A DNA stretch of 64,000 nucleotides. It comes from Argiope bruennichi (taxonomy: Eukaryota). Location of the stretch: the NCBI RefSeq assembly GCF_947563725.1, contig NC_079163.1, positions 54,630,922 through 54,694,921 of the forward strand, read 5' to 3'. Below are positions 1 through 64,000 of this stretch, piece after piece. The notes beneath the pieces were generated by a model, which had not been told where the DNA came from, ran no database searches, and saw only the letters and a program-made list of their open reading frames with translations. Position numbers and translations under genes: made by a program. How positions within the stretch are numbered: the first letter of the stretch is position 1; every line of letters begins with the position of its first letter.

Positions 1-1765
1 ATATCTGAGTGTATCTTGGTTCCTACTGGATGGATCGTAAAACTTCTCGAACTTCCCAATATGATCCATTTTGTCGCCAAGCCGCCAAATGATCGCCAAG
101 TCTGTCGCCAAGCTCTGAGTTCATTGAGCTCAACACGCACAGGACAGATCGTACAATGGTCTTTCTTACGATGACTCTATTCGTGATGGGTAGCAAAATT
201 ACAGATTTGTAACAATATTTATTCACTTCTATTACTGAAAAAACTTTTGAAAAATAAACGCATCAATATATAGATAGACCCTTAGTCTATTTCACACAAA
301 TCATTAAAAATATAATGAATCTCTTTTTCAGTTCAATAATTAATATTTGTAACTCATTTTATGAGAATCATAAAAAAAAGTAAATAGATATAACCTTCGA
401 AATTTCTTCCCAAATAAAAGCACCAATTATTTTCACAGATGTCTACTATTATTTAAATGGTAACAAATACAGTGACATTTATTTTATTCATCAAAACGGT
501 GCAGAACATCTATTAATTACATTTTTGTCATATTTGTTCCTTTTTCTATTTAAAAAAAATATAGACATCTTGAGTTATTTCATATTGAAGAAGGAAAATC
601 CAGTATTTCGAAGATTTTTCATAATTAAGAAGAAGTATTTTAAAATTTATTAGTTCTCTGATATTTATCCAAAAGTTTTATTATTTAAAAAAATTCATTG
701 TTTCAAAAAATTCATAATTAATAATGACACGTCTGTTTTCTTTCTCGGAGTAATGTTTATCTTGTTTTTAAAGGGAACTGACTAATCCGTTTATATTCTT
801 CCACGTATAAAAATTAAAATTTCGCAGTTTTAAAAATATCTAATCAACATCTGTAGAAAATATTTTTTAAAAATAATAATTGGAAAGTATCTATCGTGAT
901 AAAAATAACATGGACAGTAGCGATTAAAAAATACAGAGTGCATTCAAAAATACGAAACATTATAACAAATATTCTATTTTTCATCGTCTATACATTTGTC
1001 AATGTTTTAAAAATATGCTTTGTGGATTAAAAAGATCCAAAAATAATTTTTTCGTCAACAGTCTTAATGCACTTGCGTTTTAGTGGCTTTCTTATTAATT
1101 CACTTAATATTAAAATAAAAATTTATTGATGCATAACTCGGGTGGAATCGAATATGAAATAGAAAGTTAGCTTTGTAGATGTTTTCAATAAAGAAATCCA
1201 ATAAAAAAAATTTTCATTGTCACTTTTTCAAGTATTTGCTATTTCATTCGATCTGGTTCATAGTTGTACAGACAGAATTTTGAAATCGATTTTTCACTCC
1301 CTGTTAGGCTATAGTTTTGAATTTTCTTATGCGTTCTTGATAAAAGTACACTATTTCAATTTTTTTAGAACTTTTTTGTCAGATAATTTATGAATTTGTT
1401 TAAATTTTAATTCCATACTAGTGGAATTAAATAATTGGTAATGAATTTGAAAAAAGAAATTTGAAATCGCATAATATTTATACTAAATTTAAATTAAATG
1501 TAGGAAATAATTTTTAAACATTTTATTTTTTTTATTGCACAGTAAAAGTGAGATTTAAAAAACTGTTTTTTTATTTATCTTATTTATTACGTCATTACAC
1601 CAAAAATTCAATATGAATTCAATTTGAATAAACAATTCAACTTTCTGAACATTTTCAAAGAAAAGGGTTTTTCCCAAGTATACACCAAGTTATAAATTAT
1701 TATTATTATTTGAAGAATGCAAAGCTACACAAAAACTATTTTTAAAAAGTGAAATGATTCCTTAA

Positions 1766-2068
1766 CCGTTTCTAGGGCCGTGGGAAGTATGCTTCCCACC
1801 AAATTTATCAATCTTTGTATGAAATTATGTAGGTTAGCATAAGTTCTGACAAATTTTTTTAGTAAGTCAGAAACTTAGATGCTTCAGTTCTTTATCTCAG
1901 ACAAAATGATGTGTCTTGATTTGTTACTTAATTATTAATTAACCAAATTAATTAATTAATCAAATTAAATTTATCTAATAAGCTAAATGAATCCCTTTTC
2001 TTATTCTAATTTCAAGCCTAAAAATATTTTAACATAATATGACTATAAAAAAATTGCTCTTTAAAGGG
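1766..2068 (+). mobile_element. piggyBac-like MITE (non-autonomous, TTAA target, termini CCGTTTCTAGGGCC ... GCTCTTTAAAGGG), copy 1
   Basis: TTAA sits at 1762-1765 immediately 5' of CCGTTTCTAGGG. The 3' end is ...CTTTAAAGGG followed by TGAA, a degenerate TTAA. About 300 bp, AT-rich, non-coding. It is homologous over its full length to the minus-strand copies at 29019-29344 and 29349-29615. The terminal CCCTAGAAA-type motif matches the piggyBac terminal inverted repeat (TIR) start. Confidence 0.6.
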
Positions 2069-2145
2069 TGAAACTATGATCAAACAATACTGGTAATATT
2101 TCAGAAATCATTTTTTTTCATAAAGTCACATTTTTCCATCAGTGC

Positions 2146-2617
2146 TTATGCATGATCCACATCGTTCCATGTCTGTGTACGCAAATAATTTTCAATGCAT
2201 TCATATTCGAACACGCAATCCTCCAATTCAGCTCCGTTCCAAAATAAGCCATGCCTATAAAAAAAGTCATTTTTGCGAATATATGCTCTGACTGATGCTT
2301 TGCCACTCTCTATAACTAGTGTCGATGGAATGACGATTCTGGCTCCATCTTGTACCAAGAAAAATGCATATAAATACATTCTGTTGGATAGTGAATGTAG
2401 GACACTATTTCTTCTCTGCTGAATATTGTAATGGCCAAATTGCATCTATGAAAGCATCCAATAAAGTGTCCATGGCTAAAAAGAATATGGTGTGTCTCTT
2501 CTTCCAATTGGCTAAGCGAGTCCTAACCTGTAGGGAAAATTTATAGACCGCTCGGAAAATTATTACTATTATTCGTTCTGTGTCACCAATATCCTTCTTA
2601 TTGGAACAAATTTTCAT
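2146..2617 (-). pseudogene. decayed PIF/Harbinger-like DDE transposase fragment (frameshifted, C-terminal part)
   Basis: Three overlapping minus-strand ORFs in different frames carry motifs in the order expected for DDE_Tnp_4: NWKKRHT, then FIDAIWPLQ (compare RFIDVxxGWPGS), then FLVQDGARIVIPS (compare LLGDSGYPLxP), then FFYRHGLF (compare FNxRHSxAR). The segment is locally GC-richer than its surroundings. Frameshifts between the motifs indicate a pseudogene. Confidence 0.3.
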
Positions 2618-3675
2618 CCGGCATAATTTTCAAGAGAATAAATTTTAGGACTGATTTTGGATCCTTGTTGATGGATATGTTTCCAGCTTACTTAACTACT
2701 TATGATAATTTTTGGGCTCTTTTTTTGCCCTTAAAACCGATATCAGTCTTTATCTGATTTTTATATTGTACTAAGCCATGCTGGTTGGTTGTGAGGTTCA
2801 GTGATGGAAGAGCCATTTTCTTGCTAAACTGCGCCAAAGCTATGGTTAAACTAGCGAATTAAAAGTGGTATATTAATGAAAATCTCTGTTCTTTTAGAAA
2901 TGACCACCGTTTTAATGCTTCCTTTGTTGCCAATATGCATTATAATTGGTTAATTACTTATTATTTTCGAGCAAGTTTAATTACACTTCGATAAGCTCAA
3001 CTTAAAATACTACAAGCGGTATCCAAATACTAAGTTCCGTTAATCAGTTTAAAAAAATGAAACGATTATTAGAAAACATTTTTATTGCATAATGAAGTAC
3101 AATGTTTAAATTATTTCTAAACATTGTTGTCATCATTTCTGAAACATTCACCAGAGTAGGAGACGAATTCTTGTGTGTTCCCATCACAAAAAGATGCCGT
3201 CTTCGGTGATGAAAAAATAAGCAGAAAATTTGAGAAAAATGAATTGACAGTGTTGGAATGGCAAATTTTCAATTCTTCTTAATCCTCTTCCGCAAATCAT
3301 CATCAAATAATCAATTCTTATCATCAATCTTCAGGAAATCATTATCGATCAGAGACCATCATCCAATTCGTTTCTCATCGTGAACATTTTCAAATCCTTC
3401 AGTGAATCTCTCACATATATCCTTGCCATCGAATCACTCATCACATTTTGCTCATAAACTTCACAAATTTATCTGGGAATTTCTATTGGTTTAGTTTTCA
3501 ATGCATTAAAAAAGTAGATGATAGAACTTAACGCCTGTAGGTGTGGTGGGGGGGGGGATTTCTATTTTTTTTTAAAAATCATTTTAAACGCTCAACATGC
3601 AGCAGACGCTACACTCGGCGATCTAAAAGTAACTTCTATTGTTCGCCAATGAGTCAGCAAAGTGGGCATTGCGCT

Positions 3676-4287
3676 TCTTCTTGTGTACAGCCGACTACCC
3701 CTCCACCACTGAACGTAGCAGTATCGACAGGATTTGTCGTGGCCGACTGCTATCTTTAACATTGTCCATCTTTACATTGACCGATTTGTCAAACTGACAT
3801 TTTCTTCGAGGTAATTGGCCACAAAGTGGTCAATTACTGTCCTTCTATAAAACAAGGAACAGGCCGTCACTAAGAGAAAATCTCCGCGAAATTCTAAATA
3901 TTTCTTCAAATTCTCGTTTCACAACAACTGAAATCCGGACACTTTCAAGCTCTCAAACAGTTAATAAAAACTGACAATTTTTAATATCTTCAGAGTTTTA
4001 AGATTACCTGGTATCATCAGTACTGTACTTAAGTCATTATTTTCAACTTTCAGATTTTTTCTTAACTCCAAGATTTCTATGCATTCCTTTAAATAGTGGT
4101 AAATAGTACCGATTCCTCCACAAATGCATTTATTTTCCTGTATTCTTCCAAATTTTTGGAAATATACAGGAACTCTCCCATGTCCTGATATAATCTGGAT
4201 TACCAGTGGATGGTATCTTCTTATGTTTATTTCTGGATTAGAAATAAAGTCGAAAGTTACTCTTCCTTTTCTGGACATATATCATAA
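3676..4287 (-). mobile_element. 5'-truncated non-LTR retrotransposon (LINE) fragment, 3' UTR plus ORF2 C-terminus, flanked by candidate 17-18 bp direct repeats
   Basis: It contains the RT C-terminal remnant at 3961-4278. Near-identical direct repeats GCAAAGTGGGCA(T/A)TGCGC lie at 3658-3675 and 4293-4310, bracketing the fragment as expected for a target-site duplication (TSD). Confidence 0.45.
3961..4278 (-). pseudogene. non-LTR retrotransposon ORF2 C-terminal domain remnant
   Basis: The translation ...IISGHGRVPVYFQKFGRIQENKCICGGIGTIYHYLKECIEILELRKNLK matches the conserved LINE ORF2 3'-terminal motif, tGHGxfxxYLxrFgxxxxxxCxCGxxxxTxxHxLxEC followed by R..L. Confidence 0.65.
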
Positions 4288-4627
4288 GCAAAGTGGGCAA
4301 TGCGCGAAATCACGAATTCAGTACTTTCATAGCAAAAACTGAAAACGGAACTTAGTTTCTGGATGCCTGGTGTATAATATTGTCATAAAGTTTTGAAGAT
4401 TATTTGAAATTAAAAATATTATTTTCAAAGGAACAGAAAGCTGCTTTTATTCTTTTTTTGTCGAGAAGCCATCCAAATAAACCTTGGTGAAATTAGAACT
4501 GTTTCCGCCATCTCGAAGGAAATTTGGACCATGTGAATAAGTCGGGAAAGGTAGTGATTATGCATGTAATTTTTTTCTTCTACGTCTTACATTAAAATTT
4601 GATGATATATGCTAAAATAGGAAGTGT

Positions 4628-4928
4628 CATTATTATGCACGCGGCGATTTTTGTCATTATTATGTGCACGGCGATTTTTGTCATTATTATGTATACGGCG
4701 ATTTTTGTCATTATTATGTGCACGGCGATTTTTGTCATTATTATGTACACGGCGAGTTTTGTCATTATTATGTATACTGCGATTTTTGTCATTATTATGT
4801 TCACGGCGATTTTTGTCATTATTATGTATACGGCGATTTTTGTCATTATTCGATTGTCATTATTATGTACACGGCGATTTTTGTCATTATTATGTATACG
4901 GCGATTTTTGTCATTATTATGTACACAA
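4628..4928. repeat. 27-bp minisatellite, about 11 copies (unit CATTATTATGTRCACGGCGATTTTTGT)
   Basis: Units were counted directly. One truncated unit lies at 4851-4863. All listed ORFs at 4592-5017 are artefacts of this repeat. Confidence 0.9.
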
Positions 4929-5543
4929 GATTTTTTTTAAAAAGCGAGATTTGTGCGACCACATATCACCATGAACATGTGAACATAAAATGTCACTTTA
5001 ACAATTTTCTATGTTAGCTCTATTGCAGTTCATCAACACTACAAGTATAATTCTAGGCTATGATTAATAGGCAATCTACATAGCAAAGTCTGGTACATTT
5101 TAATGCAAATAGAGAACAAAATAAGAAAACTGTAAGGCATGTTTAAAAGTAGATGTTTTTAAAGAAATAATAATTTTAATATAGATACAGCAAAATAATG
5201 AATTAACACCTATGAAACTCTACAAAAGTTTATTACGGAAATGAAAACAGTATTTGACTCCGCTTATTTAATGAAATTTCATTTATGTCAAAAAAAATTA
5301 TTCATACCTAAATATAATAATAAAATAAATGTTAGTAAATAACTTAGAGAAAATATTATTAAAAAAATTGAAAGCTTTTATTATGTTAAAAAAATTGTGT
5401 CAACGATTATGCTTGGTTTAATTTCATTCAAATAAAATTCAATCTTTACATTTTTAATAGTATTTAGTTTCATTAAAGAAAAAAAAGATTTATTTTTAAA
5501 TATTAATAACAAAGAAAGTCGTTTAATATTTTTCAAGGCACAA

Positions 5544-5690
5544 AATGGAATTATTCTTTTAAAAAGTATCTTTTATTATTCTTTCACGTATGTATAAAGA
5601 ACTATGTCTAAAAAAATGGAATTATTCTTTTAAAAAGTATCTTTTATTATTCTTTCACGTATATATAAAGAACTATGCCTAAAAAAATTC
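5544..5690. repeat. tandem duplication of about 73 bp, 2 copies
   Basis: ATGGAATTATTCTTTTAAAAAGTATCTTTTATTATTCTTTCACGTAT(G/A)TATAAAGAACTATG(T/C)CTAAAAAA occurs twice head to tail. Confidence 0.75.
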
Positions 5691-6049
5691 ATTTGAATAA
5701 CAATGAACTTCTGTTTTTAGTTATAATAATAAGAAAAGAAGTAGTAAAGTGGTTTTGAACAAAATTGAAAGGAATATTTTTAATCAAAAGGCACAATTAT
5801 AATTAATTGTATAAAACGAAATACGGACATTTGGCTGGTAAACCCAAAACCGATGTCAGAATGACATTTAGAGATTAAGAATATTGTTATAAAAATAACT
5901 ATTGTTAAAATTATATGTAGAGAGAGACAGAGAGAGAAAGACATTATAATAATAATCAATATTAATAATGTAGCTTATTGTTATAATGTACTTTTTAAAA
6001 ATTAAGTAATTAATTTAATCATAGCCTACATTGCTGCTCAATATAAAAG

Positions 6050-6665
6050 GTAGTTGAATATACCAAAATATTATAACTTTTTTTAATAATAAAGTAACTT
6101 AAAATGCGGAAATTTAACTATTTACACCGTCGTAAACTCGTTTCTTAATGAACTCGTTAATGTAGCTAAACTTAAGATAGTAACCATCTTCATTTTGTAC
6201 CATTGTTTACAAATATAATAAAGCTTTGGCTACAATAATTTCCAAGATAGCAGATGTGAAAAGGCCCAAAGAGCTCTTCACACCAACTTAACTCGTAAGT
6301 ACCTTAATGTTTTACTAGGCTATACACTCGTTAATTTTGAATGTCTTCGCACTCTTTCAGGATGAGTGCTCTAAAAGGCTTACTGTTAATGGATAATTTG
6401 AGCATCTGCATTTGGTCAGTGAATGCATCTCCTTTAGGAAGTTCTTAAGCATGGTCATTTGTACTAAAATGATTCTATCTTTAAATGATGCCGATAATAT
6501 TTCTTATTCGAAATGCAGGTCTTATTTTGAACTAGTAGTGGATCATGAGTAGCTTTTCCTTCCTTAGATTTAGAACTTCGAAATTCTTAAATAACACTGC
6601 TGTTGAAATTCGTAAATTTTGCAAAAAGGAAAAGAAATGTTAGCATCTGAGCTCTGCAAAGTATT
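6050..6665 (+). repeat. dispersed segmental repeat of about 600 bp, copy 1 (partner at 8110-8715)
   Basis: It aligns co-linearly with 8110-8715. Identity is about 80-88% in the flanks, with a near-identical core of about 110 bp at 6346-6457. Confidence 0.75.
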
Positions 6666-8109
6666 ATTTTTTGATTTATAAACTATGCAAACTAAGTGAA
6701 GGAAAGTAAGAAATAACAAAAATAATTTGAAAAGTCCATTAGTGTTTAAAAAAATATAGTTCATAAAGCTTCTAGGCTTAATAAAATATAGTTCCAAGCA
6801 AAAATCGTTTCATTACGGTGTTTCATTAAAATGTAAAAAATCATTCCTTCTTAGACATATAAACATTGAACGAGATCATAAAATATTTTAAAGAAAGAAC
6901 ACATATAATAATGTTTTCAAAAAATTCATTATTATTAAAAGCGCTTGAAAAGAATAATGCCTAATTAAATTTCATTTCTGTAAAATTATTTTTCACATTA
7001 ATAAAGAAAGTGGTCGTAAAATATTCTGTTTGTTTTTTATAACATAAAGCTTCTTTAAAAATGGAAAATTCATTCTTTCAAAAAATATTGAAACAAAGGA
7101 TGTTAAGCGTTTAAGAGAAACACAAAATGATTTTCATAAAAAAAATTCTATTATTCGTAAAAGCTTGTGTAAGAATCATAAAAATATTCATAAGAAATAA
7201 AATTTCACTTCAGTAAACAAGAATTTTTATTTTTTATCATGTACATACAGAAAGAGATCAGAAAATAATTCTGGATGTAATGCAAGAGACTTTTTAATAC
7301 GTCTTTATTAGGATTAAATGTAGTAGTACGATTACTGTACAAATAATCTACAATTAAAATGAGAGTCTACATTTGAAGATTAAAAATATAACTTTTTGAC
7401 TAAAATGTAGTTTATTAAAATTTGATAATTAACTGAAAAAATTATAATGTACGGTATAGTTTCTATGCCAGGGAAAATAGATATATACTACAAAATGAAA
7501 AGAAAAAAAATGTTTTAAATAAATTGGAAAATTATTATTTAGGCCGTTTGAGTCGATAAATATAATATAGGAAAATTAATAATTTTAATTTTATCTTATG
7601 ATCTTATTAGCCATATTTAATAAAATATGCTTTACATGCTAATAATTTAAACAAAAAAAATCCATTCTTCTGTGTCCAAAACCGACTGAGTTATGAAGCA
7701 TTGAAAATCAATATTTCAAACGATTTTAGACCATTTTAATGACCTCTTAGTGGAAGACTCACAAAGAAAAGACCGACACTTGGTCATGGTAGCCGTTGAT
7801 TGGCTTAAAATAAATAAATTCCAAATTTATAGCTCGGTCGGTTTTGGTCTAATAAAAAAGAAGTATATTAAAATGCATATGTTATATGTATTATGCCATA
7901 TCTTTGTCAAAAATATTTAACTAAATATAATAATAGGATGAGAGCTCTGAATAAAAATTTAGAAATCTTAACTTTTGAACTCTACATTTATAGACTTAAA
8001 CAAACTATAAGATAATACTTTACGTCATTAAAAGCATTTTGCCGATTGGCATCTCTAATGGGTTAAAAATTAAGTATTCGGTAATGATTAGAGTGAATGC
8101 CTAATATAA

Positions 8110-8715
8110 TGTAGTTGAACATAGAAAGGTATTTTTTAATGATACATTTACTTAAAATGCTGAAATTCAACAATTTGAACCGTTCAAAACCGGTTTCTTA
8201 ATGAATTCGTTAGTGTTGTTACATTCCATCCTCAGTTTCTGCCATTGTTTACGAATACAATAAAGTCTTCGTTACTATAATTTCCAGAACGGTACATGTA
8301 AAATGGCCCAACGAGCTCTTCACACCAACTTTAACTCGTAAGTGCCTTAATGTTTTAGGAGGCTATACACTCGTTAGTTTTGACATTCCAGCACTCTTTC
8401 AGGATGAGTGCTCTAAAAGGCTTACTGTTAATGGATAATTTGAGCATCTGCATTTGGTCAGTGAATGCATCTCCCTTAGGAAGTTCTTAAGCACAGTCAT
8501 TTGTGCTAAAATGATCTCATCTTTAAATGATGCTGATAATATTTCTTATTCGAAATGGAGTTCTTATTTCGAACTAGTAATGGAATCATGAATGGCTTCC
8601 CTTCCTTAGATTTAGAACTCCGAACTTCTTAAATAATGTTGATGATGAAATGCAGATGAAATTCGTGAATTTTCCAAGCAGGGAAATAAATGTTAAAATC
8701 TCAACTCTACACTGA
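8110..8715 (+). repeat. dispersed segmental repeat of about 600 bp, copy 2
   Basis: See the copy at 6050-6665. The conserved core is at 8389-8500. Confidence 0.75.
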
Positions 8716-9380
8716 ATGATTGTTTCTTTTTAAAGTTAAATAAAATAAATCTTTATTTTATTATCAATCCATTTTATTATCACGTGTAATGATCATTAAT
8801 CGTCATATTATTCTATAATTAACTTTAAAGTCAAGAAAATATAAATGATGTACATATGCGAGATAACAATGTTTAAAATAAATTTTAAAGATTTTGTTTT
8901 TTCCAGGGAGAAAATTTATAATAAAATTATATATTTTAAATGTTAAATGGTATTTTTTTCCTTACTTTATTATTGTTTTTTTAAATGTCTTCGAACTAAT
9001 ATAAGTGTGGTTCTTTTTTACCCAGAGATTTTACCCCAAACTTCGAATTTCTTATCAGACGAAATGCATCTAAATTGCATAAATGTTATAACAATATCAA
9101 GAAAATTTGAAATTTAATTACAAAAAGACAAAAAAATGTTGGTTTTTTCGTAGGACAAATTTCGTAGCCTACGACATGCATATATATTCTACACGTTTTG
9201 TAACCATGTAAAGAAAATTTTAAATTTAGTTTTAAAAAACTGTTTATTATTTTCTGGGGAAAATCATTTTAAAATTGTTTATTTTTGATGGCTGCATTGT
9301 ATTTGATGCTTACTTTAAATTATTAATAAAATCTTGAGTCTATCCATTTTACTGGCATTTAAAACCTCAAAGCAACTCAA

Positions 9381-11215
9381 AAAATTATGATGGATGAAAC
9401 CCGGCATATGGTTTCATAACCATTACTGTAGATGTGCATCAACATTTGGACCGAATCCATCACAGGTGCGATTTTCTGTCAATATGCCTAACATGTGTAT
9501 ATGAAAAGGGCGAATCCAAAACACAAGCAAAAAGTATGATGGATGAAACCCGGCATATGGTTTCATAACCATTACTGTAGATGTGCATCAACTTTTGGAC
9601 CGAATCCATCACAAGTGCGATTTTCTGTCAATATGCCTAACATGTGTATATGAAAAGGGCGAATCCATCACAAGTGTGATTTTCTGTCAATATGCCTAAC
9701 ATGTGTATATGAAAAGGGCGAATCCAAAACACAAGCAAAAAGTATGATGGATGAAACCCGGCATATGGTTTCATAACCATTACTGTAGATGTGCATCAAC
9801 TTTTGGACCGAATCCATCACAAGTGTGATTTTCTGTCAATATGCCTAACATGTGTATATGAAAAGGGCGAATCCAAAACACAAGCAAAAAGTATGATGGA
9901 TGAAACCCGGCATATGGTTTCATAACCATTACTGTAGATGTGCATCAACTTTTGGACCGAATCCATCACAAGTGTGATTTTCTGTCAATATGCCTAACAT
10001 GTGTATATGAAAAGGGCGAATCCAAAACACAAGCAAAAAGTATGATGGATGAAACCCGGCATATGGTTTCATAACCATTACTGTAGATGTGCATCAACAT
10101 TTGGACCGAATCCATCACAAGTGTGATTTTCTGTCAATATGCCTAACATGTGTATATGAAAAGGGCGAATCCAAAACACAAGCAAAAAGTATGATGGATG
10201 AAACCCGGCATATGGTTTCATAACCATTACTGTAGATGTGCATCAACTTTTGGACCGAATCCATCACAAGTGTGATTTTCTGTCAATATGCCTAACATGT
10301 GTATATGAAAAGGGCGAATCCAAAACACAAGCAAAAAGTATGATGGATGAAACCCGGCATATGGTTTCATAACCATTACTGTAGATGTGCATCAACTTTT
10401 GGACCGAATCCATCACAAGTGTGATTTTCTGTCAATATGCCTAACATGTGTATATGAAAAGGGCGAATCCAAAACACAAGCAAAAAGTATGATGGATGAA
10501 ACCCGGCATATGGTTTCATAACCATTACTGTAGATGTGCATCAACTTTTGGACCGAATCCATCACAAGTGTGATTTTCTGTCAATATGCCTAACATGTGT
10601 ATATGAAAAGGGCGAATCCAAAACACAAGCAAAAAGTATGATGGATGAAACCCGGCATATGGTTTCATAACCATTACTGTAGATGTGCATCAACATTTGG
10701 ACCGAATCCATCACAAGTGTGATTTTCTGTCAATATGCCTAACATGTGTATATGAAAAGGGCGAATCCAAAACACAAGCAAAAAGTATGATGGATGAAAC
10801 CCGGCATATGGTTTCATAACCATTACTGTAGATGTGCATCAACTTTTGGACCGAATCCATCACAAGTGTGATTTTCTGTCAATATGCCTAACATGTGTAT
10901 ATGAAAAGGGCGAATCCAAAACACAAGCAAAAAGTATGATGGATGAAACCCGGCATATGGTTTCATAACCATTACTGTAGATGTGCATCAACTTTTGGAC
11001 CGAATCCATCACAAATGTGATTTTCTGTCAATATGCCTAACATGTGTATATGAAAAGGGCGAATCCAAAACACAAGCAAAAAGTATGATGGATGAAACCC
11101 GGCATATGGTTTCATAACCATTACTGTAGATGTGCATCAACATTTGGACCAAATCCATCACAGGTGCGATTTTTTGTCGATATGTCTAACATGTGTATGT
11201 GAAAAGGCGAATCCA
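9381..11215. repeat. 149-bp satellite array, about 12 units
   Basis: The period was measured from recurring landmarks: AAAGTATGAT starts at 9739, 9888 and 10037, giving 149 bp. Units alternate between CAACATTTGG and CAACTTTTGG variants. One unit, at about 9600-9720, carries an internal 58-bp duplication. The edge units are more diverged. Confidence 0.9.
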
Positions 11216-11379
11216 AAACAGAACGAGTGTATTGAGTTTAGAATGCTTTATGATTCCTTGGCGCCAAAAATATTAATTTCGGAATCATGCCTATCTCTGA
11301 ACCCAATAACACAAAAGCTCAATGAACTTGAAAGATAAACTATATACGGGCTTTTTACTTAAAAAATTTGGACTTCTTC

Positions 11380-11940
11380 TATCAAATTTTTGACGAAATG
11401 CTTCAGTGAAAAGTGTGCATATCTATTCTTGAGTGTATGCGTTTGTTAAATGAAAAATATTAAAAGCTGGATGGACAGCATTTATCTTGCAGTTTCATCA
11501 TTAGAATTGTTTATCTACATCAAGCTTTGGATCAAATTCATCAATAGGTAACTGTATCTCTATCTGTATATTTGAGTGTATATGAACAGGACAGCTCCTA
11601 AACTTTAAAGAGCTAGAGAAATTACACATGTGAGTTTATCACTAGAATGCCAGATTTTATTACGTGTTGGACCTAATCCGTCATATGAATGATTTTACGT
11701 TGATATATCAATGCATACGCATGTGATCGTTAGAACTCAAAAATCCATCCTTTTAACTCTAAAACTCTTAATACACCAAAGGAGTGATTTTACGTTGATA
11801 TATCAATTTATATGCATGTGATCGAGAGAACTCAAAAATCCATCCTCCTAACTCTAAAACTCCTAATCCACCAAGGGAGTGATTTAACGTTGATATATCA
11901 ATTCATATGCATGTGATTGAGAGAATTCAAAAACGCTAGA
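11380..11940. repeat. older, diverged relatives of the 149-bp satellite monomer, including 3 tandem units of about 104 bp at 11685-11935
   Basis: TTGGACCTAATCCGTCATATGAATGATTTTACGTTGATATATCAATGCATACGCATGTGA aligns with the satellite core TTGGACCGAATCCATCACAAGTGTGATTTTCTGTCAATATGCCTAACATGTGTATATGA at about 70% identity. A similar homologous piece lies at 11505-11585. Confidence 0.6.
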
Positions 11941-13062
11941 TGTATGAAGTTTGATATGTGAAATTTGCCACAAAACTTTTAATCAAAGTGAATTTTAGGT
12001 CAAATTCGATCAACTACAAGAGATATTATTTCAAAATTTACTGCACTACACAACGAAACTAAACACAAAACCTACCATATTATGTAAGTATACTAAAAAT
12101 ATCTAGTAATAGATATACAAGTTTGTTTTTTACAGTTTCATTTGAAAATAAAATTGATAATTATGCTTGTATATTATTAAGAAAATATCAGTTTATTGGA
12201 AGGAAAATTTTGTTTTTAAGTTAAAATAGCATTTAACATTTAAACAGAAATTTGAGATCTTTTACATCATAAGAATTTCTAGAGACAGATAAAATTCATT
12301 TCAAATTTATCCTAAAATTATTTTCTTGAAAAGGAACAGCAGACCAGGGAAGACGATACAAAGGTAATCAGTAAGGTAAATCCAATTTTATGCTAAAATC
12401 TCTTCCTCGTATCTTCAGAAATCAAATTTTGATAAAAATTCTCTTGTTTATACCAGTTCAGGATCTTTTCTCAATCATGCAACGAAAATCTAAAATCCTA
12501 CATAGTATTTTGCAGTTTTTCCTTTCCTTTGAAACTCCGTAGGATTTTCTGAAAAGTTCAGTAAAGGCAAAGCTGAATGAAAATGCTGCAGTTGATTTTT
12601 CAGAAAAAAAGGGGGATTCAGCGAAGAAAAGTGTTTAATAATTTAGACGTGCATTAGCATCATTCCTGGCATAAGCCCGAACTTCAAAAATGTACTGGAG
12701 AATTCCTCTTCAGGGAGAAAATAGAAGGTTAAAACAAATTCTCTATGAATGAAACTTCCCTTAATCAATATTCAGTTGGGTTTCAATTGAACAAAATTTC
12801 CTCGCTCCTTTTAAGAACTTCGTTATAAAGATATTCTTCTAATAAAGAAATTTGTAAATAAATAGAGAATGCAAAAGTAGAGTTGTTTTTTTTAGGATTA
12901 AAAAAGTTTTTGTCAATAATAACCAACATGTTGAATACAAATAAACTTTATGAATTAATTACAAAATATAAGTTTGCCGAAATATTGTAAAAATCAATAA
13001 AAAGCCCTCTAGTAACAATTTTGATAACAAATTTTTTTTCTCTGTTAAATGCCTTTCATGTC

Positions 13063-13230
13063 TCAACCAGTTAACTGTTTTTGATGAGTATACTCGTCAT
13101 AGAAAAAGAACAGCATTTTGCTTTATGACGAGTTATTCGTCAGGAGAAGTAAGTAGTAAATATAGCTAAATTTTTTTGGCACAATTTAGATACGCATTTT
13201 CCGAAGAGGTCGAAACGGTTAACTGGTTCA
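13063..13230 (+). mobile_element. MITE-like element with TIRs of about 15 bp (AACCAGTTAACTGTT ... AACGGTTAACTGGTT) and an internal hairpin-forming core
   Basis: Terminal inverted repeats lie at 13063-13078 and 13213-13228. Internal palindromic pieces are GATGAGTATACTCGTCAT and ATGACGAGTTATTCGTCAG. A second, inverted copy lies at 16085-16575. Confidence 0.5.
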
Positions 13231-15479
13231 GAAGCTTGACAAATTTCATTGCATTCAGATGATTATTTACAGTTATATCATGCTCTGAATATGTTAACTT
13301 TATGCATCTATACAAAATACAAACAACATTATTTTTGTAGTCCTTAAATTAATTCGTAATAAGATTTTCTTTTTTTTCCTCAGAAAAACCGTTCTGTTCT
13401 TCACTTATCCAGCTATCTAGAAATTGCGTTATTCACTTAGGATCTTTTCCCAATTAATTCAGATATGTGAAATTCTGCTAACATCCCATAGATATATGCA
13501 GAATAGTATCATGCAAATGAACATCTTTTAAGAATCCTGATCCTAAAATGTGTTGGTCCATAATCAACTAAAGTATTTGCGATAAACACAGAAAGTCACA
13601 AGTTTATGATCTGACATAAAAACTTTGATAATGAATGATAAAATAACAAAGCCAGGGTTTATTTTCCCGGATAGATAATTATTGATAAATAAGAGTTATT
13701 ATTATCTTCTGTAAGATCGATACAGAAGTTGCACCAGTAAAAATTTTTTCTTCTGGTCACAGGTGGGTACAAGAATTGCCTAAAGTAGTGGGTACAATGT
13801 CACCTAAATTATTAGGATCTTATTCCCTTTTCTCCCAATGGAACTATCTTTCTGTCCTCGTTACAGGATGATTACATAGTTTCTCTATCTGGTTTTATTG
13901 GATTTCACAATGTATGATGATCATATTTATTGTTAATGAATGAAAGCATAGCAAGGTTTTTTTTTAAAAAGAATTCCCTTTTTGGGGGAGGAGGGAGAGA
14001 ATGTCCATTTTTTTTATTGCGGTGTGATTACTTTTCCTTTGGTTTTTAAATCATTCTTTAACCCATTTTATTAATAAAAATTCATCTCGTCTTTTTTGAA
14101 ATACAATTATATTTTACTTTATTTGTTTCATGATTGTAAAAATGGAATTTTGTATTATTTTTTTTACTTAGCTCCTGATGTGCCAGAATTTTGAAATATT
14201 GTACACTTACATTCTAAGTATCGATATACTGTTTTTATTTTTCCGTACTTAATTTTAGTTAATTCAATGCATATGAAAGTGAAATCTGATTTAATTAAAT
14301 TTAATTTTCATACGCTTAGCGCCATTTTATAGTGAATTTGAGATATAACTAATGTCAAGATATCATAATATTTATAATAATGAATCAAAAATATAAATTA
14401 AAAAAAATTAAAGATAATAAAAAATTTTAAAGGATCTAATTTTCAGTACACAAACAAAAATGTCTTTTTAAAAACAATTTTTACTTATTATGTTTCATAA
14501 TTTTATTTTTTCCAGTCAATAAAACATCACTATACAAAACTACATAATAAAAATGTTGTATAATAAATATAAGTGAATAAGATGTTCTTTTTTTTATTTT
14601 TTCAAATCATTCAAAATGTTATGAATTGTTCGTTTTATTAATTAAAGAAATATCAATAAGTAATAAATAATATTCATTAAAAATGGCGAGTAAAACCTTG
14701 CTTACGAGAATAAATAATAGATTATTTTAATTTGGACTCTTTCAATAATTAAAACTCTTTCTAAATGCTTGAAATAATCGCATTAATGCATTTATAATTA
14801 TCAAGATAACATCAAAATAAGATCACAAAAAACTGTGTATAAAAGCATATTGAATTCTCGATGACAATATTAAAAACTATTTCAGTAATTGACTAACTTA
14901 GGAGTTATCTTTTGCATTAACCTTCATTGAATTCATTAAATATATTTACGAATACGCGAATTAGATAATTTTAAATAATTTATGACTAAATTACAGGTTT
15001 CAGATTTAGCATTTGATTAATAGAGTAGAAACTAACTTTTCAGAGTAATTATAAATCGTTTTAGCTTCTCTTGGTGAAAGCGATGTAATCTGCACATTTA
15101 AAGCAGTCTGTTCGTAATAAATTGAATTAGTTTCCATTAATGAAAACGATTCACTACTTTTCAAATTTAAAATACAGCCTATTAACTATATCACAGTAAT
15201 GATATATTTGTTTGAACAAATATACTTTGAATTCAAATGCTTATTTATACGGATATATTAAGCTCGTGAATTTCATTAGGCATAATATATGTTTAAAACA
15301 TCAACGCAATAGTTTCAAAATTATAAAACAAATTTTAATTTATTTATTGCTCAAATATTCCTCATAATTATAAAATGAAAAATGATTCTTTGAAAAAAAT
15401 TAAATTTGTGTGTTTCGTCAGTTAATTTTCTTTGACGTCATTTTAATAAAATTCGTAAACAAATGTATTCGTAAACAAA

Positions 15480-15850
15480 AATTAAACAAATGTATAAAAT
15501 TCGCCATATTCATCTAATTTGGCAAATGAAAATAATATTGTGATTCTTTTCCGTAAAGCTATATTCGTATTTTCGACACCAAAGTTGGAACATTTTGACT
15601 TGCTTCTTTTCGCAGTCCTTTGAATGTGATTGAAAAGTCTCCAAATTCTCCCTCCGCTTCTAACGAAGCCATAGGCTACTTTTTTAGCTTTAAAAAGAAA
15701 TCCGCCAAGTGCCTTGTTCGAATGCCGAAGGCATCGCGAATTCTGTTACAATTCTTCTTTGTAAAGATCGCCACAGCCGGTTCGCAGAAATTCTTCATTT
15801 CGAATTTCAAAGAAGACAGGAGAAAATTACACAAAGCAGAAAAAGGATGT
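15480..15850 (-). pseudogene. mariner-like transposase N-terminal (HTH) fragment, with frameshift and stop
   Basis: The minus-strand translation KFEMKNFCEPAVAIFTKKNCNRIRDAFGIRTRHLADFFLKLKK*, continuing after a frameshift as ...VRSGGRIWRL..., parallels the mariner N-terminus (FEFKMGRKAAETTRNINNAFG...WFKKFCKGD...ERSGRP) in motif order and spacing. Confidence 0.5.
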
Positions 15851-16084
15851 AAGTTGTATGGTTATAACAGAAAAGTACCAACACTGCTTGTAAAAGTAGG
15901 AAATAATCAAGAAACGGTATAATACTGTTAAAATTTAAAGAGAAATGATAACTTACATAAGTAATTCTATAAAATTAATATAGCTTATGAAAATTATTCA
16001 ACTTTTTGATATACATTGGAATACAATCTATCGGAGATAATAAAAATTCATTAAAAAAAGACTATGCAAGTATAATTTTTGCAC

Positions 16085-16575
16085 TAAATTAACCAGTTAG
16101 TTGTTTCGAACTTTTCGGAAAATGTGTATTTAAACTGCGTCGCAAAAATTTAGCGATGACAAGCATACTCGTCAAACACAGAGTATGTGTAATATGAGAT
16201 AAATTTTATTTTTTCTATTTCAATAATTGCGTTTATTTATTAACTTAAACTAATATACATTTTTTTGCATATAAATGAAAAGAAACAAAAATTTAATTAA
16301 TTATTTTAATTTTCTCTTAGAGAATGGTTAGCGTAATAGAGAGAGCAAAGCATAATAATCTTTTATTTGTTCCTTTGATTTCAACTTGGCCTCAAAATAT
16401 TTTAAACATCTTGAAATTTACGAATATGTTTGAGTTTTTACTAAAACTTTAATTCAAACTGCAAATTGTCGCTACTTATTACTCCTGACGAATAAACTCG
16501 TCATGACACAAAGTGTTGCACTTTTTCCAAGACGAATATACTCGTCAAAAACAATTAACTTGTTAAAGACTGTAG
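16085..16575 (-). mobile_element. second copy of the AACCAGTTAAC-TIR MITE, split by an AT-rich internal insertion of about 300 bp
   Basis: The reverse complement of 16468-16575 matches 13063-13165. The reverse complement of 16085-16160 matches 13170-13235. The two halves are separated by 16160-16468. Confidence 0.45.
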
Positions 16576-18599
16576 TAAATATTTATTACGAAAGTAGAAT
16601 TTGAATATTGATTGTTATCGATAATCACAGATCTTTTCATTATTGTGTGTGTCAGTTGAAATCATTTTAAAGCATTAATATGTGTTAACCCATCTTATAT
16701 TTGAAATTTTATTTGGAGCAGTCAGAAACCTCATCTAATATAATGCTTTAGATCATAAAATATCCAAACTTCCTTTAAGTTGATGCGATATTTTAGAAAA
16801 GACGCTTTGAGAATTGAGTCAATAAAAGCTGCCATAAATTGAGAGGGCTTTGAAAAGTTTTATATTTCAGAGTAAAGTATAAAAATGTGTCATCTACCAT
16901 TTTTAAAAATAAAAATGTGGCACTAATTTCATAGCTTTAGAGTTAAAATGATATATTTTAATCTTTTATTAATCATTTAAATAGCATACGCTGAATGAAA
17001 GCCTCTTATTATTATATCAAGTGGTCAGTTTTGAAAATCACTTTTTTTCCCGTCACACTAAACTTTTTCCCTAACAAGATTGTTCGCAGCCAATGAGAAT
17101 TGTCCCTATTTAAAAAAAAAATTCCCGATCGAGATTTAATTGTGAGATTTTTCTTGATCACGGGGTTCACAGTTAAGTGCCATTTTTTATACCGTGAAGT
17201 TGCAAATAATAAATGTCAATATTTACGATTGCAGGAATAAGAATTCAATTTTTGATGCCAATTCTTGAGTTTGTCTTCAGGAACGAAATAATGAAAGGGG
17301 CGATAAAAGCGGTTCATCTGTGCATCATTCCGAGAAGAAAATTTAAAGGTAGGATTATCAATTTAGCGAAGTTTTAGAAATCTGAAAGCATCAAAGCGAC
17401 ATAATTAATAATTGTTTATTCAAGAAAATGCCCAATAATATTATAAATGGAACCATAATTAAAAAATGGCAAAATCATTAAATTAATTATTGAAGGTGAT
17501 AATTCTTTTTTAAATTATTTTTCTCTGAAAGCAATTTGTTATTTAAGTCAAGATCAGAAATGATTCTAACTTATTTGATTAACTGGATTCATCTTGAATC
17601 TTGTGTATTATTTAAAATGTAAACTAAGATTTCGTAAAATCTACTTTACTTGTGTTTTCATTTTTAAAAATTTACAAATACCTTGAAAAATGGGTATATT
17701 TCAATATCATAATTATTTCAATATAATTCTGTTGTATTCCAACATACAACGATGTTATCTTCCAAAGACAATAAAGATCTTCTATTTGTCTTCCAAAAGA
17801 TCTACAAAAATTCTGAGAAATATTAATGCAAAGAATTTCTCCATATTACGTGCGCCTCTTCTTGTTGAGTAGTTCACAATTCAATTCGTAAGGAAATATG
17901 GTTATTCCAAATTTTTATATTGTATTTGTTTCGCTAATGCTGTCATTTTTTCAAACTTATCTTTAATATAATGGTTTATTTTGGCCGATTATTTAACTTA
18001 CATTTTAAACCAAGGACTAACTTAAAAACCGCTTACTCAAGATCAAACACTTAGCGTAAATGATGCATGCAAATGTTTGCATTTGTAACATGTATATGCA
18101 AATGTTTAAAAAACTTTAAGATGCTCATAAAAAATGCCTTGGTTTCGGAAACTTTATACAAAATAAAATTCTAGTAAAAAGATTATCGAAGTTTTTAATA
18201 CTAGCAACAATATACTGAAAGGTTGAAGGGCAATATTTAATCAACTGATTTGCACTTACATTTTTACTGTCAATACTCAAAATTTTAGAACATTATAAAT
18301 TTTACTTTATCCTTATCTTTATTTTATGTTTACTAATGATTTTATCAACTTGATATTAATGTCTAATATTTGGTGTGTCTTTTTAATCGTCCTTTTATTT
18401 TTACTCCTGCTAAATGTTAAACGTTCCTTTTAAATCTTTGACTTACTCCTACTGGATATTCTTCACTTTATTACTAAAAATTGACTATTCAAAATTGATT
18501 AAATTTTGAATTTTATTTTCTTTAGAATTAGTGAAACTGCCATAAATCTGTCCATTATCACATGTTTTTATAGTAATTATTGACATTTAGAAAATATCA

Positions 18600-18960
18600 A
18601 TGTCCGTAATTGTTAAAAAAGACCCACTTTGTGGGTTTTTTTAATTGGTTTTGTCACTGTGGAGTTTTTATTATTTAAGTTTGTTTTTTGTGAAGATCTT
18701 TTTAACAGTTTTAAATTTGGTTCTTTTTTTTATTTTAGTTTCTTTTTTCAATATAGTGTTATTTTTTGTGTGTTAATATGTTTTTGATATTCTTCGAGTG
18801 TATTGTAGTGTTTTGTTGTGTGGCATTTGCATTTTATGGAGCGATTTTAATTGTATCCTTGTATTTAATATTTATTGTGGAGTTTTTGATGTCTTCATGT
18901 TTAGTTTCTATTTTCTGTGTTTTAAAGATTTTAATTGTGCTCATGCTGTTTTTCTCTTCT
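18600..18960 (+). repeat. strand-asymmetric GT-rich low-complexity tract (almost no C or A on the + strand)
   Basis: Direct inspection shows runs of T(3-8) separated by G, GTG and TGTG. The ORFs listed at 18766-19080 are compositional artefacts. Confidence 0.6.
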
Positions 18961-21900
18961 ATCTTGCAACCTATTGGGTTGGCAGAGCCAATGAGGGGGT
19001 CTAATAAGCTAATTAAGCAAATGTTTGTATTACCAAACAATACAGAACAAGTACAGATCTTACAGAATTCATTTACTTAATTTGATTGAAACTTGTTTGG
19101 AAATTATTCAAGAAATACTTTTGTTCTAACTCCGTCAGTTTGAACTACAGTCACAAGACATACATGATAAATTATTTTGCGGAAACAAGTATCAACCCCC
19201 CGATCCTTCGATAGCCACTAGGAAATCACGCTCTTTGATCTGTCTGGATAGTCTAATTTAACATTTAACGCTCCTTTGCCATCCAAAAACTAATTAGATG
19301 CTTAATGCTTTGCTGGTCGCATTCCCTGGTTAAATTCCTTGAAAGACATCTCAATTACTTTGATTAGCAATCAAAATCATTACTTGCGTGCTCAGTGAAG
19401 GTCTATCTGTTTCGTTTGAATAAAAGAAAATGTTTTAGGCTTAAAGTATGTTTGTGAACTTATGTCTTAGTAGCAGTACCTATGGAGTGGTGAAAGTTAA
19501 ATCAAAACTGATAATGCAACAAACTGTTTACCAGGTGTAGGTAAGCCTAACCAAATTCAGTAAGTCTTCAAACTTTTTGATCCAGATAGTTGTCCAGATA
19601 GTTTTCATAGTAAATTTAGAAGGATACTTTATTTAGTTTCAGATATATCTCTCAAATAAGATAAAATGAATGTCTAATTTGATAATAAAAAAATAAAAAA
19701 ACCTCATAATTTACCTCCAAATTTTCTGTCATTTTTTAAGGAAAATCAAGATCCTGCTTCACAAAATGAAGTCGGCAAATTTGTAGACCGATGAACATCT
19801 GTCATGCAGAGCAATAGATATTATATACTTGGTTAATAAAGTTATATTTTTAAATTTTAATTTTAATTAAAATTTAAATTTGTATTTTAAAATTTTGTTT
19901 AAAGAATATTAATATATTGTACACAAGTTTTTGCAATGATTCAATATAATTTAACTAGAGATCAAATCTGTTCATACAGGTCAGATATCTTCACAATGGT
20001 TTCAGGTGGAAGTTTGAAAAAGTACATATTCATTATATGGCCTTGGTGTCGGACTCAAAATTTTGAAATATGCCCAAAAAATGCTCTAGTATGACTTCAA
20101 AATGGGAATACAGTTTTATTGAACTGAACAAAGATTTAAGAAAATGATTTTCTACGACATTCCCAGAATGTTGAAACAGTGAATTATAATTCTGTCATAC
20201 AGGAATTCATAAAAAAGAACTCTGCACGTTACAGTTACATTTAGTTAGTGCATGTGTTTACCATTTAAAGTATAATAATATTTTTTTTTAATTTCTTAGA
20301 TTTACTGTCATGAATCATGCCTTAGGTTCATATAATTGATTTAAATGCTTAAGGGCTGAATTATTTTTTAGTGTAATATATACATACAAAGAACAAATTA
20401 ACGCGGGTTCCATACTTAAGTTTACTTTATAACATGACCTCTACTGTCTTTTGATTATAAATCACTTATAAAAAGTCAGATTCTTAGTACGGGATTAAGA
20501 GATGTCACATTTTTTAATGATAATAGAGAATACGCCATCTAACTAGATAATAGGTGCAAATTACAGGCCTCAGTCAAATAGTATTAGAGGCATCCGAAGT
20601 GATAAGATAATTCTCGAAAACTTCGATCATTCATCGCAGAAATTCTTTTAAAATATTTAATAAGACTTAAGCAACATAGTTATCTTTAAAGGCATTGCTG
20701 ACTGAAATTTAAATCAAATGGAGCATCCTAAAATATAAGTAAATTTACGGAAATTTAAATAAATTTACGGAAATGAATTTCTTATTTCAAAATATCTTCC
20801 CGAAGATAGCGTCCAAAGATAATTAGAGATTGAATTTCTTTGCTCATCTGTTGCGAATCTTAATTTTTACTCCAAAATACAAAAAAAAGCTTTATTTTAA
20901 TCCCGAATCTTTCCCTTCTTCATTTTCTTGTTAATAGCATCTTATGAAACCACCCTCTCGTTTAATAAGCTGTAGATCTCAAGAGACTTAACATCGAAAA
21001 ATAAATAACTTTTGCTTATAAAAGTAAACGCATTCGGAGTAAATTATATCTTTAAATTAGGGTAGTAAGCGATGAGAATCTTATCTTAAAAATCAGTACA
21101 TCTCGAACAATAAGTTCCGATCCCACTTGGGGCCGCGAACATTAATTTTGAGGTTGCAAAAACGCAAATAGAAGGAGCTTCTTTCAATTTCTTTAATGTA
21201 AGCAAACAAAGGTAATTAAAAATACTATCTTGATTTAGAATATTTCGTCAAGATTTTGTAAAACATAAGACCAAACTGTTTATTTAATACTAGCAGCCTT
21301 TGGTGACCAACTGGTTCTCTAGGAAATATTAGATGGTTTCAATTTCATTTAAATCTTTTGTGTATTACTTGCTATTCCTAATTTCCTTAATTAAGAATTT
21401 ATAAGCATCACATTTTGATATTAAAGTTGTGTTATTTTAATAGTCTTACACTTGTTCTGTTTATTATTTTATGGAGTCAAGTCCCGTGACATCCTATTAT
21501 CCTTATGTATCTGGGTAATCTATTTTCAAAATACGCGCTTTCTTTCACGGTAGTGTGACTTCACATTCTTATTCCTCAAGCACAAATAATGAACAGAATT
21601 ATTCTTTTTTACCTTTCAACAAGAAAGGAAACAAAACGATTAAGTATTTGATGAAACAATGAAAATAGTTTAAATTTCCTTACAACAATGACATATACTG
21701 TTAAAAATTACGCAATTAAAAAAATTGACGGAATTCCGGAAATCATCACGTTAAACAGTTAATTCATATCATTGAAAAGATAATTTTCTGAACATTAAAA
21801 GAATTTAAAATAAATTCTTGTGCAATGATATTTCTGGGAATTAACGTATGAGTCGCTTACATTTCACTAAATTAAAATTTTAATAAAAGTTTGAAAAAAT

Positions 21901-22182
21901 TTCGTCCAATTGTACATTTTTTCTCTAAACCAATGTACCAAACTTGGTACTTCAGATAAAACAATAGGGACAATAGAGCACCAAGATACACATACTCATT
22001 CTCCCTTCTTATTAGTAGAGATTTATTAAGGCATTATTAATCTATTTTTTCCTATTTATATGTAGATTTGGGTTTCCAAAACAAATTTTCTTTCACAAAT
22101 GAGGTATTTAGATATCCTGAAAATTTATTTATAAATCGATAATTATCGAACCTTCCTCTACACTTCTCTTCAAAATATAAAA

Positions 22183-22326
22183 TCCTCCCTCTGGTGTGGT
22201 GTGAAAGTTTGGAGAGTGGGTGCTAGCTAAGTTGTCGTCCTCATCATCTGACCGTGGTTCAGAATTACGAGGTCCGTCCCAAAATATCCCTATTATTGCT
22301 TTAAAAATGGACATTAATATAACTGA
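22183..22326 (+). mobile_element. tRNA-derived SINE family 1, 5'-truncated copy (3' half only)
   Basis: It aligns to 32680-32810 of the full copy: CTGGTGTGGTGTGAAAGTTTGGAGAGTGGGTGCTAGCT...GGTCCGTCCCAAAATATCCCTATTATTGCTTTAAAAATGGACATTAATATAACTGAA. Confidence 0.7.
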
Positions 22327-23397
22327 ATTGACTGCATTCATAAGCTGATTTGTTGCAATTATTCCTTTTTATTCGATTTTTTGATATGATAAACCGCCTG
22401 TTTTTAGTTCAGTTATGCAGTATCTTTCGTAGCTTCTATTTCTTTTATTTATTTTTATCATATTTACAAATTCTACATCTATAAAATATATATACTAAAT
22501 TATCTTTATGACAAGTTTTCAGTATTACGTTATTATCAGTTTTTAGTAACTTGTAAGATTTTTTTTTTATTTCGCATCTGCTTTTATAAAAGTTTTATCA
22601 TTATTCCACCGTGACAATGTTTAACGGCATTAAAATGTTGCGTAAAAGGGACTCTGCAACACAAAATTATGCAAAAGTATACAAAACTAGAAAGATTTAA
22701 GACAGAGAATTTTGAAAGAAAGTCATTGTAGAGTGATGTTTTTCAAAATGGCTTCAAGGAAAGGTTTTCGCTTATACTAATATTGTCTCAAGATATGCTA
22801 TATATTTGTTAACAATATTGTGCTATTATTTATTTGTTAATTTTAATATATCATACATTATAACAACAAATTCAAAATGGAAAACTTTACACTTGACGTG
22901 CCTTAAAAATTTGTTTTGAAACCCTGCTATCATATTCTTATTGAGTTAAGATATTTTGATTTTTAATATAAAACTTATATTACTTGTAATGTACACCGGT
23001 TCTCTCGCTTTCAATGTATTAAATCTCACCTAATTTATTCATTAAATGTGCATCTCCTATCATTAACTTATACAACTTCCACATACTTTTACAAATCAAA
23101 TTTCATTATGAAACTACGGCATTTTTTAATGAATAATCTTTTTCATTGAATGAAATATTTTTGAGAAACCATGTAAGAAAATTATCTTTTGTTGAAATTC
23201 ATCCAAGATCAACCAGACGTCCTTTATTCTGGCCTTTTAAAATGGAATTAATAAATATGAAGTATGGAATATTTAAATATCATTTCAAAGATGCCTACGG
23301 TGATAAAAAGAAAACGTAGAATTTAACTGAAATTTACGAAACTTTTCAAAATATGTAAATGTATAATTTATGAGGATAGAGAAAAAAGAATTAAATT

Positions 23398-24550
23398 TTA
23401 GGTGATGCAGTATGTAGCTTAAAAGTTTTCGTAATATATTTACAATCAAATGTTTTAAATCAAAATATTAATCTTGAATAATTAAAATATACTAATTTCC
23501 GAATTTTGTTCACTTTCTCACGTTTCCAATAATTATTTTACCATCAAACTTTCAGAAAACCATATTTCTGCCACAGAAGGTAGCAGAAAATATTTCAAAA
23601 TGCTTAGTTTTTACTTCAAATTATTAAATTTTAGGTGATGTAGTATGTAGCTTAAAAGTTTTCGAAATATATTTACAATCAAATGTTTTAAATTAAAATA
23701 TTAATCCTGAATAATTAAAATATACTAATTTCCGAATTTTGGTCACTTTCTCACGTTTCCAATAATTATTTTACCATCAAACTTTCAGAAAACCATATTT
23801 CTGCCACAGAAGGTAGCAGAAAATATTTCAAAATGCTTAGTTTTTACTTCAAATTATTAAATTTTAGGTGATGTAGTATGTAGCTTAAAAGTTTTCGAAA
23901 TATATTTACAAGCAAATGTTTTAAATCAATATATTAATCTTGAATAATTAAAATATACTAATTTCCGAATTTTGGTCACTTTCTCACGTTTCCAATAATT
24001 ATTTTACCATCAAACTTTCAGAAAACCATATTTCTGCCACAGAAGGTAGCAGAAAATATTTCAAAATGTTTAGTTTTTACTTCAAATTATTAAATTTTAG
24101 GTGATGTAGTATGTAGCTTAAAAGTTTTCGTAATATATTTACAATCAAATGTTTTAAATCAAAATATTAATCTTGAATAATTAAAATATACAAATTTCCG
24201 AATTTTGGTCACGTTCTCACGTTTCCAATAATTATTTTACCATCAAACTTTCAGAAAACCATATTTCTGCCACAGAAGGTAGCAGAAAATATTTCAAAAT
24301 GTTTAGTTTTTACTTCAAATTATTAAATTTTAGGTGATGTAGTATGTAGCTTAAAAGTTTTCGTAATATATTTACAATCAAATGTTTTAAATCAAAATAT
24401 TAATCTTGAATAATTAAAATATACAAATTTCCGAATTTTGGTCACGTTCTCACGTTTCCAATAATTATTTTACCATCAAACTTTCAGAAAACCATATTTC
24501 TGCCACAGAAGGTAGCAGAAAATATTTCAAAATGTTTAGTTTTTACTTCA
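23398..24550. repeat. 233-bp tandem repeat, about 4.9 copies
   Basis: The landmark TTAGGTGATG recurs at 23398, 23631, 23864, 24097 and 24330, an exact 233-bp period. Units are more than 95% identical. Confidence 0.9.
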
Positions 24551-27500
24551 CCCTGTAAATGTTTATAAAGCTATTTCAGCGAGATAGATGACGGTCTGTT
24601 TTTCTCTTCCATATTTTTGGAGGCTAATGTGTTTGTTTTACTACAGCATTGAATTATATTATGCTACTCTATTATGCTGTTATAGGGTAGCAGATATACT
24701 ATATAACAGTTAATTTCGTTTTTAAAGTTATTTGACTTATTTGCAAATATTGCATCTAAATAAGGATTTTTGAAAAGCAGCACTAAATGGATTAATGGAT
24801 CTCGCATCTTTATTGCCGTAAGATTCGTAGCAAATAAAGAACAGTTAAAAATGTTTTATATTTCTCTCTCGCATCATCATCGAAAATGATGAAAATCCAG
24901 TAAATCCAGTAAATTGCGATAAATTAATTAAATTTTTAATGGAATACAATTTCTTTAATTGATACAGTACATTAAAAATTTAGAAATATGAAGGGAGAAT
25001 AATGAAATCAATTTATTTGTAGTATACTTTGACACAGTTTTCAAATAGTAACGTCATATATTTTTTTTTAATCTTTCGACTGTAAGTTGCGCTAAGGATT
25101 TCAAGTTTCATACTGGCATACTGATCGCATATCACATGAGTTAATTAACCTCCTTTGTTCTGATAATTAATGGAATGAAATATTATTAAACTGATTCATT
25201 ATTGATTGATTGTTACAATAAGACATACATAGATTAATTGGATTAAATGAAAATCACAATGTTGAACCCCAAAAAATAAGGAATGAAAGGATTTCTATTA
25301 AAAAAAATAATTGCTGTATTGTGCTTCTTTAAATAAAACCTACGATTTGAAAGAAAACTTTAAAAAATTTTTTTTAAAAACTTACAGTATTGTTTCAAAA
25401 ATTATCCTAGGCAATGTATTATGGTTATTTCACAGATTGAAAAGGAAATTTATTTTTACATTCTTTGTTTCTTGTCTTCGTATCTAAAATTTACTCAAAA
25501 CTAGTTTATTCTTTCTTAAAAACTAGTGTTTCAATTCCAAAAAGCATTTAAGATCCTTACAGCAGTATAAATTTCCTCATCAAAAATAAAAAATAAAAAT
25601 ACAAAAAAGGAAGAAATGGAAAGAATTCTAAAATAATGGAATAAAAAAAATAATAAAAAATAAACAAATGAAACATTATTAAATTGTATTCGCCTGTCTA
25701 ATTTTCTTTTTTCAGATCCATCTTCCATTCCCAAACAGTCACGATTCTGAATTCTCAGATTTCAGTTATTTCTAACTACATAAGTTAAGGAAAGTGGGTA
25801 AAATATTTTTCGATTTAAAACGAAAAGCGGAACGATGCATGAAGAAAGAAGAAGAAAAAAGGGCAAAAAGGGCCCCCTTTTTTTCGATTATTACAGAATC
25901 CAATTCAGCGTAACCAACGAAAGGGACTCATAGCGCATAAACCCGCTACAGAAACTTCTCTCGGGCCATTAGTTCCGCTGGCAGAAAACTCTTCCGTCAT
26001 AATTCTATTAAGGTCTTTTCACGAAAGACTGTGAGTTGGATATGAAAAGTTGGAACCCAACTTGATTCTTAAAACACTAAGGAGCCGGGCAATGGAAACA
26101 GATGCTACAGGGAATCTGCTTTGGATTCCGCCAAGCAAAAGAGTTATTCTTCAATCTCTAATTCATTCATACAACAATGATGAAATAAAAATAACAAATT
26201 TAATTCTGCTGCAGAAAAATACTTGTTTAAATTCGTTTATGACAAAGGAATATTCTTACAATAGATGGGAATTGTCTAGTATCTGTAGCTTGCGAATTGT
26301 TTGTTGAGACAGTTTGTTGCATTTGTATTTTAAAGAGAAAGGAACGGTTGTTGATTCATCGAATCAGTTGTTGTATACTGTCTTGTAACAAAATGCTGGG
26401 AAATACTGATTGCTGCTTTATTTTGCATACCTTAAATAAAAGCACAAAAAAATGGAAAAATATTTTTCTATGCTTGAATTCTTTCATAAAAAAACTGTTG
26501 AAACAAAGATAAGTTTATTTTAGTATGGGCATAAACAAGTATATGCTGAAAAAATATTCTCAGAAAATCTAGTAATGTTCGAGTACTTATAATTCATTTG
26601 GTGAAGAACAATTTACAGCGTTTTTAATCGAACGAATAAAGGCAGCTAGTTAATTTTTCAAACCAATCATAATACAGTATCTTATTATAAAATATCGGAA
26701 AATATCAATTGTTTTATTTTGCATACATTTAGTACCAGCAAAAAATTTCGAGTTAATATCAATTGTTTTATTTTGCATACATTTAGTACCAGCAAAAAAT
26801 TTCGAGTTACAATGCAAAGTCTTGAATTCTTTTCTATAAAACTGATAAACACAAAATAAATTTAAACCTGCATGGGCAAATACTTGTTTAATTTATTCAT
26901 ATAGTTAATGAATTCATTCTGATGTCTTTGAGGTACAAATTGTTTATTGAACAAAAATTTACTGGATTGATAATTGCACTATTTTCGTCAGAGAGAGTAA
27001 AAGATTATTATTATTGAAATTCATTTATTATACACTGTTCCTTTTAGAAGCCCGAGTCTACCACTTTTCTACAGTTCTACCACGCTAAGGAGATACATGA
27101 TCTGTCTCTGTCAAGATATGTCTTGCTAAGATCTGTCTCTGGTTATCAATTCGCGGCAAAATTCATTTTATAGACAGCATGGCTATGCTTTGTGATAAAC
27201 CTTGCATTATAGATCTTCTGTTACTGCACGCAATGCGTGCCACTCAGGTAGCTCCTCTTTCGTTCTTAAGCAATTTCCCGCACACGATTCCACTTTTACT
27301 TCGCATTTTTCAAGTAAGCCTTCATTCTTTGATAAAATTGAGCCATTATTGTATGAATAGGCCAAATAGATTTGCTTTTTCAAGATCTGATCTTAGATCA
27401 ACCCTGCTGAAATACATAATTATACCTTTTTCTCAAGTTACTGAAATACCTTGTTTTCTCATAAACAAGCAAATTATAAGGTAGGTTTATTGATGTTTCT

Positions 27501-29018
27501 GACATAGAGAAAGCTTTTTAACAATAAATCCATTTTATAATGTCGGCGCATGGATTGCTGGGTCAAGTCGAGATTGAAATATGTGTGGTATTTCTAATAT
27601 TTTGGTCACACATTGTAATACTTTGATGAATTTTTGCTAAAATTACTTAGGTATACAATATTTTATGGGAATCGCATCTCCCTAAAAAGTGTACATTTAT
27701 TTCCTCTGTACGATACTTGTTGTTTCGAATAACCTCTTTAAAACTGAAACATGGCTATGGGTACCTTATCATGTCCTTCTATCTCCTTTTCATTTCTTGG
27801 CGCAGCATAGCCATGTCTGGCTTTTGCGCCATTAAAATCCAATCAATCAATCAATCTCCTTTTCCGTTCCACACGTTGTATGACAGACTGTGTCGGAGAG
27901 AAGAATTATTGAGTTCTCGAAAAAAAATGGAATGAAAAAATAGAATAAATTAAATTTTCTCATAAGAAATTAATAAAAAATTAATACAATTGTACCATAT
28001 TCAAGTCTAAAATCAACAAGTCTTTTGTATAGCCCAAGATATATGCATGTGCCAGCTTTTTAATATTTTGAAAATTAGCACCTCAATTGGAATAATATTA
28101 TTAATGCTAATATATATATTTACATTCAAAGCAATTATTAGTATTTGGAAATGCGGCGTTAAATATCAGTTTCACATACATTTTAATTCATTCTGCTGAT
28201 AAAATAATTATAATTATTTTGTCGACAGGTAGCATTTCATTTTTTTTCTAACAAAAACAATTTAGCCCTAATTTTATATTTCAAGCAATTTCTTTCACAG
28301 TAAAGCAAATCATCTATGCATACTGGCCTTGCTAAGTCATATTTCATTATCTCTTCTATGGTATATACATCTTCAATAACTGCAGAATTTTTATTTATTT
28401 CAATTTAATGGCTCGTATTCAGAAGTTGCAAATGCATCTAGAAAAAAATATCAATTTTTAAAAGCATGGATACATTACACATGTAACGGAAATAAGTTTT
28501 TTGCTGTCTCTCATATAATCTGTGCAAAAATAATTTGAAGTTTAAAAGCCAGCGAATGTATTTTAATAACAATCATTTCAGTTTTCTTCTAGGATAGCGC
28601 AAATCGAAAATAAAAAAGAAATATTTGTAAATTTTGGTTTTATTTTTATATATGGCTTTATACAAAGTTGAAGAAAATCAAATGTAGTTGCAAATATCTC
28701 TAAATGCGAGTAGCAAAATATCTCTAAATACGAGTAGTAAAATATCTCTAAAAAAATCTCTTCCCTGAGGAATTTGAACCAAAATTTTCAAAAATATTTT
28801 CAGTTTTTCTCTACGTACTACATAAAAAAAATTTCGCTAATGTAGCTCACTGAATTTTTCGTTATCGTGTTCACTTACCCTTGGGTTGGCAGAGAGACCA
28901 CAGTTTTAGTATCTATGAAGGTTTAAAATGTGGTCTCGAAACCCAATTATTGGAAGATTGCAACACTATTATTATATTAGTCGGCTGTTATTCATGCTAA
29001 TGGGAGTTTTTACTTTAA

Positions 29019-29344
29019 CCCTTTAAAGGGCCATTTTTTTCTAGTAATGGTATTTTAACCCTTTAATGGGCCATTTTTTTCTAGTCATATTGTGTTAAAA
29101 TATTTTTAGGCTTAAAATTAGAATAAGAAAAGGGATTCATTTAGCTTATTAGATAAACTTAATTTGGTTAATTAATAATTAAGTAACAAATCAAGACACA
29201 TAATTTTGATTGAGATAAAGAACTGAAGCATTTAAGTTTCTGTCTTTCTAAAAAAATTTATCTGAACTTATGCCAACCTACATAAATTCATACAAAGATT
29301 GATAAATTTGGTGGGAAGCATACCTCCCACGGCCTTAGAAAGGG
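29019..29344 (-). mobile_element. piggyBac-like MITE copy 2, with TTAA on both flanks and a tandemly duplicated terminal 40 bp
   Basis: TTAA lies at 29015-29018 and 29345-29348. The termini are CCCTTTAAAGGGCC... and ...GGCCTTAGAAAGGG. It is the reverse complement of copy 1 (1766-2068) at about 90% identity. The 40-bp terminal segment at 29015-29054 is repeated at 29055-29094. Confidence 0.65.
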
Positions 29345-29348
29345 TTAA

Positions 29349-29615
29349 AATTTCAGAATTCAGAGACTTAAGAAAAGGAATTCATTCAATTTATTACATA
29401 AATATAATTTGATTCATTAATTAATTTTGTTAATTAATAATATAATAAATCAAGATGCATTATTTTGTTTGAGATAAGAAGCTGGGGCATCCAAGTTTCT
29501 GCTTTATTGAAAATTTGTGAGAATATCTGCAAGACTACATAACTGCATACAAAGATTGATGAATTTGGTGGGAATTTAAGAAACCCAGTATGTTACTGTC
29601 ATCCCTAGAAAAGGG
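29349..29615 (-). mobile_element. piggyBac-like MITE copy 3, adjacent to copy 2, one end truncated, carrying an internal insertion of about 28 bp
   Basis: The right terminus is ...CCCTAGAAAAGGG at 29603-29615, followed by TTGA. The internal sequence aligns to copy 2 at about 80%. Confidence 0.55.
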
Positions 29616-32541
29616 TTGACAGTAACATAAGCATTAATTGTTTTAATATCAGTAACGAGGGGAAAACGCTTTCAAGAATAGCAATGACAAATAAATGTTT
29701 TTGACGAAATGAGGAATAAAGATAATTGGGATGACTTCCACAGTACCAATTATTATTTTTTCAAAATATAAAAGATTAATACAACTAAAAAATGCATTAA
29801 AGTTTTACTTCTTTAACTTGCAAAAGCCCAATATGTGCTTTAATATAACATTATAAATACGAAATTGGGTTTTCATTTTAATTTTCTCGTATTAAAACAG
29901 AACTACTTCGGTTCTCATTCCAGTGATCACTGGTAGGACAGAAATACTTCAGTTACAACGACAAATGGAATAAAATCCAAAAACAAATATGGCAAATCAG
30001 CTCGGGAATATTGAAATCTCAACATTTGTGGTTTTCATAAGTGTTCTTTGAAAATTTTCGTTTAGGATTATAAAAAAAATGCGGAAAAAGAGAAAATGCA
30101 TGGATCTGCCACATCATGGTAAACAAGTTCTGAAACAGTCATATTGATATTATCCATTGAACATTTCATTATCAAGGATGAAAATTTAAGGCATGTGACT
30201 TAAGTTCAAGAGGACTTTTTTGAAAAACGTCCAAAAATAGTTATATTTTTGAATATTTGTATAAAAAAAAATTGTAAAAACGTCTATGAAACCAAAATGC
30301 ACCAATAAAGAGGCAAATGTTTATGGAAAACGAAAAAAAAATTATTCTTTTGCAAAAAAGAGGTCTGGAGCAAATATCTTCTAGTTTAGAAATTTATCAA
30401 ATGGTTTGCTTAAAATTTTGCAGATAATTTAAGAAATAGATTATCTAGTTCCTTAGCTAAAAACTAAGCATTATTGTTATCTATTCTCTAAACAGTGGAG
30501 TTTGACTGATAAATAACAAGAAATTTTCAATTTTTTTATCACATTATGAAGCATTAAAACAATTATATTTCTAAATAAATAGATTACTTATTCTCTAGTT
30601 CAGGAACTGCAGAACATATTGAGAAATTATTATACCAAATTGGAACAAAAATATACATTACATTTTAATTTGATAAAATTCCTTCAAAGATTAGAATTTG
30701 AGAAAAAAGCATCTAAAACTGTAAAAAAAAGCATTAAAAAAGTAAGGAAATGCAAATATAAAAATCAGTGTAACCTCCCAAAAAATAGACTTAAAAACAA
30801 AACTCTAACGGTTTTATAAAGAAATCTGTTCAAACATTAAGAATAGCAAATTAAAAAACAATTGATAAATTCGCAAAAAATCGACTTTTTGCCGTAGTCA
30901 CTAGCCTTAATTATGTAGAAATTATTTCTAAGCCATATTCATCTAATCCCAAGATATAGTTTTCGTATACCTTAAGAAAAGGTTGATTACCAATACCGTA
31001 GATCATTTCCGTTTTTGAAATAAGCTATAATCAGCAAAGAATATGGGAGTTAAAATAAATACTAAGATTGAAGAGATAAGAATTAGTTGTGTTGATTCAT
31101 GCAAATAATTAATTTATAATATTAAACTGATTTAGTTTCGCATTAAAATTCTTTTCATTTTGCAGACTTTACTTCTACAGACATCAGAAGTAAACGCTAA
31201 ATTTCGGCAAAAAATTGATACAAATTCGGCCTTGATTTGATACCTTAATTTTATTTCATTGTAAATATGGTTTCTTGAAATAAATTTGGAAGAAAGATAG
31301 ATATATTCCACTGTTTGATTTGTTTTTAAAAAGATTAAATTTTATTCCATCTTCAAATTAATAGTCAGAAAAATATGTTATAAAACAAATGAGTCGGTTT
31401 GCAAATTGCGAAAGAATCCCTAGTTCACATGTTTATTAATTAGAAATAACGATTTAGATTATAGCGTCATTATTCTAGAGATAAAAATATTAATTCCTCG
31501 AAATATTAAAAGCATAGATTTTTTAACAGAAACGGAAAGTTAGAAGTCATTTCCTCAAAGCAAACACGCCAGTAATGAATAATTAAAATAGTTGATAAAA
31601 TGAAAGATTGCTTCTAAGAACGGTTTTTATAAAACTTAATACATCTGCCTATATAAAATAAACACCTTTAAATTGCGTAAAATGAGATTTTCAAAATCCA
31701 CATTAAAATCAAAATTTAAAAGATGCTAAGACACATAAATGCATATTTTTCAAATTAATTGAATTTCGTTGAAAAAATGAGCTTTAATGTTAATTAATTT
31801 TTACCACTTTTCATCTTTTACAATATTGAAAATTATTCTATTAAGTTTCTAGAAATATTTCTATTCTTGAATTCTCTCTAGCTAGTAAAACGAGGTAATA
31901 AAATTTAAGAATGTTACTGAATCAAAAGTTAAAATGTAAAAGGACATCTTAGCTTGCATAACTTAAGTGCATGGAATTTTTAAAAATATCACTTTTTTAC
32001 ACTAAATAACTTTATTTGAACATACACAATGCATTTTTGCTGGCAAACAGCCCAGATTTAATAATGCCTCGAGCAGCATCTAAGATATCTCAGGCAATTT
32101 AAAAGAAATATTCTGTAGCTTTCTAATTTGCTTATCTCATAGTAAAATTCACAAGACTTTATTACATATCATGTATTGCAACGATTCTTCATTTTTTATT
32201 ACTTATGTCACAAAAATGTAAATTGCTTGTGTGAAACATTTTAAAGTTAGCATTTCATAGGCGATAACAAAAATTTTGAATAAAAAAACAACCTTCTTGT
32301 CAGGTCATTTATTTTAAGTTTAAAGTTCTTCCAATTTAAAAGATACCTAAATTAAAACGACTTATTCAGTTAGTAAGAAACATAATTTTTTTAACACAAT
32401 GAGGGGAATACTTGCTTCCTTCAATTCTTTAATATTATTTAGAATTATTGAATACAAAATTTGAGTATAATACAAAAAAAAAAATATTCTTTGAAAATCT
32501 CGTTCATCAATTTAAATAGCTATTTTCCACCTTACCACCTA

Positions 32542-32810
32542 GGGCCGCAGTGGTCTGGTGGTAAGGTTTCGGCTTCGGAACCGGAGAGTTTCAGGTACGA
32601 GACCCGATTCCACCGAAGAACCGTCCTGTAAGCGGGTCTGGTGCACGTTCGTCGGGGTCAAACGACCTCCCACCGGTGTGGTGTGGAAGTTTGGAAAGGG
32701 GTTGCAAGCTCAGGTGTCGTCCTCGTTATCTGACTGCGGTTCAAAATTACAAGGTCCGTCCCAAAATAGCCCTAGTGTTGTTTTAAAACGGGATGTTAAT
32801 ATAACTAAAC
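32542..32810 (+). mobile_element. tRNA-derived SINE family 1, full-length reference copy of about 270 bp
   Basis: The tRNA-like head GGGCCGCAGTGGTCTGGTGGTAAGG...GGTACGAGACCCGATTCC has an A box (TGGTCTGGTGG) and a B box (GGTACGAGACC). The conserved body is ...GGTGTGGTGTGGAAGTTTGG...GGTCCGTCCCAAAATAGCCCTAG... and the 3' end is GTTAATATAACTAAA. At least 8 other copies occur in the window. Confidence 0.8.
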
Positions 32811-32847
32811 ATAGGCTCCTAAAATTCCGATATCGTAGAGCAAACCT

Positions 32848-32982
32848 CCTGCCTTTGGTGTGGCGCACAAGTTTGGACAGGGAAGCGATAGCTTAAGTGT
32901 ATTCCTCTTCATCTGACCTAAGGCTCAAAATTAAAGACTCTTGTGTTGCTTCAGAATAAGGCGATAATATAATTAAATTCCT
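32848..32982 (+). mobile_element. SINE family 1, partial copy (3' half), lying 40 bp downstream of the full copy
   Basis: CCTCCTGCCTTTGGTGTGGCGCACAAGTTTGGACAGGG...CTCAAAATTAAAGACTC...ATAATATAATTAAAT aligns to the SINE 3' half. Confidence 0.65.
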
Positions 32983-35092
32983 TCTTTCCAATAAGAGGAC
33001 ATATATTAAATATCAGTCTAGATTTTTCTTTTAATTTTGATTTTCTTCTATATTTCTTTACTAATAAATATAATAGCTGTAATGAGTATTTTTGAGCTTT
33101 TAAAGCTAAAAAGGAAAAATAAATAAGCAGCATATCTCCAGCCCCTTCCGAATGGAAATACTGTAACAAGATAAAACTCTTTAGATCAAATTAACTCAAT
33201 CCAGTAGATTCAGCAACATTTATAATAATAAACAAGTTTTTTTCAGAAATACCATATTTTACTATCTATAATTTGCAATCTGAGCAGAATGCAGATAAAT
33301 ATAATTTTTAGCCCTTTGCATTCGTAAGTCGAATCAGACTTGCTGTTCTGAATGAAGAATCGCTTTCACCTTCTTGCTTAGATAAAGATTTTCACCTTCT
33401 TGCTTAGATAAAGATTATTATCAAATCCATTTAACAACAAAAACTCTAAAAATAATTTTTAGGAATTAAAGTATATAAATTAGTGTATTTTTCAGCTTCT
33501 TAAGTACTAAAATCAGTCTTTACATTTACACATACATATACGCATCTTATTTATTTTTTGAATACGAAGTGCTAGTTCTTATTTGAAACAGGTGTGGTAA
33601 CTTTTTTACCCTTTAAACCTAGGCACGCAATGACTTGAATTCATTACTGAATGCTAATATATGAAAAGGTCGTACTGAAACGAATAATTCATATCAAATG
33701 AATCATTCGTTTGATACGAAACAATTTTCAACATATATTTTCTTTAGTGAAACATTCTTGCTAAAATTGTTCCGATTTGTTAGATTCTGAATAAAAGCTT
33801 TTGCTGTTGGCAGCTGTTGCTGTTTTGATTGTATTTTAAATTGAATTTTTTTTTTATTTCATCCTATACTTTTATTTCAAATAAAATGCTAAGAAATGCA
33901 TCGTTTTTCTCGTAAGGTAAATTTCATAATCATGAAATAGACATAATAAAAAATAAATATTTTGGAATGTGTCAAAATGGTGAATGAATTTTAAATCCCC
34001 TTCAAATTTAAACAAAAAAAAAGATGATAAACACATTCAAAAAATATGTTGGACACATTCAAAAAAGATCTTGGACGCATTGAAAAAAAGATCTTAGATC
34101 CATGCATTTTTAATTCGGTGAATGTTGAATATTTCTGCAATGCTTTACGATTATTCTGAAAAAATAATCAAGATTTTTTCATACTTTATCCTGATCTCCA
34201 TCTTTGAATTGATTTATAAATTTCTTATTATTAACAAATAAACACCTCATCTTGAGCTAATATCATTTGGAAATCAATAACTATATCTGTATTCGAGTCT
34301 GTCTGCAATCTTTGGAAATAGCTAACAAAAATACAAAAGTCCATACATAATAGATCGTAGAGAACTTTTACAGTCAGCATCACGACTCACAGTTTAATAT
34401 GTAAGGGGGAGGGAATGAAGATTTTATTCCCAATATATTCTTTAGATGTATTATGGTCTTCTGACCCTGAGTAAATCATAATCGGCATTCCCATTTTTCT
34501 TTTTGACGTCTTTTTATGCCACAATGCCACTCGGACATCAGAACATCAGGGGCTGTATCCCCAGGAAAATAACAATAAATTATAAATCGCAACACATATA
34601 TCATAAATGCTTCTGCGAATATATCTAAAACTTTTTCCTCCATGGAAATCTCTTTATTTTGAATTGCGTGCATGTTTTCATATTGCATAGAACTAATCAT
34701 TTTCAAACAAGATAAACCTTTTATTTTTATTGTACGGCAGGCCCAAATCTGGCCTGATACGGCTAATTTTGTTTCAAAATTGAGACTTCCTTCATAACAG
34801 TTTGATCCAAAACATAATTGCTAAAAAAAGAAAATTGGTTTTTATTTATTATTAAATTCAACTTTTTTGATGTTAACTCATCTTAATTTTTTATTATGAT
34901 TTTGGATTATTTGGAAATAGCACTTTCCATGCTGTGTAATGCAAAAGTAGCATAATTGAGTGAGGTTAATTTCCAATTTCTTTATGAAAAGTAACAATGC
35001 ATAACGTGATTAGATGGATTCTTTAGTATCACTGGAACCATAAAACACTTGCCATATTCTTACATCATCCTCATTTTCCGAAATATAACTCC

Positions 35093-35346
35093 TGCAGGAT
35101 TCCAAGTTCGAGACCCGATTCCATTAAAGATCCGTCGCGTATGCAGCCCTATTGCACGTTAAATCTGGCGTTGAGTGCCAAATGTTCTTCCGTTGGTGTG
35201 GTGCGGAAATTTGAAGAAGTGGTGCCAGCTCAGGTATCTTCCTCTTCATTTGACCAGGGTTCGAAATTTCAAGGTCCATTCCAAAATAGCCCTTATATTG
35301 CTTCCTAACGGAATGTTAATATAACTAAACTAAACTAAACTAAACT
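35093..35346 (+). mobile_element. SINE family 1 copy, 5'-truncated by about 40 bp, with an (AAACT)4 tail
   Basis: ...TCCAAGTTCGAGACCCGATTCCATTAAAGATCCGTCGCGTATGCAG...GGTCCATTCCAAAATAGCCCTTAT...GTTAATATAACTAAACTAAACTAAACTAAACTG. Confidence 0.75.
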
Positions 35347-36584
35347 GATTAATCTGAAATGTAATTTTCCTTTCTGATTTGGATATATGTATGCAAATTT
35401 TACTTTATTTTTTGAAAAGTTAATTTAGTTAAGGGACGGTGGACTGTAATAGGCATTTTTGAGAATTATTCACTTAGAGTTATGAAATTTTTATGTATAT
35501 GTATTATAATATAAATACGTCAAATTTCTTTTTAAAAAAACTTTTAAAAACGAAATATTTTTTAAAAGTTAAGATATATCATTTTTTTTAAATTTCAAAA
35601 TATTTCAGGCGACTCAATTTTTTATTTAATTTAATTTTTTTTTTACCTTTTTATCCAATATAATTTTATTTGTAATAAAACTGTGTGTGATTTAGTAATT
35701 CCAATTAAGTTCTAATGTTTTAGAAATATTTTAATATACACTCACTGAATTTTTATAAGAATTTCATGTTTTTCGGAACTAAAATTAACTTTTCACTATC
35801 TAAAAAAACACTAGAAATATAAAAAGCATACCCTATGTTCTTTAATGTTTAATTGAAATCTTTATTATCAATTAATTCTATTTAATTTCTTCAAAAACTA
35901 AGACATCTGGAACATTTCCAAGATATTTAAATCTAACTACAATATCATTTTCGGAAAGTAATTAAAATGTGCGTTTATTTTTCTACGCCTTTGAAATGTC
36001 TGCTTTATTGAATACTAGCCGCCTTTGGCGACCAGCCGGTTCGCCAATCTTAATGTTCGTTAAAATTTTAATAATTAAATATTTTATGCAATTTCTACTT
36101 TAATAGCTTCTTCATCAAAATATTTTAAAACTTCAAATTTTGATTATCATATAATTCATTCATAATATTATAAAGGCCTTCAGTCATAACGTAATATGTA
36201 TCTCTCTCATTTTCTGTTAGCACCCGTAGAATTTATGCTTTAAATTAAAGTGGAAAGAATTTATCTTCAATTAATATAATAATATTTTTTACTGAAACAA
36301 AGCATTTTTTTATAATCTGATTACTGAAAATAGAGTCACTCAGCGTTTAAACTTTATGGGCACTAAAGAATATTTTTTTAAATTTATGTAATATCTCAAG
36401 AGTTGGTCAACAAAATTTTCTTAGATTCATTATGAGCAGATCGATTCATTAACAATGTTTAAATTTAAATGCATCAAACACTAAGAAAATAAAACGAATC
36501 GTTTAAAATAAACGGTTGAAAACAGGTTTTAAAAAAACTACTTAAAAAACGTTGTACTTAAAACTATAAGCATATACATGTTGC

Positions 36585-36660
36585 CATGGCAACAATCAGA
36601 ACAGAATGCGCATGCGTGAATTTTCTTCGCCGGTTACGTAACGCAAATACGTGATTTTTT
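36585..36660. promoter_or_regulatory. cluster of perfect palindromic motifs: GTTGCCATGGCAAC (canonical RFX X-box), GCGCATGCG (NRF1-like), GTTACGTAAC (PAR-bZIP-like)
   Basis: The motifs were read directly: 14-bp, 8-bp and 10-bp perfect palindromes lie within about 70 bp, in a locally GC-richer island. The cluster is bracketed by direct repeats of about 90 bp at 36425-36510 and 36745-36835. Confidence 0.3.
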
Positions 36661-36959
36661 CTACGTCAGTTGGGGTAACGCTATGCGGATTAGAAATTTT
36701 TAATTTCCTTTATTCTGTTTTATTTTAATTCAAAAGTACTTCAGAATGAATCTGAAAGATTGATTCATTAACAATGTTTAATTTTAAATGCATCAAACAT
36801 TAATAAAATAAGCAGAACCGATTGAAATAATCCGCCGAAAAATTTTAACCCTAGCCTCATTACTGTTGGGAGAAAAAAACAACGGAAGCCTTTCTCGTTT
36901 GGCGCTGGGGATAATGGAAGATTTTTTTGGCGGAAAAGTTGGCGGTGGGGAAAATGGAA

Positions 36960-37114
36960 GATTCTTTTGGCGGGAAAGTTAGTTTTTAATTAATAATTAA
37001 AATTCTAATTAAAATTTCAAAAAAAGGGACCCCAGGTGCACATTCCCGACCTCTAAGGTATACATGTACCAAATTTGATAGCTGTATGTCAAATGACCTG
37101 GCCTGTAGAGCGCC

Positions 37115-37116
<2 letters not shown>
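36960..37116 (-). repeat. interspersed repeat family C, copy 1 (partner at 41090-41270), adjoining a (CA)n microsatellite
   Basis: The reverse complement of 37040-37110 (CTACAGGCCAGGTCATTTGACATACAGCTATCAAATTTGGTACATGTATACCTTAGAGGTCGGG) aligns to 41125-41185 (CTGTACACACCAGGCCGTCTGCCTATCAAATTTGGCAAATATGTACTTTGGAGGGTCGGAAAG). Confidence 0.45.

Positions 37117-37148
<32 letters not shown>
37117..37148. repeat. (CA)16 microsatellite
   Basis: Read directly. Confidence 0.95.
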
Positions 37149-37152
<4 letters not shown>

Positions 37153-39035
37153 GCTTTATTATAAGTATATAGATACATCTTATAACACAACTTAATTGAA
37201 TATAAAATATATATTTTGATGAGAAAACGATAAAAATAAAATTTCATGTTTCTGTCCCTTTTTTCTTATTTCAAAGTTCAATGTCCTCAAGTACCATTCA
37301 CAAGCATGAAATAAGCCGAGTTAAATAAGAGTGTCTAAAAACAAACTGAAGAAAAAGCTCTAGTTCTGAGTTCTTTATTTTACTCACGTACTGTTATTTC
37401 CGCAAAGAAATGTGTTTTAAATTAAGGAATATAGTCTTATAAAAGTTATTGTATCTTCAACTTGTTTTGAATTATTTTTTTCAAAATGATTTAAAGACTT
37501 TTTGAGAAATAAGATATAGTCAGGCTCTGACGAGTTGTTGGGGGCGTCACAAGAATTGAGTGTTACTAGAAGAGTCTAATTTGATAAGATAGGAAGCGGA
37601 CATGAGTTAATATTTATAAAATCTGACCTTGTTTCTTTTCTTCATAATACACTATTGAAGATATATTAATAATGAGAAACAGAGGAGTAAAATGTTCAGA
37701 GTTCAAGGCAGTTGTATTTATTGCACTCGTATTTTTTCTCCGTTTCGTAGTTTTCTTCCTTTTCGAATGTGCACTCATTTGTCTGAGGTAATAAGATTAG
37801 GCGCTAACTCATCACAGACAAACTATAATTCTTTCAAAACTTTTATAAAGCATTTTCTGTATTTTATGTTGCATGAATTAAATTTGGAAATGAAAACTTC
37901 TCCTGACAGATATTCAAAAACTCGATTTAGCACAAGATTCTATCACCCTCATACACAAATTTACATTTTGTTAAAAGCATACTTTAGATTCAAATTGCTT
38001 CTTGATTTAAATAACTTAAAACAATTCTTACATTCTCTTTATTCTTTGTTTCAAAAAATGAAAGTTAATTCACAAATTATGATTGCAGCAAGTCGTTTTA
38101 TTTCAATTTGTTCTCTTAATAAATTACAGTATTTATTCACGATTTCAAAGAATCAATTCCTTACGAATCCAAATGAATGAGCAAGTAATTGAAAGGTTAA
38201 ACATTCAATAATGAAAATGATTGTTACTTTCTTATTCAGAAGATAAAACAATGTTACTTTACATGAAAAAGTATCATCTAAAATTAACAGCCTTTCAGAA
38301 GAGGAAAAACTCCCATTTAATTTATTAACTAACGTTTCTTACTCTTAATTATGTATAAGAAACAACAACTCTAAGTTGTATACTACTGGCTATTTTTTCT
38401 CTAAAGGAATTTCCAAATGATCCATTCTTAGAATTTACAGTGTTTTGATTTTAACAAAACTTGTTTAAAGAACTTTGGGGAAAAAAATTCTTCTTTCTAG
38501 ATTTCGAATAGATAGTGTAGAAATTATTCTATTCTTAAACTCCTGAACGTTTTGGGAATAGAATTACAGGTAAAAGCGTAAGAAGAAATCGAATATCATA
38601 ATTATTTTAATAGAAGTTTCAGTAACAAAGGGTAATTCGATTATTCGAAGCATGCCTTTCCGAGGACAGATAAGGACAAGAACATGAAAAGGTACTTTAT
38701 TACCTCTGTTAATGGGATTAAATTGAAGTAAGAAAAAGTTCGAGGTGGGGAATACATGGCCAAGATATCTTCTTAAAAGTGCAACAAAATATTTCAAAAA
38801 TCACTTTTAATCTAGGTTAATAATTTTTTGGGGTTTTTATACAATTTGATATTACTTTTTATTTTGGTCTACTAACCATCTTATCACATCCACTCAAGGG
38901 AATAAAAAATTCTTTTTATTTCTTTAACTCACATTGTACTTTAATAAAAAGAATTAAAAATAATATGTAATAATAAATAGTGTTTCAGTAATAAGCATGG
39001 AATAGTTGTTTAATTCTTTCATATTAGACTATTAG

Positions 39036-39311
39036 CCGACGTCCTGGCATGAGGATAGCGCATCTTCCCTGTGTTGTCCCTGGTTCGAATCCCGGTTCGG
39101 GCATGGTTGTTCTTCATTTGTATTCTATCTGTGAGGTGTATGAATGTGCTCCCCCCCCCCTATAAAAAGGGGTTGTGCAAGCGAATGTGTGTGCGTCATC
39201 TTCATATGAGCTAGAAGTCAGACTTCTGCCCTCGGGTGCTCAGGGGTCTTTACCCTCAGAAGATACTGCACCCACTTTCCGTGGTAACGCGGACACGACA
39301 TCATCATCATC
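39036..39311 (+). mobile_element. tRNA-derived SINE family 2, 276 bp, with a (CAT)5 tail and a perfect 12-bp TSD
   Basis: The head GCCGACGTCCTGGCATGAGGATAGCGCATCTTCC...CCCTGGTTCGAATCCCGGTTCGGGCATGG carries a canonical B box (GGTTCGAATCC). The tail is ACATCATCATCATCAT. ATTAGACTATTA lies at 39024-39035 and again at 39312-39323. Confidence 0.8.
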
Positions 39312-39765
39312 ATTAGACTATTAAAAATGGGGGGAAATATTTATCAAAAATTTGGACTCCAAAACAAAATCGTAAAATCATCAAACGCTAATAATAATAC
39401 GCTACGAAAATTTTTATTACATCTAATACAAATTTAAATTTTTGGGAGTTTTATTTAACATTATTTTTCTTGTGACAATATCTTTACAATATTGTTCTCG
39501 CACATTCACGGTTGTTTTTAACCTCCAAATTTTTCGGGAAATTGTTTTATTTTTAGGACACTAGAAGTTTAGCACTAAAACTTTTTCTTTTCTGTTTTTC
39601 GGTCTTTAGTTGGCTTCATAAATCGTTACACATATCTGCAAAAAATAGCTCTATCACGTTTTAAAGGAGAAATGATTTATGGAAAAAGTTAAAATTTCTT
39701 ATAGTTGTATCTTTTTTTATTCAAAATTTCTTTCATTTTTCTTCCGGCGAACTTATAAAGATTGT

Positions 39766-40035
39766 AGGAACCTGATGGCAGTGTTTCGACTTCAGACTTG
39801 GAGGGCTCCAAGTTCAAAACCGAACTTTACTTAAGAATCTACCTGTAGGCTGTTCTAATGTGCATTAATTCCATCGAGGATAAATGATCATCCGCTCGTG
39901 TGTTGTGGAAATTCAGAAAAGGAGATGCCAGCTGAGATATTGTTCTTATCTCATCATTGTTCAAAATTACAAGGTTAGTCACAAAATAATCATTGTATTA
40001 CTTCAAAATGATATGTTATATACCGAAAAACTAAT
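39766..40035 (+). mobile_element. SINE family 1, older diverged full-length copy
   Basis: CCTGATGGCAGTGTTTCGACTTCAGACTTGGAGGGCTCCAAGTTCAAAACCGAAC...GTGTGTTGTGGAAATTCAGAAAAGGAGATGCCAGCTGAG...TTCAAAATTACAAGGTTAGTCACAAAATAATCATTGTATTACTTCAAAATGATATGTTATATA is co-linear with the reference copy at about 70% identity. Confidence 0.6.
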
Positions 40036-41089
40036 CTAATGGACTTACTGAGGATTTACTATAATTTAGCATTTTAGCTGATATTCCATCTTTCTTAATG
40101 AATCTTTGTTTCCTTTATGACGGAGAAATCTTTCAATTTCTCTCTCGCTTATTGCGTCTAATATTTTCAGAATTATTTAAGAGTGGAAAGGGAAAATAAT
40201 TTTTTTAAGTATTAGGATGTCATTTGAACTTCAAATCTTCTTGCATCTCTTCTGGAATAGGTTTGTAATTGATTTCCACGAAAGCTATTCACAATAATTT
40301 TTTTAACACTAGAACGTCCAGGATTTCGATTACCCTTAAACATCCGACGGTGTCGTTTCGACACAGCGATATGAAATATATAAATTAATTGTAATAAGTA
40401 AATAATTGCAGTCTACTGTTCAGTAGGATTAAGTTTTAAGACTTTTTCATATTATTTCACGTAACTATCATATATTATGACCCTTTATATCATAAAAAAA
40501 CTGTAACAAAACAAATAACTTACTCTTTTAAAATGAAATAAAACAATAATATTAATAAATATTAGTATAATGAGCAAAATCGTAATTTTTGTGAGAATGC
40601 AATTTTTTAATCATTATTTATCGTTTTTATGCATAATATTTTGTACATACCCCATTTTTAATGAATACAGTGATATTCAGTTTTTCCGGTACATTTTCTA
40701 CAACACCTTTTTTATGCAAGAAACACACATTTTTTTTTAGTTGCATTTCCATTACACTCTTTAATTTGACAATTTTTGCGTTTTAGCGAATTTGTAATTT
40801 TCTTTAAATTTAGTATTTATTACTGGAATATTATCAATTTCATCTGCACTTTCTTCAGATTCTTCGCAATCACTTCATGCAATCTTATGTCTTCATCGGG
40901 GTAGTGAGACAAATGCGTACGGACATTTGCCTACGGGTCATAAAAGGCCAATAAATCATGCGTAACTCTTTGAAAAAAAGGGGGTAGGGAGTGATTAGTC
41001 TAGGTTTGCTAAAACATATGTTATCTATTTTCAAGAGTATTTGGCGAGAAAATGTATTGGTATTTTAACTAAATTTTGATACTTAAACA

Positions 41090-41270
41090 CAAGGAAAAAA
41101 CATTTGTCTCTATGTGTATATGCTGGCTCTGTACACACCAGGCCGTCTGCCTATCAAATTTGGCAAATATGTACTTTGGAGGGTCGGAAAGTGATTTTTT
41201 GAAATTAAGAGAAATTTCAAAAATTAAGAGAAATATTGACTTTTTCCGTGATAACTTTCAAAAAATTTAC
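41090..41270 (+). repeat. interspersed repeat family C, copy 2
   Basis: See 36960-37116. It shares the CTATCAAATTTGG...GGTCGG...TTTTTGAAATT segment. Confidence 0.45.
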
Positions 41271-44084
41271 AGTAAAAAATAGTTTTTACTTTCAAATCAT
41301 ATCAATTCTTTGCATTATTCATTCACAGTCAAAGTACGCTAAATATAGTTCTCAAATGAAAATCAATAAACTTTAAAAGAAAATCTGAAATAAAAATTCA
41401 ATTCTAAAAAATTACACCTAAACTTAACTATTACCATCACAAATGATTCCAATTGTTTTAAGATAAGTGGATTATTTAAATGTGCATTTCAGCTAATTAA
41501 TAACACGCAAGTCAATAAGAGAATTTAACAATTGATAAATTTCCTACTATTTGAAATTAAATCTGTTCAAAACTTTTGATAAATCTGGTAATCAAATAAA
41601 CAATTCATATACACATGAAATAAATAACTTAACTAGCCTGATATAGTTATAAAAATACATCTTATCTTATATTTAAAAATCTAGTATTCTCATTTATATG
41701 AAATCTTTATCCTTTCATACGTAAATATAAACGGAAGATCTTGACTATAAAACATACATGCTATCTAAGATCTGTATTCTTTTTACAGAATAAAAATACG
41801 CAAAAACTGATAAACCAATAAAATTTATGAATTTTTTAAAATTTTAAGATAATTTACGTTAGAGATAACATTATTTTTATCAGTAAACATTTCAATAAAG
41901 ATGTAGATGTGTATTGTTGAAGAGTGTATTACCAGAACTTCATTGAACACTATTTTTAATGATTTATTGTACATATAAGAACGATCTTCAATAAAACTAA
42001 AGTTTCTGAAGAACATATACTACATATATTAATGTAAAAATCATTTTTCTTAATTGTATTTTATTTTTTAACAGTAGATTTGAATTAAGGTTTAGTAAAT
42101 AGTGCAACTAGAAGAAAATTAAATTTGAATTCAGCTAATATCTCCTACAAATTTTCGCAGATACAAAGGATCAGTTAGCAGAATATTAATATACTTCTGA
42201 TTTAGTAAGCTGCTTATTTTATGCACCGTATACTTATAATATTTCATATACAAAATGCAAAGTCATATAATGAACAAATAATTTATCTTTATCAGAATAC
42301 AGATTTTTTTTAAAAAAAATTAACAACATTTAAATTAAATCTACGATGATAAACAGAAAAGTTTAAATTTGTAATGGCATTCTACTCCGGAAACTGATTA
42401 TTTTTTTTTTAACTGATATAGCATGGAAACTTAATATCCGTAGTTGGAAGCTTTTCTTACTACTTACGGCATTTTAAGAATTGCTTTTGCAACTTTTCAC
42501 TCCTTACAAATCATTCCAATACCACTAACCTCATTTAATTGTACTTTAAAATTAAGAGACGACTTTCTTTAAGTGCCTATATTTAAATAATACATATTTT
42601 AATGTTCGAACTTATTGAATTAAATAAACAAATCAAGAAGAAATAAAGCAAAAACTAATGAAACGCAAACTCTTTCGTTTAATTCAAAACGTTATATTTT
42701 TGTAAAGTAATGCATTTATATCTAAAATGTAGAAGAAATGATTATTACTTCTAAGTGGATACACTATTTATATGAGAAGAAATATCATTGCTTAATGATT
42801 TTTATCATACATTTTTGAATAAATACATTGAAAAGCAATTCATCTTTCATAAAAAGCAAAGTGAAAATTATTCATACAGTATTAAAACACATGAAATTGT
42901 ATTAATAAACATATCGTTAAGTATTCGAAATTGTGTCAAACATCATGCTAACTCTTGCCAAATATGACAATTTTAGATAACGTTTAAAATGTTGTAACCT
43001 CATCTAGAACTGGCTCTTATCAGTAACACAACCGCATTGTAAACGAGACTATTGATTGACAGTTTTATGACTGGTACGCAAAGTGTACTGTATGCAAAAG
43101 TCACACAACCCTTCATTGGAATCTAAATTAGAACAAGACAGCTAAGAACAAGACAGCTAAGAACAAGACAGACAAGACCATCCGACTCATTCTCAGAAAG
43201 CTATTGCAACAAATTAGCAATTTCATCGCAGCTTAGACCTTTTCTGCAAATCATCGTTTCAGGGTGCACAAAATTCGAAAAGCGAATGATTTTTTTTAGA
43301 GCAGATAAGCAAATGCTATGAAACGAAACACCTTAGACACAACAATTGTTGTATAATTGATTCAATTCCATTGTGAACCCAATAGCACTGCATTCAAGGT
43401 CAAACAAATGTTCGATAATAGTTTGGGAAATTTGTTTTACTAATGGTGTCTACTTACAACAGCTATTTATAATGATAAAATGCCTTTGAGTCGAAATGAC
43501 ACCCGCGGACGTTCTAGGTATATTTAATTGTAAAATCTCCCCTAATCAACCTAGAACCACAAAACTTTTTCCACCATGGAAAATGATTAAAAGTCACGAA
43601 AAACTTTCAAATTCCCTGCAAAAAGGAAGAAAGAGAATAAACTAAACAGGCTTCGTTGTCCAATCGACACCGACGGACATTTTAGTGTTAAAAAAATCCA
43701 GTTATTTATTTTATTTTATTTATTTATTTTTGTTTGTATGTATGTGTCGCTTAAAAATCTCATTGCTAAAAATTTAACAACTTTTGAATAATTCTAGTTC
43801 AGATGGCAGCCAGAATGCAATCAATTATCGTCATCTTTCTTTTCGTTTATTTTAATTATTCCTTAACTTAAACCAACTGATTAATAGCTAACTGGCTTTA
43901 TTTTTCCAACATTCCTTAATTTATTGAAATCACTACTATATACATAGTTATAAGTAAAATATATTTTCATTTGAATGTCATGCCTTTTACTTTGTCATAT
44001 ACGAAGAGAAAGTATTGCAATCGTCAAAAGATTCAAACTCGGTACTTTGTTGAATCCCTCCCTGAATCGAAAAACCCATTGTTG

Positions 44085-44480
44085 GAATTTGTTTAATCTA
44101 TCTATGAACTTGATAATTTAAAAATGCTTTCAGCTAGACAGATGAAAATTGGTATATGGTCTCTACTCTAAGTTTGTCGATTTCTATCAAATTTAATACG
44201 AAATATCTGATTATAAGTTAACACGATAACTACAGTACAAAGGGAACTGGATAGATAAAATTTGGTGCGTACCAAATTTGGATCATATTTGTCTTAATGT
44301 TGATCGTCTGTCGGTTTGTGCAGTTTAATGCATATAAATGCGGTAACTCAAAATTTTAACAACTTAGTAAATGAAATTTGGTTCATAGTTTTAAGATCTA
44401 AAGTTTTCGGACAGATAAAATTTTGAAATATATCTGTCAGAGGGTTGGTCCGTTCTTTCACAAGAATAAAAACGGGAATA
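44085..44480 (+). repeat. interspersed repeat family D, copy 1 (partner at 50520-50720)
   Basis: GCTTTCAGCTAGACAGATGAAAATTGGTATATGGTCTCTACTCTAA...GTTAACACGATAACTACAGTACAAAGGGAACTGG aligns with GCTTTGATCTAGAGGGTTGAAATTTGGTATACGGTCTTTGCACAAA...ATTAACACGATAATTACAAAAATGAAGGCATGG. Confidence 0.5.
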
Positions 44481-44974
44481 TTCAAAAAAGCATGGACTTA
44501 AATGTATGAAGGTTGATACGTGAGTTCCTGACTGCAACTGTAATTCTGTGTTCTATTTCGGGTTTAATCGTCCAGAAAGAAAAGGTCAAAATACACGTTC
44601 TGTTTTTAGGTACTTTCGCATTAACTCCACCCCAGGGATTCAGCACCAAAAATAATCGTCGAAGATCGCACTGTAATAGGCTCTTTCGTAACTGTTTCTC
44701 ACCAGTGGCATACGGTTAATAATACACAATTTTTTATACTGTTAATAATACACAATTATATTTACTAGAGAGAATTCGAGAACGTTTCGAGGAGACAACT
44801 TATGCTGTTCATTACAACAAGCGAAGACAAGCATTAGTTTAGGTACTTGTATTCAGTGACCAAATAGGTTAATTGAATCTCAATCATTAATTAATCAAAT
44901 TTCAAGACAGTAGCTTTCTTTATCTTACTCCGTTAATTTTATACTAAAGCATACTAAGATAGTCGATATTAGAG

Positions 44975-45284
44975 TGTATAACACTGTACTCAGTTCAATC
45001 CCGTTTCAAAGTAGCACTAGGGCTATTTTGGAACCAATTTATGATGAGAACGACGCCTGAGCTGGCACCCTCTCTTTTAACATCCGCACCACCCACAACC
45101 ACCGACAGATGGTGCCTATCTGTGGTTGTGGCACCACACCAGTGGGATGACATTTGGCCCCGACGGATTTAATATGCACAATGCCCGCTTACACGACTGT
45201 ACTTCGATGGATTCGGGGTTCGAACCTGAAACTCTAAGTGTTCCGAAACCGAGACCTTATAACCAGGCCACCGAAACCCTCGCC
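44975..45284 (-). mobile_element. SINE family 1, full-length copy on the minus strand
   Basis: The reverse complement gives GGCGAGGGTTTCGGTGGCCTGGTTATAAGGTCTCGGTTTCGGAACACTTAGAGTTTCAGGTTCGAACCCCGAATCCATCGAAG...GGTGCCAGCTCAGGCGTCGTTCTCATCATAAATTGGTTCCAAAATAGCCCTAGTGCTACT. Confidence 0.75.
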
Positions 45285-45485
45285 TAACATTGGACTTATC
45301 TAATATCTGTGTGGCATTGAAGAGGAGTAATTTTTTCAAAGCTTCAGTGATTTAAAATAATTCCGTAAAGAAATATCTTCACATTTTACCTCCTTGTTTC
45401 TTTTTGGATCAATAATAGATATTCTACTCTTCTTCAAGTAATATCTATATTAAGTAATAGCAGTATCTATACCATACATATCGAA

Positions 45486-45727
45486 TTCACAATAAAAGGG
45501 CTATTCAAATTTTAGTTTCATAGTTACATTAGGGCTATATGGGAAAGAATCTCGTAATTTGATTCGCAGTCAGTTAATGAAGACATCTAAGCAGGCACCC
45601 ACTTCTGTACTCTACCATCAATTAAACTCCTACAAACAAACGAGGTGATTCTTTGGTAAAAACGGGTTTCAAACTTGGAAGTCTCCGTTTCAAAGTCAAG
45701 ACCTTACCATTAAGTCTCTGCGATCAG
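45486..45727 (-). mobile_element. SINE family 1, minus-strand copy with an internal deletion, 200 bp downstream of the previous copy
   Basis: The 3' region TAGGGCTATATGGGAAAGAATCTCGTAATTTGATTCGCAGTCAGTTAATGAAGACATCTAAGCAGGCACCC and the head region GTTTCAAAGTCAAGACCTTACCATTAAGTCTCTGCGATC both align to the reverse complement of the SINE. Confidence 0.55.
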
Positions 45728-46184
45728 GGAAATAAGTTGAGAGAAAGGTATCCTATATTTCATTTGATGTATCAGTTAAGAAAAATGAAAAAGAATGTTT
45801 TATATTATTTCGCATTCATATGTACCGATTTCGAATTTAATAATCATTTTCTTCCTTAAATTATATTCGATTATTCGTTAGATTTTGAGCAGACCAAACC
45901 CCAAAATAAAATGGGGATATCTGCAGTAAAAAGAAAGTCGCTTACCTCTATCTTAGAAATTTTAAGGACTTAAAATTTGTAGCTTTTTTCAGACCTTGGT
46001 AGCTCCACTACATATTCTTAAATTTCTTTAACAAAAAGTATTGTCGCCATATGTGGAAGATACAATAAGCGGGAATTAAAGTCATCCACATTATTATTTG
46101 AAGACAAATAAATTTATTCCATGAAAGAGGAGAAATTTGCTTGGTTCAGCAATGCAACGTTTGTTCGTTTCCATATAAAGAAGA

Positions 46185-47130
46185 TGGCCTTGGTAATCTA
46201 ATATTAAGATCCCAGCTTCGGGTTTGGAGAGCTCCATGTTCGAATCCTGATTTCTCTAAAAATCTGACATGATTTGTACAAATTAAATATGACGACTTCT
46301 CGTTGATATTGTAATGTCCCGATCTAGACTGATCAAATAACGAAGCAGAATTTCCAGACAATTCTTTATTTTACAGCCCTATATATATATAAAGAACAAT
46401 TTGTTCTAATCTTGATTAAATAAATAGATATTTACACCTGTAGTAGGAGATACAACAGTCAAAATCGGAGATTTTTCTTGAAACTCATTTCTTTATCTCG
46501 TCAACATGACCATTCCAGGGGTAGTTTCTCAGACTCCGAACTCGTGGGCGTAGTCCAACAGTTCCTGCAATTCGTTTCTTCTCTCCTCTTGAAAAATAAA
46601 TCTCCCCGCTTTATTTCGGCGACAATCTCCGCCTCTTAATTTACATTGGTCATTTGAGCTTTCCTTCGGCCAAACGGGGTTCAGCCATATGCTCTCTCAG
46701 CGGCGCCAGTGGGTCGTGGGAAAGTCCTTTCACAAAGAGAAACATCTAGCATCCAGATGTTCGGACACCCCTTTCTCTTTGAAGGTACTGTCATACCTCT
46801 GGGACGAGGAATTCCTTATGTGGTCTTTTATTGTAGTTGCTAATGAACAGATGCGAGACCACCCAGGTGAAAAGATCCATCATCTGGCTATCTAGACTTT
46901 AGTAAGTAATAGCGACAACACAATGAATCAGTACAACACAATGTCTTATCAGTACAGGGAAACGGGGAATGTTACAATATAGTGAGGAAGTTTGGAGAAG
47001 CAGGTACCAACTTACATTTCGTCCTCAACATCTGATCAGGGTTATAAATTGTGAGATCAGTCCTAGAAATAGTCCTAGAGTTATTTAAAAATGGGAATTT
47101 TGCATAACTAATTAGACTATAAACAAGGAA
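46185..47130 (+). mobile_element. SINE family 1 copy interrupted by a GC-richer insertion of about 640 bp (roughly 46320-46955) of unknown origin
   Basis: The head at 46185-46320 is GGCCTTGGTAATCTAATATTAAGATCCCAGCTTCGGGTTTGGAGAGCTCCATGTTCGAATCCTGATTTC. The 3' part at 46955-47130 is GGGAAACGGGGAATGTTACAATATAGTGAGGAAGTTTGGAGAAGCAGGTACCAAC...AGTCCTAGAAATAGTCCTAGAGTTATTTAAAAATGGGAATTTTGCATAACTAAT. The insert carries short ORFs on both strands, for example 46689-46895. Confidence 0.45.
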
Positions 47131-49156
47131 GTTATTCTATTAATACTACTCCTGTACGATTATAAGGATGATTTATTAATATTATTTAGCTAAGATTATG
47201 CACTCATAAAGTTTTCAAAAGGCAAAAACCTTTGAACTGTCATTGATGTTCTCATTATTAGATAAAATATTTACATCGCTGTTCTCAAAATATCAAAGAT
47301 CATTTAATTCTTTTATCCAGTACATAAGCTCGGTTATTTTCCTTCATTAAAATTTGTTTCGGAAGCTTTAATGAAAGAAGCTAGCTGTGGGCAAATTCTC
47401 CGACAAAATGAAATTGGATAAACCAGAAGAAAAAAAAGTTGGTAGAACCGAAGAGTCACTTTTTATTGAAACTGATTTTCAAGATTTTCTATTTCGTTCT
47501 CAAGCTTTCTCTTTCGTTAAGCTTGAACCAACCTCAAAAATAAAAATTAATCAGAAAACCCATAAGAATTTCTCTTTCTCTCCTAATTATTCAATAAACG
47601 AGATTATGAACTAGCTAATTTTCCTCAAGCGTACTTGAAATCACTCTTCATACTTGAAGTGCAATTTTTACTTGTTTTAATTCCCTTCTACCCTCCCCCC
47701 CCCTCTCCCCAATAATCTTACAGAAACATCAATACTTATAAGAAAAGTTCTTTTTTTCGAGTTTTGAGTAAAAGAGACAAAAATTTGCACTAATTCTTTA
47801 TAATATGTGTTGTACATAAAATTAGATAAATAAAATTCATACATAAAATGAATTTTGTCCGTATATGTCATAGAAGAGTTTTGTAAAAAAAAAATTAGAA
47901 AGCTGAGCGATTCTAATTTTTTCACATACTTTTATTAAACTTGACTTGTTTTATGTTTATTGAGATGGAAATTCGTAAATTATTTTTAACTCACTTGATG
48001 TTCTGATAGAATTTTGAAATGTTATACACTTGTGTGTTCTTGATTATAATACATTGTTAACATTTACAGCGCTTAGTTATAAGTTAATCGAAAAATATAA
48101 TTTTTTTATTCCATATTCGTGGCATCAACTAGCTGTAAATTTGAGAAACAATTGGTTATAAGATTCCATAATACTATGATTTGGTATTATGATATATCAG
48201 AAAGCAAAATATCAGAAATATTAATATAAACTTTAAAAATATGCTTTTATTAGTATAACCATAGAAGAATTCCCCCATCCCTGACTTGGTATCCTGAGAA
48301 ATTGAACGACATTCGCCTCTATAATATTTCGAAACTCAGAGTGAAATCCTAACACATATCCTGCGATCACTAGAGATACATTCCCTCATAGGTAATTCAA
48401 ACCCACATCATTGGGGGTTAAACAGTGAACTTGCTTAATTTACCAATAAATTATCATCCACGCATTTGTGGTATATTCTCTGTGATAATTTTATTGGAGT
48501 AGTCACAAACCCAAGAAAGCTACTTCTGTCTTGCACAGGGTAATGTAAATAACAATACAGCCACGAAATTTAAAACTGGCACTGGGATAGATGCATTATA
48601 GTCGCATAATTAGAGCTCGCACACCAATTTTTTCGAAGAGGTAACTCAAATCCAGACCATTATTTTAACTTTTAAGAAAGCGTTAACCAGCCACCATATC
48701 GTAAAGTTGCCGCCCTCATAACGAAATCCCAGTGGACTATTGGTAACTATTTGGTAAGGTATTTTTTATCAAAATTCTAAAAGTCAAACAAAAAAAAAAA
48801 CTTAAAAGCTTGATTTCTTGAAAAAAGAATGTGACAAATAAATGAAGCTGCAGGAAATGTCGTAAAGATATTTTCTAAATATTCATTAAAATTTAAGTTT
48901 ATTATGAAAGTGACTAAAATTCCAATTTATTTAATGTATCTTCACATTTTACGTTTTCGGTTTGACTCCTAAATTTTTAATGAAAAGATTTTTTTTAACT
49001 TTTTAGCACCTTAATAAATAAGTATTCTTGAAACTTTTATTCCCTTCCTTTTCGTTTCCTGAAGAAATTTAACTCAAAAATGTTTATTTTTTAAACTGCT
49101 TTTATCCCGTGACTTCTCTAGAACAGAAGGTAAATTGGTTTCGTTGGTCGGAATTC

Positions 49157-49180
49157 ATTTTTTTTTTTTTTTTTTTTTGG
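49157..49180. repeat. poly(T)24 homopolymer
   Basis: Read directly. Confidence 0.9.
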
Positions 49181-49721
49181 ATCCATTTGGATACAAAATC
49201 CCTTTGTGTTGGTTCTTTCTTCTGCTGGTTTCCAAACCTTCTTTGGAAGGCAATGGTAAATTTCAATCTAGCCATCCAAACAGCACAGATCAATTCTTGT
49301 GTAGTGAAAGAAAAGGTTCCGAGCAATTTTGAAAAGGAAGTTATTTTTAAGTTAAACAGCAAAAGGGGAAAACATTTAAAACGTCATAACTGTGCAATGC
49401 TTCTGTATATGCAACAAAAGTTGTTAAAATATATTTCATCCCTTTAACAACGAAACATTTGTTGCTTGTTGTTAAATAATAAACATATGATCCGTCGTTG
49501 GAAGGTTAAAGCTTTATTTCTCATTTCTGTGTGTACGTTGAATAAAACCGAACACAAAAGGAATCATTATTTAACTCCACAAACTCCAAATGTATGCTAA
49601 AAATTACTTATCAAAATCCGATTTATTACTAGAAGAAAAAATAAATGTTATTTAGTTAACTAAATAAAACCTACAACTGCTTTATAAAAAGTTTTGGGTC
49701 CAAGTACAAGAAAGTACCATC

Positions 49722-49871
<150 letters not shown>

Positions 49872-50519
49872 CTTATGGCACATTAAAAGCCCAGTTATCT
49901 GTCATCGATTTAAGCCGAGTGAGCGTGTCTTGTTTTTTCAGTAGGGCCAAGAATACGACTTAGCTGCTTCATGCGCCACATTCGCTTACACAACCCCTTT
50001 CTACAGAGTGTGTGTGTGCACATTCACTTCAAATAGGTGAAAAAATTCTAAAAATCGAACTCGACAACTCAAATAACATTTTTAAATGGGAGAAATTTTT
50101 TAGCTAAATTTCTAAAAATAAATTGAATACATTAAGATTTTAAATCATTTTTACCGAACACATTATTTCTATACAATTATAAAGCTAACACCACAAATTA
50201 TTCGATACTGTGAAATACTTTTTTGATATTTTATAAGATTGTACAATTTGCATATAAAACTATAAAAAATTTAACTTGTATAAGAAATGAATCGCCACTC
50301 GTCCTCCTTCAAACGATCAGGTAAATTAAGATTGATTGATTGATTAATTCATCTGATTAATCAATTTCATTAAATAAATTACAATACTTTTAATTCATTT
50401 TTTAACTTTCTCGTATGCGCAGTATATAGAAGTATAGGAATCTTTAAAAAAATTCGAATTCTAGATTTTGACGAATCTCCACATTTTAAACCTCCATGAG
50501 TTCAAAAAACACATTTCTG

Positions 50520-50720
50520 GAAAATGTCCGTCCGTCCTTCTTTCTGTGACAAATATAACTCAAAAACGCTTTGATCTAGAGGGTTGAAATTTGGTATACG
50601 GTCTTTGCACAAAATATGCAGAATCAATTTTTGAAAAACTGTGTTTGCCCGGCAATTCGAATATAAATTAACACGATAATTACAAAAATGAAGGCATGGT
50701 ATATGTAGTAAAAACGTGAA
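50520..50720 (+). repeat. interspersed repeat family D, copy 2
   Basis: See 44085-44480. Confidence 0.5.
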
Positions 50721-51012
50721 ATTAACACCAAAAGTTAATATTTCGTATCTATTGTACGTCAATGCCATGTGAAGCATTCTCTGTTAAAAATGTTAAATTC
50801 ACGCCAAAAGTTAATATTTCGTAACTATTGTACGTCAATGCCATTTGAAGCATTCACTGTTAAAAATCTTAAATTCACGCCAAAAGTTAATATTTCGTAA
50901 CTATTCTACGTTAATGCCATGTGAAGCATTCACTGTTAAAAATCTTAAATTCAAGCCAAAAGTTAATATTTCGTAACTATTCTACGTCAATGCCATGTGA
51001 AGCATTCTCTGT
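50719..51012. repeat. 76-bp minisatellite, about 3.9 copies (unit AAATTCACGCCAAAAGTTAATATTTCGTAACTATTGTACGTCAATGCCATGTGAAGCATTCACTGTTAAAAATCTT)
   Basis: The period was measured as 76 bp: unit starts at 50719 and 50795. Confidence 0.85.
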
Positions 51013-51083
51013 CATGACAAATTTATTAGAGTATGCGAGAAATTTATGGAGAAGCCACTCACTCCCTCTGATTATTTACATGG

Positions 51084-51099
51084 GCGGGGGGGGGGGGGT
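51084..51099. repeat. poly(G)16 homopolymer
   Basis: Read directly. Confidence 0.9.
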
Positions 51100-52410
51100 C
51101 ATTAGTATCCAAAAGTGATTTTATCAACAACATGACTTATTAGAGAAATATTATGGCCTTTGTATAAATAATAGAGTAGGAAATAATATTTGCTACAAAT
51201 CCAATATTCCTAACAAATTGAGTTTTCATGCTACTTCACAAATTCAGTGCTCGATTCCAAACAACTCAATTCAATACAGTTATCTGCAAACACAGACGAT
51301 AATGTGTTTTCATACATTATCGTAAACACCATCAATAATGTGTTTAAAGGTCACATATATATTAATTATTCGCTTGAATTTACATGTTTCTTTGTCAACG
51401 GGTTAATCCAATGGCACAAACACTTTCAGATGGAAGCCGTCGTTGGATAACCCATTTCGCTTTCAACACAACCTTTCTAATTCCATTTGCTTACAAATTA
51501 ATCTATTCAAGTCTTCCAGGAAACGATTTCGTGTCTCTTTTCAAAGCAGCCCATATAAATTATTCCGAATTAATTCCACAAATTAAATCGCAAATCATCG
51601 CGACGAATTCGATATCTAAAATGTGGTTTTTCGAAAATCTCGGCAACACTTATAAACAATAATCCTTATCAAATGAGTTAATACCTTAATCATGGTATGA
51701 ATTCTTTTAGGGACCTTTTCACTTTTGCCACAACATATTCGCGGCGATGACAATGCAAGGATTTCGGATATTTTTATCTGAAAACGAATCTGCTTTGCAT
51801 TCGCTTTTCAGAGTCATTAATTTCTCAGATCCCCGTGAAAGAATTTAAGATATTTCTAACGCGTTGATTATTAAGAAAGCTCGTTTTAGAAACAAACATC
51901 ATTTATTTTCGCTAAAAAGATTTTCATTGTTGTCCGATTTTGTTTCGAATCGACTTTTGAAATGTAAACGAGGTGGTGTTAAAGTTCGTCTGGAACTTAA
52001 AATGCTTGTAATTTGTGGTAAGTGTAGCATATGAAATAGTAAGAAATAGTCCGTGAAATGGTTTTAAAAGCTTGATATATCTCTTTGTATTTACATATTT
52101 TAATTTTATAAATTTTATTTGAAAATCACTTACTGAAAAATAACTTATCAAGATCTCCATTAATTCATGACTTCACCAGAACAGGAAATAGTGTTATTTG
52201 ATCGTTTGAGTAAAAATATACCTCTATTGTTGAAAGAAACTTGAAAGACAGATTAGATACGAAATATTATATAAAAATTCTACATATAAGTCGATCCAAA
52301 AACAATTTTTCTTTGCTATGAAGCCCTTTCTTTTCTATAAAAAGTTAGACGCACAAAGCTTTTAAAACTACCATACAGATTTTTTTTCTAGTACATATAA
52401 AATTATAGCA

Positions 52411-52685
52411 GGACCGTGGTGGCCTGATGGTAAGGTATCGGCTTCAGAACCGGAACGTTTCAGGTTCCAGACCCGATTCCACCAAAGAACCGTCGTGTAA
52501 GCGGGTCTGGGGCAGGTTAAATCTGTCGAAGCCAAACGTCCTCCCGCTGGCGTGGCGTGAAAGCTTGAGCTGGCACCTCAGGTGTCATCCTCGTCCGCTG
52601 ACCGCAGTTCAAAATTACAAGATCCGTCCTAAAAAAAAACTTAATGTTGCTTTAAAAAGAGACGTTAATATAACTATACTAAAAA
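52411..52685 (+). mobile_element. SINE family 1, full-length copy
   Basis: GGACCGTGGTGGCCTGATGGTAAGGTATCGGCTTCAGAACCGGAACGTTTCAGGTTCCAGACCCGATTCCACCAAAG...GGTGTCATCCTCGTCCGCTGACCGCAGTTCAAAATTACAAGATCCGTCCT...GTTAATATAACTATACTAAAA. The A and B boxes are intact. Confidence 0.8.
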
Positions 52686-53891
52686 TATAATTTCTGCAAA
52701 AGTTAGACACACAGAGCTTTTAAATCCATTATATAATTTTTTCTAGCACTTATTATAAAATTATAACAACTCGATACTGCTAAAAATTATCTACACACGA
52801 AATATAATGTCACATCTAAATGATTCTTATTAAAAAAAATACCGAAAGAGTATGTGGTATGTATTGTTTGCTTATATGCACACTCAATATAAGGATACTG
52901 TCACATCTAAATAATTATTTAAAACCGAAAGAGTACTTTTATGTATCCTCCCATATTATATTTTGTTTGTTTGTTGTAATCACATATAACCTATATTTTT
53001 GAACCTTCATCAAAAGTAAACGAATAGGAAGATTTTAAATACTGATATAATTACTTTATAGATAATTAAAAGTAATGAAAAATAAACCCCAATAAAAAAA
53101 AATGTCCTGCTTTTAAAGAATGCACATATAGCAAAGTAAAATTTGACAAAACTTTGCCAGGTTTTAAGGAGTTTTAGAAAACTTTCTTTTAAATTTTGGT
53201 GGAAGCAACCATAACCCCAAAACGTTATAGCTGCAAGTTTCGGTTTTCGATCACATGATGGAGAATGATTTTATTTGTTTAAAGATTGGAAAGCTCAACC
53301 ATTCCGAAAGGGTCGTCTGTATTTATCATTTAGAAAACTCTGGAGAAAAGAATAGCTTATTTGTACTTTATTTATCTTGTAGAATACGAATTGCAATTAT
53401 CCAAAGTACTTTTTTTTTATGCCAAATGCCGTAATAAATTGAATTTTTCAGAATTTCTGTGGATTTTCGGGTTTGTAACAAACAGTACATAAAATAAACT
53501 TTTTAAATGACGTTTTATCAGTGTTTAAAAAAAGAGAGGATTATCAGATATCTAGAGATAAAAAAATCATAAAAGCGTGCGGCGCAAATAGAAAAGCATT
53601 AATTTGGAATTATAGTAGTATTTATAGCATTTTAATTTTCATATAACGAATACTTGGAATTTTTTTTTTTCTTCTCCAGTTGTTTGCTATGTTTTCTGCT
53701 TTTACGATTTTTGTTTCCACTTCCAAATTTGTCTAAAAAAAATTACTTTTCTTTTCCAATACACTGATATAAGAATTTTCTTTACGTTTATTGATATATT
53801 TTCAATTTTATTTTTTATCTTTATTTGTTGTAATATTCATTGTGATTTAAGAAAGACAAGCGCAGACACAATAGCATTGCAGTTGCAGTAC

Positions 53892-53948
53892 GCATTCTAG
53901 ATTACATCCATATTCAAAAGTTAAGAATATGGATGTAATCTAGAATGC
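53892..53948. repeat. perfect 24-bp inverted repeat with a 9-nt spacer (hairpin)
   Basis: GCATTCTAGATTACATCCATATTC aaaagttaa GAATATGGATGTAATCTAGAATGC. The arms are exact reverse complements. A short TTACGATTGA x3 tandem follows. Confidence 0.9.
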
Positions 53949-55040
53949 ATGTTACGATTGAAGTGTGATTACGATTGAGTTACGATTTTCAGATAAGGTT
54001 TGGATGTCTTTTTATAGAAAGTTTGTTGACTCTTTAGAATCTAAACAGTCTATAAAATTTCATTATGAAGAAAATTAGCTTCTACTAATAATCTAGATTT
54101 CTCAGAACAAATATTCTATTCTTTCTTTATATTTAATATTCTACAAGAATAGTAAATATTTTAGTTTGCATTGGTAATATTTCAATTCTAAAAATAAAAT
54201 TGCTATTCTGATTCTCAGTTTCTTAATGTACTTTTTATCAAAAATATGGGTGCGAAAAAAAAAACCGCTTGAGATTTTGGTAGAAATAGGTAAATTGGAA
54301 TTTTAGTCATATTTAAAATATATTTCAATTGTCATTAATATCAAAAAATTTCCTTTTTATAATATATTATGACTTAATTTTTTATTTTAGTATTTAATTT
54401 TCAGTAAATCAACATCTTGCTTACTTGCTGCAATAGTAAAAAAAATTTATTTTCATTATTTCCTACTTTTTGGTCTTTATTATATTTCCTAATTCATGGT
54501 TCCAAATATTACGGGATTTAAAATTTATTATTTCTGAAATTAAATTCTAGATAGCTACACCGATATAAAATAAATTTTTAGCTAAACTATTGTATCAAAT
54601 TATAATTAAAGTCTCTAAAATTATTAAAATATTCTATTATCATCGGGAATCATTAACTGTGAAAAGTTTTTCATAATTCTAGCTCATGAACAAGTGAGTA
54701 AAAATTCGATTGCACATTCCCTCCTTCCAACTTAGAATAAAGAATGTAATTCAAAGTTGAGTAAAACTTTCGAATAAAACCGAAGTAATAATTCAATTTT
54801 AACTGTACAAATCTTGTCTTATTTATAAAAATTGTCATTCACCAAAACTTGACATTTGAGCACATTTGACTCTATTTCTAAGATAAAAAGGAACAGAAAT
54901 GAAGGAATGAATTTCTACAGAAGTCTATTTATTAAAAAAATTATTCAAAGAAAATATCAATACAATTTTAGAAAATCTATCCCACCAAATATTTTCATAT
55001 TACCATTTTAGATCCATATAAAGGATTCATCAACTGTCAA

Positions 55041-55120
55041 ATGTTTAGGAGAAGTTGTTTTCTAAAATGTTTAGGAGAAGTTGTTTTCTAAAATGTTTAG
55101 GAGCAGTTGTGTAGTTTTAA
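55041..55120. repeat. 26-bp tandem repeat x3 (ATGTTTAGGAGAAGTTGTTTTCTAAA)
   Basis: Read directly. Confidence 0.85.
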
Positions 55121-56068
55121 AATTTAGTCCCTTGTCCACCATTTTTTCCCCTCCTTTCTTTCCATTTTTCTGAAATTCACGCTTCTTAATTTTCATTGAA
55201 GTCATTTCACTTTTCACCAGTGCAAACTTTAAAATAGAAAAATCTCCTTTCACCTTCAAATCCATAAACAGTGTTCAGACATGTGAATATCATAAAATGA
55301 AATTTTATATTTTAAATTGTCACAACTTCAAAACTAACGAAGAATTTAGATCACTAATCCTTATTTAAAATGTCAGATAATGTGTGTTTAAAATATAAAC
55401 TTACCTGGGAAAGGGATTAACTATCATCCCAAGGTATTATTGCTAAGAAGATTTGGGGAGATTCGTTAAAAGACCACTTAAACCTACCAAAAGTACTGAG
55501 AGTCTATTTTTGTTATTAGTTGAGAGATAATAATGTCATCTGTATAACTTAATAACCCTGACGTTGATTGATTGTAATCTGAAAACTGTCAGCTTTCGCT
55601 ATTAGCTAATCGAGTGAATAATATGCCCCCCCCCCAAAAGGAGGGGGGGAGTACTTTCTCGTCCCATTAGGCTTAATCGTCTCTCATTCAGTGATATATT
55701 TGACATTGCTAGAATTTTAAGTAAATTATTTATGAAGATTTTTTTTCAATATTTGTGTCTTATACATTTGAACAAAACTAATATTTTGAAATTTTGTACA
55801 AAATACACACAATTGGGCATTCTAAGTTAGGTGGTAGTGCTCAATTAACATAGAATTGATCAGAACTAAAATATTAATTAAAAAAATCAGAAAAAATGGT
55901 ATAAAAATAGACACAGTATGGCTATAAAATGAACCTATCTTGTTTAGAAGCCTCTTTAGTTAAAATTAACGAACGAAATAAGATAAAGTTTTGTGGAAAC
56001 ACTTTTGAAAACACTTGAAAGGGAATCAAAGCGAAAAAGATCGATTATTTACACTTTTGCAATGTATG

Positions 56069-56312
56069 GGATTATTAACCCTTTGCGGTCGGAAAGGTAA
56101 TTCGATGCACAATTATTCACTTAATGCATGGACCTGTTTATTACACCAAAATATAAATTCATGCAACTGCTTTCAGTTGAGTTTCCCTGAAAAAGGAATC
56201 TGTATCATTTTAACATTTTGTAGGTATTCTTAACCATTAAATTTTTTTTTTAAATGTCAAAATGATGCACCATTTTGAATGGTGGTTGAGGAAGACACTC
56301 GACTGCAAAGGG
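56069..56312. mobile_element. piggyBac-like MITE variant (244 bp; TIR CCCTTTGCGGTCG ... CGACTGCAAAGGG) flanked by TTAA
   Basis: TTAA lies at 56065-56068 and 56313-56316. The 13-bp terminal inverted repeats have one mismatch. The CCCTTT terminus is shared with the MITEs at 1766 and 29019. Confidence 0.55.
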
Positions 56313-58683
56313 TTAAAATCTGAGATTGAGTAAGCGATAGCCATATTTACATGCTTGCTGAAAATTACTCTCATGATGATGAAAATAAATATTTCACAAT
56401 TTCATTTCAAATTCTGAATACAATAATGTTGCTATTTTTTCATAATTTTCTGCCAACGATACGTACCAAATGCATCAAAGCTGCAATATATGCAGTTTTC
56501 CGTACTTTTCTCAATGCAAGATTGCTGTACTTGGTGGTGCATTTACTCACATAACCCACATATTAAACAAAATTGTCTTTGAAAGTGAACATAATGATGA
56601 TATGAAGCAGACAGAAAATATTTATAAGCATATACAAAAGTAAAGATATTTATTTCAATTAAACTGTGCTACTATTATTTATTTTTCTTTTTATTGTTTT
56701 AATTACTAGAGCAATGAAAAAGATATTACAAGTGCAAATACATTCATTTATATGATGCTTATAAATCTATATTAAATGCTGTGTTATGTGGTAAAAATTT
56801 ATTTAATGGCGCATTTAAGGAATAAATATGTATTAAGAGCTTTTATGTGTTGAAACAGGAAAGAAAAACTATTTAATTGCGGATGTTTATGATTGTAATT
56901 AATTTGCTTTATTATAAGAGTAAAAATGTTTTTTATCTATTACTGACCTAGATAAGCTATAAATTTTTATAAACGTTAAATAGTTATGTAAACATTTTAT
57001 GTTTAACTAAGAGTATTCATAAAATATTTTTAGATTAGTATAATCAAAAACATTTCAAGTTAAAGTGGACGAATTTTTAAAAGTAAGCAATTATTTAGTA
57101 ATTGCGTCTTCATATACTGACAACAATCCACTTTATTTTGCTGTCTCCTTTCAAAAAACCTTAAAATTTCATGCAGAAAAAAATAGCAACGAATTTTGCA
57201 AAGAATCTTAAGAAACTTAAAAGAAAATACGAAGAAGAAGAAAGAAGAGTTTATAATGTCATCAGCGATAGAAAATATGTTTTAAATAAGAAATTTTAAA
57301 CAAAATCAACGCCATAATTAAAACAAAAACATTTCATGTATTTTGCACTGAATACTATTAAAAAATGTCGGAAGCCAATTTTTTAAAACAGGTTTTTCCT
57401 TTTATGCTGAAAACAAATATTTATTTTAATTATCAGCATTTTAAGTTTTAATTTATCATAAATATCGCAAAATTTTGATGATTTTCAAATTACCCACCAT
57501 GGGGCGCCACTCGAAAAGAATAAAAATTTCATTAAATAAATTAACTTATCAAAATCTATAAATATCAAAATACTACACAGTCATCAACAACGTTTAAGTG
57601 TGCAGAATTTCGAAATTCTACCACATAAAGAAGCGAGTGAAAATCGATTACAGACTTCCATCCTAACAAACATGGAAATTAAATAAATGTATATCAAATT
57701 CATAATTCCCTTGTCGTAGCAAAGCAATTTAAAGCATCCTGTAATGAGTATTGTTAAAACAAATTGACGTTGTAATTAAATTATTTCATAATAGATAAAA
57801 CCTTATCTGAATAAACTAAAGCCATTATGGCTTGAGCACAATAAAGCGTCAATGAGATTAACATCAGTTCTCATTTAAACACTTGAAAGATTTGTAAGAC
57901 TGTTTTTATTGCCATAATTACCCGTTCAAAGCGACTCAACAACTAAGAAGGGGCCAAAAAAGTTAAAAAACACATTCTGAATGCCGGGAAATGCGATTAT
58001 CGCGTGACCCATCTCACCAAGTGAAACATCAAAAACTCTTTCAAACGAAGAAACGCTATTCAGCAAGCGTTGACGCTTCCGAAGACTGAATAAAAAGAAT
58101 TTGTTTTGTTACTTGAAAGATAAACAGCAAATCGAATAACAGAATAAACAAAACTATCAATGATGTCGAGGAATAAAGAGTACCAGTTTTTTATAGTTTA
58201 TAATAATTTCACAAATAAAAAGATCATTCATACATTGTGTTCTACTTTTTTTCCTTTTTAATCCTTTTAATTATACTCAAAACTAAAGTTTGAAGCATAT
58301 TTTATCAAATCTATTTATTTTCCAGTTTTAAATGAAAGAAATTTAATCGTTGTTTCTTTTTCTTTTTTCCTTTTTATTATTTTTTTAATTCTGGAAACGT
58401 TATCAAATGATAATTTTTTTATTATTGAGACGGAAAGGAATTCATAGTTAATTCTCTTTTAATTCAGCGAAAAGACTGTTTTCGCTAAGTGTATTTGAAA
58501 TTGCAATTAATTAAATAAATAGTTAATTAGGCACGAAATTAAAAAAAATGTTAATAATACACACGGGGGGTTTTTAAACTTATAATTAATTATTGGGACT
58601 AAATTTAAACTTATTTTTGAAATGACCAATGACAAGTCACTTTCGGTGACAAGGTGTTCTCCCTTTATACCCTAGTATTTATT

Positions 58684-58841
58684 CATCATCATCATCATCA
58701 TTTCATTAATCATCATTATCATCATTTCATTAATCATCATTATCATCATTTCATTAATCATCATTATCATCATTTCATTAATCATCATTATCATCATTTC
58801 ATTAATCATCATTATCATCATTTCATTAATCATCATTATCA
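58684..58841. repeat. 24-bp minisatellite x about 6.5 (unit CATTTCATTAATCATCATTATCAT), preceded by (CAT)6
   Basis: Read directly. The ORFs at 58654-58926 on both strands are artefacts. Confidence 0.9.
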
Positions 58842-58931
58842 GGAAATCGTTATTTTTCAATTATTCTTACGCAATAAGCATAAAACATTCCGACTGGTTA
58901 GCTACGTTTGTAAAATTGCAAAATAAAGTGA

Positions 58932-59275
58932 TGAAATCAGTCGGGTTGTTGTGGCTAGGGTTCTGTCAAATTTTATTTTACAAAAACTCTCGAAAATGGT
59001 GGGTGGGGACAGTTGGTCATTGAGGACATAGCTGAGGAATTATGGACTTTCATATGAAATAAAACCAGGCGAAATCGGTAGAGTGGTAGTGAAGGGGGGA
59101 CTCTGTCAAGGTATAACCCCTGGTATAGAAGATGTGTTTAAGATCGAAAAGGTGTCTGAGATTTCTCAACACGTTTGATGGGAGGAGGGAAGGAGGTGAC
59201 TGTTAATGGCATATCTGGAAGTCATAAACATTTATATAAAATTGACGAAATCAGACTGGGAGCCACTTTCTTTAT
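58932..59275. repeat. old, diverged tandem repeat of about 165 bp (about 2 units), G-rich on the + strand
   Basis: Recurring landmarks are GAAATCAGTCGGG, GAAATCGGTAGAG and GAAATCAGACTGGG, and CTGTCAA...GGTGGG/GGGAGG blocks at about 165-bp spacing. Similarity is low, about 60%. Confidence 0.35.
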
Positions 59276-62200
59276 TTCACCAATTTATATAATTTGCCAA
59301 TAGGAAGGGTAGATGACAAATTAAAAGATTTCTTTTGATTTGTCAGAATTTTATTCATTAGTGAAAAAATACAATGTAATACAATGAATTCGCATTCTTT
59401 TTATGGAGAATCAAATAATTTAATTAAGGAAGTGCAGTTGATTTCAATTAATTGGGATGCAATGAAACTTGGCCGAATTCAAAGCCTTTCCAATTAAATG
59501 AATTCCCTGGTCATAAAATTAAAAAATAATTTTCTTTCCTTATTTTAATAAAATATTGAATAAAAAATAGATTGCAAGAAAATGAAAATGTGAATAAAAT
59601 CTAATGTAAATTGTAAAGTAAAATGATTTTTAGAAAATTTCTATACAAATGATAATGTACAGAATTCATAATGCTCATAAACAAACTTTTATTTTATTTA
59701 TTTATTTATTTTTGTTACGCCAGATGATTCCTTGTGTTAAATGCATTTAGCACTTTCGAATGCAAAGCGATATATGCTAAAGCTTCAAGTTAATTTAGTA
59801 GGATTATTTAATAACTGGCTACATTTTTACATGTTTATTAACTTTATTTGACGCAAATTTCTGGAAAATATCTATAACCTTCAGTTGTGTTTATTAACCT
59901 ACTTATAGATGATGCATCCCAACGAGAGTTACCTCAAATATGAAGATAAGATGCTACCAACAAGTAAGGCTCTTGCTTTCCTGGTGATAAGTATAACAAT
60001 TGGCATGAAAAGGAGTTGCCTCTACTCCGATAATGGATCGTACCCCTATCAGCCAGGTTAATTGTCGTGGTGGCCGGTCATTCAGATTATCCGGAAACTC
60101 AGACATTTTGGAAAGTAGCTTGCTTTGTGACTTGTGGTTGCAGGTGATGCAAATACTACTAGTGTATTCCTCCCCCCCCCATGAAAAGATCAGTGCTCAA
60201 TCGTAGTTTGTAATATCATACGTGTAATGGCTAGATTTACTATTAACACTTTAACGCATTGATATATCCTTTTATTATACATATTTATCTATCTCAAATT
60301 GCTTCATGTTCGTTCAGACGGGGTTTTGTAATCTGTTTTACACTTGCTGACAGACGCGATAGAGTTTTGAAATTGTTTATTGTGTTTTCTTGTTGACAAT
60401 GCAATATTTTATTAATTGCAGAAATTTATCCTTATTTAATCAATTAATTTAACAAAACTTTGATTCCTCATAAATGACGTAATTTGTTAGCATGTTTGAG
60501 GAAGACTGATTTCAGGATCCCATACCATTTATAACAGAAATTATAAATTAAAAGCTAAATATTAGAAAAAAAATTAAAATGAAAAACTGCTTTGTTGTAT
60601 TATTGAATGCGTATCTTCAAAAACTGTTTTTAGTATGTATAGAGACATGTAGAAATTAAACCTATGGTGTTATTCATATTTAATATTATACAAGGTACTT
60701 TTGATTAGTATTTTCTGATTTTTTATGCATTTTTTTAACATTTAATGGGTTTCCCACGGTTTCCATTTCCTCCTACTTACACCACTATTTCTCTATTCCT
60801 TTAAAAAGAGCAAAAGAAGAGTAATACTGTCTATATTATTTATTTATGTATGTTTCTGAAGGTTACTCTCCCCCTCACTAATGGTTTCGGTTTATATTTC
60901 ACATACTTAACTTTTTAGCTATAATTAACCATCCGCAACATCACTTCAAACTAAATAAAAACCATTTCGGTCATTATGCTGGGCACTATCATTTACCGTG
61001 TGCCTTTCCAGCGGGGTGCTTAATTAAGTTCTCTTTAGCCAGCATTTTTTATTTATTTATTTTTTGAAACAATTTCACTTTCGGTACACAATAAAAATCA
61101 TCAGATTGATTTGTCTTGCATTTTTGAAGACCATCATTTTTTCGTTTCATTGAATCATTACAAATACAATGAATACTTCTATACTGAATTTTATAATAGT
61201 TACTAATTATTCCTTTAGTTTTAATTGTTTATTTTACTGAATGAGTTCCTACATTTTTTTCACAATCATGTTTTTATGCTTTTAACTTGATGCAAATGAA
61301 ATAATATGCTTCGCACCATATGCTTCCGAGCCAAGTAGTTTGAGCGGGAAAATATTATTGGAAAAAATAACTTCAGAACGAACCAGAATGTGAAAAGAAA
61401 GAGAAATGATTTAAATAATCTTTATGAACATGTATAAGGAATAATATATGTAAACATAAATTGATTTGGAGTTAAATATTTTGATAGATAATATCAATTG
61501 TGTTTTTCATGAAGAAGTAAATATTAATGTTGTAAATATATTACTAGTTATAAAAATGCTAATGTTTCATAAGGAAAAAAAACATTCCTTGTATCTGGGG
61601 AACTCCACTGCCATACTATGAAATATAAACAAATTGGGAGAATATATTACATAATGTTTTAACTACTCCTCTCTTGTCAAAGAATAAACAGAATTACAAA
61701 GACGGTGTAACATCTGCCATTAATTTACACTGTATATTCATTTGAGGTAATCATAAGAATAAGAACAAAATGTTCTACAATATTGATAATGTGGATTCCT
61801 GAAGAATTTGTCTTTTATCCTGGACATTTTACTAATATAAGGGGCTTCCCATAATTTGCCCTTTTATAGCATTTACATACCATTTCTCTGATCTTTTGAA
61901 ACATGTAAAAGCGAGGTAATATTGTATATATATTAAATGAAGAATATCTCAAACCATCTGTCAAATATTTTCAAGCATATACAAAATTTAGTGACTTATC
62001 TCCTCATTCTGTCCAATAAACCATCTCCTCCGTTTTAATTACGATAAAAATTTAAATTTTATGAATGTCGGAGATTTGAATACCAGGTTGTTAATTCATA
62101 ATGTCTAATATTTGAACATTGCGCACGAAAGAATGCTTAGAATTAAGTGATGAAGATTTCGTTCAAGTTCAGATGTTTAGATTGCATATTGGATGAGAAA

Positions 62201-64000
62201 TGAATGATCCTGTCAAGGTCATTAAGTATTCAGTAAATTTCCGTTGTACGAACTCATTTGGTGAGTTTGAATACGCTCCAGAAGAATGAATGTTATTTTT
62301 AAAATCAAAAATATTTGTTTTGCTTTTTGATTACTGATTACATCACGTTTCTTCTTCTTTTTTCTAATATATTGGATAGGGAGAACTGAATGATATTTTA
62401 AGGTTTCAAATTACATTGCTCATATATAAACGCGTTCAATAGTCGAGAGTTTTTTTTTTTTTTTTCCTAGCAGAGAAATGTTACAACAGAATTCTTCGTT
62501 AACATAAATTCTCATGTAGTTGATGTATGCAATTTCGAATATCGAAAGGAGACCCTTCTTAATATTAAAAAATACACTGGAGTGATCTCTGCGAATTTTT
62601 ATCGCATATTGCTCCTCCATTTCACATAAAAAATTTAGGTCCGTCGACAAAAGTTCAAGTTTTTCAAAAGTTCAACCTTTTTGAGATTCTCGCATATGAG
62701 CATTTTGTGCTTCGTAGTATAATAAAGAAAATCCATTATGCATTTTGGATGTCTTTTTCCACCAACTGAAATCAAAATTCGATACAGAGCGACAATTTTT
62801 GTAACAATATACCAAATTTCATTTATCTAAATCTTTTCGTTTTTGAGCTATCCCGTTCACATACATGCGAGTGTGGAAACCAACAGTTCAATAGTCTAAC
62901 AGGATCGGCTCAAAATTATATACACATCTACATATTAGATGTTAAAACTGTGTACCAAATTGTATCTGTCTAGCTTTTTAAGTTTTAGAGTTATATATCT
63001 TTATGTTAGAAACCGAGATCTGAAGATTCTTCTGGATATTTCCCTGTGGCGACACGCCCTGTTCGGAAAATTATAAATTTTTTGAGGTGCTGCGCTGGAA
63101 AGTGTTAGTCTCTCTCTGGAGTTCTGTTCGCAGATCGAGCCAGTAAGTTGTGGACGCTGAACATCATTAATAACATAATTAGATTAGAACATAATTAGAT
63201 TTAATACCAATAAATTAGAGATTTTCTGCCTATTCGTGTTGATACTTTCTACAAGTGCTGTTTTTTATGTACATCTAGGTTGTGTGTTTACTTCCTGTGC
63301 TTTGTGGTTTCTGATTCATGGGAAAGTCTTTTTCCATTACATACAACTTGTATGAATATAATCACCTTTTATCCATCCATGGAATTTCTTTTTAATATCC
63401 TAAATTAACCAATAGAATTGTAAAATGAGAAATTTTTATTAAATACGCCGGCCCAAGTGCAGTCTTCATCCCATGACCAGGTTCAAAATAACCAGGTTAT
63501 TTGTAAAACAGCATTCGCATTGTTCAAATCTTGAATAAATATATCAAAACTGAATTGAAGCAAATCACCGATTATGGCATAAGAAAGCAAATCTTGAACA
63601 TTAAAATAGGTCATAAATGTTAATAAAATTTTATCTTGCTTGAAGTATATCTATTTACTTAAACTACCATCATACGTTGTGACTTTGATATTTTTGATAA
63701 AATTAAAGTTGTTTTCTACTTTCTGAAACCTTGACAAAAGCGGGATTCGAAAACCTTTTATTATTGTTGTTTTTGATTTTATGTCTCCACTCCATCCCTT
63801 TTATTTCGAGACTCTCAACAAGACTGAAATTGAATAAATTGTTAAACTATTTACGAAAATTCGTAACAAACATCTGGAATTTTGCAATCAATCTACTTAT
63901 GATGAAATATATCATAAACCTTCTTTGCCTTATGTAACAACCCTTTAAACTCAGAGCTCTTATACCATCGCCGATGTATTCTTTTCATAAAGTGGCGGTA

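Follow-up and report, generated by a model that had tools for sequence, protein, structure and literature searches.

Two unrelated families of short, non-coding, TTAA-flanked transposons, very probably of the piggyBac superfamily, in a 64-kb stretch of spider DNA

Short repeats bordered by TTAA, with CC at one end and GG at the other, recur in a stretch of DNA from the spider Argiope bruennichi, which raises the question of what these elements are, how many families they form, and which type of transposase moved them. The window (the whole stretch of DNA that was analysed, 64 kb) is AT-rich, with approximately 25–36% G+C in 2-kb steps, abounds in tandem and dispersed repeats, and contains no long ORFs. 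Scans of the window for tRNAs and Rfam families returned nothing, and its ORFs of at least 58 aa matched no Pfam family at all, so no host gene was recognized. A sequence-only reading of this DNA had described a single family with at least four copies. In this study, we find instead three copies of one family (family A), two of which are nested at one locus, and a singleton of another (family B). Very probably, families A and B are both miniature DNA transposons of the piggyBac superfamily that encode no protein and are unrelated to each other, the superfamily being assigned from the target site and the termini alone.

Family A comprises the related copies c1, c2, and c3, which were recovered by blastn and by a repeat finder (repeats I1, I2, I4, and I5) within the 64-kb window. 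The full-length window copies are 286–307 bp long, and their global identities are 93% (c1–c2), 79.5% (c1–c3), and 77% (c2–c3). On the plus strand, c1 (1766–2068, 303 bp; blastn and alignments) is preceded by a TTAA target-site copy at 1762–1765 (direct reading and pattern scan) and followed by TGAA at 2069–2072, a degenerate second copy with one mismatch to TTAA (direct reading). The sequence-only reading had given the coordinates and the left TTAA of this copy correctly, but its right flank is TGAA and not TTAA. The 5′ end of c1 is CCGTTTCTAGGGCC (1766–1779), with CCG instead of CCC as its opening bases. CCGTTT at this end is taken as a point mutation, and CCG lies outside the set [C/A/T] published for the third position of piggyBac ends. 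A perfect 8-bp subterminal hairpin, GTGGGAAG-tatg-CTTCCCAC (1780–1799), adjoins the 5′ repeat, and the 3′ end reads ...GAGCAATTTTT...CTCTTTAAAGGG, with the terminal repeat at 2055–2068. No ORF in c1 exceeds approximately 30 codons, and coding capacity is absent from family A. Inside both c1 and c2, TTAA occurs once, at a distance of 36 bp from the 3′ end.

The second locus lies on the minus strand and holds both c2 and c3. c2 (29059–29344, 286 bp; direct reading, blastn, repeat finder, and alignments) is complete and nested in c3. Read from the flank inward, its ends are CCCTTTAATGGGCC (29059–29072) and CCCTTTCTAAGGCC (the reverse complement of 29331–29344), and the two termini pair in a predicted single-strand DNA fold. 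The first target-site copy of the c2 insertion is the TTAA at 29055–29058, and the second is the TTAA at 29345–29348 (direct reading, pattern scan, and alignment). c2 cuts off the 3′-terminal 36 bp of c3 (29019–29054; CCCTTTAAAGGGCC... from the flank inward) from its remaining 267 bp, which contain the interior and the 5′ end (29349–29615; blastn and alignments). The outer target-site copies of c3 are TTAA at its 3′ end (29015–29018; direct reading and pattern scan) and, at its 5′ end, a degenerate TTGA with one mismatch to TTAA (29616–29619; direct reading). The segment 29019–29344, formerly counted as one copy, is thus a composite of the 36-bp c3 end, a TTAA, and the complete c2. Likewise, 29349–29615, formerly regarded as another copy, does not start with CCCTTT; this segment comprises the interior of c3 and its far end, and the bases that follow are TTGA, not TTAA.

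When c2 and one TTAA are removed, 29019–29054 joins 29345–29615, and the resulting element of 307 bp can be aligned with c1 and c2 over its entire length. The TTAA retained in the rejoined c3, like that at 29055–29058, occupies the same alignment column as the single internal TTAA of these two copies. Because TTAA flanks c2 on both sides whereas c1 and c2 have it once at this position, TTAA was duplicated on insertion. The nested locus, compared as filled and empty site, therefore shows insertion into TTAA with TTAA duplication. The single TTAA that had been expected at a paralogous empty site was seen here in c1 and c2 as compared with c3, in one comparison (n = 1) of paralogous and not allelic copies. 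Tandem duplication or unequal recombination of adjacent copies could also be imagined as the origin of the c2/c3 arrangement, in which case the window would hold no direct evidence of TTAA duplication. There is only one such case, and coral piggyBac MITEs have been reported in tandem arrays formed by slippage, but we consider this origin quite improbable. The 36-bp piece matches the corresponding end of c2 at 30 of 36 positions and, with six differences, did not arise from it by recent duplication. Moreover, the two outer pieces together make a complete element of the length expected for the family, and their junction coincides exactly with the TTAA present once in c1 and c2. These pieces also come from the more diverged copy, as is required of a host copy.

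The c3 5′ end is CCCTTTTCTAGGG from the flank inward. The sequence-only reading had singled out a terminus CCCTAGAAAAGGG (29603–29615) as an echo of the piggyBac terminal repeat, but this string runs from the inside to the flank. The resemblance to the Trichoplusia ni element is an orientation artefact, because piggyBac ttaaCCCTAGAAAGATA is written from TTAA inward and CCCTAGAAAAGGG from the inside outward. At the same end, c3 has 28 nt in place of the subterminal hairpin arm. Of these, 13 nt are exactly complementary, in reverse, to the adjoining outside flank, so that a perfect inverted repeat of 13 bp spans the transposon end.

The consensus ends of family A, CCCTTTCTAGGGCC and CCCTTTAAAGGGCC, match at 12 of 14 positions and constitute imperfect inverted repeats. 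A pattern scan of the window found TTAACCCTT three times and AAGGGTTAA twice, against expectations of 0.42 and 0.43, respectively. The flanks of different family A copies have nothing in common beyond chance 11-mers, so the homology stops exactly at the element ends. Family A is thus small, non-coding, and present in several copies that have sharp ends and lie in unrelated surroundings, as is characteristic of MITEs. One 11-mer, TCAAACAATAC, adjoins c1 as well as the Araneus ventricosus copy described below, in each case just beyond the element; it was rejected as a shared feature since equally good 11-mers occur among all the unrelated flanks. Six other TTAACCC/GGGTTAA sites in the window (8060, 14058, 16685, 36845, 48415, and 51400) were also discarded, as none is paired with a second end and no more of them occur than expected by chance.

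Family A is also present outside the window. The sample consisted of 245 kb of A. ventricosus DNA from loci around SINE-like genes. It contains a full-length copy of 299 bp (locus L005, 9480–9778) that aligns with the window copies from its first to its last base at 73–75% identity and has TTAA immediately at both sides. A second locus (L040) holds one degraded, truncated fragment without recognizable ends. Together with the three window copies, which occupy only two loci in 64 kb, the tally is four full copies and one fragment in approximately 309 kb of spider DNA. This tally does not establish the high genome-wide copy number that the sequence-only reading had suggested. The family A core pattern had no matches in viral contigs, and its strict form had none in metagenomes. 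Relaxing the pattern to 24 nt yielded 11 matches in metagenomes and 21 in genomes, all on Pelagibacter-type contigs and extending over the 24 nt only, and these were dismissed as chance.

The remaining element, c4, had been described as a shorter variant of the same family at 56069–56312. It is a TTAA-flanked inverted-repeat element and its end was placed correctly, but the true start is 56079, 10 bases away. blastn detected no sequence similarity between c4 and c1–c3, and we place it in a separate family, B, as a singleton in the window. c4 (56079–56312, 234 bp) was delimited by a scan of all TTAA pairs in the window for inverted 14-mers matching at 12 of 14 positions. With at least five G+C required, the scan gave two matches against 0.05 expected per window in simulated sequence, and c4 stands out. 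Its target-site copies are TTAA at 56075–56078 on the left and at 56313–56316 on the right (direct reading, pattern scan, and TTAA-pair scan for both). The terminal inverted repeats are CCCTTTGCGGTCG (56079–56091) and CGACTGCAAAGGG (56300–56312); compared as CCCTTTGCGGTCG and CCCTTTGCAGTCG, the ends match at 12 of 13 positions, and they pair in the predicted DNA fold (z = −4.3). Family B has no coding capacity.

Could c4 be no transposon at all, and only a chance pair of TTAA sites next to similar, inverted 13-mers? It occurs once in the window, no second copy was found there or in the 245 kb of A. ventricosus DNA, and its 50-codon ORF, used as a protein query against predicted proteomes, yielded no candidate copy. 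Nevertheless, chance is an unlikely explanation, given the expectation of 0.05 such pairs per window and the CCCTTT start that c4 has in addition. Furthermore, one end of c4 shares an exact 14-mer, TTAA+CCCTTTGCGG, with A. ventricosus (locus L004, 8688–8704; ...GCGCCGCAAAGGG|TTAA), where it is in a terminus-like position. The structure of c4 suggests that family B was mobile, although its one known copy falls short of the copy number by which MITEs are defined. The A. ventricosus terminus was itself considered as part of an element and rejected, since neither a partner end nor a transposase-like ORF was found within 8.7 kb.

The flanks define the target site. Among the four full-length family A copies, six of eight flanks are exactly TTAA and two are one base off; at a background of 1.6% TTAA per position, six or more of eight would arise by chance with a probability of approximately 4 × 10⁻¹⁰. 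TTAA on both sides of every copy had been claimed. This holds for 8 of the 10 flanks of the five full-length elements, A. ventricosus included, and fails at the TGAA of c1 and the TTGA of c3, each one base off. As TTAA is palindromic, the nested case also admits the reading T-TA-[ACCC...GGGT]-TA-A, that is, a Tc1/mariner (Stowaway-like) MITE that begins with ACCC, ends with GGGT, and duplicates TA, the outer T and A being incidental. DDE_3 Tc1/mariner genes do occur in the sampled A. ventricosus loci, and Tc1-IS630-Pogo is the largest class of DNA transposons in Araneus marmoreus. However, a target of TA only requires no outer bases, whereas the left flanks of the five full-length elements all have T as their outermost base and the right flanks all have A (10 of 10 positions), for which the chance is approximately 4 × 10⁻⁵ (T and A each approximately 0.36). 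Since all ten flanks keep the outer T or A, the target is the full TTAA and not TA, and the likelihood that these are Tc1/mariner elements appears exceedingly small.

A full TTAA target is compatible with more than one superfamily, and the termini carry the distinction. Kolobok transposons likewise duplicate TTAA on insertion, and since no transposase was detected, the target site by itself does not tell mobilization by a Kolobok transposase from mobilization by piggyBac. Kolobok termini are 5′-RR...YY-3′, in contrast to the ends here, all of which are 5′-CC...GG-3′; the TTAA duplication is present and the RR...YY termini are absent. We therefore regard Kolobok MITEs as a very improbable identity for these elements. 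piggyBac elements duplicate TTAA, have terminal repeats of 12–19 bp (mean 14 ± 2), and start with the hexamer C[C/A/T][C/A/T][T/G/A][T/A/G][T/G/A] and a CC[C/T]T motif. In the five full-length elements, 9 of 10 ends are CCCTTT, which agrees with these motifs, the exception being the CCGTTT of c1. The terminal repeats of both families are imperfect and 13–14 bp long, within the published piggyBac range, and the ends of families A and B fit the published terminal motif and the CCC...GGG type. The proposal that these are piggyBac-type, non-autonomous MITEs inserting into TTAA, with CCC...GGG ends, was accordingly upheld by the nested TTAA duplication, the termini, the A. ventricosus copy, and the misfit with Kolobok.

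The sequence-only reading had stated that the window lacks a piggyBac transposase, and neither Pfam nor tblastn detected one there. The Pfam search covered the stop-to-stop ORFs of at least 58 aa with non-trivial composition. tblastn with an approximate query for the T. ni piggyBac transposase gave nothing significant in the window or in the 245-kb A. ventricosus sample. The best match (E = 0.008 with this approximate query) was sub-significant and lay inside the SINE-like repeat described below.

Human MER85 and MER75 and the Wuneng-type MITEs of mosquitoes are likewise short and non-autonomous, lie between TTAA sites, and have been attributed to transposases of the piggyBac type; they come from other hosts and are not known to be related in sequence to the present elements. 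The T. ni piggyBac (IFP2) resembles families A and B in its insertion into TTAA, its 13-bp CCC...GGG repeats, and its subterminal repeats near the ends. It differs in being 2.5 kb long and encoding its own transposase, whereas the elements here are non-coding. From the flank inward, its terminal repeat is CCCTAGAAAGATA, as compared with CCCTTTCTAGGGCC and CCCTTTAAAGGGCC here. Non-autonomous Kolobok elements are alike in the 4-bp TTAA duplication and differ in their RR...YY ends. piggyBac-type MITEs have been reported from many animals. In spiders, piggyBac elements are reported from Stegodyphus, Ectatosticta has 58 piggyBac genes, and RepeatMasker assigns 18,855 pieces to piggyBac in A. marmoreus (0.34% of the genome).

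The coral CMITE families of Acropora resemble the families described here in their TTAA duplication, non-coding sequence, and 13–14-bp repeats starting with CCCTTT, and in one MITE being inserted into a TTAA within another repeat (PMC2872659). CMITE family II, CCCTTTAAGCCCTA, has a start similar to that of CCCTTTAAAGGGCC in family A, and in corals both the piggyBac MITEs and the autonomous elements paired with them have repeat starts nearly identical to those here (e.g., CCCTTTAAGCCCTA and CCCTTTCCCGTCC) (PMC2872659). On the other hand, there is no similarity past the first 6–9 terminal bases, the host is a spider and not a coral, and the elements here are 234–307 bp long as opposed to approximately 100 bp in CMITE (PMC2872659). 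Autonomous partners with matching repeats were identified for the coral elements (PMC2872659), whereas none was found here in the window and the 245 kb of A. ventricosus DNA. The coral study likewise refers to Wuneng (PMC2872659).

We propose a route of mobilization based on the established mechanism of the piggyBac family. A DDE transposase of the piggyBac family, with its gene at another place in the genome, would bind the terminal and subterminal repeats, excise the element, and paste it into TTAA, and repair of the gaps left by the staggered cut would duplicate the TTAA. Mobilization would occur in trans, because the elements encode nothing and neither the window nor the sampled A. ventricosus DNA has a detectable transposase. 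Family A may have spread in at least two waves, an old one including c3 and the A. ventricosus copy (73–80% identity) and a younger one including c1 and c2 (93%). Both c1, with its CCG end and TGAA flank, and c3, which is split and flanked by TTGA, are probably immobile relics now.

TTAA-specific piggyBac-type MITEs are already well known in animals, tallies of piggyBac-class repeats are routine in papers on spider genomes, and the significance of these elements beyond annotation is small. The gains are the exact boundaries of two families and a demonstration of TTAA duplication within the window. In addition, the consensus ends are a possible handle for finding an autonomous, possibly active spider piggyBac transposase, which would be of use to those building transposon tools for arachnids. 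A more speculative and rather unlikely extension is that family A constitutes a long-lived piggyBac MITE lineage of orb-weavers, spread in successive waves, with the 13-bp repeat at the c3 end possibly being a footprint of aberrant end processing. If so, piggyBac transposase activity would have persisted, or re-entered by horizontal transfer, between the copies of 73% and those of 93% identity, and the 13-bp inverted repeat could be a footprint of, for example, hairpin or template-switch repair and not of chance.

A dispersed SINE-like repeat was also observed in the window. Its translation (32543–32893) matches 22 "hypothetical proteins," all from A. ventricosus, at 47–82% identity, and its DNA is 70–85% identical to A. 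ventricosus loci.

The 5' end of c3, a minus-strand copy of the family A piggyBac-type MITE that is split by the nested copy c2, carries 28 nt in place of the usual subterminal hairpin arm (window 29575-29632). TATGTTACTGTCA, within c3, and TGACAGTAACATA, immediately outside the element, are exact reverse complements of each other. The two form a perfect 13-bp inverted repeat that encloses both the 13-bp terminal repeat of c3 and the degenerate target-site copy TTGA. This inverted repeat could have arisen by template-switch repair, by aberrant end processing or by chance.

A further TTAA-flanked candidate element, single-copy and 470 bp in length, at window 16093-16562 has the inverted ends CCAGTTAGTTGTTT and CAAGTTAATTGTTT, which match at 12 of 14 positions. 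In Araneus ventricosus (BGPR01000385.1, locus L004), a solo piggyBac-type terminus, ...GCGCCGCAAAGGG|TTAA, is located at 8688-8704 and shares an exact 14-mer (TTAA followed by CCCTTTGCGG) with an end of c4, the single-copy family B element. Neither a partner end nor a transposase-like ORF for this terminus was found within 8.7 kb.

A SINE-like dispersed repeat is represented in the window by copies at 22184-22327, 32541-32809, 35100-35329, 39758-40018, 45041-45235 (minus strand) and 52410-52683. Its translation matches 22 A. ventricosus 'hypothetical proteins', and at the DNA level the repeat shares 70-85% identity with A. ventricosus loci; these 22 annotated proteins are therefore probably translated repeats rather than genes. 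It was through this repeat that the window was recognised as spider DNA. SINE-like repeats are also adjoined in A. ventricosus by Tc1/mariner-type transposase genes with HTH_Tnp_Tc3_2 and DDE_3 domains (L002 11631-12542, L003 4979-6130 and L040 8622-8870).

An open frame of 106 codons on the minus strand at window 3964-4281 (…GHGRVPVYFQKFGRIQENKCICGG…HYLKEC…) resembles, as judged by eye, the C-terminal tail of polyproteins encoded by non-LTR retrotransposons; a Pfam search with this frame gave no match.

The window also contains satellite, tandem and duplicated sequences. A satellite array at 9303-11300 comprises at least 13 copies of a 149-bp unit, mostly 99-100% identical. Further tandem repeats have units of 233 bp (23385-24616), 27 bp (4598-4962), 76 bp (50633-51088), 24 bp (58654-58883) and 95 bp (11674-11958), and a long (GT/CA)n tract lies at about 49700-49870. 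Finally, a segment of approximately 460 bp is present twice, at 6079-6542 and 8132-8584, with a spacing of 2.04 kb and 80-94% identity between the duplicates (repeat families D9, D14 and D15).

What the first reader, a model, noticed from the sequence alone, without database searches (positions are those of the whole stretch)
6346..6457. A core of about 110 bp that is near-identical between two copies of a duplicated 600-bp segment whose flanks are only about 80-88% identical
Copies at 6050-6665 and 8110-8715 have diverged substantially, with many substitutions and indels. However, GCACTCTTTCAGGATGAGTGCTCTAAAAGGCTTACTGTTAATGGATAATTTGAGCATCTGCATTTGGTCAGTGAATGCATCTCC(T/C)TTAGGAAGTTCTTAAGCA is identical apart from one synonymous-position change. 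The copy at 8389-8500 is the partner core. The core starts with an acceptor-like TCTTTCAG|G and contains a 28-codon ORF, MSALKGLLLMDNLSICIWSVNASPLGSS, identical in both copies. A donor-like CTCG|GTAAGT lies about 70 bp upstream in both copies. This local conservation suggests purifying selection on a small exon, a small-peptide ORF or a structured ncRNA, or else recent gene conversion limited to the core.
Basis: seen in the sequence. Interest (0 to 1): 0.5.

Follow-up and report, generated by a model that had tools for sequence, protein, structure and literature searches.

The report
Identity island in a duplicated spider segment
Two old, diverged copies of a 650-bp non-genic-looking segment in a spider-like genome share a 103-bp stretch that is still virtually identical. 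That stretch coincides with a splice-acceptor-like site plus a complete 28-codon small ORF, so it is either a small conserved exon or a gene-conversion patch, and both are ordinary kinds of thing.

Summary
There are two direct copies, 6040-6690 and 8103-8740, at 80% identity overall, and the window holds no other copy. They share a 103-bp island, 6349-6451 = 8391-8493, with one T/C difference. Permutation gives p<5e-6 against the whole unit and 0.002 against the best-conserved 265 bp.

Identity is a mosaic: about 71% in the outer parts, about 90% on a plateau at 6259-6600, and 99% in the island.

- **Structured RNA:** not supported. Rfam finds nothing, folding z-scores run from +1.0 to -1.1 (one subregion reaches -2.0), and there are no box motifs or mirtron hairpin.
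- **Known protein:** none. No frame has a relative among 5.8 billion proteins.
- **Plus-strand gene-like layout:** a donor CTC|GTAAGT, a 66/65-nt gap, then a strong acceptor CTCTTTCAG|G 12 nt inside the island's left edge. ATG follows 2 nt later, and TAA lies 3 nt before the right edge. An ORF filling the island this well occurs in 2.2% of shuffles. Equally good donor/acceptor pairs are rare in the window.

My best reading, at 0.42, is a small exon with a sORF under constraint, possibly helped by conversion. A neutral gene-conversion tract is nearly as likely, at 0.33. Only RNA-seq or comparison with other species can decide. Interest is low to moderate.

The parts
6040..6690 (+). Copy A of the duplicated ~650-bp unit
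   Evidence: blastn 6079-6682 vs 8132-8734, 81.4%. nhmmer finds only these two copies. Global re-alignment gives 80% identity including gaps.
8103..8740 (+). Copy B of the duplicated unit, a direct repeat starting about 2.06 kb downstream of copy A
6349..6451 (+). Identity island, copy A: 103 bp with 1 difference (T6433 vs C8475)
   Evidence: Permutation p<5e-6 over the unit and 0.002 over the central 265 bp. GC is 40% against 29% for the window.
8391..8493 (+). Identity island, copy B
6362..6448 (+). 28-codon sORF MSALKGLLLMDNLSICIWSVNASPLGSS* (copy A). The ATG lies 2 nt after the acceptor junction, and the TAA ends 3 nt before the island's right edge.
   Evidence: An ORF filling >=87/103 nt occurs in 2.2% of dinucleotide shuffles and in 2.2% of GC-matched genomic windows. 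The exact peptide is not in the 15-billion-protein collection.
8404..8490 (+). The same sORF in copy B, with identical peptide and one synonymous change (CCT>CCC)
6295..6360 (+). Putative 66-nt intron of copy A: donor CTC|GTAAGT, acceptor CTCTTTCAG|G (inferred, not shown)
   Evidence: PWM ranks and pair counts. It is not a hairpin or mirtron: -4.1 kcal/mol, z +0.98.
8338..8402 (+). Putative 65-nt intron of copy B
6259..6600 (+). Plateau of about 90% identity (substitutions only) around the island. Identity outside it is about 71-72%.
6339..6345 (.). 7-bp micro-inversion: GAATGTC in copy A against GACATTC at 8382-8388 in copy B. It abuts the island's left edge.

Best explanation
Each copy of the duplicated unit carries a small plus-strand exon boundary. 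A short intron (donor CTC|GTAAGT at 6295/8338, acceptor CTCTTTCAG|G at 6360/8402) opens into an exon that starts with a complete 28-codon small ORF (6362-6448 / 8404-8490).

The 103-bp island is then the polypyrimidine tract and AG of the 3' splice site plus the whole sORF. Purifying selection on the splice site and the peptide kept it unchanged while the intron, the upstream exon and the downstream untranslated sequence drifted. Occasional gene conversion between the two nearby copies may have helped.

**Shown:** the island, its statistical excess, the intact identical ORF, the splice-like motifs in both copies, and the absence of RNA structure.

**Inferred:** that the unit is transcribed and spliced, that the ORF is translated, and that selection rather than conversion made the island.
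For: 1. **The island edges coincide with functional-looking edges.** The left edge lies 12 nt upstream of the acceptor AG, and the right edge 3 nt after the TAA. A complete ATG..stop ORF covering >=87 of 103 nt is seen in only 2.2% of dinucleotide shuffles, and in 2.2% of GC-matched windows of this genome.
2. **The splice signals are strong and conserved in both copies.** The donor is in the top 1.3-2.2% of 5774 GTs. The acceptor is in the top 0.13-0.9% of 6005 AGs with window-composition backgrounds. GTAAGT lies 45-100 nt upstream of a TTTCAG for 3 of 83 TTTCAGs, and 2 of those 3 are these copies. Pairs at least this good and 50-150 nt apart number 2 to 7 elsewhere in 128 kb of strand with window-composition backgrounds.
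3. **Only the + strand shows this.** Minus-strand candidate acceptors rank in the top 37-49% only.
4. **The substitution pattern fits coding constraint.** There are 0 changes in 65.7 non-synonymous sites and 1 in 18.3 synonymous sites. Against the 9.3% substitution rate of the surrounding plateau, about 2 changes are expected at synonymous plus flanking sites and about 9.6 over the whole island, against 1 observed (Poisson arithmetic is my own).
5. **Composition and structure fit an unstructured exon.** The island is GC-richer than its surroundings (40% vs 29%) and, as RNA, less structured than shuffles (z +0.84, +1.04).
Against: - No transcript, ribosome or peptide evidence is available.
- None of the frames has a relative among 5.8 billion proteins, and there is no Pfam domain. 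The exact peptide is absent from 15 billion sequences, although 28-aa ORFs are rarely annotated.
- Spider genes typically have long introns, with means of 8-9 kb (PMC4273655). A 66-nt intron is atypical there.
- The putative upstream exon is not conserved as an ORF. A 1-bp indel at 6287 shifts the frame, and the ATG at 8303 of copy B is AGG in copy A.
- The intron's first 45 nt (about 90% identical) are better conserved than the outer parts of the supposed exons (about 71%). That fits nested conversion tracts more naturally than a gene model.
- If the outer flanks (22-24% substitutions) are the neutral standard, 1 synonymous change is on the low side: P(<=1) = 0.06-0.12.
- With a uniform-background PWM, about 22 other pseudo-introns in the window score as well. 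The PWMs were written from memory.
Confidence: 0.42

Rival explanations
1. Neutral non-allelic (interlocus) gene conversion. The two copies are non-functional duplicated DNA. A recent short conversion tract of about 85-105 bp copied one copy onto the other. An older tract of about 340 bp produced the ~90% plateau. On this reading the ORF and the splice-like motifs are coincidental, or relics.
For: - Identity is step-like and nested: about 71%, then about 90%, then 99%.
- The edges are very sharp. The left one abuts a 7-bp micro-inversion plus an indel, a heterology that would end a heteroduplex.
- The island is identical at synonymous and non-coding positions too. Only 1 change falls in about 34 putatively neutral sites, P = 0.002-0.04 if the 13 nt before the ATG are counted as neutral.
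- The tract size is typical. Interlocus tracts run from 50 to several hundred bp (PMC3924818), with a mean of about 250 bp and GC bias (10.1101/135152). The island is GC-enriched.
- The copies are only 2 kb apart and in direct orientation.
- There is no homologue, no domain and no RNA family.
Against: - It needs conversion between copies whose local identity was already about 90%, with perfect runs of at most 23 bp. Conversion slows as duplicates diverge (10.1101/135152).
- It needs the tract to coincide by chance with an intact ATG..TAA ORF (2.2%).
- It also needs the tract to start just upstream of a top-1% acceptor that has a top-2% donor 66 nt upstream.
Confidence: 0.33
2. A functional non-coding DNA or RNA element that does not depend on stable folding. 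Examples are the first part of a lncRNA exon, a splicing-regulatory block, or a transcription-factor-binding module. It would be conserved at the nucleotide level in both copies.
For: - Conservation extends to synonymous and non-ORF positions.
- The island contains the acceptor and a second acceptor-like CTCC(T/C)TTAG|G at 6436/8478.
- A flanking plateau at about 90% could be additional weaker constraint.
Against: - Nothing positive identifies such an element.
- 103 bp with one change exceeds what most regulatory modules show.
- It does not explain why the island ends at the stop codon.
- No Rfam family matches.
Confidence: 0.14
3. A structured small RNA gene (miRNA, mirtron, snoRNA or snRNA-like) whose sequence is the island.
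For: - Two small local hairpins exist: GCACTC/GAGTGC at 6349-6369, and UGCAUUUG/UGAAUGCA at 6408-6428.
- An imperfect 17-bp inverted repeat pairs 6283-6306 with 6376-6393.
- The minus-strand fold of 6278-6398 has z = -2.04.
- A GGAUGA motif and an AAUUUGA (Sm-like) motif were seen by eye.
Against: - Rfam finds nothing at gathering scores. The best sub-threshold hits are 13-21 bits against cut-offs of 45-120.
- z-scores of the island and of its extensions are +0.64, -0.03, -0.70, -1.07, -0.53, -1.13, +0.84 and +1.04. The one value of -2.04 does not survive about 10 tests, and the inner hairpin of that fold is destroyed by the micro-inversion in copy B.
- No CUGA D box lies on the + strand and no UGAUGA C box on the - strand (read).
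- The 66-nt intron is unstructured in copy A.
- There are no compensatory changes.
Confidence: 0.03
4. A minus-strand coding exon, for example 6461 down to 6384 with donor ACA|GTAAGC, reading ...MLKNFLKEMHSLTKCRCSNYPLT.
For: - Two minus-strand frames are open through most of the island.
- The donor-like ACA|GTAAGC is in the top 4% of GTs.
- There is a weak Pfam zf-C2HCIx2C hit at E = 0.13.
Against: - Candidate acceptors rank in the top 37-49% only.
- Conservation runs 35 nt past the donor.
- The single island difference is non-synonymous (K>R) in that frame.
- The flanking codons of that frame show 4 amino-acid changes against only 2 synonymous nucleotide changes (6453, 6492).
- There is no homologue, and the Pfam hit is below its cut-off (12.7 vs 19 bits).
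Confidence: 0.03

Closest known systems
Interlocus (non-allelic) gene-conversion tracts between nearby duplicates, i.e. concerted evolution as detected by GENECONV-type tests
   Same: An unusually long run of identity lies inside otherwise diverged paralogous sequence. Its length is within the reported range of 50 to several hundred bp (PMC3924818; 10.1101/135152). The edges are sharp, the island is GC-enriched, and the copies are 2 kb apart in direct orientation.
   Different: The surrounding identity (about 90% locally, about 71% further out) is low for efficient conversion. The tract coincides with an intact sORF and a splice-acceptor-like site, which conversion alone does not predict.
Small-ORF (micropeptide) genes with duplicated sORFs, e.g. 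Drosophila sarcolamban (28- and 29-aa peptides from one transcript) and tarsal-less/pri (recalled from memory, not checked here)
   Same: A very short ORF of 28 codons is present in two nearby copies with an identical peptide. Conservation is confined to the ORF, and no protein domain is recognisable.
   Different: No transcription or translation evidence exists here, and no cross-species conservation could be tested. The two copies are separate units 2 kb apart, not sORFs within one shown transcript. The peptide has D and N inside its hydrophobic stretch and is not an obvious transmembrane helix.
Gene families in which one short exon stays nearly invariant while the rest diverges, e.g. signal-peptide exons of toxin gene families, which cluster by tandem duplication in spiders (PMC4273655)
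   Same: The arrangement is tandem duplication with one short, nearly invariant hydrophobic N-terminal-like segment (MSALKGLLLMDNLSICIWSVNA|S...) and diverged surroundings.
   Different: The ORF stops after 28 codons, with no conserved good donor to continue it. No mature-peptide exon and no toxin homology were found.

Membership tests
Interlocus gene-conversion tract | A run of identity between paralogues significantly longer than expected from their overall divergence (GENECONV criterion) | tested here: met
   84-bp exact run and 103 bp with 1 mismatch. Permutation p<5e-6 over the unit and 0.002 over the central 265 bp.
Interlocus gene-conversion tract | Phylogenetic incongruence: within a species the paralogues are more alike in the tract than each is to its orthologue in a related species | not testable with these tools
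   No other spider genome could be searched by DNA. The 27- and 32-mers of the island are absent from the metagenome collection, and the 27-mer from the prokaryote-genome and viral collections.
Interlocus gene-conversion tract | Tract length within the empirical range and GC-biased composition | tested here: met
   103 bp against a range of 50 to several hundred bp. Island GC is 40% against 27-31% in the outer flanks. Neither feature is specific to conversion.
Protein-coding small exon / sORF gene | Intact ORF with start and stop conserved in all copies | tested here: met
   ATG 6362 to TAA 6448 and 8404-8490, identical 28-aa product. Chance expectation is 2.2%.
Protein-coding small exon / sORF gene | Excess of synonymous over non-synonymous change (dN/dS << 1) | tested here: inconclusive
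   0 non-synonymous changes in 65.7 sites and 1 synonymous change in 18.3 sites. The direction is right, but one substitution gives no power, and conversion gives the same picture.
Protein-coding small exon / sORF gene | Canonical splice signals at the exon boundary, conserved between copies | tested here: met
   Donor in the top 1.3-2.2%. Acceptor in the top 0.13-0.9% with window-composition backgrounds. Both are present in both copies, and few equally good pairs occur in the window. The PWMs were approximated from memory.
Protein-coding small exon / sORF gene | Evidence of transcription, splicing or translation | not testable with these tools
   No RNA-seq, Ribo-seq or proteomics is available.
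Protein-coding small exon / sORF gene | Homologues in other genomes or proteomes | tested here: not met
   No hit for any of six frames at E<=0.01, nor for the four open frames at E<=10, among 5.8 billion proteins. The exact ORFs are not in the collection. No Pfam domain was found.
Known structured RNA families (Rfam: miRNA, snoRNA, snRNA, others) | Covariance-model score at or above the family's gathering threshold | tested here: not met
   0 matches in the whole window at gathering scores. Only 13-21-bit noise appears at E<=10.
Structured ncRNA in general | Folding energy below that of shuffled sequence, and/or compensatory base changes | tested here: not met
   z-scores from +1.04 to -1.13 for the island and its extensions, with one subregion at -2.04. 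0 compensatory pairs.
LTR pair of an LTR retrotransposon | TG...CA termini, target-site duplication, a primer-binding site after the 5' LTR and a polypurine tract before the 3' LTR | tested here: not met
   Read directly. There is no TGG-type primer-binding site after 6690, no polypurine tract before 8103, and no consistent TG/CA ends or target-site duplication. The 1.4-kb interior has no ORF over 56 aa.

The most novel reading that the evidence does not exclude
The two units are tandem paralogues of an orphan, lineage-specific micro-gene in a spider. A two-exon transcript with an unusually short 66-nt intron would have, as its only conserved product, a 28-residue hydrophobic micropeptide (MSALKGLLLMDNLSICIWSVNASPLGSS). 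That peptide is kept invariant in both copies while everything else in the gene has diverged by 10-30%.
Probability: 0.3. Interest if true: 0.4.

Novelty: new member of a known kind. Interest (0 to 1): 0.25.

Why it matters
If the exon/sORF reading is right, this is an unannotated, tandemly duplicated micropeptide gene in a spider genome. Such a gene is invisible to homology-based annotation and was found only through paralogue comparison. That would be a modest but useful addition to the small-ORF catalogue.

If the conversion reading is right, it is a routine example of a short interlocus conversion tract in non-coding DNA. Its only interest would be that it occurred between copies already about 10% diverged locally.

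Either way it does not touch an open question. The locus mainly illustrates that an identity island between two paralogues cannot, on its own, separate selection from conversion.

Tried and rejected
- **Known RNA families.** Rfam found nothing at gathering scores over the whole window. At E<=10 over 3 kb and over 241 bp it returned only noise. There are no tRNAs.
- **Thermodynamic structure.** The island, the island plus flanks, and a possible 179-nt Pol III-type transcript ending at the first T4 run were all folded. None is significant, and there are no compensatory changes.
- **Mirtron.** The 66-nt intron of copy A folds at only -4.1 kcal/mol.
- **C/D or H/ACA snoRNA, U7/Sm-class snRNA.** Only partial motifs are present (GGAUGA, AAUUUGA, a CCAACT 6-mer upstream). 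There is no D box on the same strand and no Rfam support. This idea was dropped.
- **Protein homology.**
  - A six-frame composite of 6060-6700 and the four frames open through the island gave no hits.
  - Pfam gave only zf-C2HCIx2C at E = 0.13, below its cut-off.
  - Ten other window ORFs had no Pfam domain.
  - Exact look-up of 10 ORFs found none in the collection.
- **Other copies elsewhere.** blastn and nhmmer find no third copy in the window. Exact 27- and 32-mers of the island are absent from the metagenome collection, and the 27-mer from the prokaryotic-genome and viral collections. These collections are not expected to hold spider DNA, so this says little.
- **LTR-retrotransposon reading of the two direct repeats.** There is no primer-binding site, polypurine tract, target-site duplication or TG..CA ends. 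Rejected.
- **Independent insertion of a 103-bp mobile element into both copies.** The flanks are collinear on both sides, and the island has no terminal inverted repeats or target-site duplication. Rejected.
- **Minus-strand exon.** The acceptors are poor.

Full report
**Context**

The window is AT-rich (26-36% GC in 2-kb windows, 29% overall). It has no tRNA and no Rfam match. It has no long ORFs other than repeat-derived ones. It contains several satellites and a dispersed SINE-like repeat.

An ORF inside that repeat (32543-32893) matches hypothetical proteins of the spider Araneus ventricosus at 56% and 47% identity. I therefore treat the window as spider, or close chelicerate, nuclear DNA. 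That is an inference, not an identification. Spider genomes are reported to have short exons and long introns, with means of 8-9 kb (PMC4273655).

**Checking the observation**

The quoted sequence occurs exactly twice, at 6349-6451 and 8391-8493 on the + strand. It is an exact 84-bp run, one T/C difference (6433/8475), then 18 more identical bases.

It sits inside a direct duplication: 6079-6682 vs 8132-8734 at 81.4% by blastn. The window has no third copy by blastn or nhmmer. A global re-alignment extends homology to about 6040-6690 / 8103-8740, at 80% identity including gaps, and shows a mosaic:

| Region | Identity |
|---|---|
| 6040-6258 | 71% |
| 6259-6338 | 91% |
| 6339-6348 | scrambled |
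| 6349-6451 (island) | 99% |
| 6452-6520 | 89% |
| 6521-6600 | 76% (89% counting substitutions only; contains an 11-bp indel) |
| 6601-6690 | 72% |

The scrambled 10 bp is largely a 7-bp micro-inversion, GAATGTC against GACATTC.

Permuting the mismatch positions never reproduced the 84-bp run over the whole unit (0 of 200,000). Within the best-conserved 265 bp it did so with p = 0.002. Against the plateau's substitution rate (21/227 = 9.3%), about 9.6 changes are expected in the island and 1 is seen. That gives a Poisson P of about 7e-4 (my arithmetic).

The island is 103 bp. The flanks are a mosaic of 71-91%. The donor-like motif is CTC|GTAAGT.

**Structured RNA**

No Rfam family reaches its gathering score anywhere in the window. 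Permissive searches of 3 kb and of 241 bp around the island give only 13-21-bit noise.

Minimum free energies are indistinguishable from dinucleotide shuffles:
- island: z +0.64 on the + strand and -0.03 on the - strand
- 271-nt plateau: -0.53 and -1.13
- a hypothetical 179-nt transcript ending at the first T4 run: -0.70 and -1.07 in the two copies
- the exon part alone: +0.84 and +1.04

One subregion reaches z = -2.04 on the minus strand. That is one of about ten folds, and one of its inner hairpins is abolished in copy B by the micro-inversion.

RNAalifold finds no compensatory pair. The 66-nt interval between donor and acceptor is not a mirtron hairpin. C/D, H/ACA and Sm-type motifs are incomplete. 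I regard the structured-RNA reading as not supported.

**Known protein or domain**

No frame is open across all 103 bp. A composite of all six frames of 6060-6700 gave no hit at E<=0.01 among 5.8 billion proteins. The four frames open through most of the island gave no hit even at E<=10.

Pfam gave only a sub-threshold zinc-finger match on the minus strand, at E = 0.13. The exact small ORFs are not in the 15-billion-sequence collection. Between the copies, the flanking codons of every frame change about as often as neutral sequence would. So there is no homology support for an exon. A 28-residue ORF would rarely be annotated anywhere, however.

**Gene-like anatomy on the plus strand**

In both copies, reading from left to right:
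- a donor-like CTC|GTAAGT (G at 6295 / 8338)
- 66 / 65 nt later, CTCTTTCAG|G (AG at 6359-60 / 8401-02)
- ATG 2 nt after the junction (6362 / 8404)
- TAA 28 codons later (6446-48 / 8488-90)

The island starts 12 nt before the AG and ends 3 nt after the TAA. It is therefore nearly coextensive with "3' splice site plus sORF".

Three tests bear on this:

1. **ORF fit.** A complete ATG..stop ORF of >=87 nt inside a 103-nt block occurs in 2.2% of dinucleotide shuffles of the island. It occurs in 2.2% of GC-matched 103-nt windows of this sequence.
2. **Splice-site scores.** I used position weight matrices written from memory (Drosophila-like and human-like). The donor ranks in the top 1.3-2.2% of all 5774 GTs on both strands. 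The acceptor ranks in the top 0.13-0.9% of 6005 AGs with window-composition backgrounds, and 0.9-3.6% with a uniform background. Besides these two, donor/acceptor pairs at least this good and 50-150 nt apart number 2, 7 or about 22 in 128 kb of strand. The largest figure comes from the uniform background, which merely rewards T-richness. By simple motif count, 3 of 83 TTTCAG sites have GTAAGT 45-100 nt upstream, and two of those are these copies.
3. **Strand asymmetry.** The minus strand has a donor-like ACA|GTAAGC (top 4%), but its candidate acceptors rank in the top 37-49% only.

Together these make a chance origin of the plus-strand layout unlikely. The probability that such a pair has its acceptor in the first 15 nt of the island is roughly 5e-4 to 5e-3, depending on the matrix. 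The caveat is that the features were noticed before they were tested.

**Selection or conversion**

The sORF has 65.7 non-synonymous sites with 0 changes and 18.3 synonymous sites with 1 change.
- If the plateau rate (9.3%) is the local neutral rate, about 2 changes are expected at synonymous plus the three trailing sites. One observed is unremarkable, and the deficit is entirely at non-synonymous and splice-site positions, as coding constraint predicts.
- If the outer flanks (22-24%) are the neutral standard, about 4 synonymous changes are expected and P(<=1) = 0.06-0.12. That is low but not excluded.

A recent conversion tract explains the same numbers without any function, and several features favour it:
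- The size is typical: 50 to several hundred bp (PMC3924818), with a mean of about 250 bp, GC bias, and slowing as duplicates diverge (10.1101/135152).
- The island is GC-enriched (40% vs 29%).
- The edges are sharp, and the left one lies against a micro-inversion.
- The nested profile of 71%, 90% and 99% looks like successive tracts. In particular, the first 45 nt of the supposed intron are better conserved than the outer parts of the supposed exons.

Against a purely neutral conversion:
- The copies were already about 10% diverged locally, with perfect runs of at most 23 bp.
- The tract would have to coincide by chance with the ORF and the acceptor.

The two mechanisms are not exclusive. A constrained exon that is also occasionally homogenised fits everything.

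**Verdict**

I give 0.42 to a small plus-strand exon, made of a 3' splice site plus a 28-codon sORF, kept by purifying selection with or without conversion. I give 0.33 to a neutral conversion tract in non-functional duplicated DNA. I give 0.14 to some other sequence-level non-coding function, about 0.03 each to a structured RNA and a minus-strand exon, and the remainder to chance or something not considered.

Nothing here can be assigned a biochemical function. The peptide (MSALKGLLLMDNLSICIWSVNASPLGSS) is hydrophobic, but it has D and N in the middle of its hydrophobic stretch, and no recognisable family.

The finding is a real feature of a known kind, either a paralogue identity island or a candidate sORF exon. 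Its interest is low to moderate. RNA-seq junctions and orthologous loci in related spiders would settle it.

Noticed in passing
window 6339-6345 vs 8382-8388: A 7-bp micro-inversion between the two copies (GAATGTC vs GACATTC) lies directly against the left edge of the identity island. It accounts for most of the apparent hypervariable 10 bp there.
   Followed up: yes
window 6283-6306 and 6376-6393: An imperfect inverted repeat of about 17 bp pairs the plus-strand donor-like TTAACTCGTAAGTACCTT with AAGGCTTACTGTTAA inside the island. Read on the minus strand, the second arm gives the other donor-like ACA|GTAAGC. Both arms are conserved in both copies. The folding z-score is only -1.06 (+ strand) and -2.04 (- strand).
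   Followed up: partly
window 7654-7869: A MITE-like structure sits in the spacer between the two copies: 44-nt arms, 70% complementary, around a core GTCCAAAACCGACTGAG / CTCGGTCGGTTTTGGTC, 128 nt apart. A similar CCAAAACCGA motif occurs at about 5845.
   Followed up: no
window 22183-22327, 32541-32810, 35100-35334, 45134-45272 (-), 52410-52683: A dispersed SINE-like repeat occurs at 70-83% identity between copies. Its ORF (e.g. 32543-32893) matches hypothetical proteins of the spider Araneus ventricosus (56% and 47% identity), which suggests that the window is spider DNA.
   Followed up: partly
window 9380-11220: A 149-bp satellite of more than 10 copies at 98% identity starts about 640 bp downstream of copy B. 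Variant 59- and 208-bp registers appear at its 5' edge.
   Followed up: no
window 23390-24550: A tandem array of 5 copies of a 233-bp unit at 98% identity.
   Followed up: no
window 4625-4935: A 27-bp minisatellite (TGTCATTATTATGTACACGGCGATTTT, more than 8 copies) creates spurious ORFs of 113-133 aa in several frames.
   Followed up: no
window 1762-2076 vs 29051-29348 (inverted), also 1793-2003 vs 29369-29574: A pair of inverted repeats about 300 bp long, 82-88% identical and 27 kb apart. The far copy is itself locally duplicated (29124-29317 / 29369-29574).
   Followed up: no
window 8303-8305 vs 6260-6262: Copy B has an ATG in a good context (AAAATGG). After the putative splice it would extend the sORF to 40 aa (MAQRALHTNFNS + 28 aa). 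Copy A has AGG there, plus a 1-bp deletion at 6287, so only the 28-codon ORF is shared. Both copies also keep a minimal start-stop uORF just upstream (ATGTGA in A, ATGTAA in B).
   Followed up: partly
window 49722-49870; 58677-58841; 50719-51012; 5542-5688: A (GT)74 microsatellite, a 24-bp repeat with 6.9 copies, a 76-bp repeat with 3.9 copies, and a 71-bp repeat with 2.1 copies.
   Followed up: no

What the first reader, a model, noticed from the sequence alone, without database searches (positions are those of the whole stretch)
36425..36835. Island of three perfect palindromic transcription-factor-like sites (RFX X-box, NRF1-like, PAR-bZIP-like) framed by 90-bp direct repeats
Within about 70 bp the following lie: GTTGCCATGGCAAC (the textbook symmetric X-box bound by RFX factors, which regulate ciliary genes), (T)GCGCATGCG (core of the NRF1 palindrome) and GTTACGTAAC (a TTACGTAA PAR-bZIP/E4BP4-type site). 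The stretch is GC-richer than its surroundings. It is bracketed by two diverged direct repeats of about 90 bp (36425-36510 and 36745-36835) that share ...GATTCATTAACAATGTTTAA(A/T)TTTAAATGCATCAAACA.... Three long perfect palindromes so close together are unlikely by chance in AT-rich DNA. The island could be a promoter or enhancer module, possibly carried by a repeat.
Basis: partly seen in the sequence, partly recalled or inferred. Interest (0 to 1): 0.5.

Follow-up and report, generated by a model that had tools for sequence, protein, structure and literature searches.

The report
Promoter-like motif cluster in spider DNA
A 120-base GC- and CpG-rich spot in otherwise AT-rich, repeat-filled spider DNA carries textbook binding sites for RFX, NRF1-type and bZIP transcription factors, with E2F-type sites next to it; it is most likely an ordinary promoter or enhancer, but its target gene could not be found.

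Summary
At 36579-36668 lie a 16-bp perfect palindrome holding the consensus X-box GTTGCCATGGCAAC, an NRF1-type site TGCGCATGCGTG (11/12; only 8 bp are a perfect palindrome), the PAR-bZIP palindrome GTTACGTAAC, then TACGTGA and a CRE half-site. 85-nt direct repeats (84% identical, 319 bp apart) flank them. The cluster exceeds dinucleotide shuffles. These are the only X-box, GCGCATGCG and TTACGTAA in 64 kb. The core is 45% GC with 10 CpG, against 23-28% GC in the flanks.

New here:
- a tandem 40-mer with E2F-type sites, including TTTGGCGGGAAA, at 36898-36980
- a decayed 35-bp internal duplication inside the island
- a spider origin for the window, from a SINE shared with Araneus ventricosus

I found no coding exon within about 11 kb, no RNA family, no transposon ends, and no second copy in the window or in 91 kb of A. 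ventricosus.

The best reading is a compact cis-regulatory module, either a TATA-less promoter or an enhancer, with confidence about 0.5. A repeat-borne regulatory fragment or a functionless cluster remain possible. Copy number in the source genome, conservation and transcription could not be tested. The finding is ordinary in kind and of low interest.

The parts
36438..36522 (+). Direct repeat A: AT-rich, 23.5% GC. A gapped alignment extends it to about 36420-36525.
36579..36594 (.). 16-bp perfect palindrome TGTTGCCATGGCAACA, containing the consensus RFX X-box GTTGCCATGGCAAC at 36580-36593.
   Evidence: It is the only match to GTNRCCNNRGYAAC in 64 kb. Consensus taken from PMC3414849 and PMC4168999.
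36607..36618 (.). NRF1/EWG-type site TGCGCATGCGTG, 11 of 12 to YGCGCAYGCGCR. It contains two overlapping 8-bp perfect palindromes, ATGCGCAT and CGCATGCG.
   Evidence: the only GCGCATGCG in the window. The equivalent variant aCGCATGCGC binds human NRF1 with Kd 1.27 versus 0.31 uM (PMC10810270).
36633..36642 (.). 10-bp perfect palindrome GTTACGTAAC, a PAR-bZIP/E4BP4-type site (RTTAYGTAAY).
   Evidence: the only TTACGTAA in the window, and one of two RTTAYGTAAY matches.
36648..36654 (+). TACGTGA, an ACGT-core motif. It is the counterpart in unit 2 of GCGTGA in unit 1.
36661..36671 (.). CTACGTCAGTT: a CRE half-site (TGACGTAG on the minus strand, 36661-36668) overlapping an Inr-like TCAGTT (36666-36671, plus strand).
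   Evidence: TGACGT occurs 17 times and TCAGTY 71 times in the window, so each is weak on its own.
36612..36681 (+). Decayed internal tandem duplication of about 35 bp. Unit 1 is 36612-36644 and unit 2 is 36647-36681, with 26 of 35 positions identical. The perfect palindromes of unit 1 are not kept in unit 2.
   Evidence: 1 of 500 shuffles reaches the score. Also.
36757..36841 (+). Direct repeat A', 84% identical to A and 319 bp downstream of it.
36898..36980 (+). E2F-type block: TTTGGCGC (36898-36905) followed by a tandem 40-mer of 2.0 copies, 90% identical, with TTTGGCGG twice and TTTGGCGGGAAA at 36966-36977.
   Evidence: 4 of the window's 14 TTTSSCGS matches and its only TTTGGCGGGAAA. The block lies outside the neighbouring repeat element.
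36989..37175 (+). Context only, not part of the module. A short dispersed repeat with an internal (AC)16 abuts the E2F-type block. A second copy lies at about 41105-41230 on the minus strand, and a relative is present in A. ventricosus (L011).

Best explanation
This is a compact cis-regulatory module in a spider genome. It is most likely the core of a TATA-less promoter, or otherwise a promoter-proximal or distal enhancer.

Proposed mechanism (inferred, not shown):
- An RFX dimer binds the symmetric X-box.
- An NRF1/EWG-type homodimer binds TGCGCATGCGTG 14 bp away.
- bZIP dimers (PAR/Pdp1/Vri-type and CREB/ATF-type) bind GTTACGTAAC, TACGTGA and TGACGTAG.
- E2F/DP binds the tandem TTTGGCGC/TTTGGCGGGAAA sites 230-390 bp downstream.
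- Together they would hold a nucleosome-free, CpG-rich patch open in AT-rich DNA and recruit RNA polymerase II.

The transcript would then be one of three things: a non-coding first exon of a gene with a very long first intron, a non-coding RNA, or, if the module is an enhancer, a gene outside the window.

The 85-nt flanking repeats and the 35-bp and 40-bp internal duplications are by-products of local duplication. That process built and multiplied the sites and is not needed for function.

Shown: the sites, their exactness, their co-location and their non-random density. Inferred: binding, activity and target.
For: - The only strict X-box, the only GCGCATGCG, the only TTACGTAA and the only TTTGGCGGGAAA in 64 kb all lie within 400 bp.
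- The palindrome cluster exceeds 99.5-100% of dinucleotide shuffles.
- The exact X-box is expected about 0.85 times in 2 Gb under an independent-base model.
- The core is 45% GC with 10 CpG, against 23-28% GC in the flanks. It is the only stretch with at least 10 CpG per 116 bp that is not a SINE or a minisatellite.
- The X-box 14-mer is the published palindromic consensus for an arthropod Rfx.
- The NRF1-type variant retains measurable NRF1 binding, and EWG is the arthropod homologue.
- Pairing of NRF1 with CRE elements in a cell-cycle promoter is documented for human PLK4 (title of PMC3874167).
- The same X-box followed by GCGCATGCG turned up independently in intron-containing animal contigs from metagenomes: L002-L007, of which L003 carries split Ig-domain exons. 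Hits in bacteria were at chance level.
- The flanking repeats have diverged by 16.5%, yet all 34 palindromic positions are intact. The neutral probability of that is about 0.04 if the island is as old as the duplication.
- No RNA family or unusual fold competes as an explanation.
Against: - No gene was found. There is no Pfam hit in any stop-free segment of at least 45 aa from 24.5 to 48 kb. A composite query of the ORF pieces of at least 55 aa with GC of at least 0.33 found no homologue; that query had low power for short or diverged exons.
- The 162-aa ORF 1 kb downstream has no relative among 1.84 billion representatives and has non-coding-like codon composition.
- There is no TATA box or DPE, and the Inr-like hexamer is common in the window.
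- Unit 2 of the internal duplication does not keep the palindromes of unit 1, so the palindromes are not uniformly preserved.
- The neighbourhood is dense in repeats, where regulatory-looking fragments of mobile elements are common.
- No expression, chromatin or orthologue data could be consulted.
- The site was chosen after inspection, so the p-values are optimistic.
Confidence: 0.5

Rival explanations
1. This is a fragment of a mobile element, for example the regulatory region of a non-autonomous element, an LTR or a LINE 5' end. It would carry its own promoter or enhancer sites and be present in further copies elsewhere in the genome. The transcription-factor sites would then serve, or once served, the element rather than a host gene.
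For: - Direct repeats flank the island.
- Internal 35-bp and 40-bp tandem duplications of site-bearing units are typical of element regulatory regions.
- The window is repeat-rich, with SINEs, satellites and a dispersed (AC)n-bearing element directly abutting at 36989.
- No host gene is nearby.
Against: - There is no second copy of any part of 36300-36990 in the 64 kb or in 91 kb of A. ventricosus, although that sample shares SINE copies (from more than one repeat) and the (AC)n element with the window.
- No translated piece matches any predicted protein.
- There are no terminal inverted repeats and no TG...CA ends, and the TTAACCCTAG at 36845 has no partner.
- No transposase, reverse transcriptase or gag remnant was detected within about 11 kb.
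- 85-bp flanking repeats are far too long for a target-site duplication.
- These searches cover only a tiny fraction of any spider genome.
Confidence: 0.22
2. This is a functionless cluster. Local duplication and drift in a small GC-richer patch happened to produce sequences that look like consensus sites, and a reader scanning for textbook motifs picked them out.
For: - The selection was post hoc.
- The total count of G/C-containing palindromes in the window is not elevated (49 against 58 expected).
- A palindrome of at least 16 bp occurs in 5.5% of shuffles.
- Several of the listed motifs (TGACGT, TCAGTY, RCGTGA) are common in the window.
- No gene or transcript was found.
- A large genome offers many places for rare coincidences.
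Against: - The exact 14-mer consensus X-box is expected less than once per 2 Gb.
- The chance of GCGCATGCG and of GTTACGTAAC within 70 bp of it is about 1e-4 each, even with the island's own composition.
- Four palindromes within 70 bp occur in 0.5% of shuffles, and 42 palindromic bases in none.
- Further promoter-type sites (E2F type) and CpG density co-locate.
Confidence: 0.2
3. This is a structural or RNA element rather than a protein-binding module: cruciform or hairpin DNA such as a replication origin, a recombination hotspot or a Helitron-type 3' hairpin, or an unannotated small RNA gene.
For: - Palindromes can extrude as hairpins.
- Single-stranded DNA folding of 36560-36700 is somewhat more stable than shuffles (z = -2.2; 7 of 200 shuffles fold at least as well).
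- A dispersed repeat that reminded me, from memory and untested, of Helitron-derived DINE-1-type elements lies 400 bp away.
Against: - There is no Rfam match at the gathering threshold, and no match inside the island itself (36575-36690) even at E up to 5.
- The RNA fold of the whole 421-nt module is not unusual (z = -1.0).
- The stems are short (8 bp or less per arm).
- No CTRR terminus follows the hairpin.
- The palindromes coincide exactly with dimeric transcription-factor consensus sites, which this reading leaves unexplained.
Confidence: 0.05

Closest known systems
X-box promoter modules of RFX target (ciliary) genes in Drosophila and C. elegans
   Same: It has an exact match to the palindromic consensus GTTGCCATGGCAAC used to find Drosophila Rfx targets. 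It is a single X-box in a short regulatory patch beside sites for other factors.
   Different: Known X-boxes lie within about 200 bp of the start of an identifiable ciliary gene. Here no gene is present within about 11 kb. The documented partner in flies is a Forkhead site, whereas here the partners are NRF1-, bZIP- and E2F-type sites.
TATA-less NRF1/CRE/E2F promoters of housekeeping and cell-cycle genes (for example human PLK4, activated through CRE and NRF1 elements, PMC3874167)
   Same: It combines an NRF1-type palindrome, ACGT-core bZIP/CRE sites and E2F-type sites in a CpG-rich patch without a TATA box.
   Different: The NRF1 site is one base off consensus, a variant that binds human NRF1 about 4-fold more weakly. 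The organism is a spider with 29% GC. There is no mapped transcription start and no downstream gene.
Regulatory regions carried by mobile elements (LTR U3 regions, LINE 5' UTRs, non-autonomous elements with tandem enhancer repeats)
   Same: It has flanking direct repeats, internal tandem duplications of site-bearing units, and sits among repeats.
   Different: No further copies, no terminal repeats, no target-site duplication and no element proteins were found.
PAR-bZIP / E4BP4 (Pdp1/Vri) sites of circadian promoters
   Same: GTTACGTAAC is a perfect RTTAYGTAAY palindrome (consensus from my own knowledge).
   Different: It is a single site with no known clock gene nearby. Other bZIP dimers such as C/EBP and ATF also bind TTACGTAA.

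Membership tests
RFX X-box regulatory site | Match to the X-box consensus (GTNRCCNNRGYAAC; palindromic GTTGCCATGGCAAC) | tested here: met
   Exact 14 of 14 at 36580-36593; the only match in 64 kb. Consensus.
RFX X-box regulatory site | Position within about 200 bp upstream of the start of a (ciliary) target gene | tested here: not met
   No coding exon or Pfam domain was detected from 24.5 to 48 kb. The composite ORF query found no homologue. The downstream 162-aa ORF has no relatives. A non-coding first exon cannot be excluded.
RFX X-box regulatory site | RFX occupancy, or dependence of expression on RFX | not testable with these tools
   Needs ChIP, EMSA or a reporter assay in the source species.
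NRF1/EWG binding site | Intact GCGCNTGCGC with both GCGC half-sites | tested here: not met
   The site is GCGCATGCGT (the aCGCATGCGC variant on the other strand). The strict 12-mer gives 0 hits. That variant bound human NRF1 about 4-fold more weakly.
PAR-bZIP / E4BP4 site | RTTAYGTAAY palindrome | tested here: met
   GTTACGTAAC at 36633-36642.
RNA polymerase II promoter | A transcription start site with a transcript leaving it | not testable with these tools
   No CAGE or RNA-seq data are available. Window ORFs looked up by exact sequence are not on record.
RNA polymerase II promoter | Core promoter elements (TATA, Inr, DPE) | tested here: inconclusive
   An Inr-like TCAGTT lies at 36666, but TCAGTY occurs 71 times in the window. 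There is no TATAAA in 36400-37000. I saw no DPE at +28 when checking by eye.
Conserved cis-regulatory module | Sites conserved at the orthologous locus of related species | not testable with these tools
   No spider genome can be searched by DNA here. The 91 kb of A. ventricosus fetched is not orthologous.
Dispersed repeat / mobile element | Multiple copies in the genome | tested here: inconclusive
   No other copy in 64 kb, in 91 kb of A. ventricosus or in the protein proxy search. The source genome itself was not searchable.
Dispersed repeat / mobile element | Terminal inverted repeats or LTR ends, with a short target-site duplication | tested here: not met
   Only weak AT-rich inverted repeats are present. 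The TTAACCCTAG has no partner. The flanking repeats are 85 nt long, too long for a target-site duplication.
Structured RNA gene | Match to a known RNA family, or an unusually stable conserved fold | tested here: not met
   Rfam gave no hit at the gathering threshold. The relaxed scan of 36000-37400 gave six weak sub-threshold matches, none overlapping the island (36575-36690). RNA fold z = -1.0.

The most novel reading that the evidence does not exclude
The X-box followed 14 nt later by GCGCATGCGTG is a fixed-geometry RFX-NRF1 composite element shared across distant animals. The same 14-mer, the same 14-nt gap and the same 11-mer occur in an intron-containing animal contig from a metagenome (L003 and its near-identical copies L005-L007), with no other sequence similarity. 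This would point to cooperative binding of the two dimers.
Probability: 0.04. Interest if true: 0.5.

Novelty: new member of a known kind. Interest (0 to 1): 0.2.

Why it matters
If it is active, this would be one more example of a compact invertebrate promoter or enhancer built from deeply conserved dimeric-factor sites (RFX, NRF1/EWG, bZIP, E2F). It would be a convenient short fragment for reporter work in spiders, where almost no regulatory DNA has been characterised. It would also illustrate how local duplication multiplies binding sites. It does not open a new question: clusters of known sites are the expected look of regulatory DNA.

Tried and rejected
1. piggyBac-like end: TTAACCCTAG at 36845 has no inverted partner, and the word is at chance frequency.
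2. Whole 319-bp tandem duplication (A-B-A'-B'): the sequence after A' is not related to B (p about 0.19).
3. E2F-type block as part of the neighbouring (AC)n repeat: alignment with the second window copy and with an A. ventricosus copy starts only at about 36989, after the block.
4. RNA gene or structured element: there is no Rfam hit and the folds are unremarkable.
5. Coding exon across the island: the longest stop-free frame is 37 aa.
6. The 162-aa ORF at 37692-38180 as the driven gene. It is the longest ORF in the window (p about 0.015 in Markov simulations). However, G at codon position 1 is 9%, and there is no Pfam hit, no relative among 1.84 billion representatives and no record of it.
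7. Finding copies through predicted proteins: a 731-aa composite of all stop-free pieces of 36380-37010 gave nothing.
8. Finding exons with a 3026-aa composite of GC-richer ORF pieces: nothing, though the query has low power for short or diverged pieces.
9. Viral origin: there is no X-box/NRF1 pair in viral contigs. One NRF1/bZIP pattern hit lies in a phage coding region and is a chance match. There was no hit for repeat A.
10. Retrieving the source contig through exact ORF look-ups: not on record.
11. Bacterial matches to the X-box/NRF1 pattern (L001, L008, L009): GC-rich sequence, at about chance frequency.

Full report
**What the window is.** The window is 29.4% GC with a CpG observed/expected ratio of 0.88. 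It has no tRNA and no Rfam family at gathering score, and only one ORF of at least 120 aa. It is full of repeats:
- a 149-bp satellite
- a 233-bp tandem array
- minisatellites
- a (GT)74 run

A SINE-derived ORF at 32543-32893 matches only 'hypothetical proteins' of the spider Araneus ventricosus, at 47-62% identity. Four A. ventricosus loci (91 kb, 29-35% GC) share SINE copies with the window at 70-85% DNA identity. The window is therefore spider DNA, and eukaryotic regulatory logic applies.

**Checking the observation.**
- TGTTGCCATGGCAACA at 36579-36594 is a 16-bp perfect palindrome around the 14-bp X-box.
- GCGCATGCG lies at 36608-36616.
- GTTACGTAAC lies at 36633-36642.

One correction is needed. 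The NRF1-type element is a perfect palindrome over only 8 bp and matches the 12-mer consensus at 11 of 12 positions.

The flanking direct repeats are 85 nt long, 84% identical and 319 bp apart. They are AT-rich and have no third copy in the window. The sequence after the second repeat is unrelated to the island, so the arrangement is A-island-A' and not two full tandem units.

The core 36575-36690 is 44.8% GC with 10 CpG, between flanks of 23% and 28% GC.

**Is it more than chance?** I used 200 dinucleotide-preserving shuffles of the whole window:

| Feature | Share of shuffles reaching it |
|---|---|
| Palindrome of at least 16 bp with at least 8 G/C | 5.5% |
| Four G/C-containing palindromes within 70 bp | 0.5% |
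| 42 palindromic bases within 70 bp | 0% |

Under an independent-base model, the exact X-box is expected 2.7e-5 times per window, or about 0.85 times per 2 Gb. The other two words are each expected within 70 bp of it with probability about 1e-4, even using the island's own composition.

A census of consensus patterns shows that the window's only strict X-box, only GCGCATGCG, only TTACGTAA and only TTTGGCGGGAAA all fall within 36580-36978.

There are two reservations.

**What else is there.**
- Just 3' of the three palindromes lie TACGTGA (36648), a CRE half-site (TGACGTAG on the minus strand, 36661-36668) and an Inr-like TCAGTT (36666).
- The 3' part of the island is a decayed tandem duplication of about 35 bp (36612-36644 against 36647-36681; 26 of 35 identical; 1 of 500 shuffles reaches the score). 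In unit 2 the NRF1-type and PAR-bZIP palindromes of unit 1 are replaced by GCAAATACG and GTTGGGGTAAC. The palindromes are therefore not uniformly kept, while the RCGTGA-T-run-CG core is.
- Between 230 and 390 bp downstream, TTTGGCGC and a tandem 40-mer (2.0 copies, 90% identical) carry four E2F-type matches, including a perfect TTTGGCGGGAAA.
- This block ends where a short dispersed repeat with (AC)16 begins, at about 36989. That repeat has a second copy at about 41.1-41.2 kb and a relative in A. ventricosus. The E2F-type block is outside it.
- Among stretches with at least 10 CpG per 116 bp, the island is the only one that is not a SINE or a minisatellite.

**What it is not.**
- There is no RNA family, even at relaxed thresholds, and the folds are not remarkable.
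- No open frame longer than 37 aa crosses the island.
- There are no convincing inverted repeats, and the piggyBac-like TTAACCCTAG has no partner.
- No Pfam domain appears in any stop-free segment of at least 45 aa from 24.5 to 48 kb.
- A composite query of the window's GC-richer ORF pieces found no homologue.
- The 162-aa ORF 1 kb downstream is statistically a little long (p about 0.015). It has 9% G at first codon positions and no relative among 1.84 billion representative proteins. I treat it as a chance ORF.

**Copies elsewhere.** No part of 36300-36990 recurs in the window or in 91 kb of A. ventricosus. No translated piece of it matches any predicted protein. These are weak tests, because the source genome could not be searched.

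A pattern scan for X-box, 5-30 nt, GCGCATGCG gave three kinds of result:
- nothing in viral contigs
- two bacterial genomes and one GC-rich metagenome contig, which is about the chance expectation
- six contigs of lower GC that look like animal host DNA

Among the six, L003 and L005-L007 are one locus, L002 is a related one, and L004 is independent. L003 carries split Ig I-set exons. Apart from the motifs, these contigs share no similarity with the window.

L003 has the same 14-nt gap and the same 11-mer GCGCATGCGTG as the window. The related worm locus L002, however, has its NRF1-type site 27 nt away, at a different aligned position, which argues against a fixed spacing. I take these hits only as a sign that X-box and NRF1-type sites tend to keep company in animal DNA.

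**Literature.**
- GTTGCCATGGCAAC is the palindromic consensus used for Drosophila Rfx targets and is also cited for a mouse Rfx target (PMC3414849, PMC4168999).
- Human NRF1 binds GCGCATGCGC as a homodimer. The single-base variant aCGCATGCGC, which is the window's site read on the other strand, binds about 4-fold more weakly (1.27 against 0.31 uM). Drosophila EWG is the homologue (PMC10810270).
- CRE plus NRF1 elements drive a human cell-cycle promoter (PMC3874167, title).
- The PAR-bZIP consensus RTTAYGTAAY and the E2F consensus TTTSGCGC are from my own knowledge.

**Interpretation.** Exact or near-exact consensus sites for several dimeric factors, packed into a CpG-rich patch in AT-rich DNA and joined by E2F-type sites, are best explained as a cis-regulatory module. 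This would be a TATA-less promoter or an enhancer.

A modest further argument comes from the flanking repeats. They have diverged by 16.5% (Jukes-Cantor 0.093 per lineage). If the island is as old as they are, 34 palindromic positions would stay intact by neutrality with probability about 0.04.

Against this reading stand the lack of any gene, transcript or conservation evidence, the imperfect second duplication unit and the repeat-rich setting. My confidences are:

| Reading | Confidence |
|---|---|
| Host regulatory module | about 0.5 |
| Repeat-borne regulatory fragment | about 0.22 |
| Functionless coincidence | about 0.2 |
| Structural or RNA element | about 0.05 |

The first two are not exclusive, since a repeat-derived fragment can be co-opted.

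**Verdict.** In kind this is an ordinary putative regulatory element, a new member of a known kind, and of low interest unless follow-up shows a conserved RFX-NRF1 composite or a mobile promoter cassette.

Noticed in passing
window 32539-32977, 35027-35345, 52405-52701 (also 22179-22327 and 45041-45273): Copies of a SINE-like repeat whose translation (...RPDSTEEPSCKRVW...GSKLQGPSQNSP..KRDVNI) matches only Araneus ventricosus 'hypothetical proteins'. DNA identity to A. ventricosus copies is 70-85%. The 35027 copy ends in a (TAAAC)n tail. This identifies the window as spider DNA.
   Followed up: partly
window 36989-37175 (+), about 41105-41230 (-); L011 about 8937-9110: A short dispersed repeat with an internal CA/AC microsatellite and a '...ccaaatttgatag...' core. 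It reminded me, from memory only, of Helitron-derived DINE-1-type elements of insects. It abuts the E2F-type block.
   Followed up: partly
window 9380-11220: A satellite array with a 149-bp unit, more than 10 copies, 98% identical.
   Followed up: no
window 23390-24550: A tandem array with a 233-bp unit, 5 copies, 98% identical.
   Followed up: no
window 4625-4935; 50719-51012; 58677-58841; 49722-49870: A CpG-rich 27-bp minisatellite (8 copies), a 76-bp tandem repeat (3.9 copies), a 24-bp repeat (6.9 copies) and a (GT)74 run.
   Followed up: no
window 37659-38177 (+): The longest stop-free stretch in the window, 173 codons (162 aa from the ATG), lies 1 kb downstream of the island. A stretch this long is reached in 1.5% of Markov simulations. 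G at codon position 1 is 9%, and there is no Pfam hit and no relative among 1.84 billion proteins. It is probably a chance ORF.
   Followed up: yes
window 36025-36047: A small GC-rich inverted repeat, TTGGCG-N11-CGCCAA, lies in an otherwise AT-rich stretch 550 bp upstream of the island. It looks NFI-like, but the spacing is not the canonical 5 nt.
   Followed up: no
window 3964-4281 (-): A stop-free 106-aa segment (...GHGRVPVYFQKFGRIQENKCICGG...HYLKEC...) looks by eye like the C-terminal tail of a non-LTR retrotransposon ORF2. It was included in the composite query, which found nothing, so this is not confirmed.
   Followed up: partly
L003 1288-1324 (also L005, L006, L007); L002 909-958; L004 7321-7353: Animal-looking metagenome contigs carry the same X-box followed by GCGCATGCG. 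L003, which has split Ig I-set exons, shows the same 14-nt gap and the same 11-mer GCGCATGCGTG as the window. In L003 the pair lies about 75 bp beyond an exon that looks by eye like a transmembrane segment followed by a basic RRRRK stretch (no Pfam hit). In L002 the NRF1-type site sits at a different position.
   Followed up: partly

Follow-up and report, generated by a model that had tools for sequence, protein, structure and literature searches.

The locus described here raises the question of whether a GC-rich segment in a spider genome represents a copy of a tRNA-related SINE that was inserted with a target-site duplication (TSD) and, if so, whether it belongs to a young and possibly still mobile family. 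The window, meaning the whole 64-kb stretch of DNA that was analysed, has a GC content of 29%, which falls inside the range of 28.6-33.6% given for spider genomes (PMC8693713). This value and the resemblance of one of its SINE families (family 1, see below) to DNA of the orb-weaver Araneus ventricosus mark the window as spider DNA, probably araneoid, while an exact look-up of 20 of its ORFs in the protein collection gave no match. The segment in question (39035-39311) has 52% GC, as compared to 25% and 27% in its two 300-bp flanks. An original prediction, made from the same stretch, described the segment as a recently inserted SINE with a strongly tRNA-like head, a (CAT)n tail and a perfect 12-bp TSD, and these claims are taken up below together with the explanations that compete with them.

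The anatomy and the exact boundaries of the copy can be read directly from the letters (Table 1). The 64-kb window contains the 12-mer ATTAGACTATTA at two places and nowhere else, 39023-39034 and 39312-39323, as a perfect direct repeat. Their left contexts (TTTCAT and CATCATC) and right contexts (GCCGAC and AAAATG) diverge directly outside the 12 nt, and since the match stops at this length on both sides, the repeat does not belong to a longer duplicated stretch. Thus, the predicted TSD holds as a perfect 12-bp repeat with two copies, but its 5' copy had been placed at 39024-39035 and lies 1 nt further to the left, so that the element spans 39035-39311 and measures 277 bp, not the 276 bp first given. 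The element opens with GCCGACG, and its 3' boundary is ambiguous by at most 2 nt because the 3' repeat opens with AT, which keeps the CAT period of the tail. The flanks have no second occurrence in the window or in the Araneus ventricosus loci used for comparison, and there is accordingly no paralogous empty site in the data searched.

Table 1. Coordinates, within the 64-kb window, of the 277-bp element, its parts and related features.
Feature	Position	Strand	Remarks
SINE-like retroposon (head, body, tail)	39035..39311	+	277 bp
TSD, 5' copy	39023..39034	+	ATTAGACTATTA; adjoins first base of element
TSD, 3' copy	39312..39323	+	second of the two ATTAGACTATTA occurrences in window
tRNA-related head	39035..39103	+	cloverleaf with relaxed ARAGORN; negative with Rfam tRNA
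Weak A-box-like stretch, TGGCATGAGGA	39045..39055	+	putative; read from the letters
Exact pol III B box, GGTTCGAATCC	39082..39092	+	matches GGTTCGANNCC
Central core common to second element	39125..39195	+	BLASTN, Smith-Waterman, nhmmer
Predicted hairpin, UCCGUG-GUAA-CGCGGA	39278..39293	+	MFE and centroid folds; directly upstream of tail
Microsatellite tail, (CAT)4 plus C, CATCATCATCATC	39299..39311	+	CAT period runs 2 nt into 3' repeat
Core of related element	49972..50045	-	BLASTN and nhmmer
Family-1 SINE copy	32543-32810	+	
Family-1 SINE copy	35100-35336	+	
Family-1 SINE copy	22183-22327	+	
Family-1 SINE copy	52413-~52690	+	
Family-1 SINE copy	~45080-45292	-	

At its 5' end the element carries the canonical B box that had been predicted, an exact match located 48 nt from the first base. 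Exact GGTTCGANNCC sites are found only twice in the window, while nine matches are obtained when up to one mismatch is allowed, as compared to 2.8 expected. The candidate A box fits the pattern TRGCNNAGTGG at about 5 of the 9 specified positions. The description of the head as strongly tRNA-like was overstated, as it is missed by ARAGORN at default settings, which reports no tRNA gene in the window, and by the Rfam tRNA model, which gives no match at E<=10 on either 551 nt or 86 nt; a search of Rfam at gathering score likewise returned nothing. On these results a functional tRNA gene was rejected. With ARAGORN thresholds relaxed to 80% (-ps80), a tRNA-Glu(TTC)-like cloverleaf with the arms in the right order is called at 39033-39104, at a setting under which 39 of 2000 shuffled heads (~2%) also score and 38 'tRNAs' are called in the window. 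In global alignments with 22 tRNAs, the head is ~65-70% identical to several of them, and no parent tRNA emerges as a clear winner, with Gly-CCC, Glu, Gly-TCC and Phe lying within 3 points of each other. We therefore take the head to be a diverged tRNA-related sequence in which the B box is intact and the A box poor. Further tRNA-like stretches are present at 46176-46259 (+) and 45653-45740, one of them with TGTTCGAATCC, and these may be heads of additional SINE families.

The 3' end of the element reads CCGTGGTAACGCGGACACGA followed by (CAT)n, with CACGA standing directly before the (CAT)4 tail, and the (CAT)n tail of the original prediction is present at 39299-39311 as (CAT)4C. Upstream of this tail a hairpin is predicted, which we treat as descriptive only because the fold energy is no better than that of shuffled sequences (z=-0.85); the RNA folds of the 3' end, of the whole element and of the head likewise do no better than shuffles. 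On the sense strand the element contains no T4 run, where ~1.5 would be expected from its composition, and the nearest one beyond its end lies at a distance of 100 nt. In the antisense direction, an A5 run at element position 130 would act as a pol III terminator. The missing sense-strand T4 is weakly suggestive of pol III transcription from the head. All six reading frames are interrupted, the longest open stretch being ~52 aa.

Direct repeats of this length are frequent enough in the window to ask whether a GC-rich patch with a degenerate tRNA pseudogene could simply lie between two fortuitous 12-mers. After masking of tandem arrays, 16 pairs of isolated exact direct repeats of >=12 bp were counted at distances of 150-500 bp, as compared to ~9 in Markov shuffles, with a background rate for such pairs of ~7e-7 per position and offset. 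Taken alone, the 12-mer pair is therefore not rare in this AT-rich window, and the commonness of such background pairs, together with the noise of the relaxed ARAGORN setting, lends some credit to an accidental arrangement. What makes the pair significant is that no base separates it from either end of a segment that is defined independently by the GC step, the promoter-bearing 5' end and the microsatellite 3' end. The chance of the 12-mers adjoining both the first base of the head and the last base of the tail is estimated at ~3e-5, allowing for ~50 boundary combinations, and the coincidence would have to extend to the GC step, the tail, the exact B box and the lack of T4 runs. We therefore regard a chance juxtaposition as very unlikely.

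The tandem arrays of the window include a 149-bp satellite at 9380-11220 with more than 10 copies that are 98% identical, a 233-bp array at 23390-24550 with 5 copies, a 27-bp minisatellite at 4625-4935, a 76-bp array at 50719-51012 and a 24-bp array at 58677-58841, the last of which creates a His-rich ORF. In addition, a near-perfect direct repeat of ~40 bp (GATTCATTAACAATGTTTAA.TTTAAATGCATCAAACA) is found at 36443-36483 and 36762-36802, 319 bp apart, where it flanks ~275 bp of unrelated sequence, and it may stem from a local duplication or mark the termini of a different element.

The general abundance of 12-mer repeats, 16 pairs against ~9 expected, would also be compatible with the segment being a MITE, or a piece of some larger element (an LTR or the 3' end of a LINE, for instance), that contains a tRNA-like stretch. 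However, the two ends of the element are not linked by an inverted repeat, which argues against a MITE, and its ends are not of the TG...CA form. DNA transposons produce target duplications of a fixed length between 2 and 10 bp, and the 12-bp duplication found here exceeds that range. Furthermore, the segment holds no coding remnant and is polar in its layout, the promoter and the microsatellite lying at opposite ends. Based on this, an origin as a MITE or as a fragment of a larger element is very unlikely.

The structural features of this single copy support a SINE insertion with TSD. Our reading of the segment as a SINE is based on its size, the exact B box, the tail, the 12-bp TSD and the absence of terminal inverted repeats and of a sense-strand pol III terminator. 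The GC step at its boundaries and the presence of other SINEs in the host genome, namely family 1, point the same way. For a tRNA-derived SINE, a non-coding element of ~80-700 bp with a microsatellite or A-rich 3' end and a TSD of ~6-18 bp in the absence of terminal inverted repeats is expected, and what we find is 277 bp without coding capacity, (CAT)4C, and a perfect 12 bp adjoining both ends with no such inverted repeats. Published working criteria for tRNA-SINEs (PMC11481361) set a length of 200-700 nt, TSDs of 6-18 bp, a 3' end that is a microsatellite or poly-A, and either A/B boxes or a 5' end related to a tRNA, and the 277-bp element falls within all of them. In our judgement, 39035-39311 is very probably one copy of a tRNA-related SINE in the spider genome.

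Microsatellite-tailed tRNA-SINEs are mobilised by 'stringent' LINEs of the CR1, L2 or RTE type (SINEBase, PMC11481361, PMC4824008). The 277-bp element resembles them in its length, its 12-bp TSD and its lack of coding capacity and terminal inverted repeats, and also in the order of its parts, which runs from a head with a B box through the body to a 3' stem-loop and a short tandem-repeat tail. It differs in that its head is too diverged for tRNA detectors, and its (CAT)n tail was matched to no named LINE. Within the window, no 3' end of a partner LINE resembling the tail was found. An ORF of 105 aa with a Cys/His motif at 3961-4278 on the minus strand resembles the C-terminus of ORF2 from a non-LTR retrotransposon and is the only LINE-like ORF in the window; its 3' region is unrelated to the tail, and it has neither a Pfam match nor a homologue in the protein database. 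Pfam searches with five ORFs of the window gave nothing useful.

LINE-mediated retroposition of SINEs is an established mechanism (Kajikawa and Okada 2002, as cited in PMC4824008), and for the present copy we infer pol III transcription, a LINE partner and priming by microhomology. RNA polymerase III, using the internal B box and the degenerate A box, would have transcribed a master copy, and the transcript would have read on into the flanking DNA as far as a T run. The reverse transcriptase of the partner LINE would then recognise the 3' end with its hairpin, CACGA and (CAU)n, while the LINE endonuclease would nick the target at TAAT^ATGA on its bottom strand. The freed ...AT-3' end could pair with the AU of a CAU repeat and prime cDNA synthesis, and a top-strand nick 12 bp downstream (ATTA^AAAA) would leave staggered ends, the repair of which would yield the duplication of ATTAGACTATTA.

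Whether the element belongs to a propagating family depends on finding it again, and no second full-length copy was detected in the window (BLASTN at word size 7, nhmmer --max). The same holds for 291 kb of A. ventricosus sequence in 14 loci (BLASTN and nhmmer), and at the density of the window, i.e. one copy per 64 kb, the probability of finding zero copies in 291 kb is ~1%, which suggests that the family is absent or rarer in that species. Searches of metagenome, prokaryotic-genome and viral contig collections with exact and degenerate patterns of the core, head and tail returned no copy, and no match was found when the six-frame translation of the body was compared with 5.8 billion predicted proteins. 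A literature search with sequence strings also gave no match.

The element had been described as the only one of its family in the window, and this stands with regard to full copies; its central core, however, recurs on the minus strand at 50045-49972. The shared core comprises 50-60 bp at roughly positions 92-160 of the 277-bp element, with 82% identity over 50 bp in BLASTN and E=7e-5 in nhmmer, and its Smith-Waterman score of 53 is reached by none of 300 shuffles (16.8+/-2.2). The second element (49722-50045, minus strand) has a 3' part unlike that of the 277-bp element, terminates in (CA)n/(GT)n over 149 bp (49722-49870), and has a 5' end that is decayed or truncated; no TSD was found around it. 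With the core reused under different tails, (CAT)n in one case and (CA)n in the other, the 277-bp element is not unrelated to everything else in the window. The build of head, core and tail, together with a core that recurs under another tail, is typical of SINE modularity.

These results bear on an explanation in which the copy is an orphan, i.e. a single pol III or read-through transcript that was reverse-transcribed once by a LINE and never gave rise to a propagating family. Such an origin would agree with the lack of a second full-length copy in the window, the A. ventricosus loci and the protein search, but absence outside the source genome says little, and a family is favoured by the build of head, core and tail as well as by the recurrence of the core with another tail. 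We consider an orphan retrocopy to be unlikely and infer instead a multi-copy family for the SINE described here.

[quoted passage not shown] Both window elements resemble HCD-SINEs in that they share the core of 50-60 bp and differ in their 3' modules and tails. Members of the V-SINE superfamily carry a conserved V domain of ~80 bp in the body, and members of the CORE-SINE superfamily, such as MIR, a CORE domain of ~65 bp. In the 277-bp element, a 26-bp stretch, TCTGTGAGGTGTATGAATGTGCTCCC, matches the start of the central region of fish V-SINE/DANA at 21 of 26 bases, and the score of this match, which was found after several trials, is reached by 0-4 of 500-1000 shuffles. Past those 26 bp, no local alignment to the rest of the V domain was obtained. 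Moreover, TCTGTGAGGTGTATGAATGTGCTCCC lies mostly upstream of the core common to the second element, which has no V-like match of its own. With the several trials allowed for, the likeness to V-SINEs may be called suggestive at most. Membership in the CORE-SINE superfamily was rejected, as the alignment of the element body to an MIR/CORE consensus is no better than shuffles, 163 of 300 of which reach its score. Both comparisons with known central domains serve as leads only.

Beyond the insertion as such, a more specific reading can be put forward tentatively, and we think it rather doubtful as a whole. The element may represent an undescribed, lineage-restricted spider SINE family that is absent or rare in A. 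ventricosus, with the core being a conserved domain common to at least two families whose LINE-derived tails differ, (CAT)n in one and (CA)n in the other. This would be an HCD-type superfamily and possibly a distant relative of the V domain, and its (CAT)n member is perhaps mobile.

The age of the insertion bears on a comparison with the other SINE family of the window (family 1), with which the element had been contrasted. Family 1 has ~7 matches in the window and is abundant in A. ventricosus, where 38 BLAST matches in 291 kb stand against zero for the 277-bp element. Its DNA aligns at 70-87% to loci of that species. The two are alike in being interspersed, of similar size (e.g. 32543-32810 for family 1) and equipped with a tRNA-like head, but they have no sequence similarity past the generic B-box region. 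They are also alike in that one copy of family 1 has perfect 12-bp flanks: the 12-mer TATAAAATTATA stands at 52396-52407 and 52754-52765 around the copy at 52413-~52690, which is 20-30% different from the other copies. This pair is part of an imperfect duplicate of ~28 bp (TTTTTTCTAG.AC..TATAAAATTATA) and encloses, in addition to the diverged family-1 copy, ~70 bp of additional sequence. Perfect 12-bp flanks thus occur around old copies too. An ORF across one family-1 copy (32558-32896) matches 19 'hypothetical proteins' of A. ventricosus, and these gene models are therefore probably SINE-derived ORFs and not real genes.

The original prediction took the perfect TSD and the intact head to imply a young insertion, and this conclusion is not supported. 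A perfect 12-bp duplication puts only 24 bases at risk, which barely constrains age: it would still be the likelier outcome up to a divergence of ~3% and is not improbable at 10%. As just described, a diverged copy of family 1 is perfectly flanked as well. Decay of CpG is useless as an age clock here, since the window itself has a CpG observed/expected ratio of 0.88 (0.70 in the element). A young and still mobile element is possible but not shown.

The finding as it stands, the insertion of an ordinary tRNA-related SINE accompanied by a 12-bp TSD, is well supported. Its significance beyond annotation is small, and the current understanding of retroposition is unchallenged by it. If the family were confirmed, the repeat libraries of spiders, which are poorly curated, would gain one SINE, and its insertions would offer presence/absence markers. 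The occurrence of the core under two tails would, in addition, be one more case of SINE module swapping.
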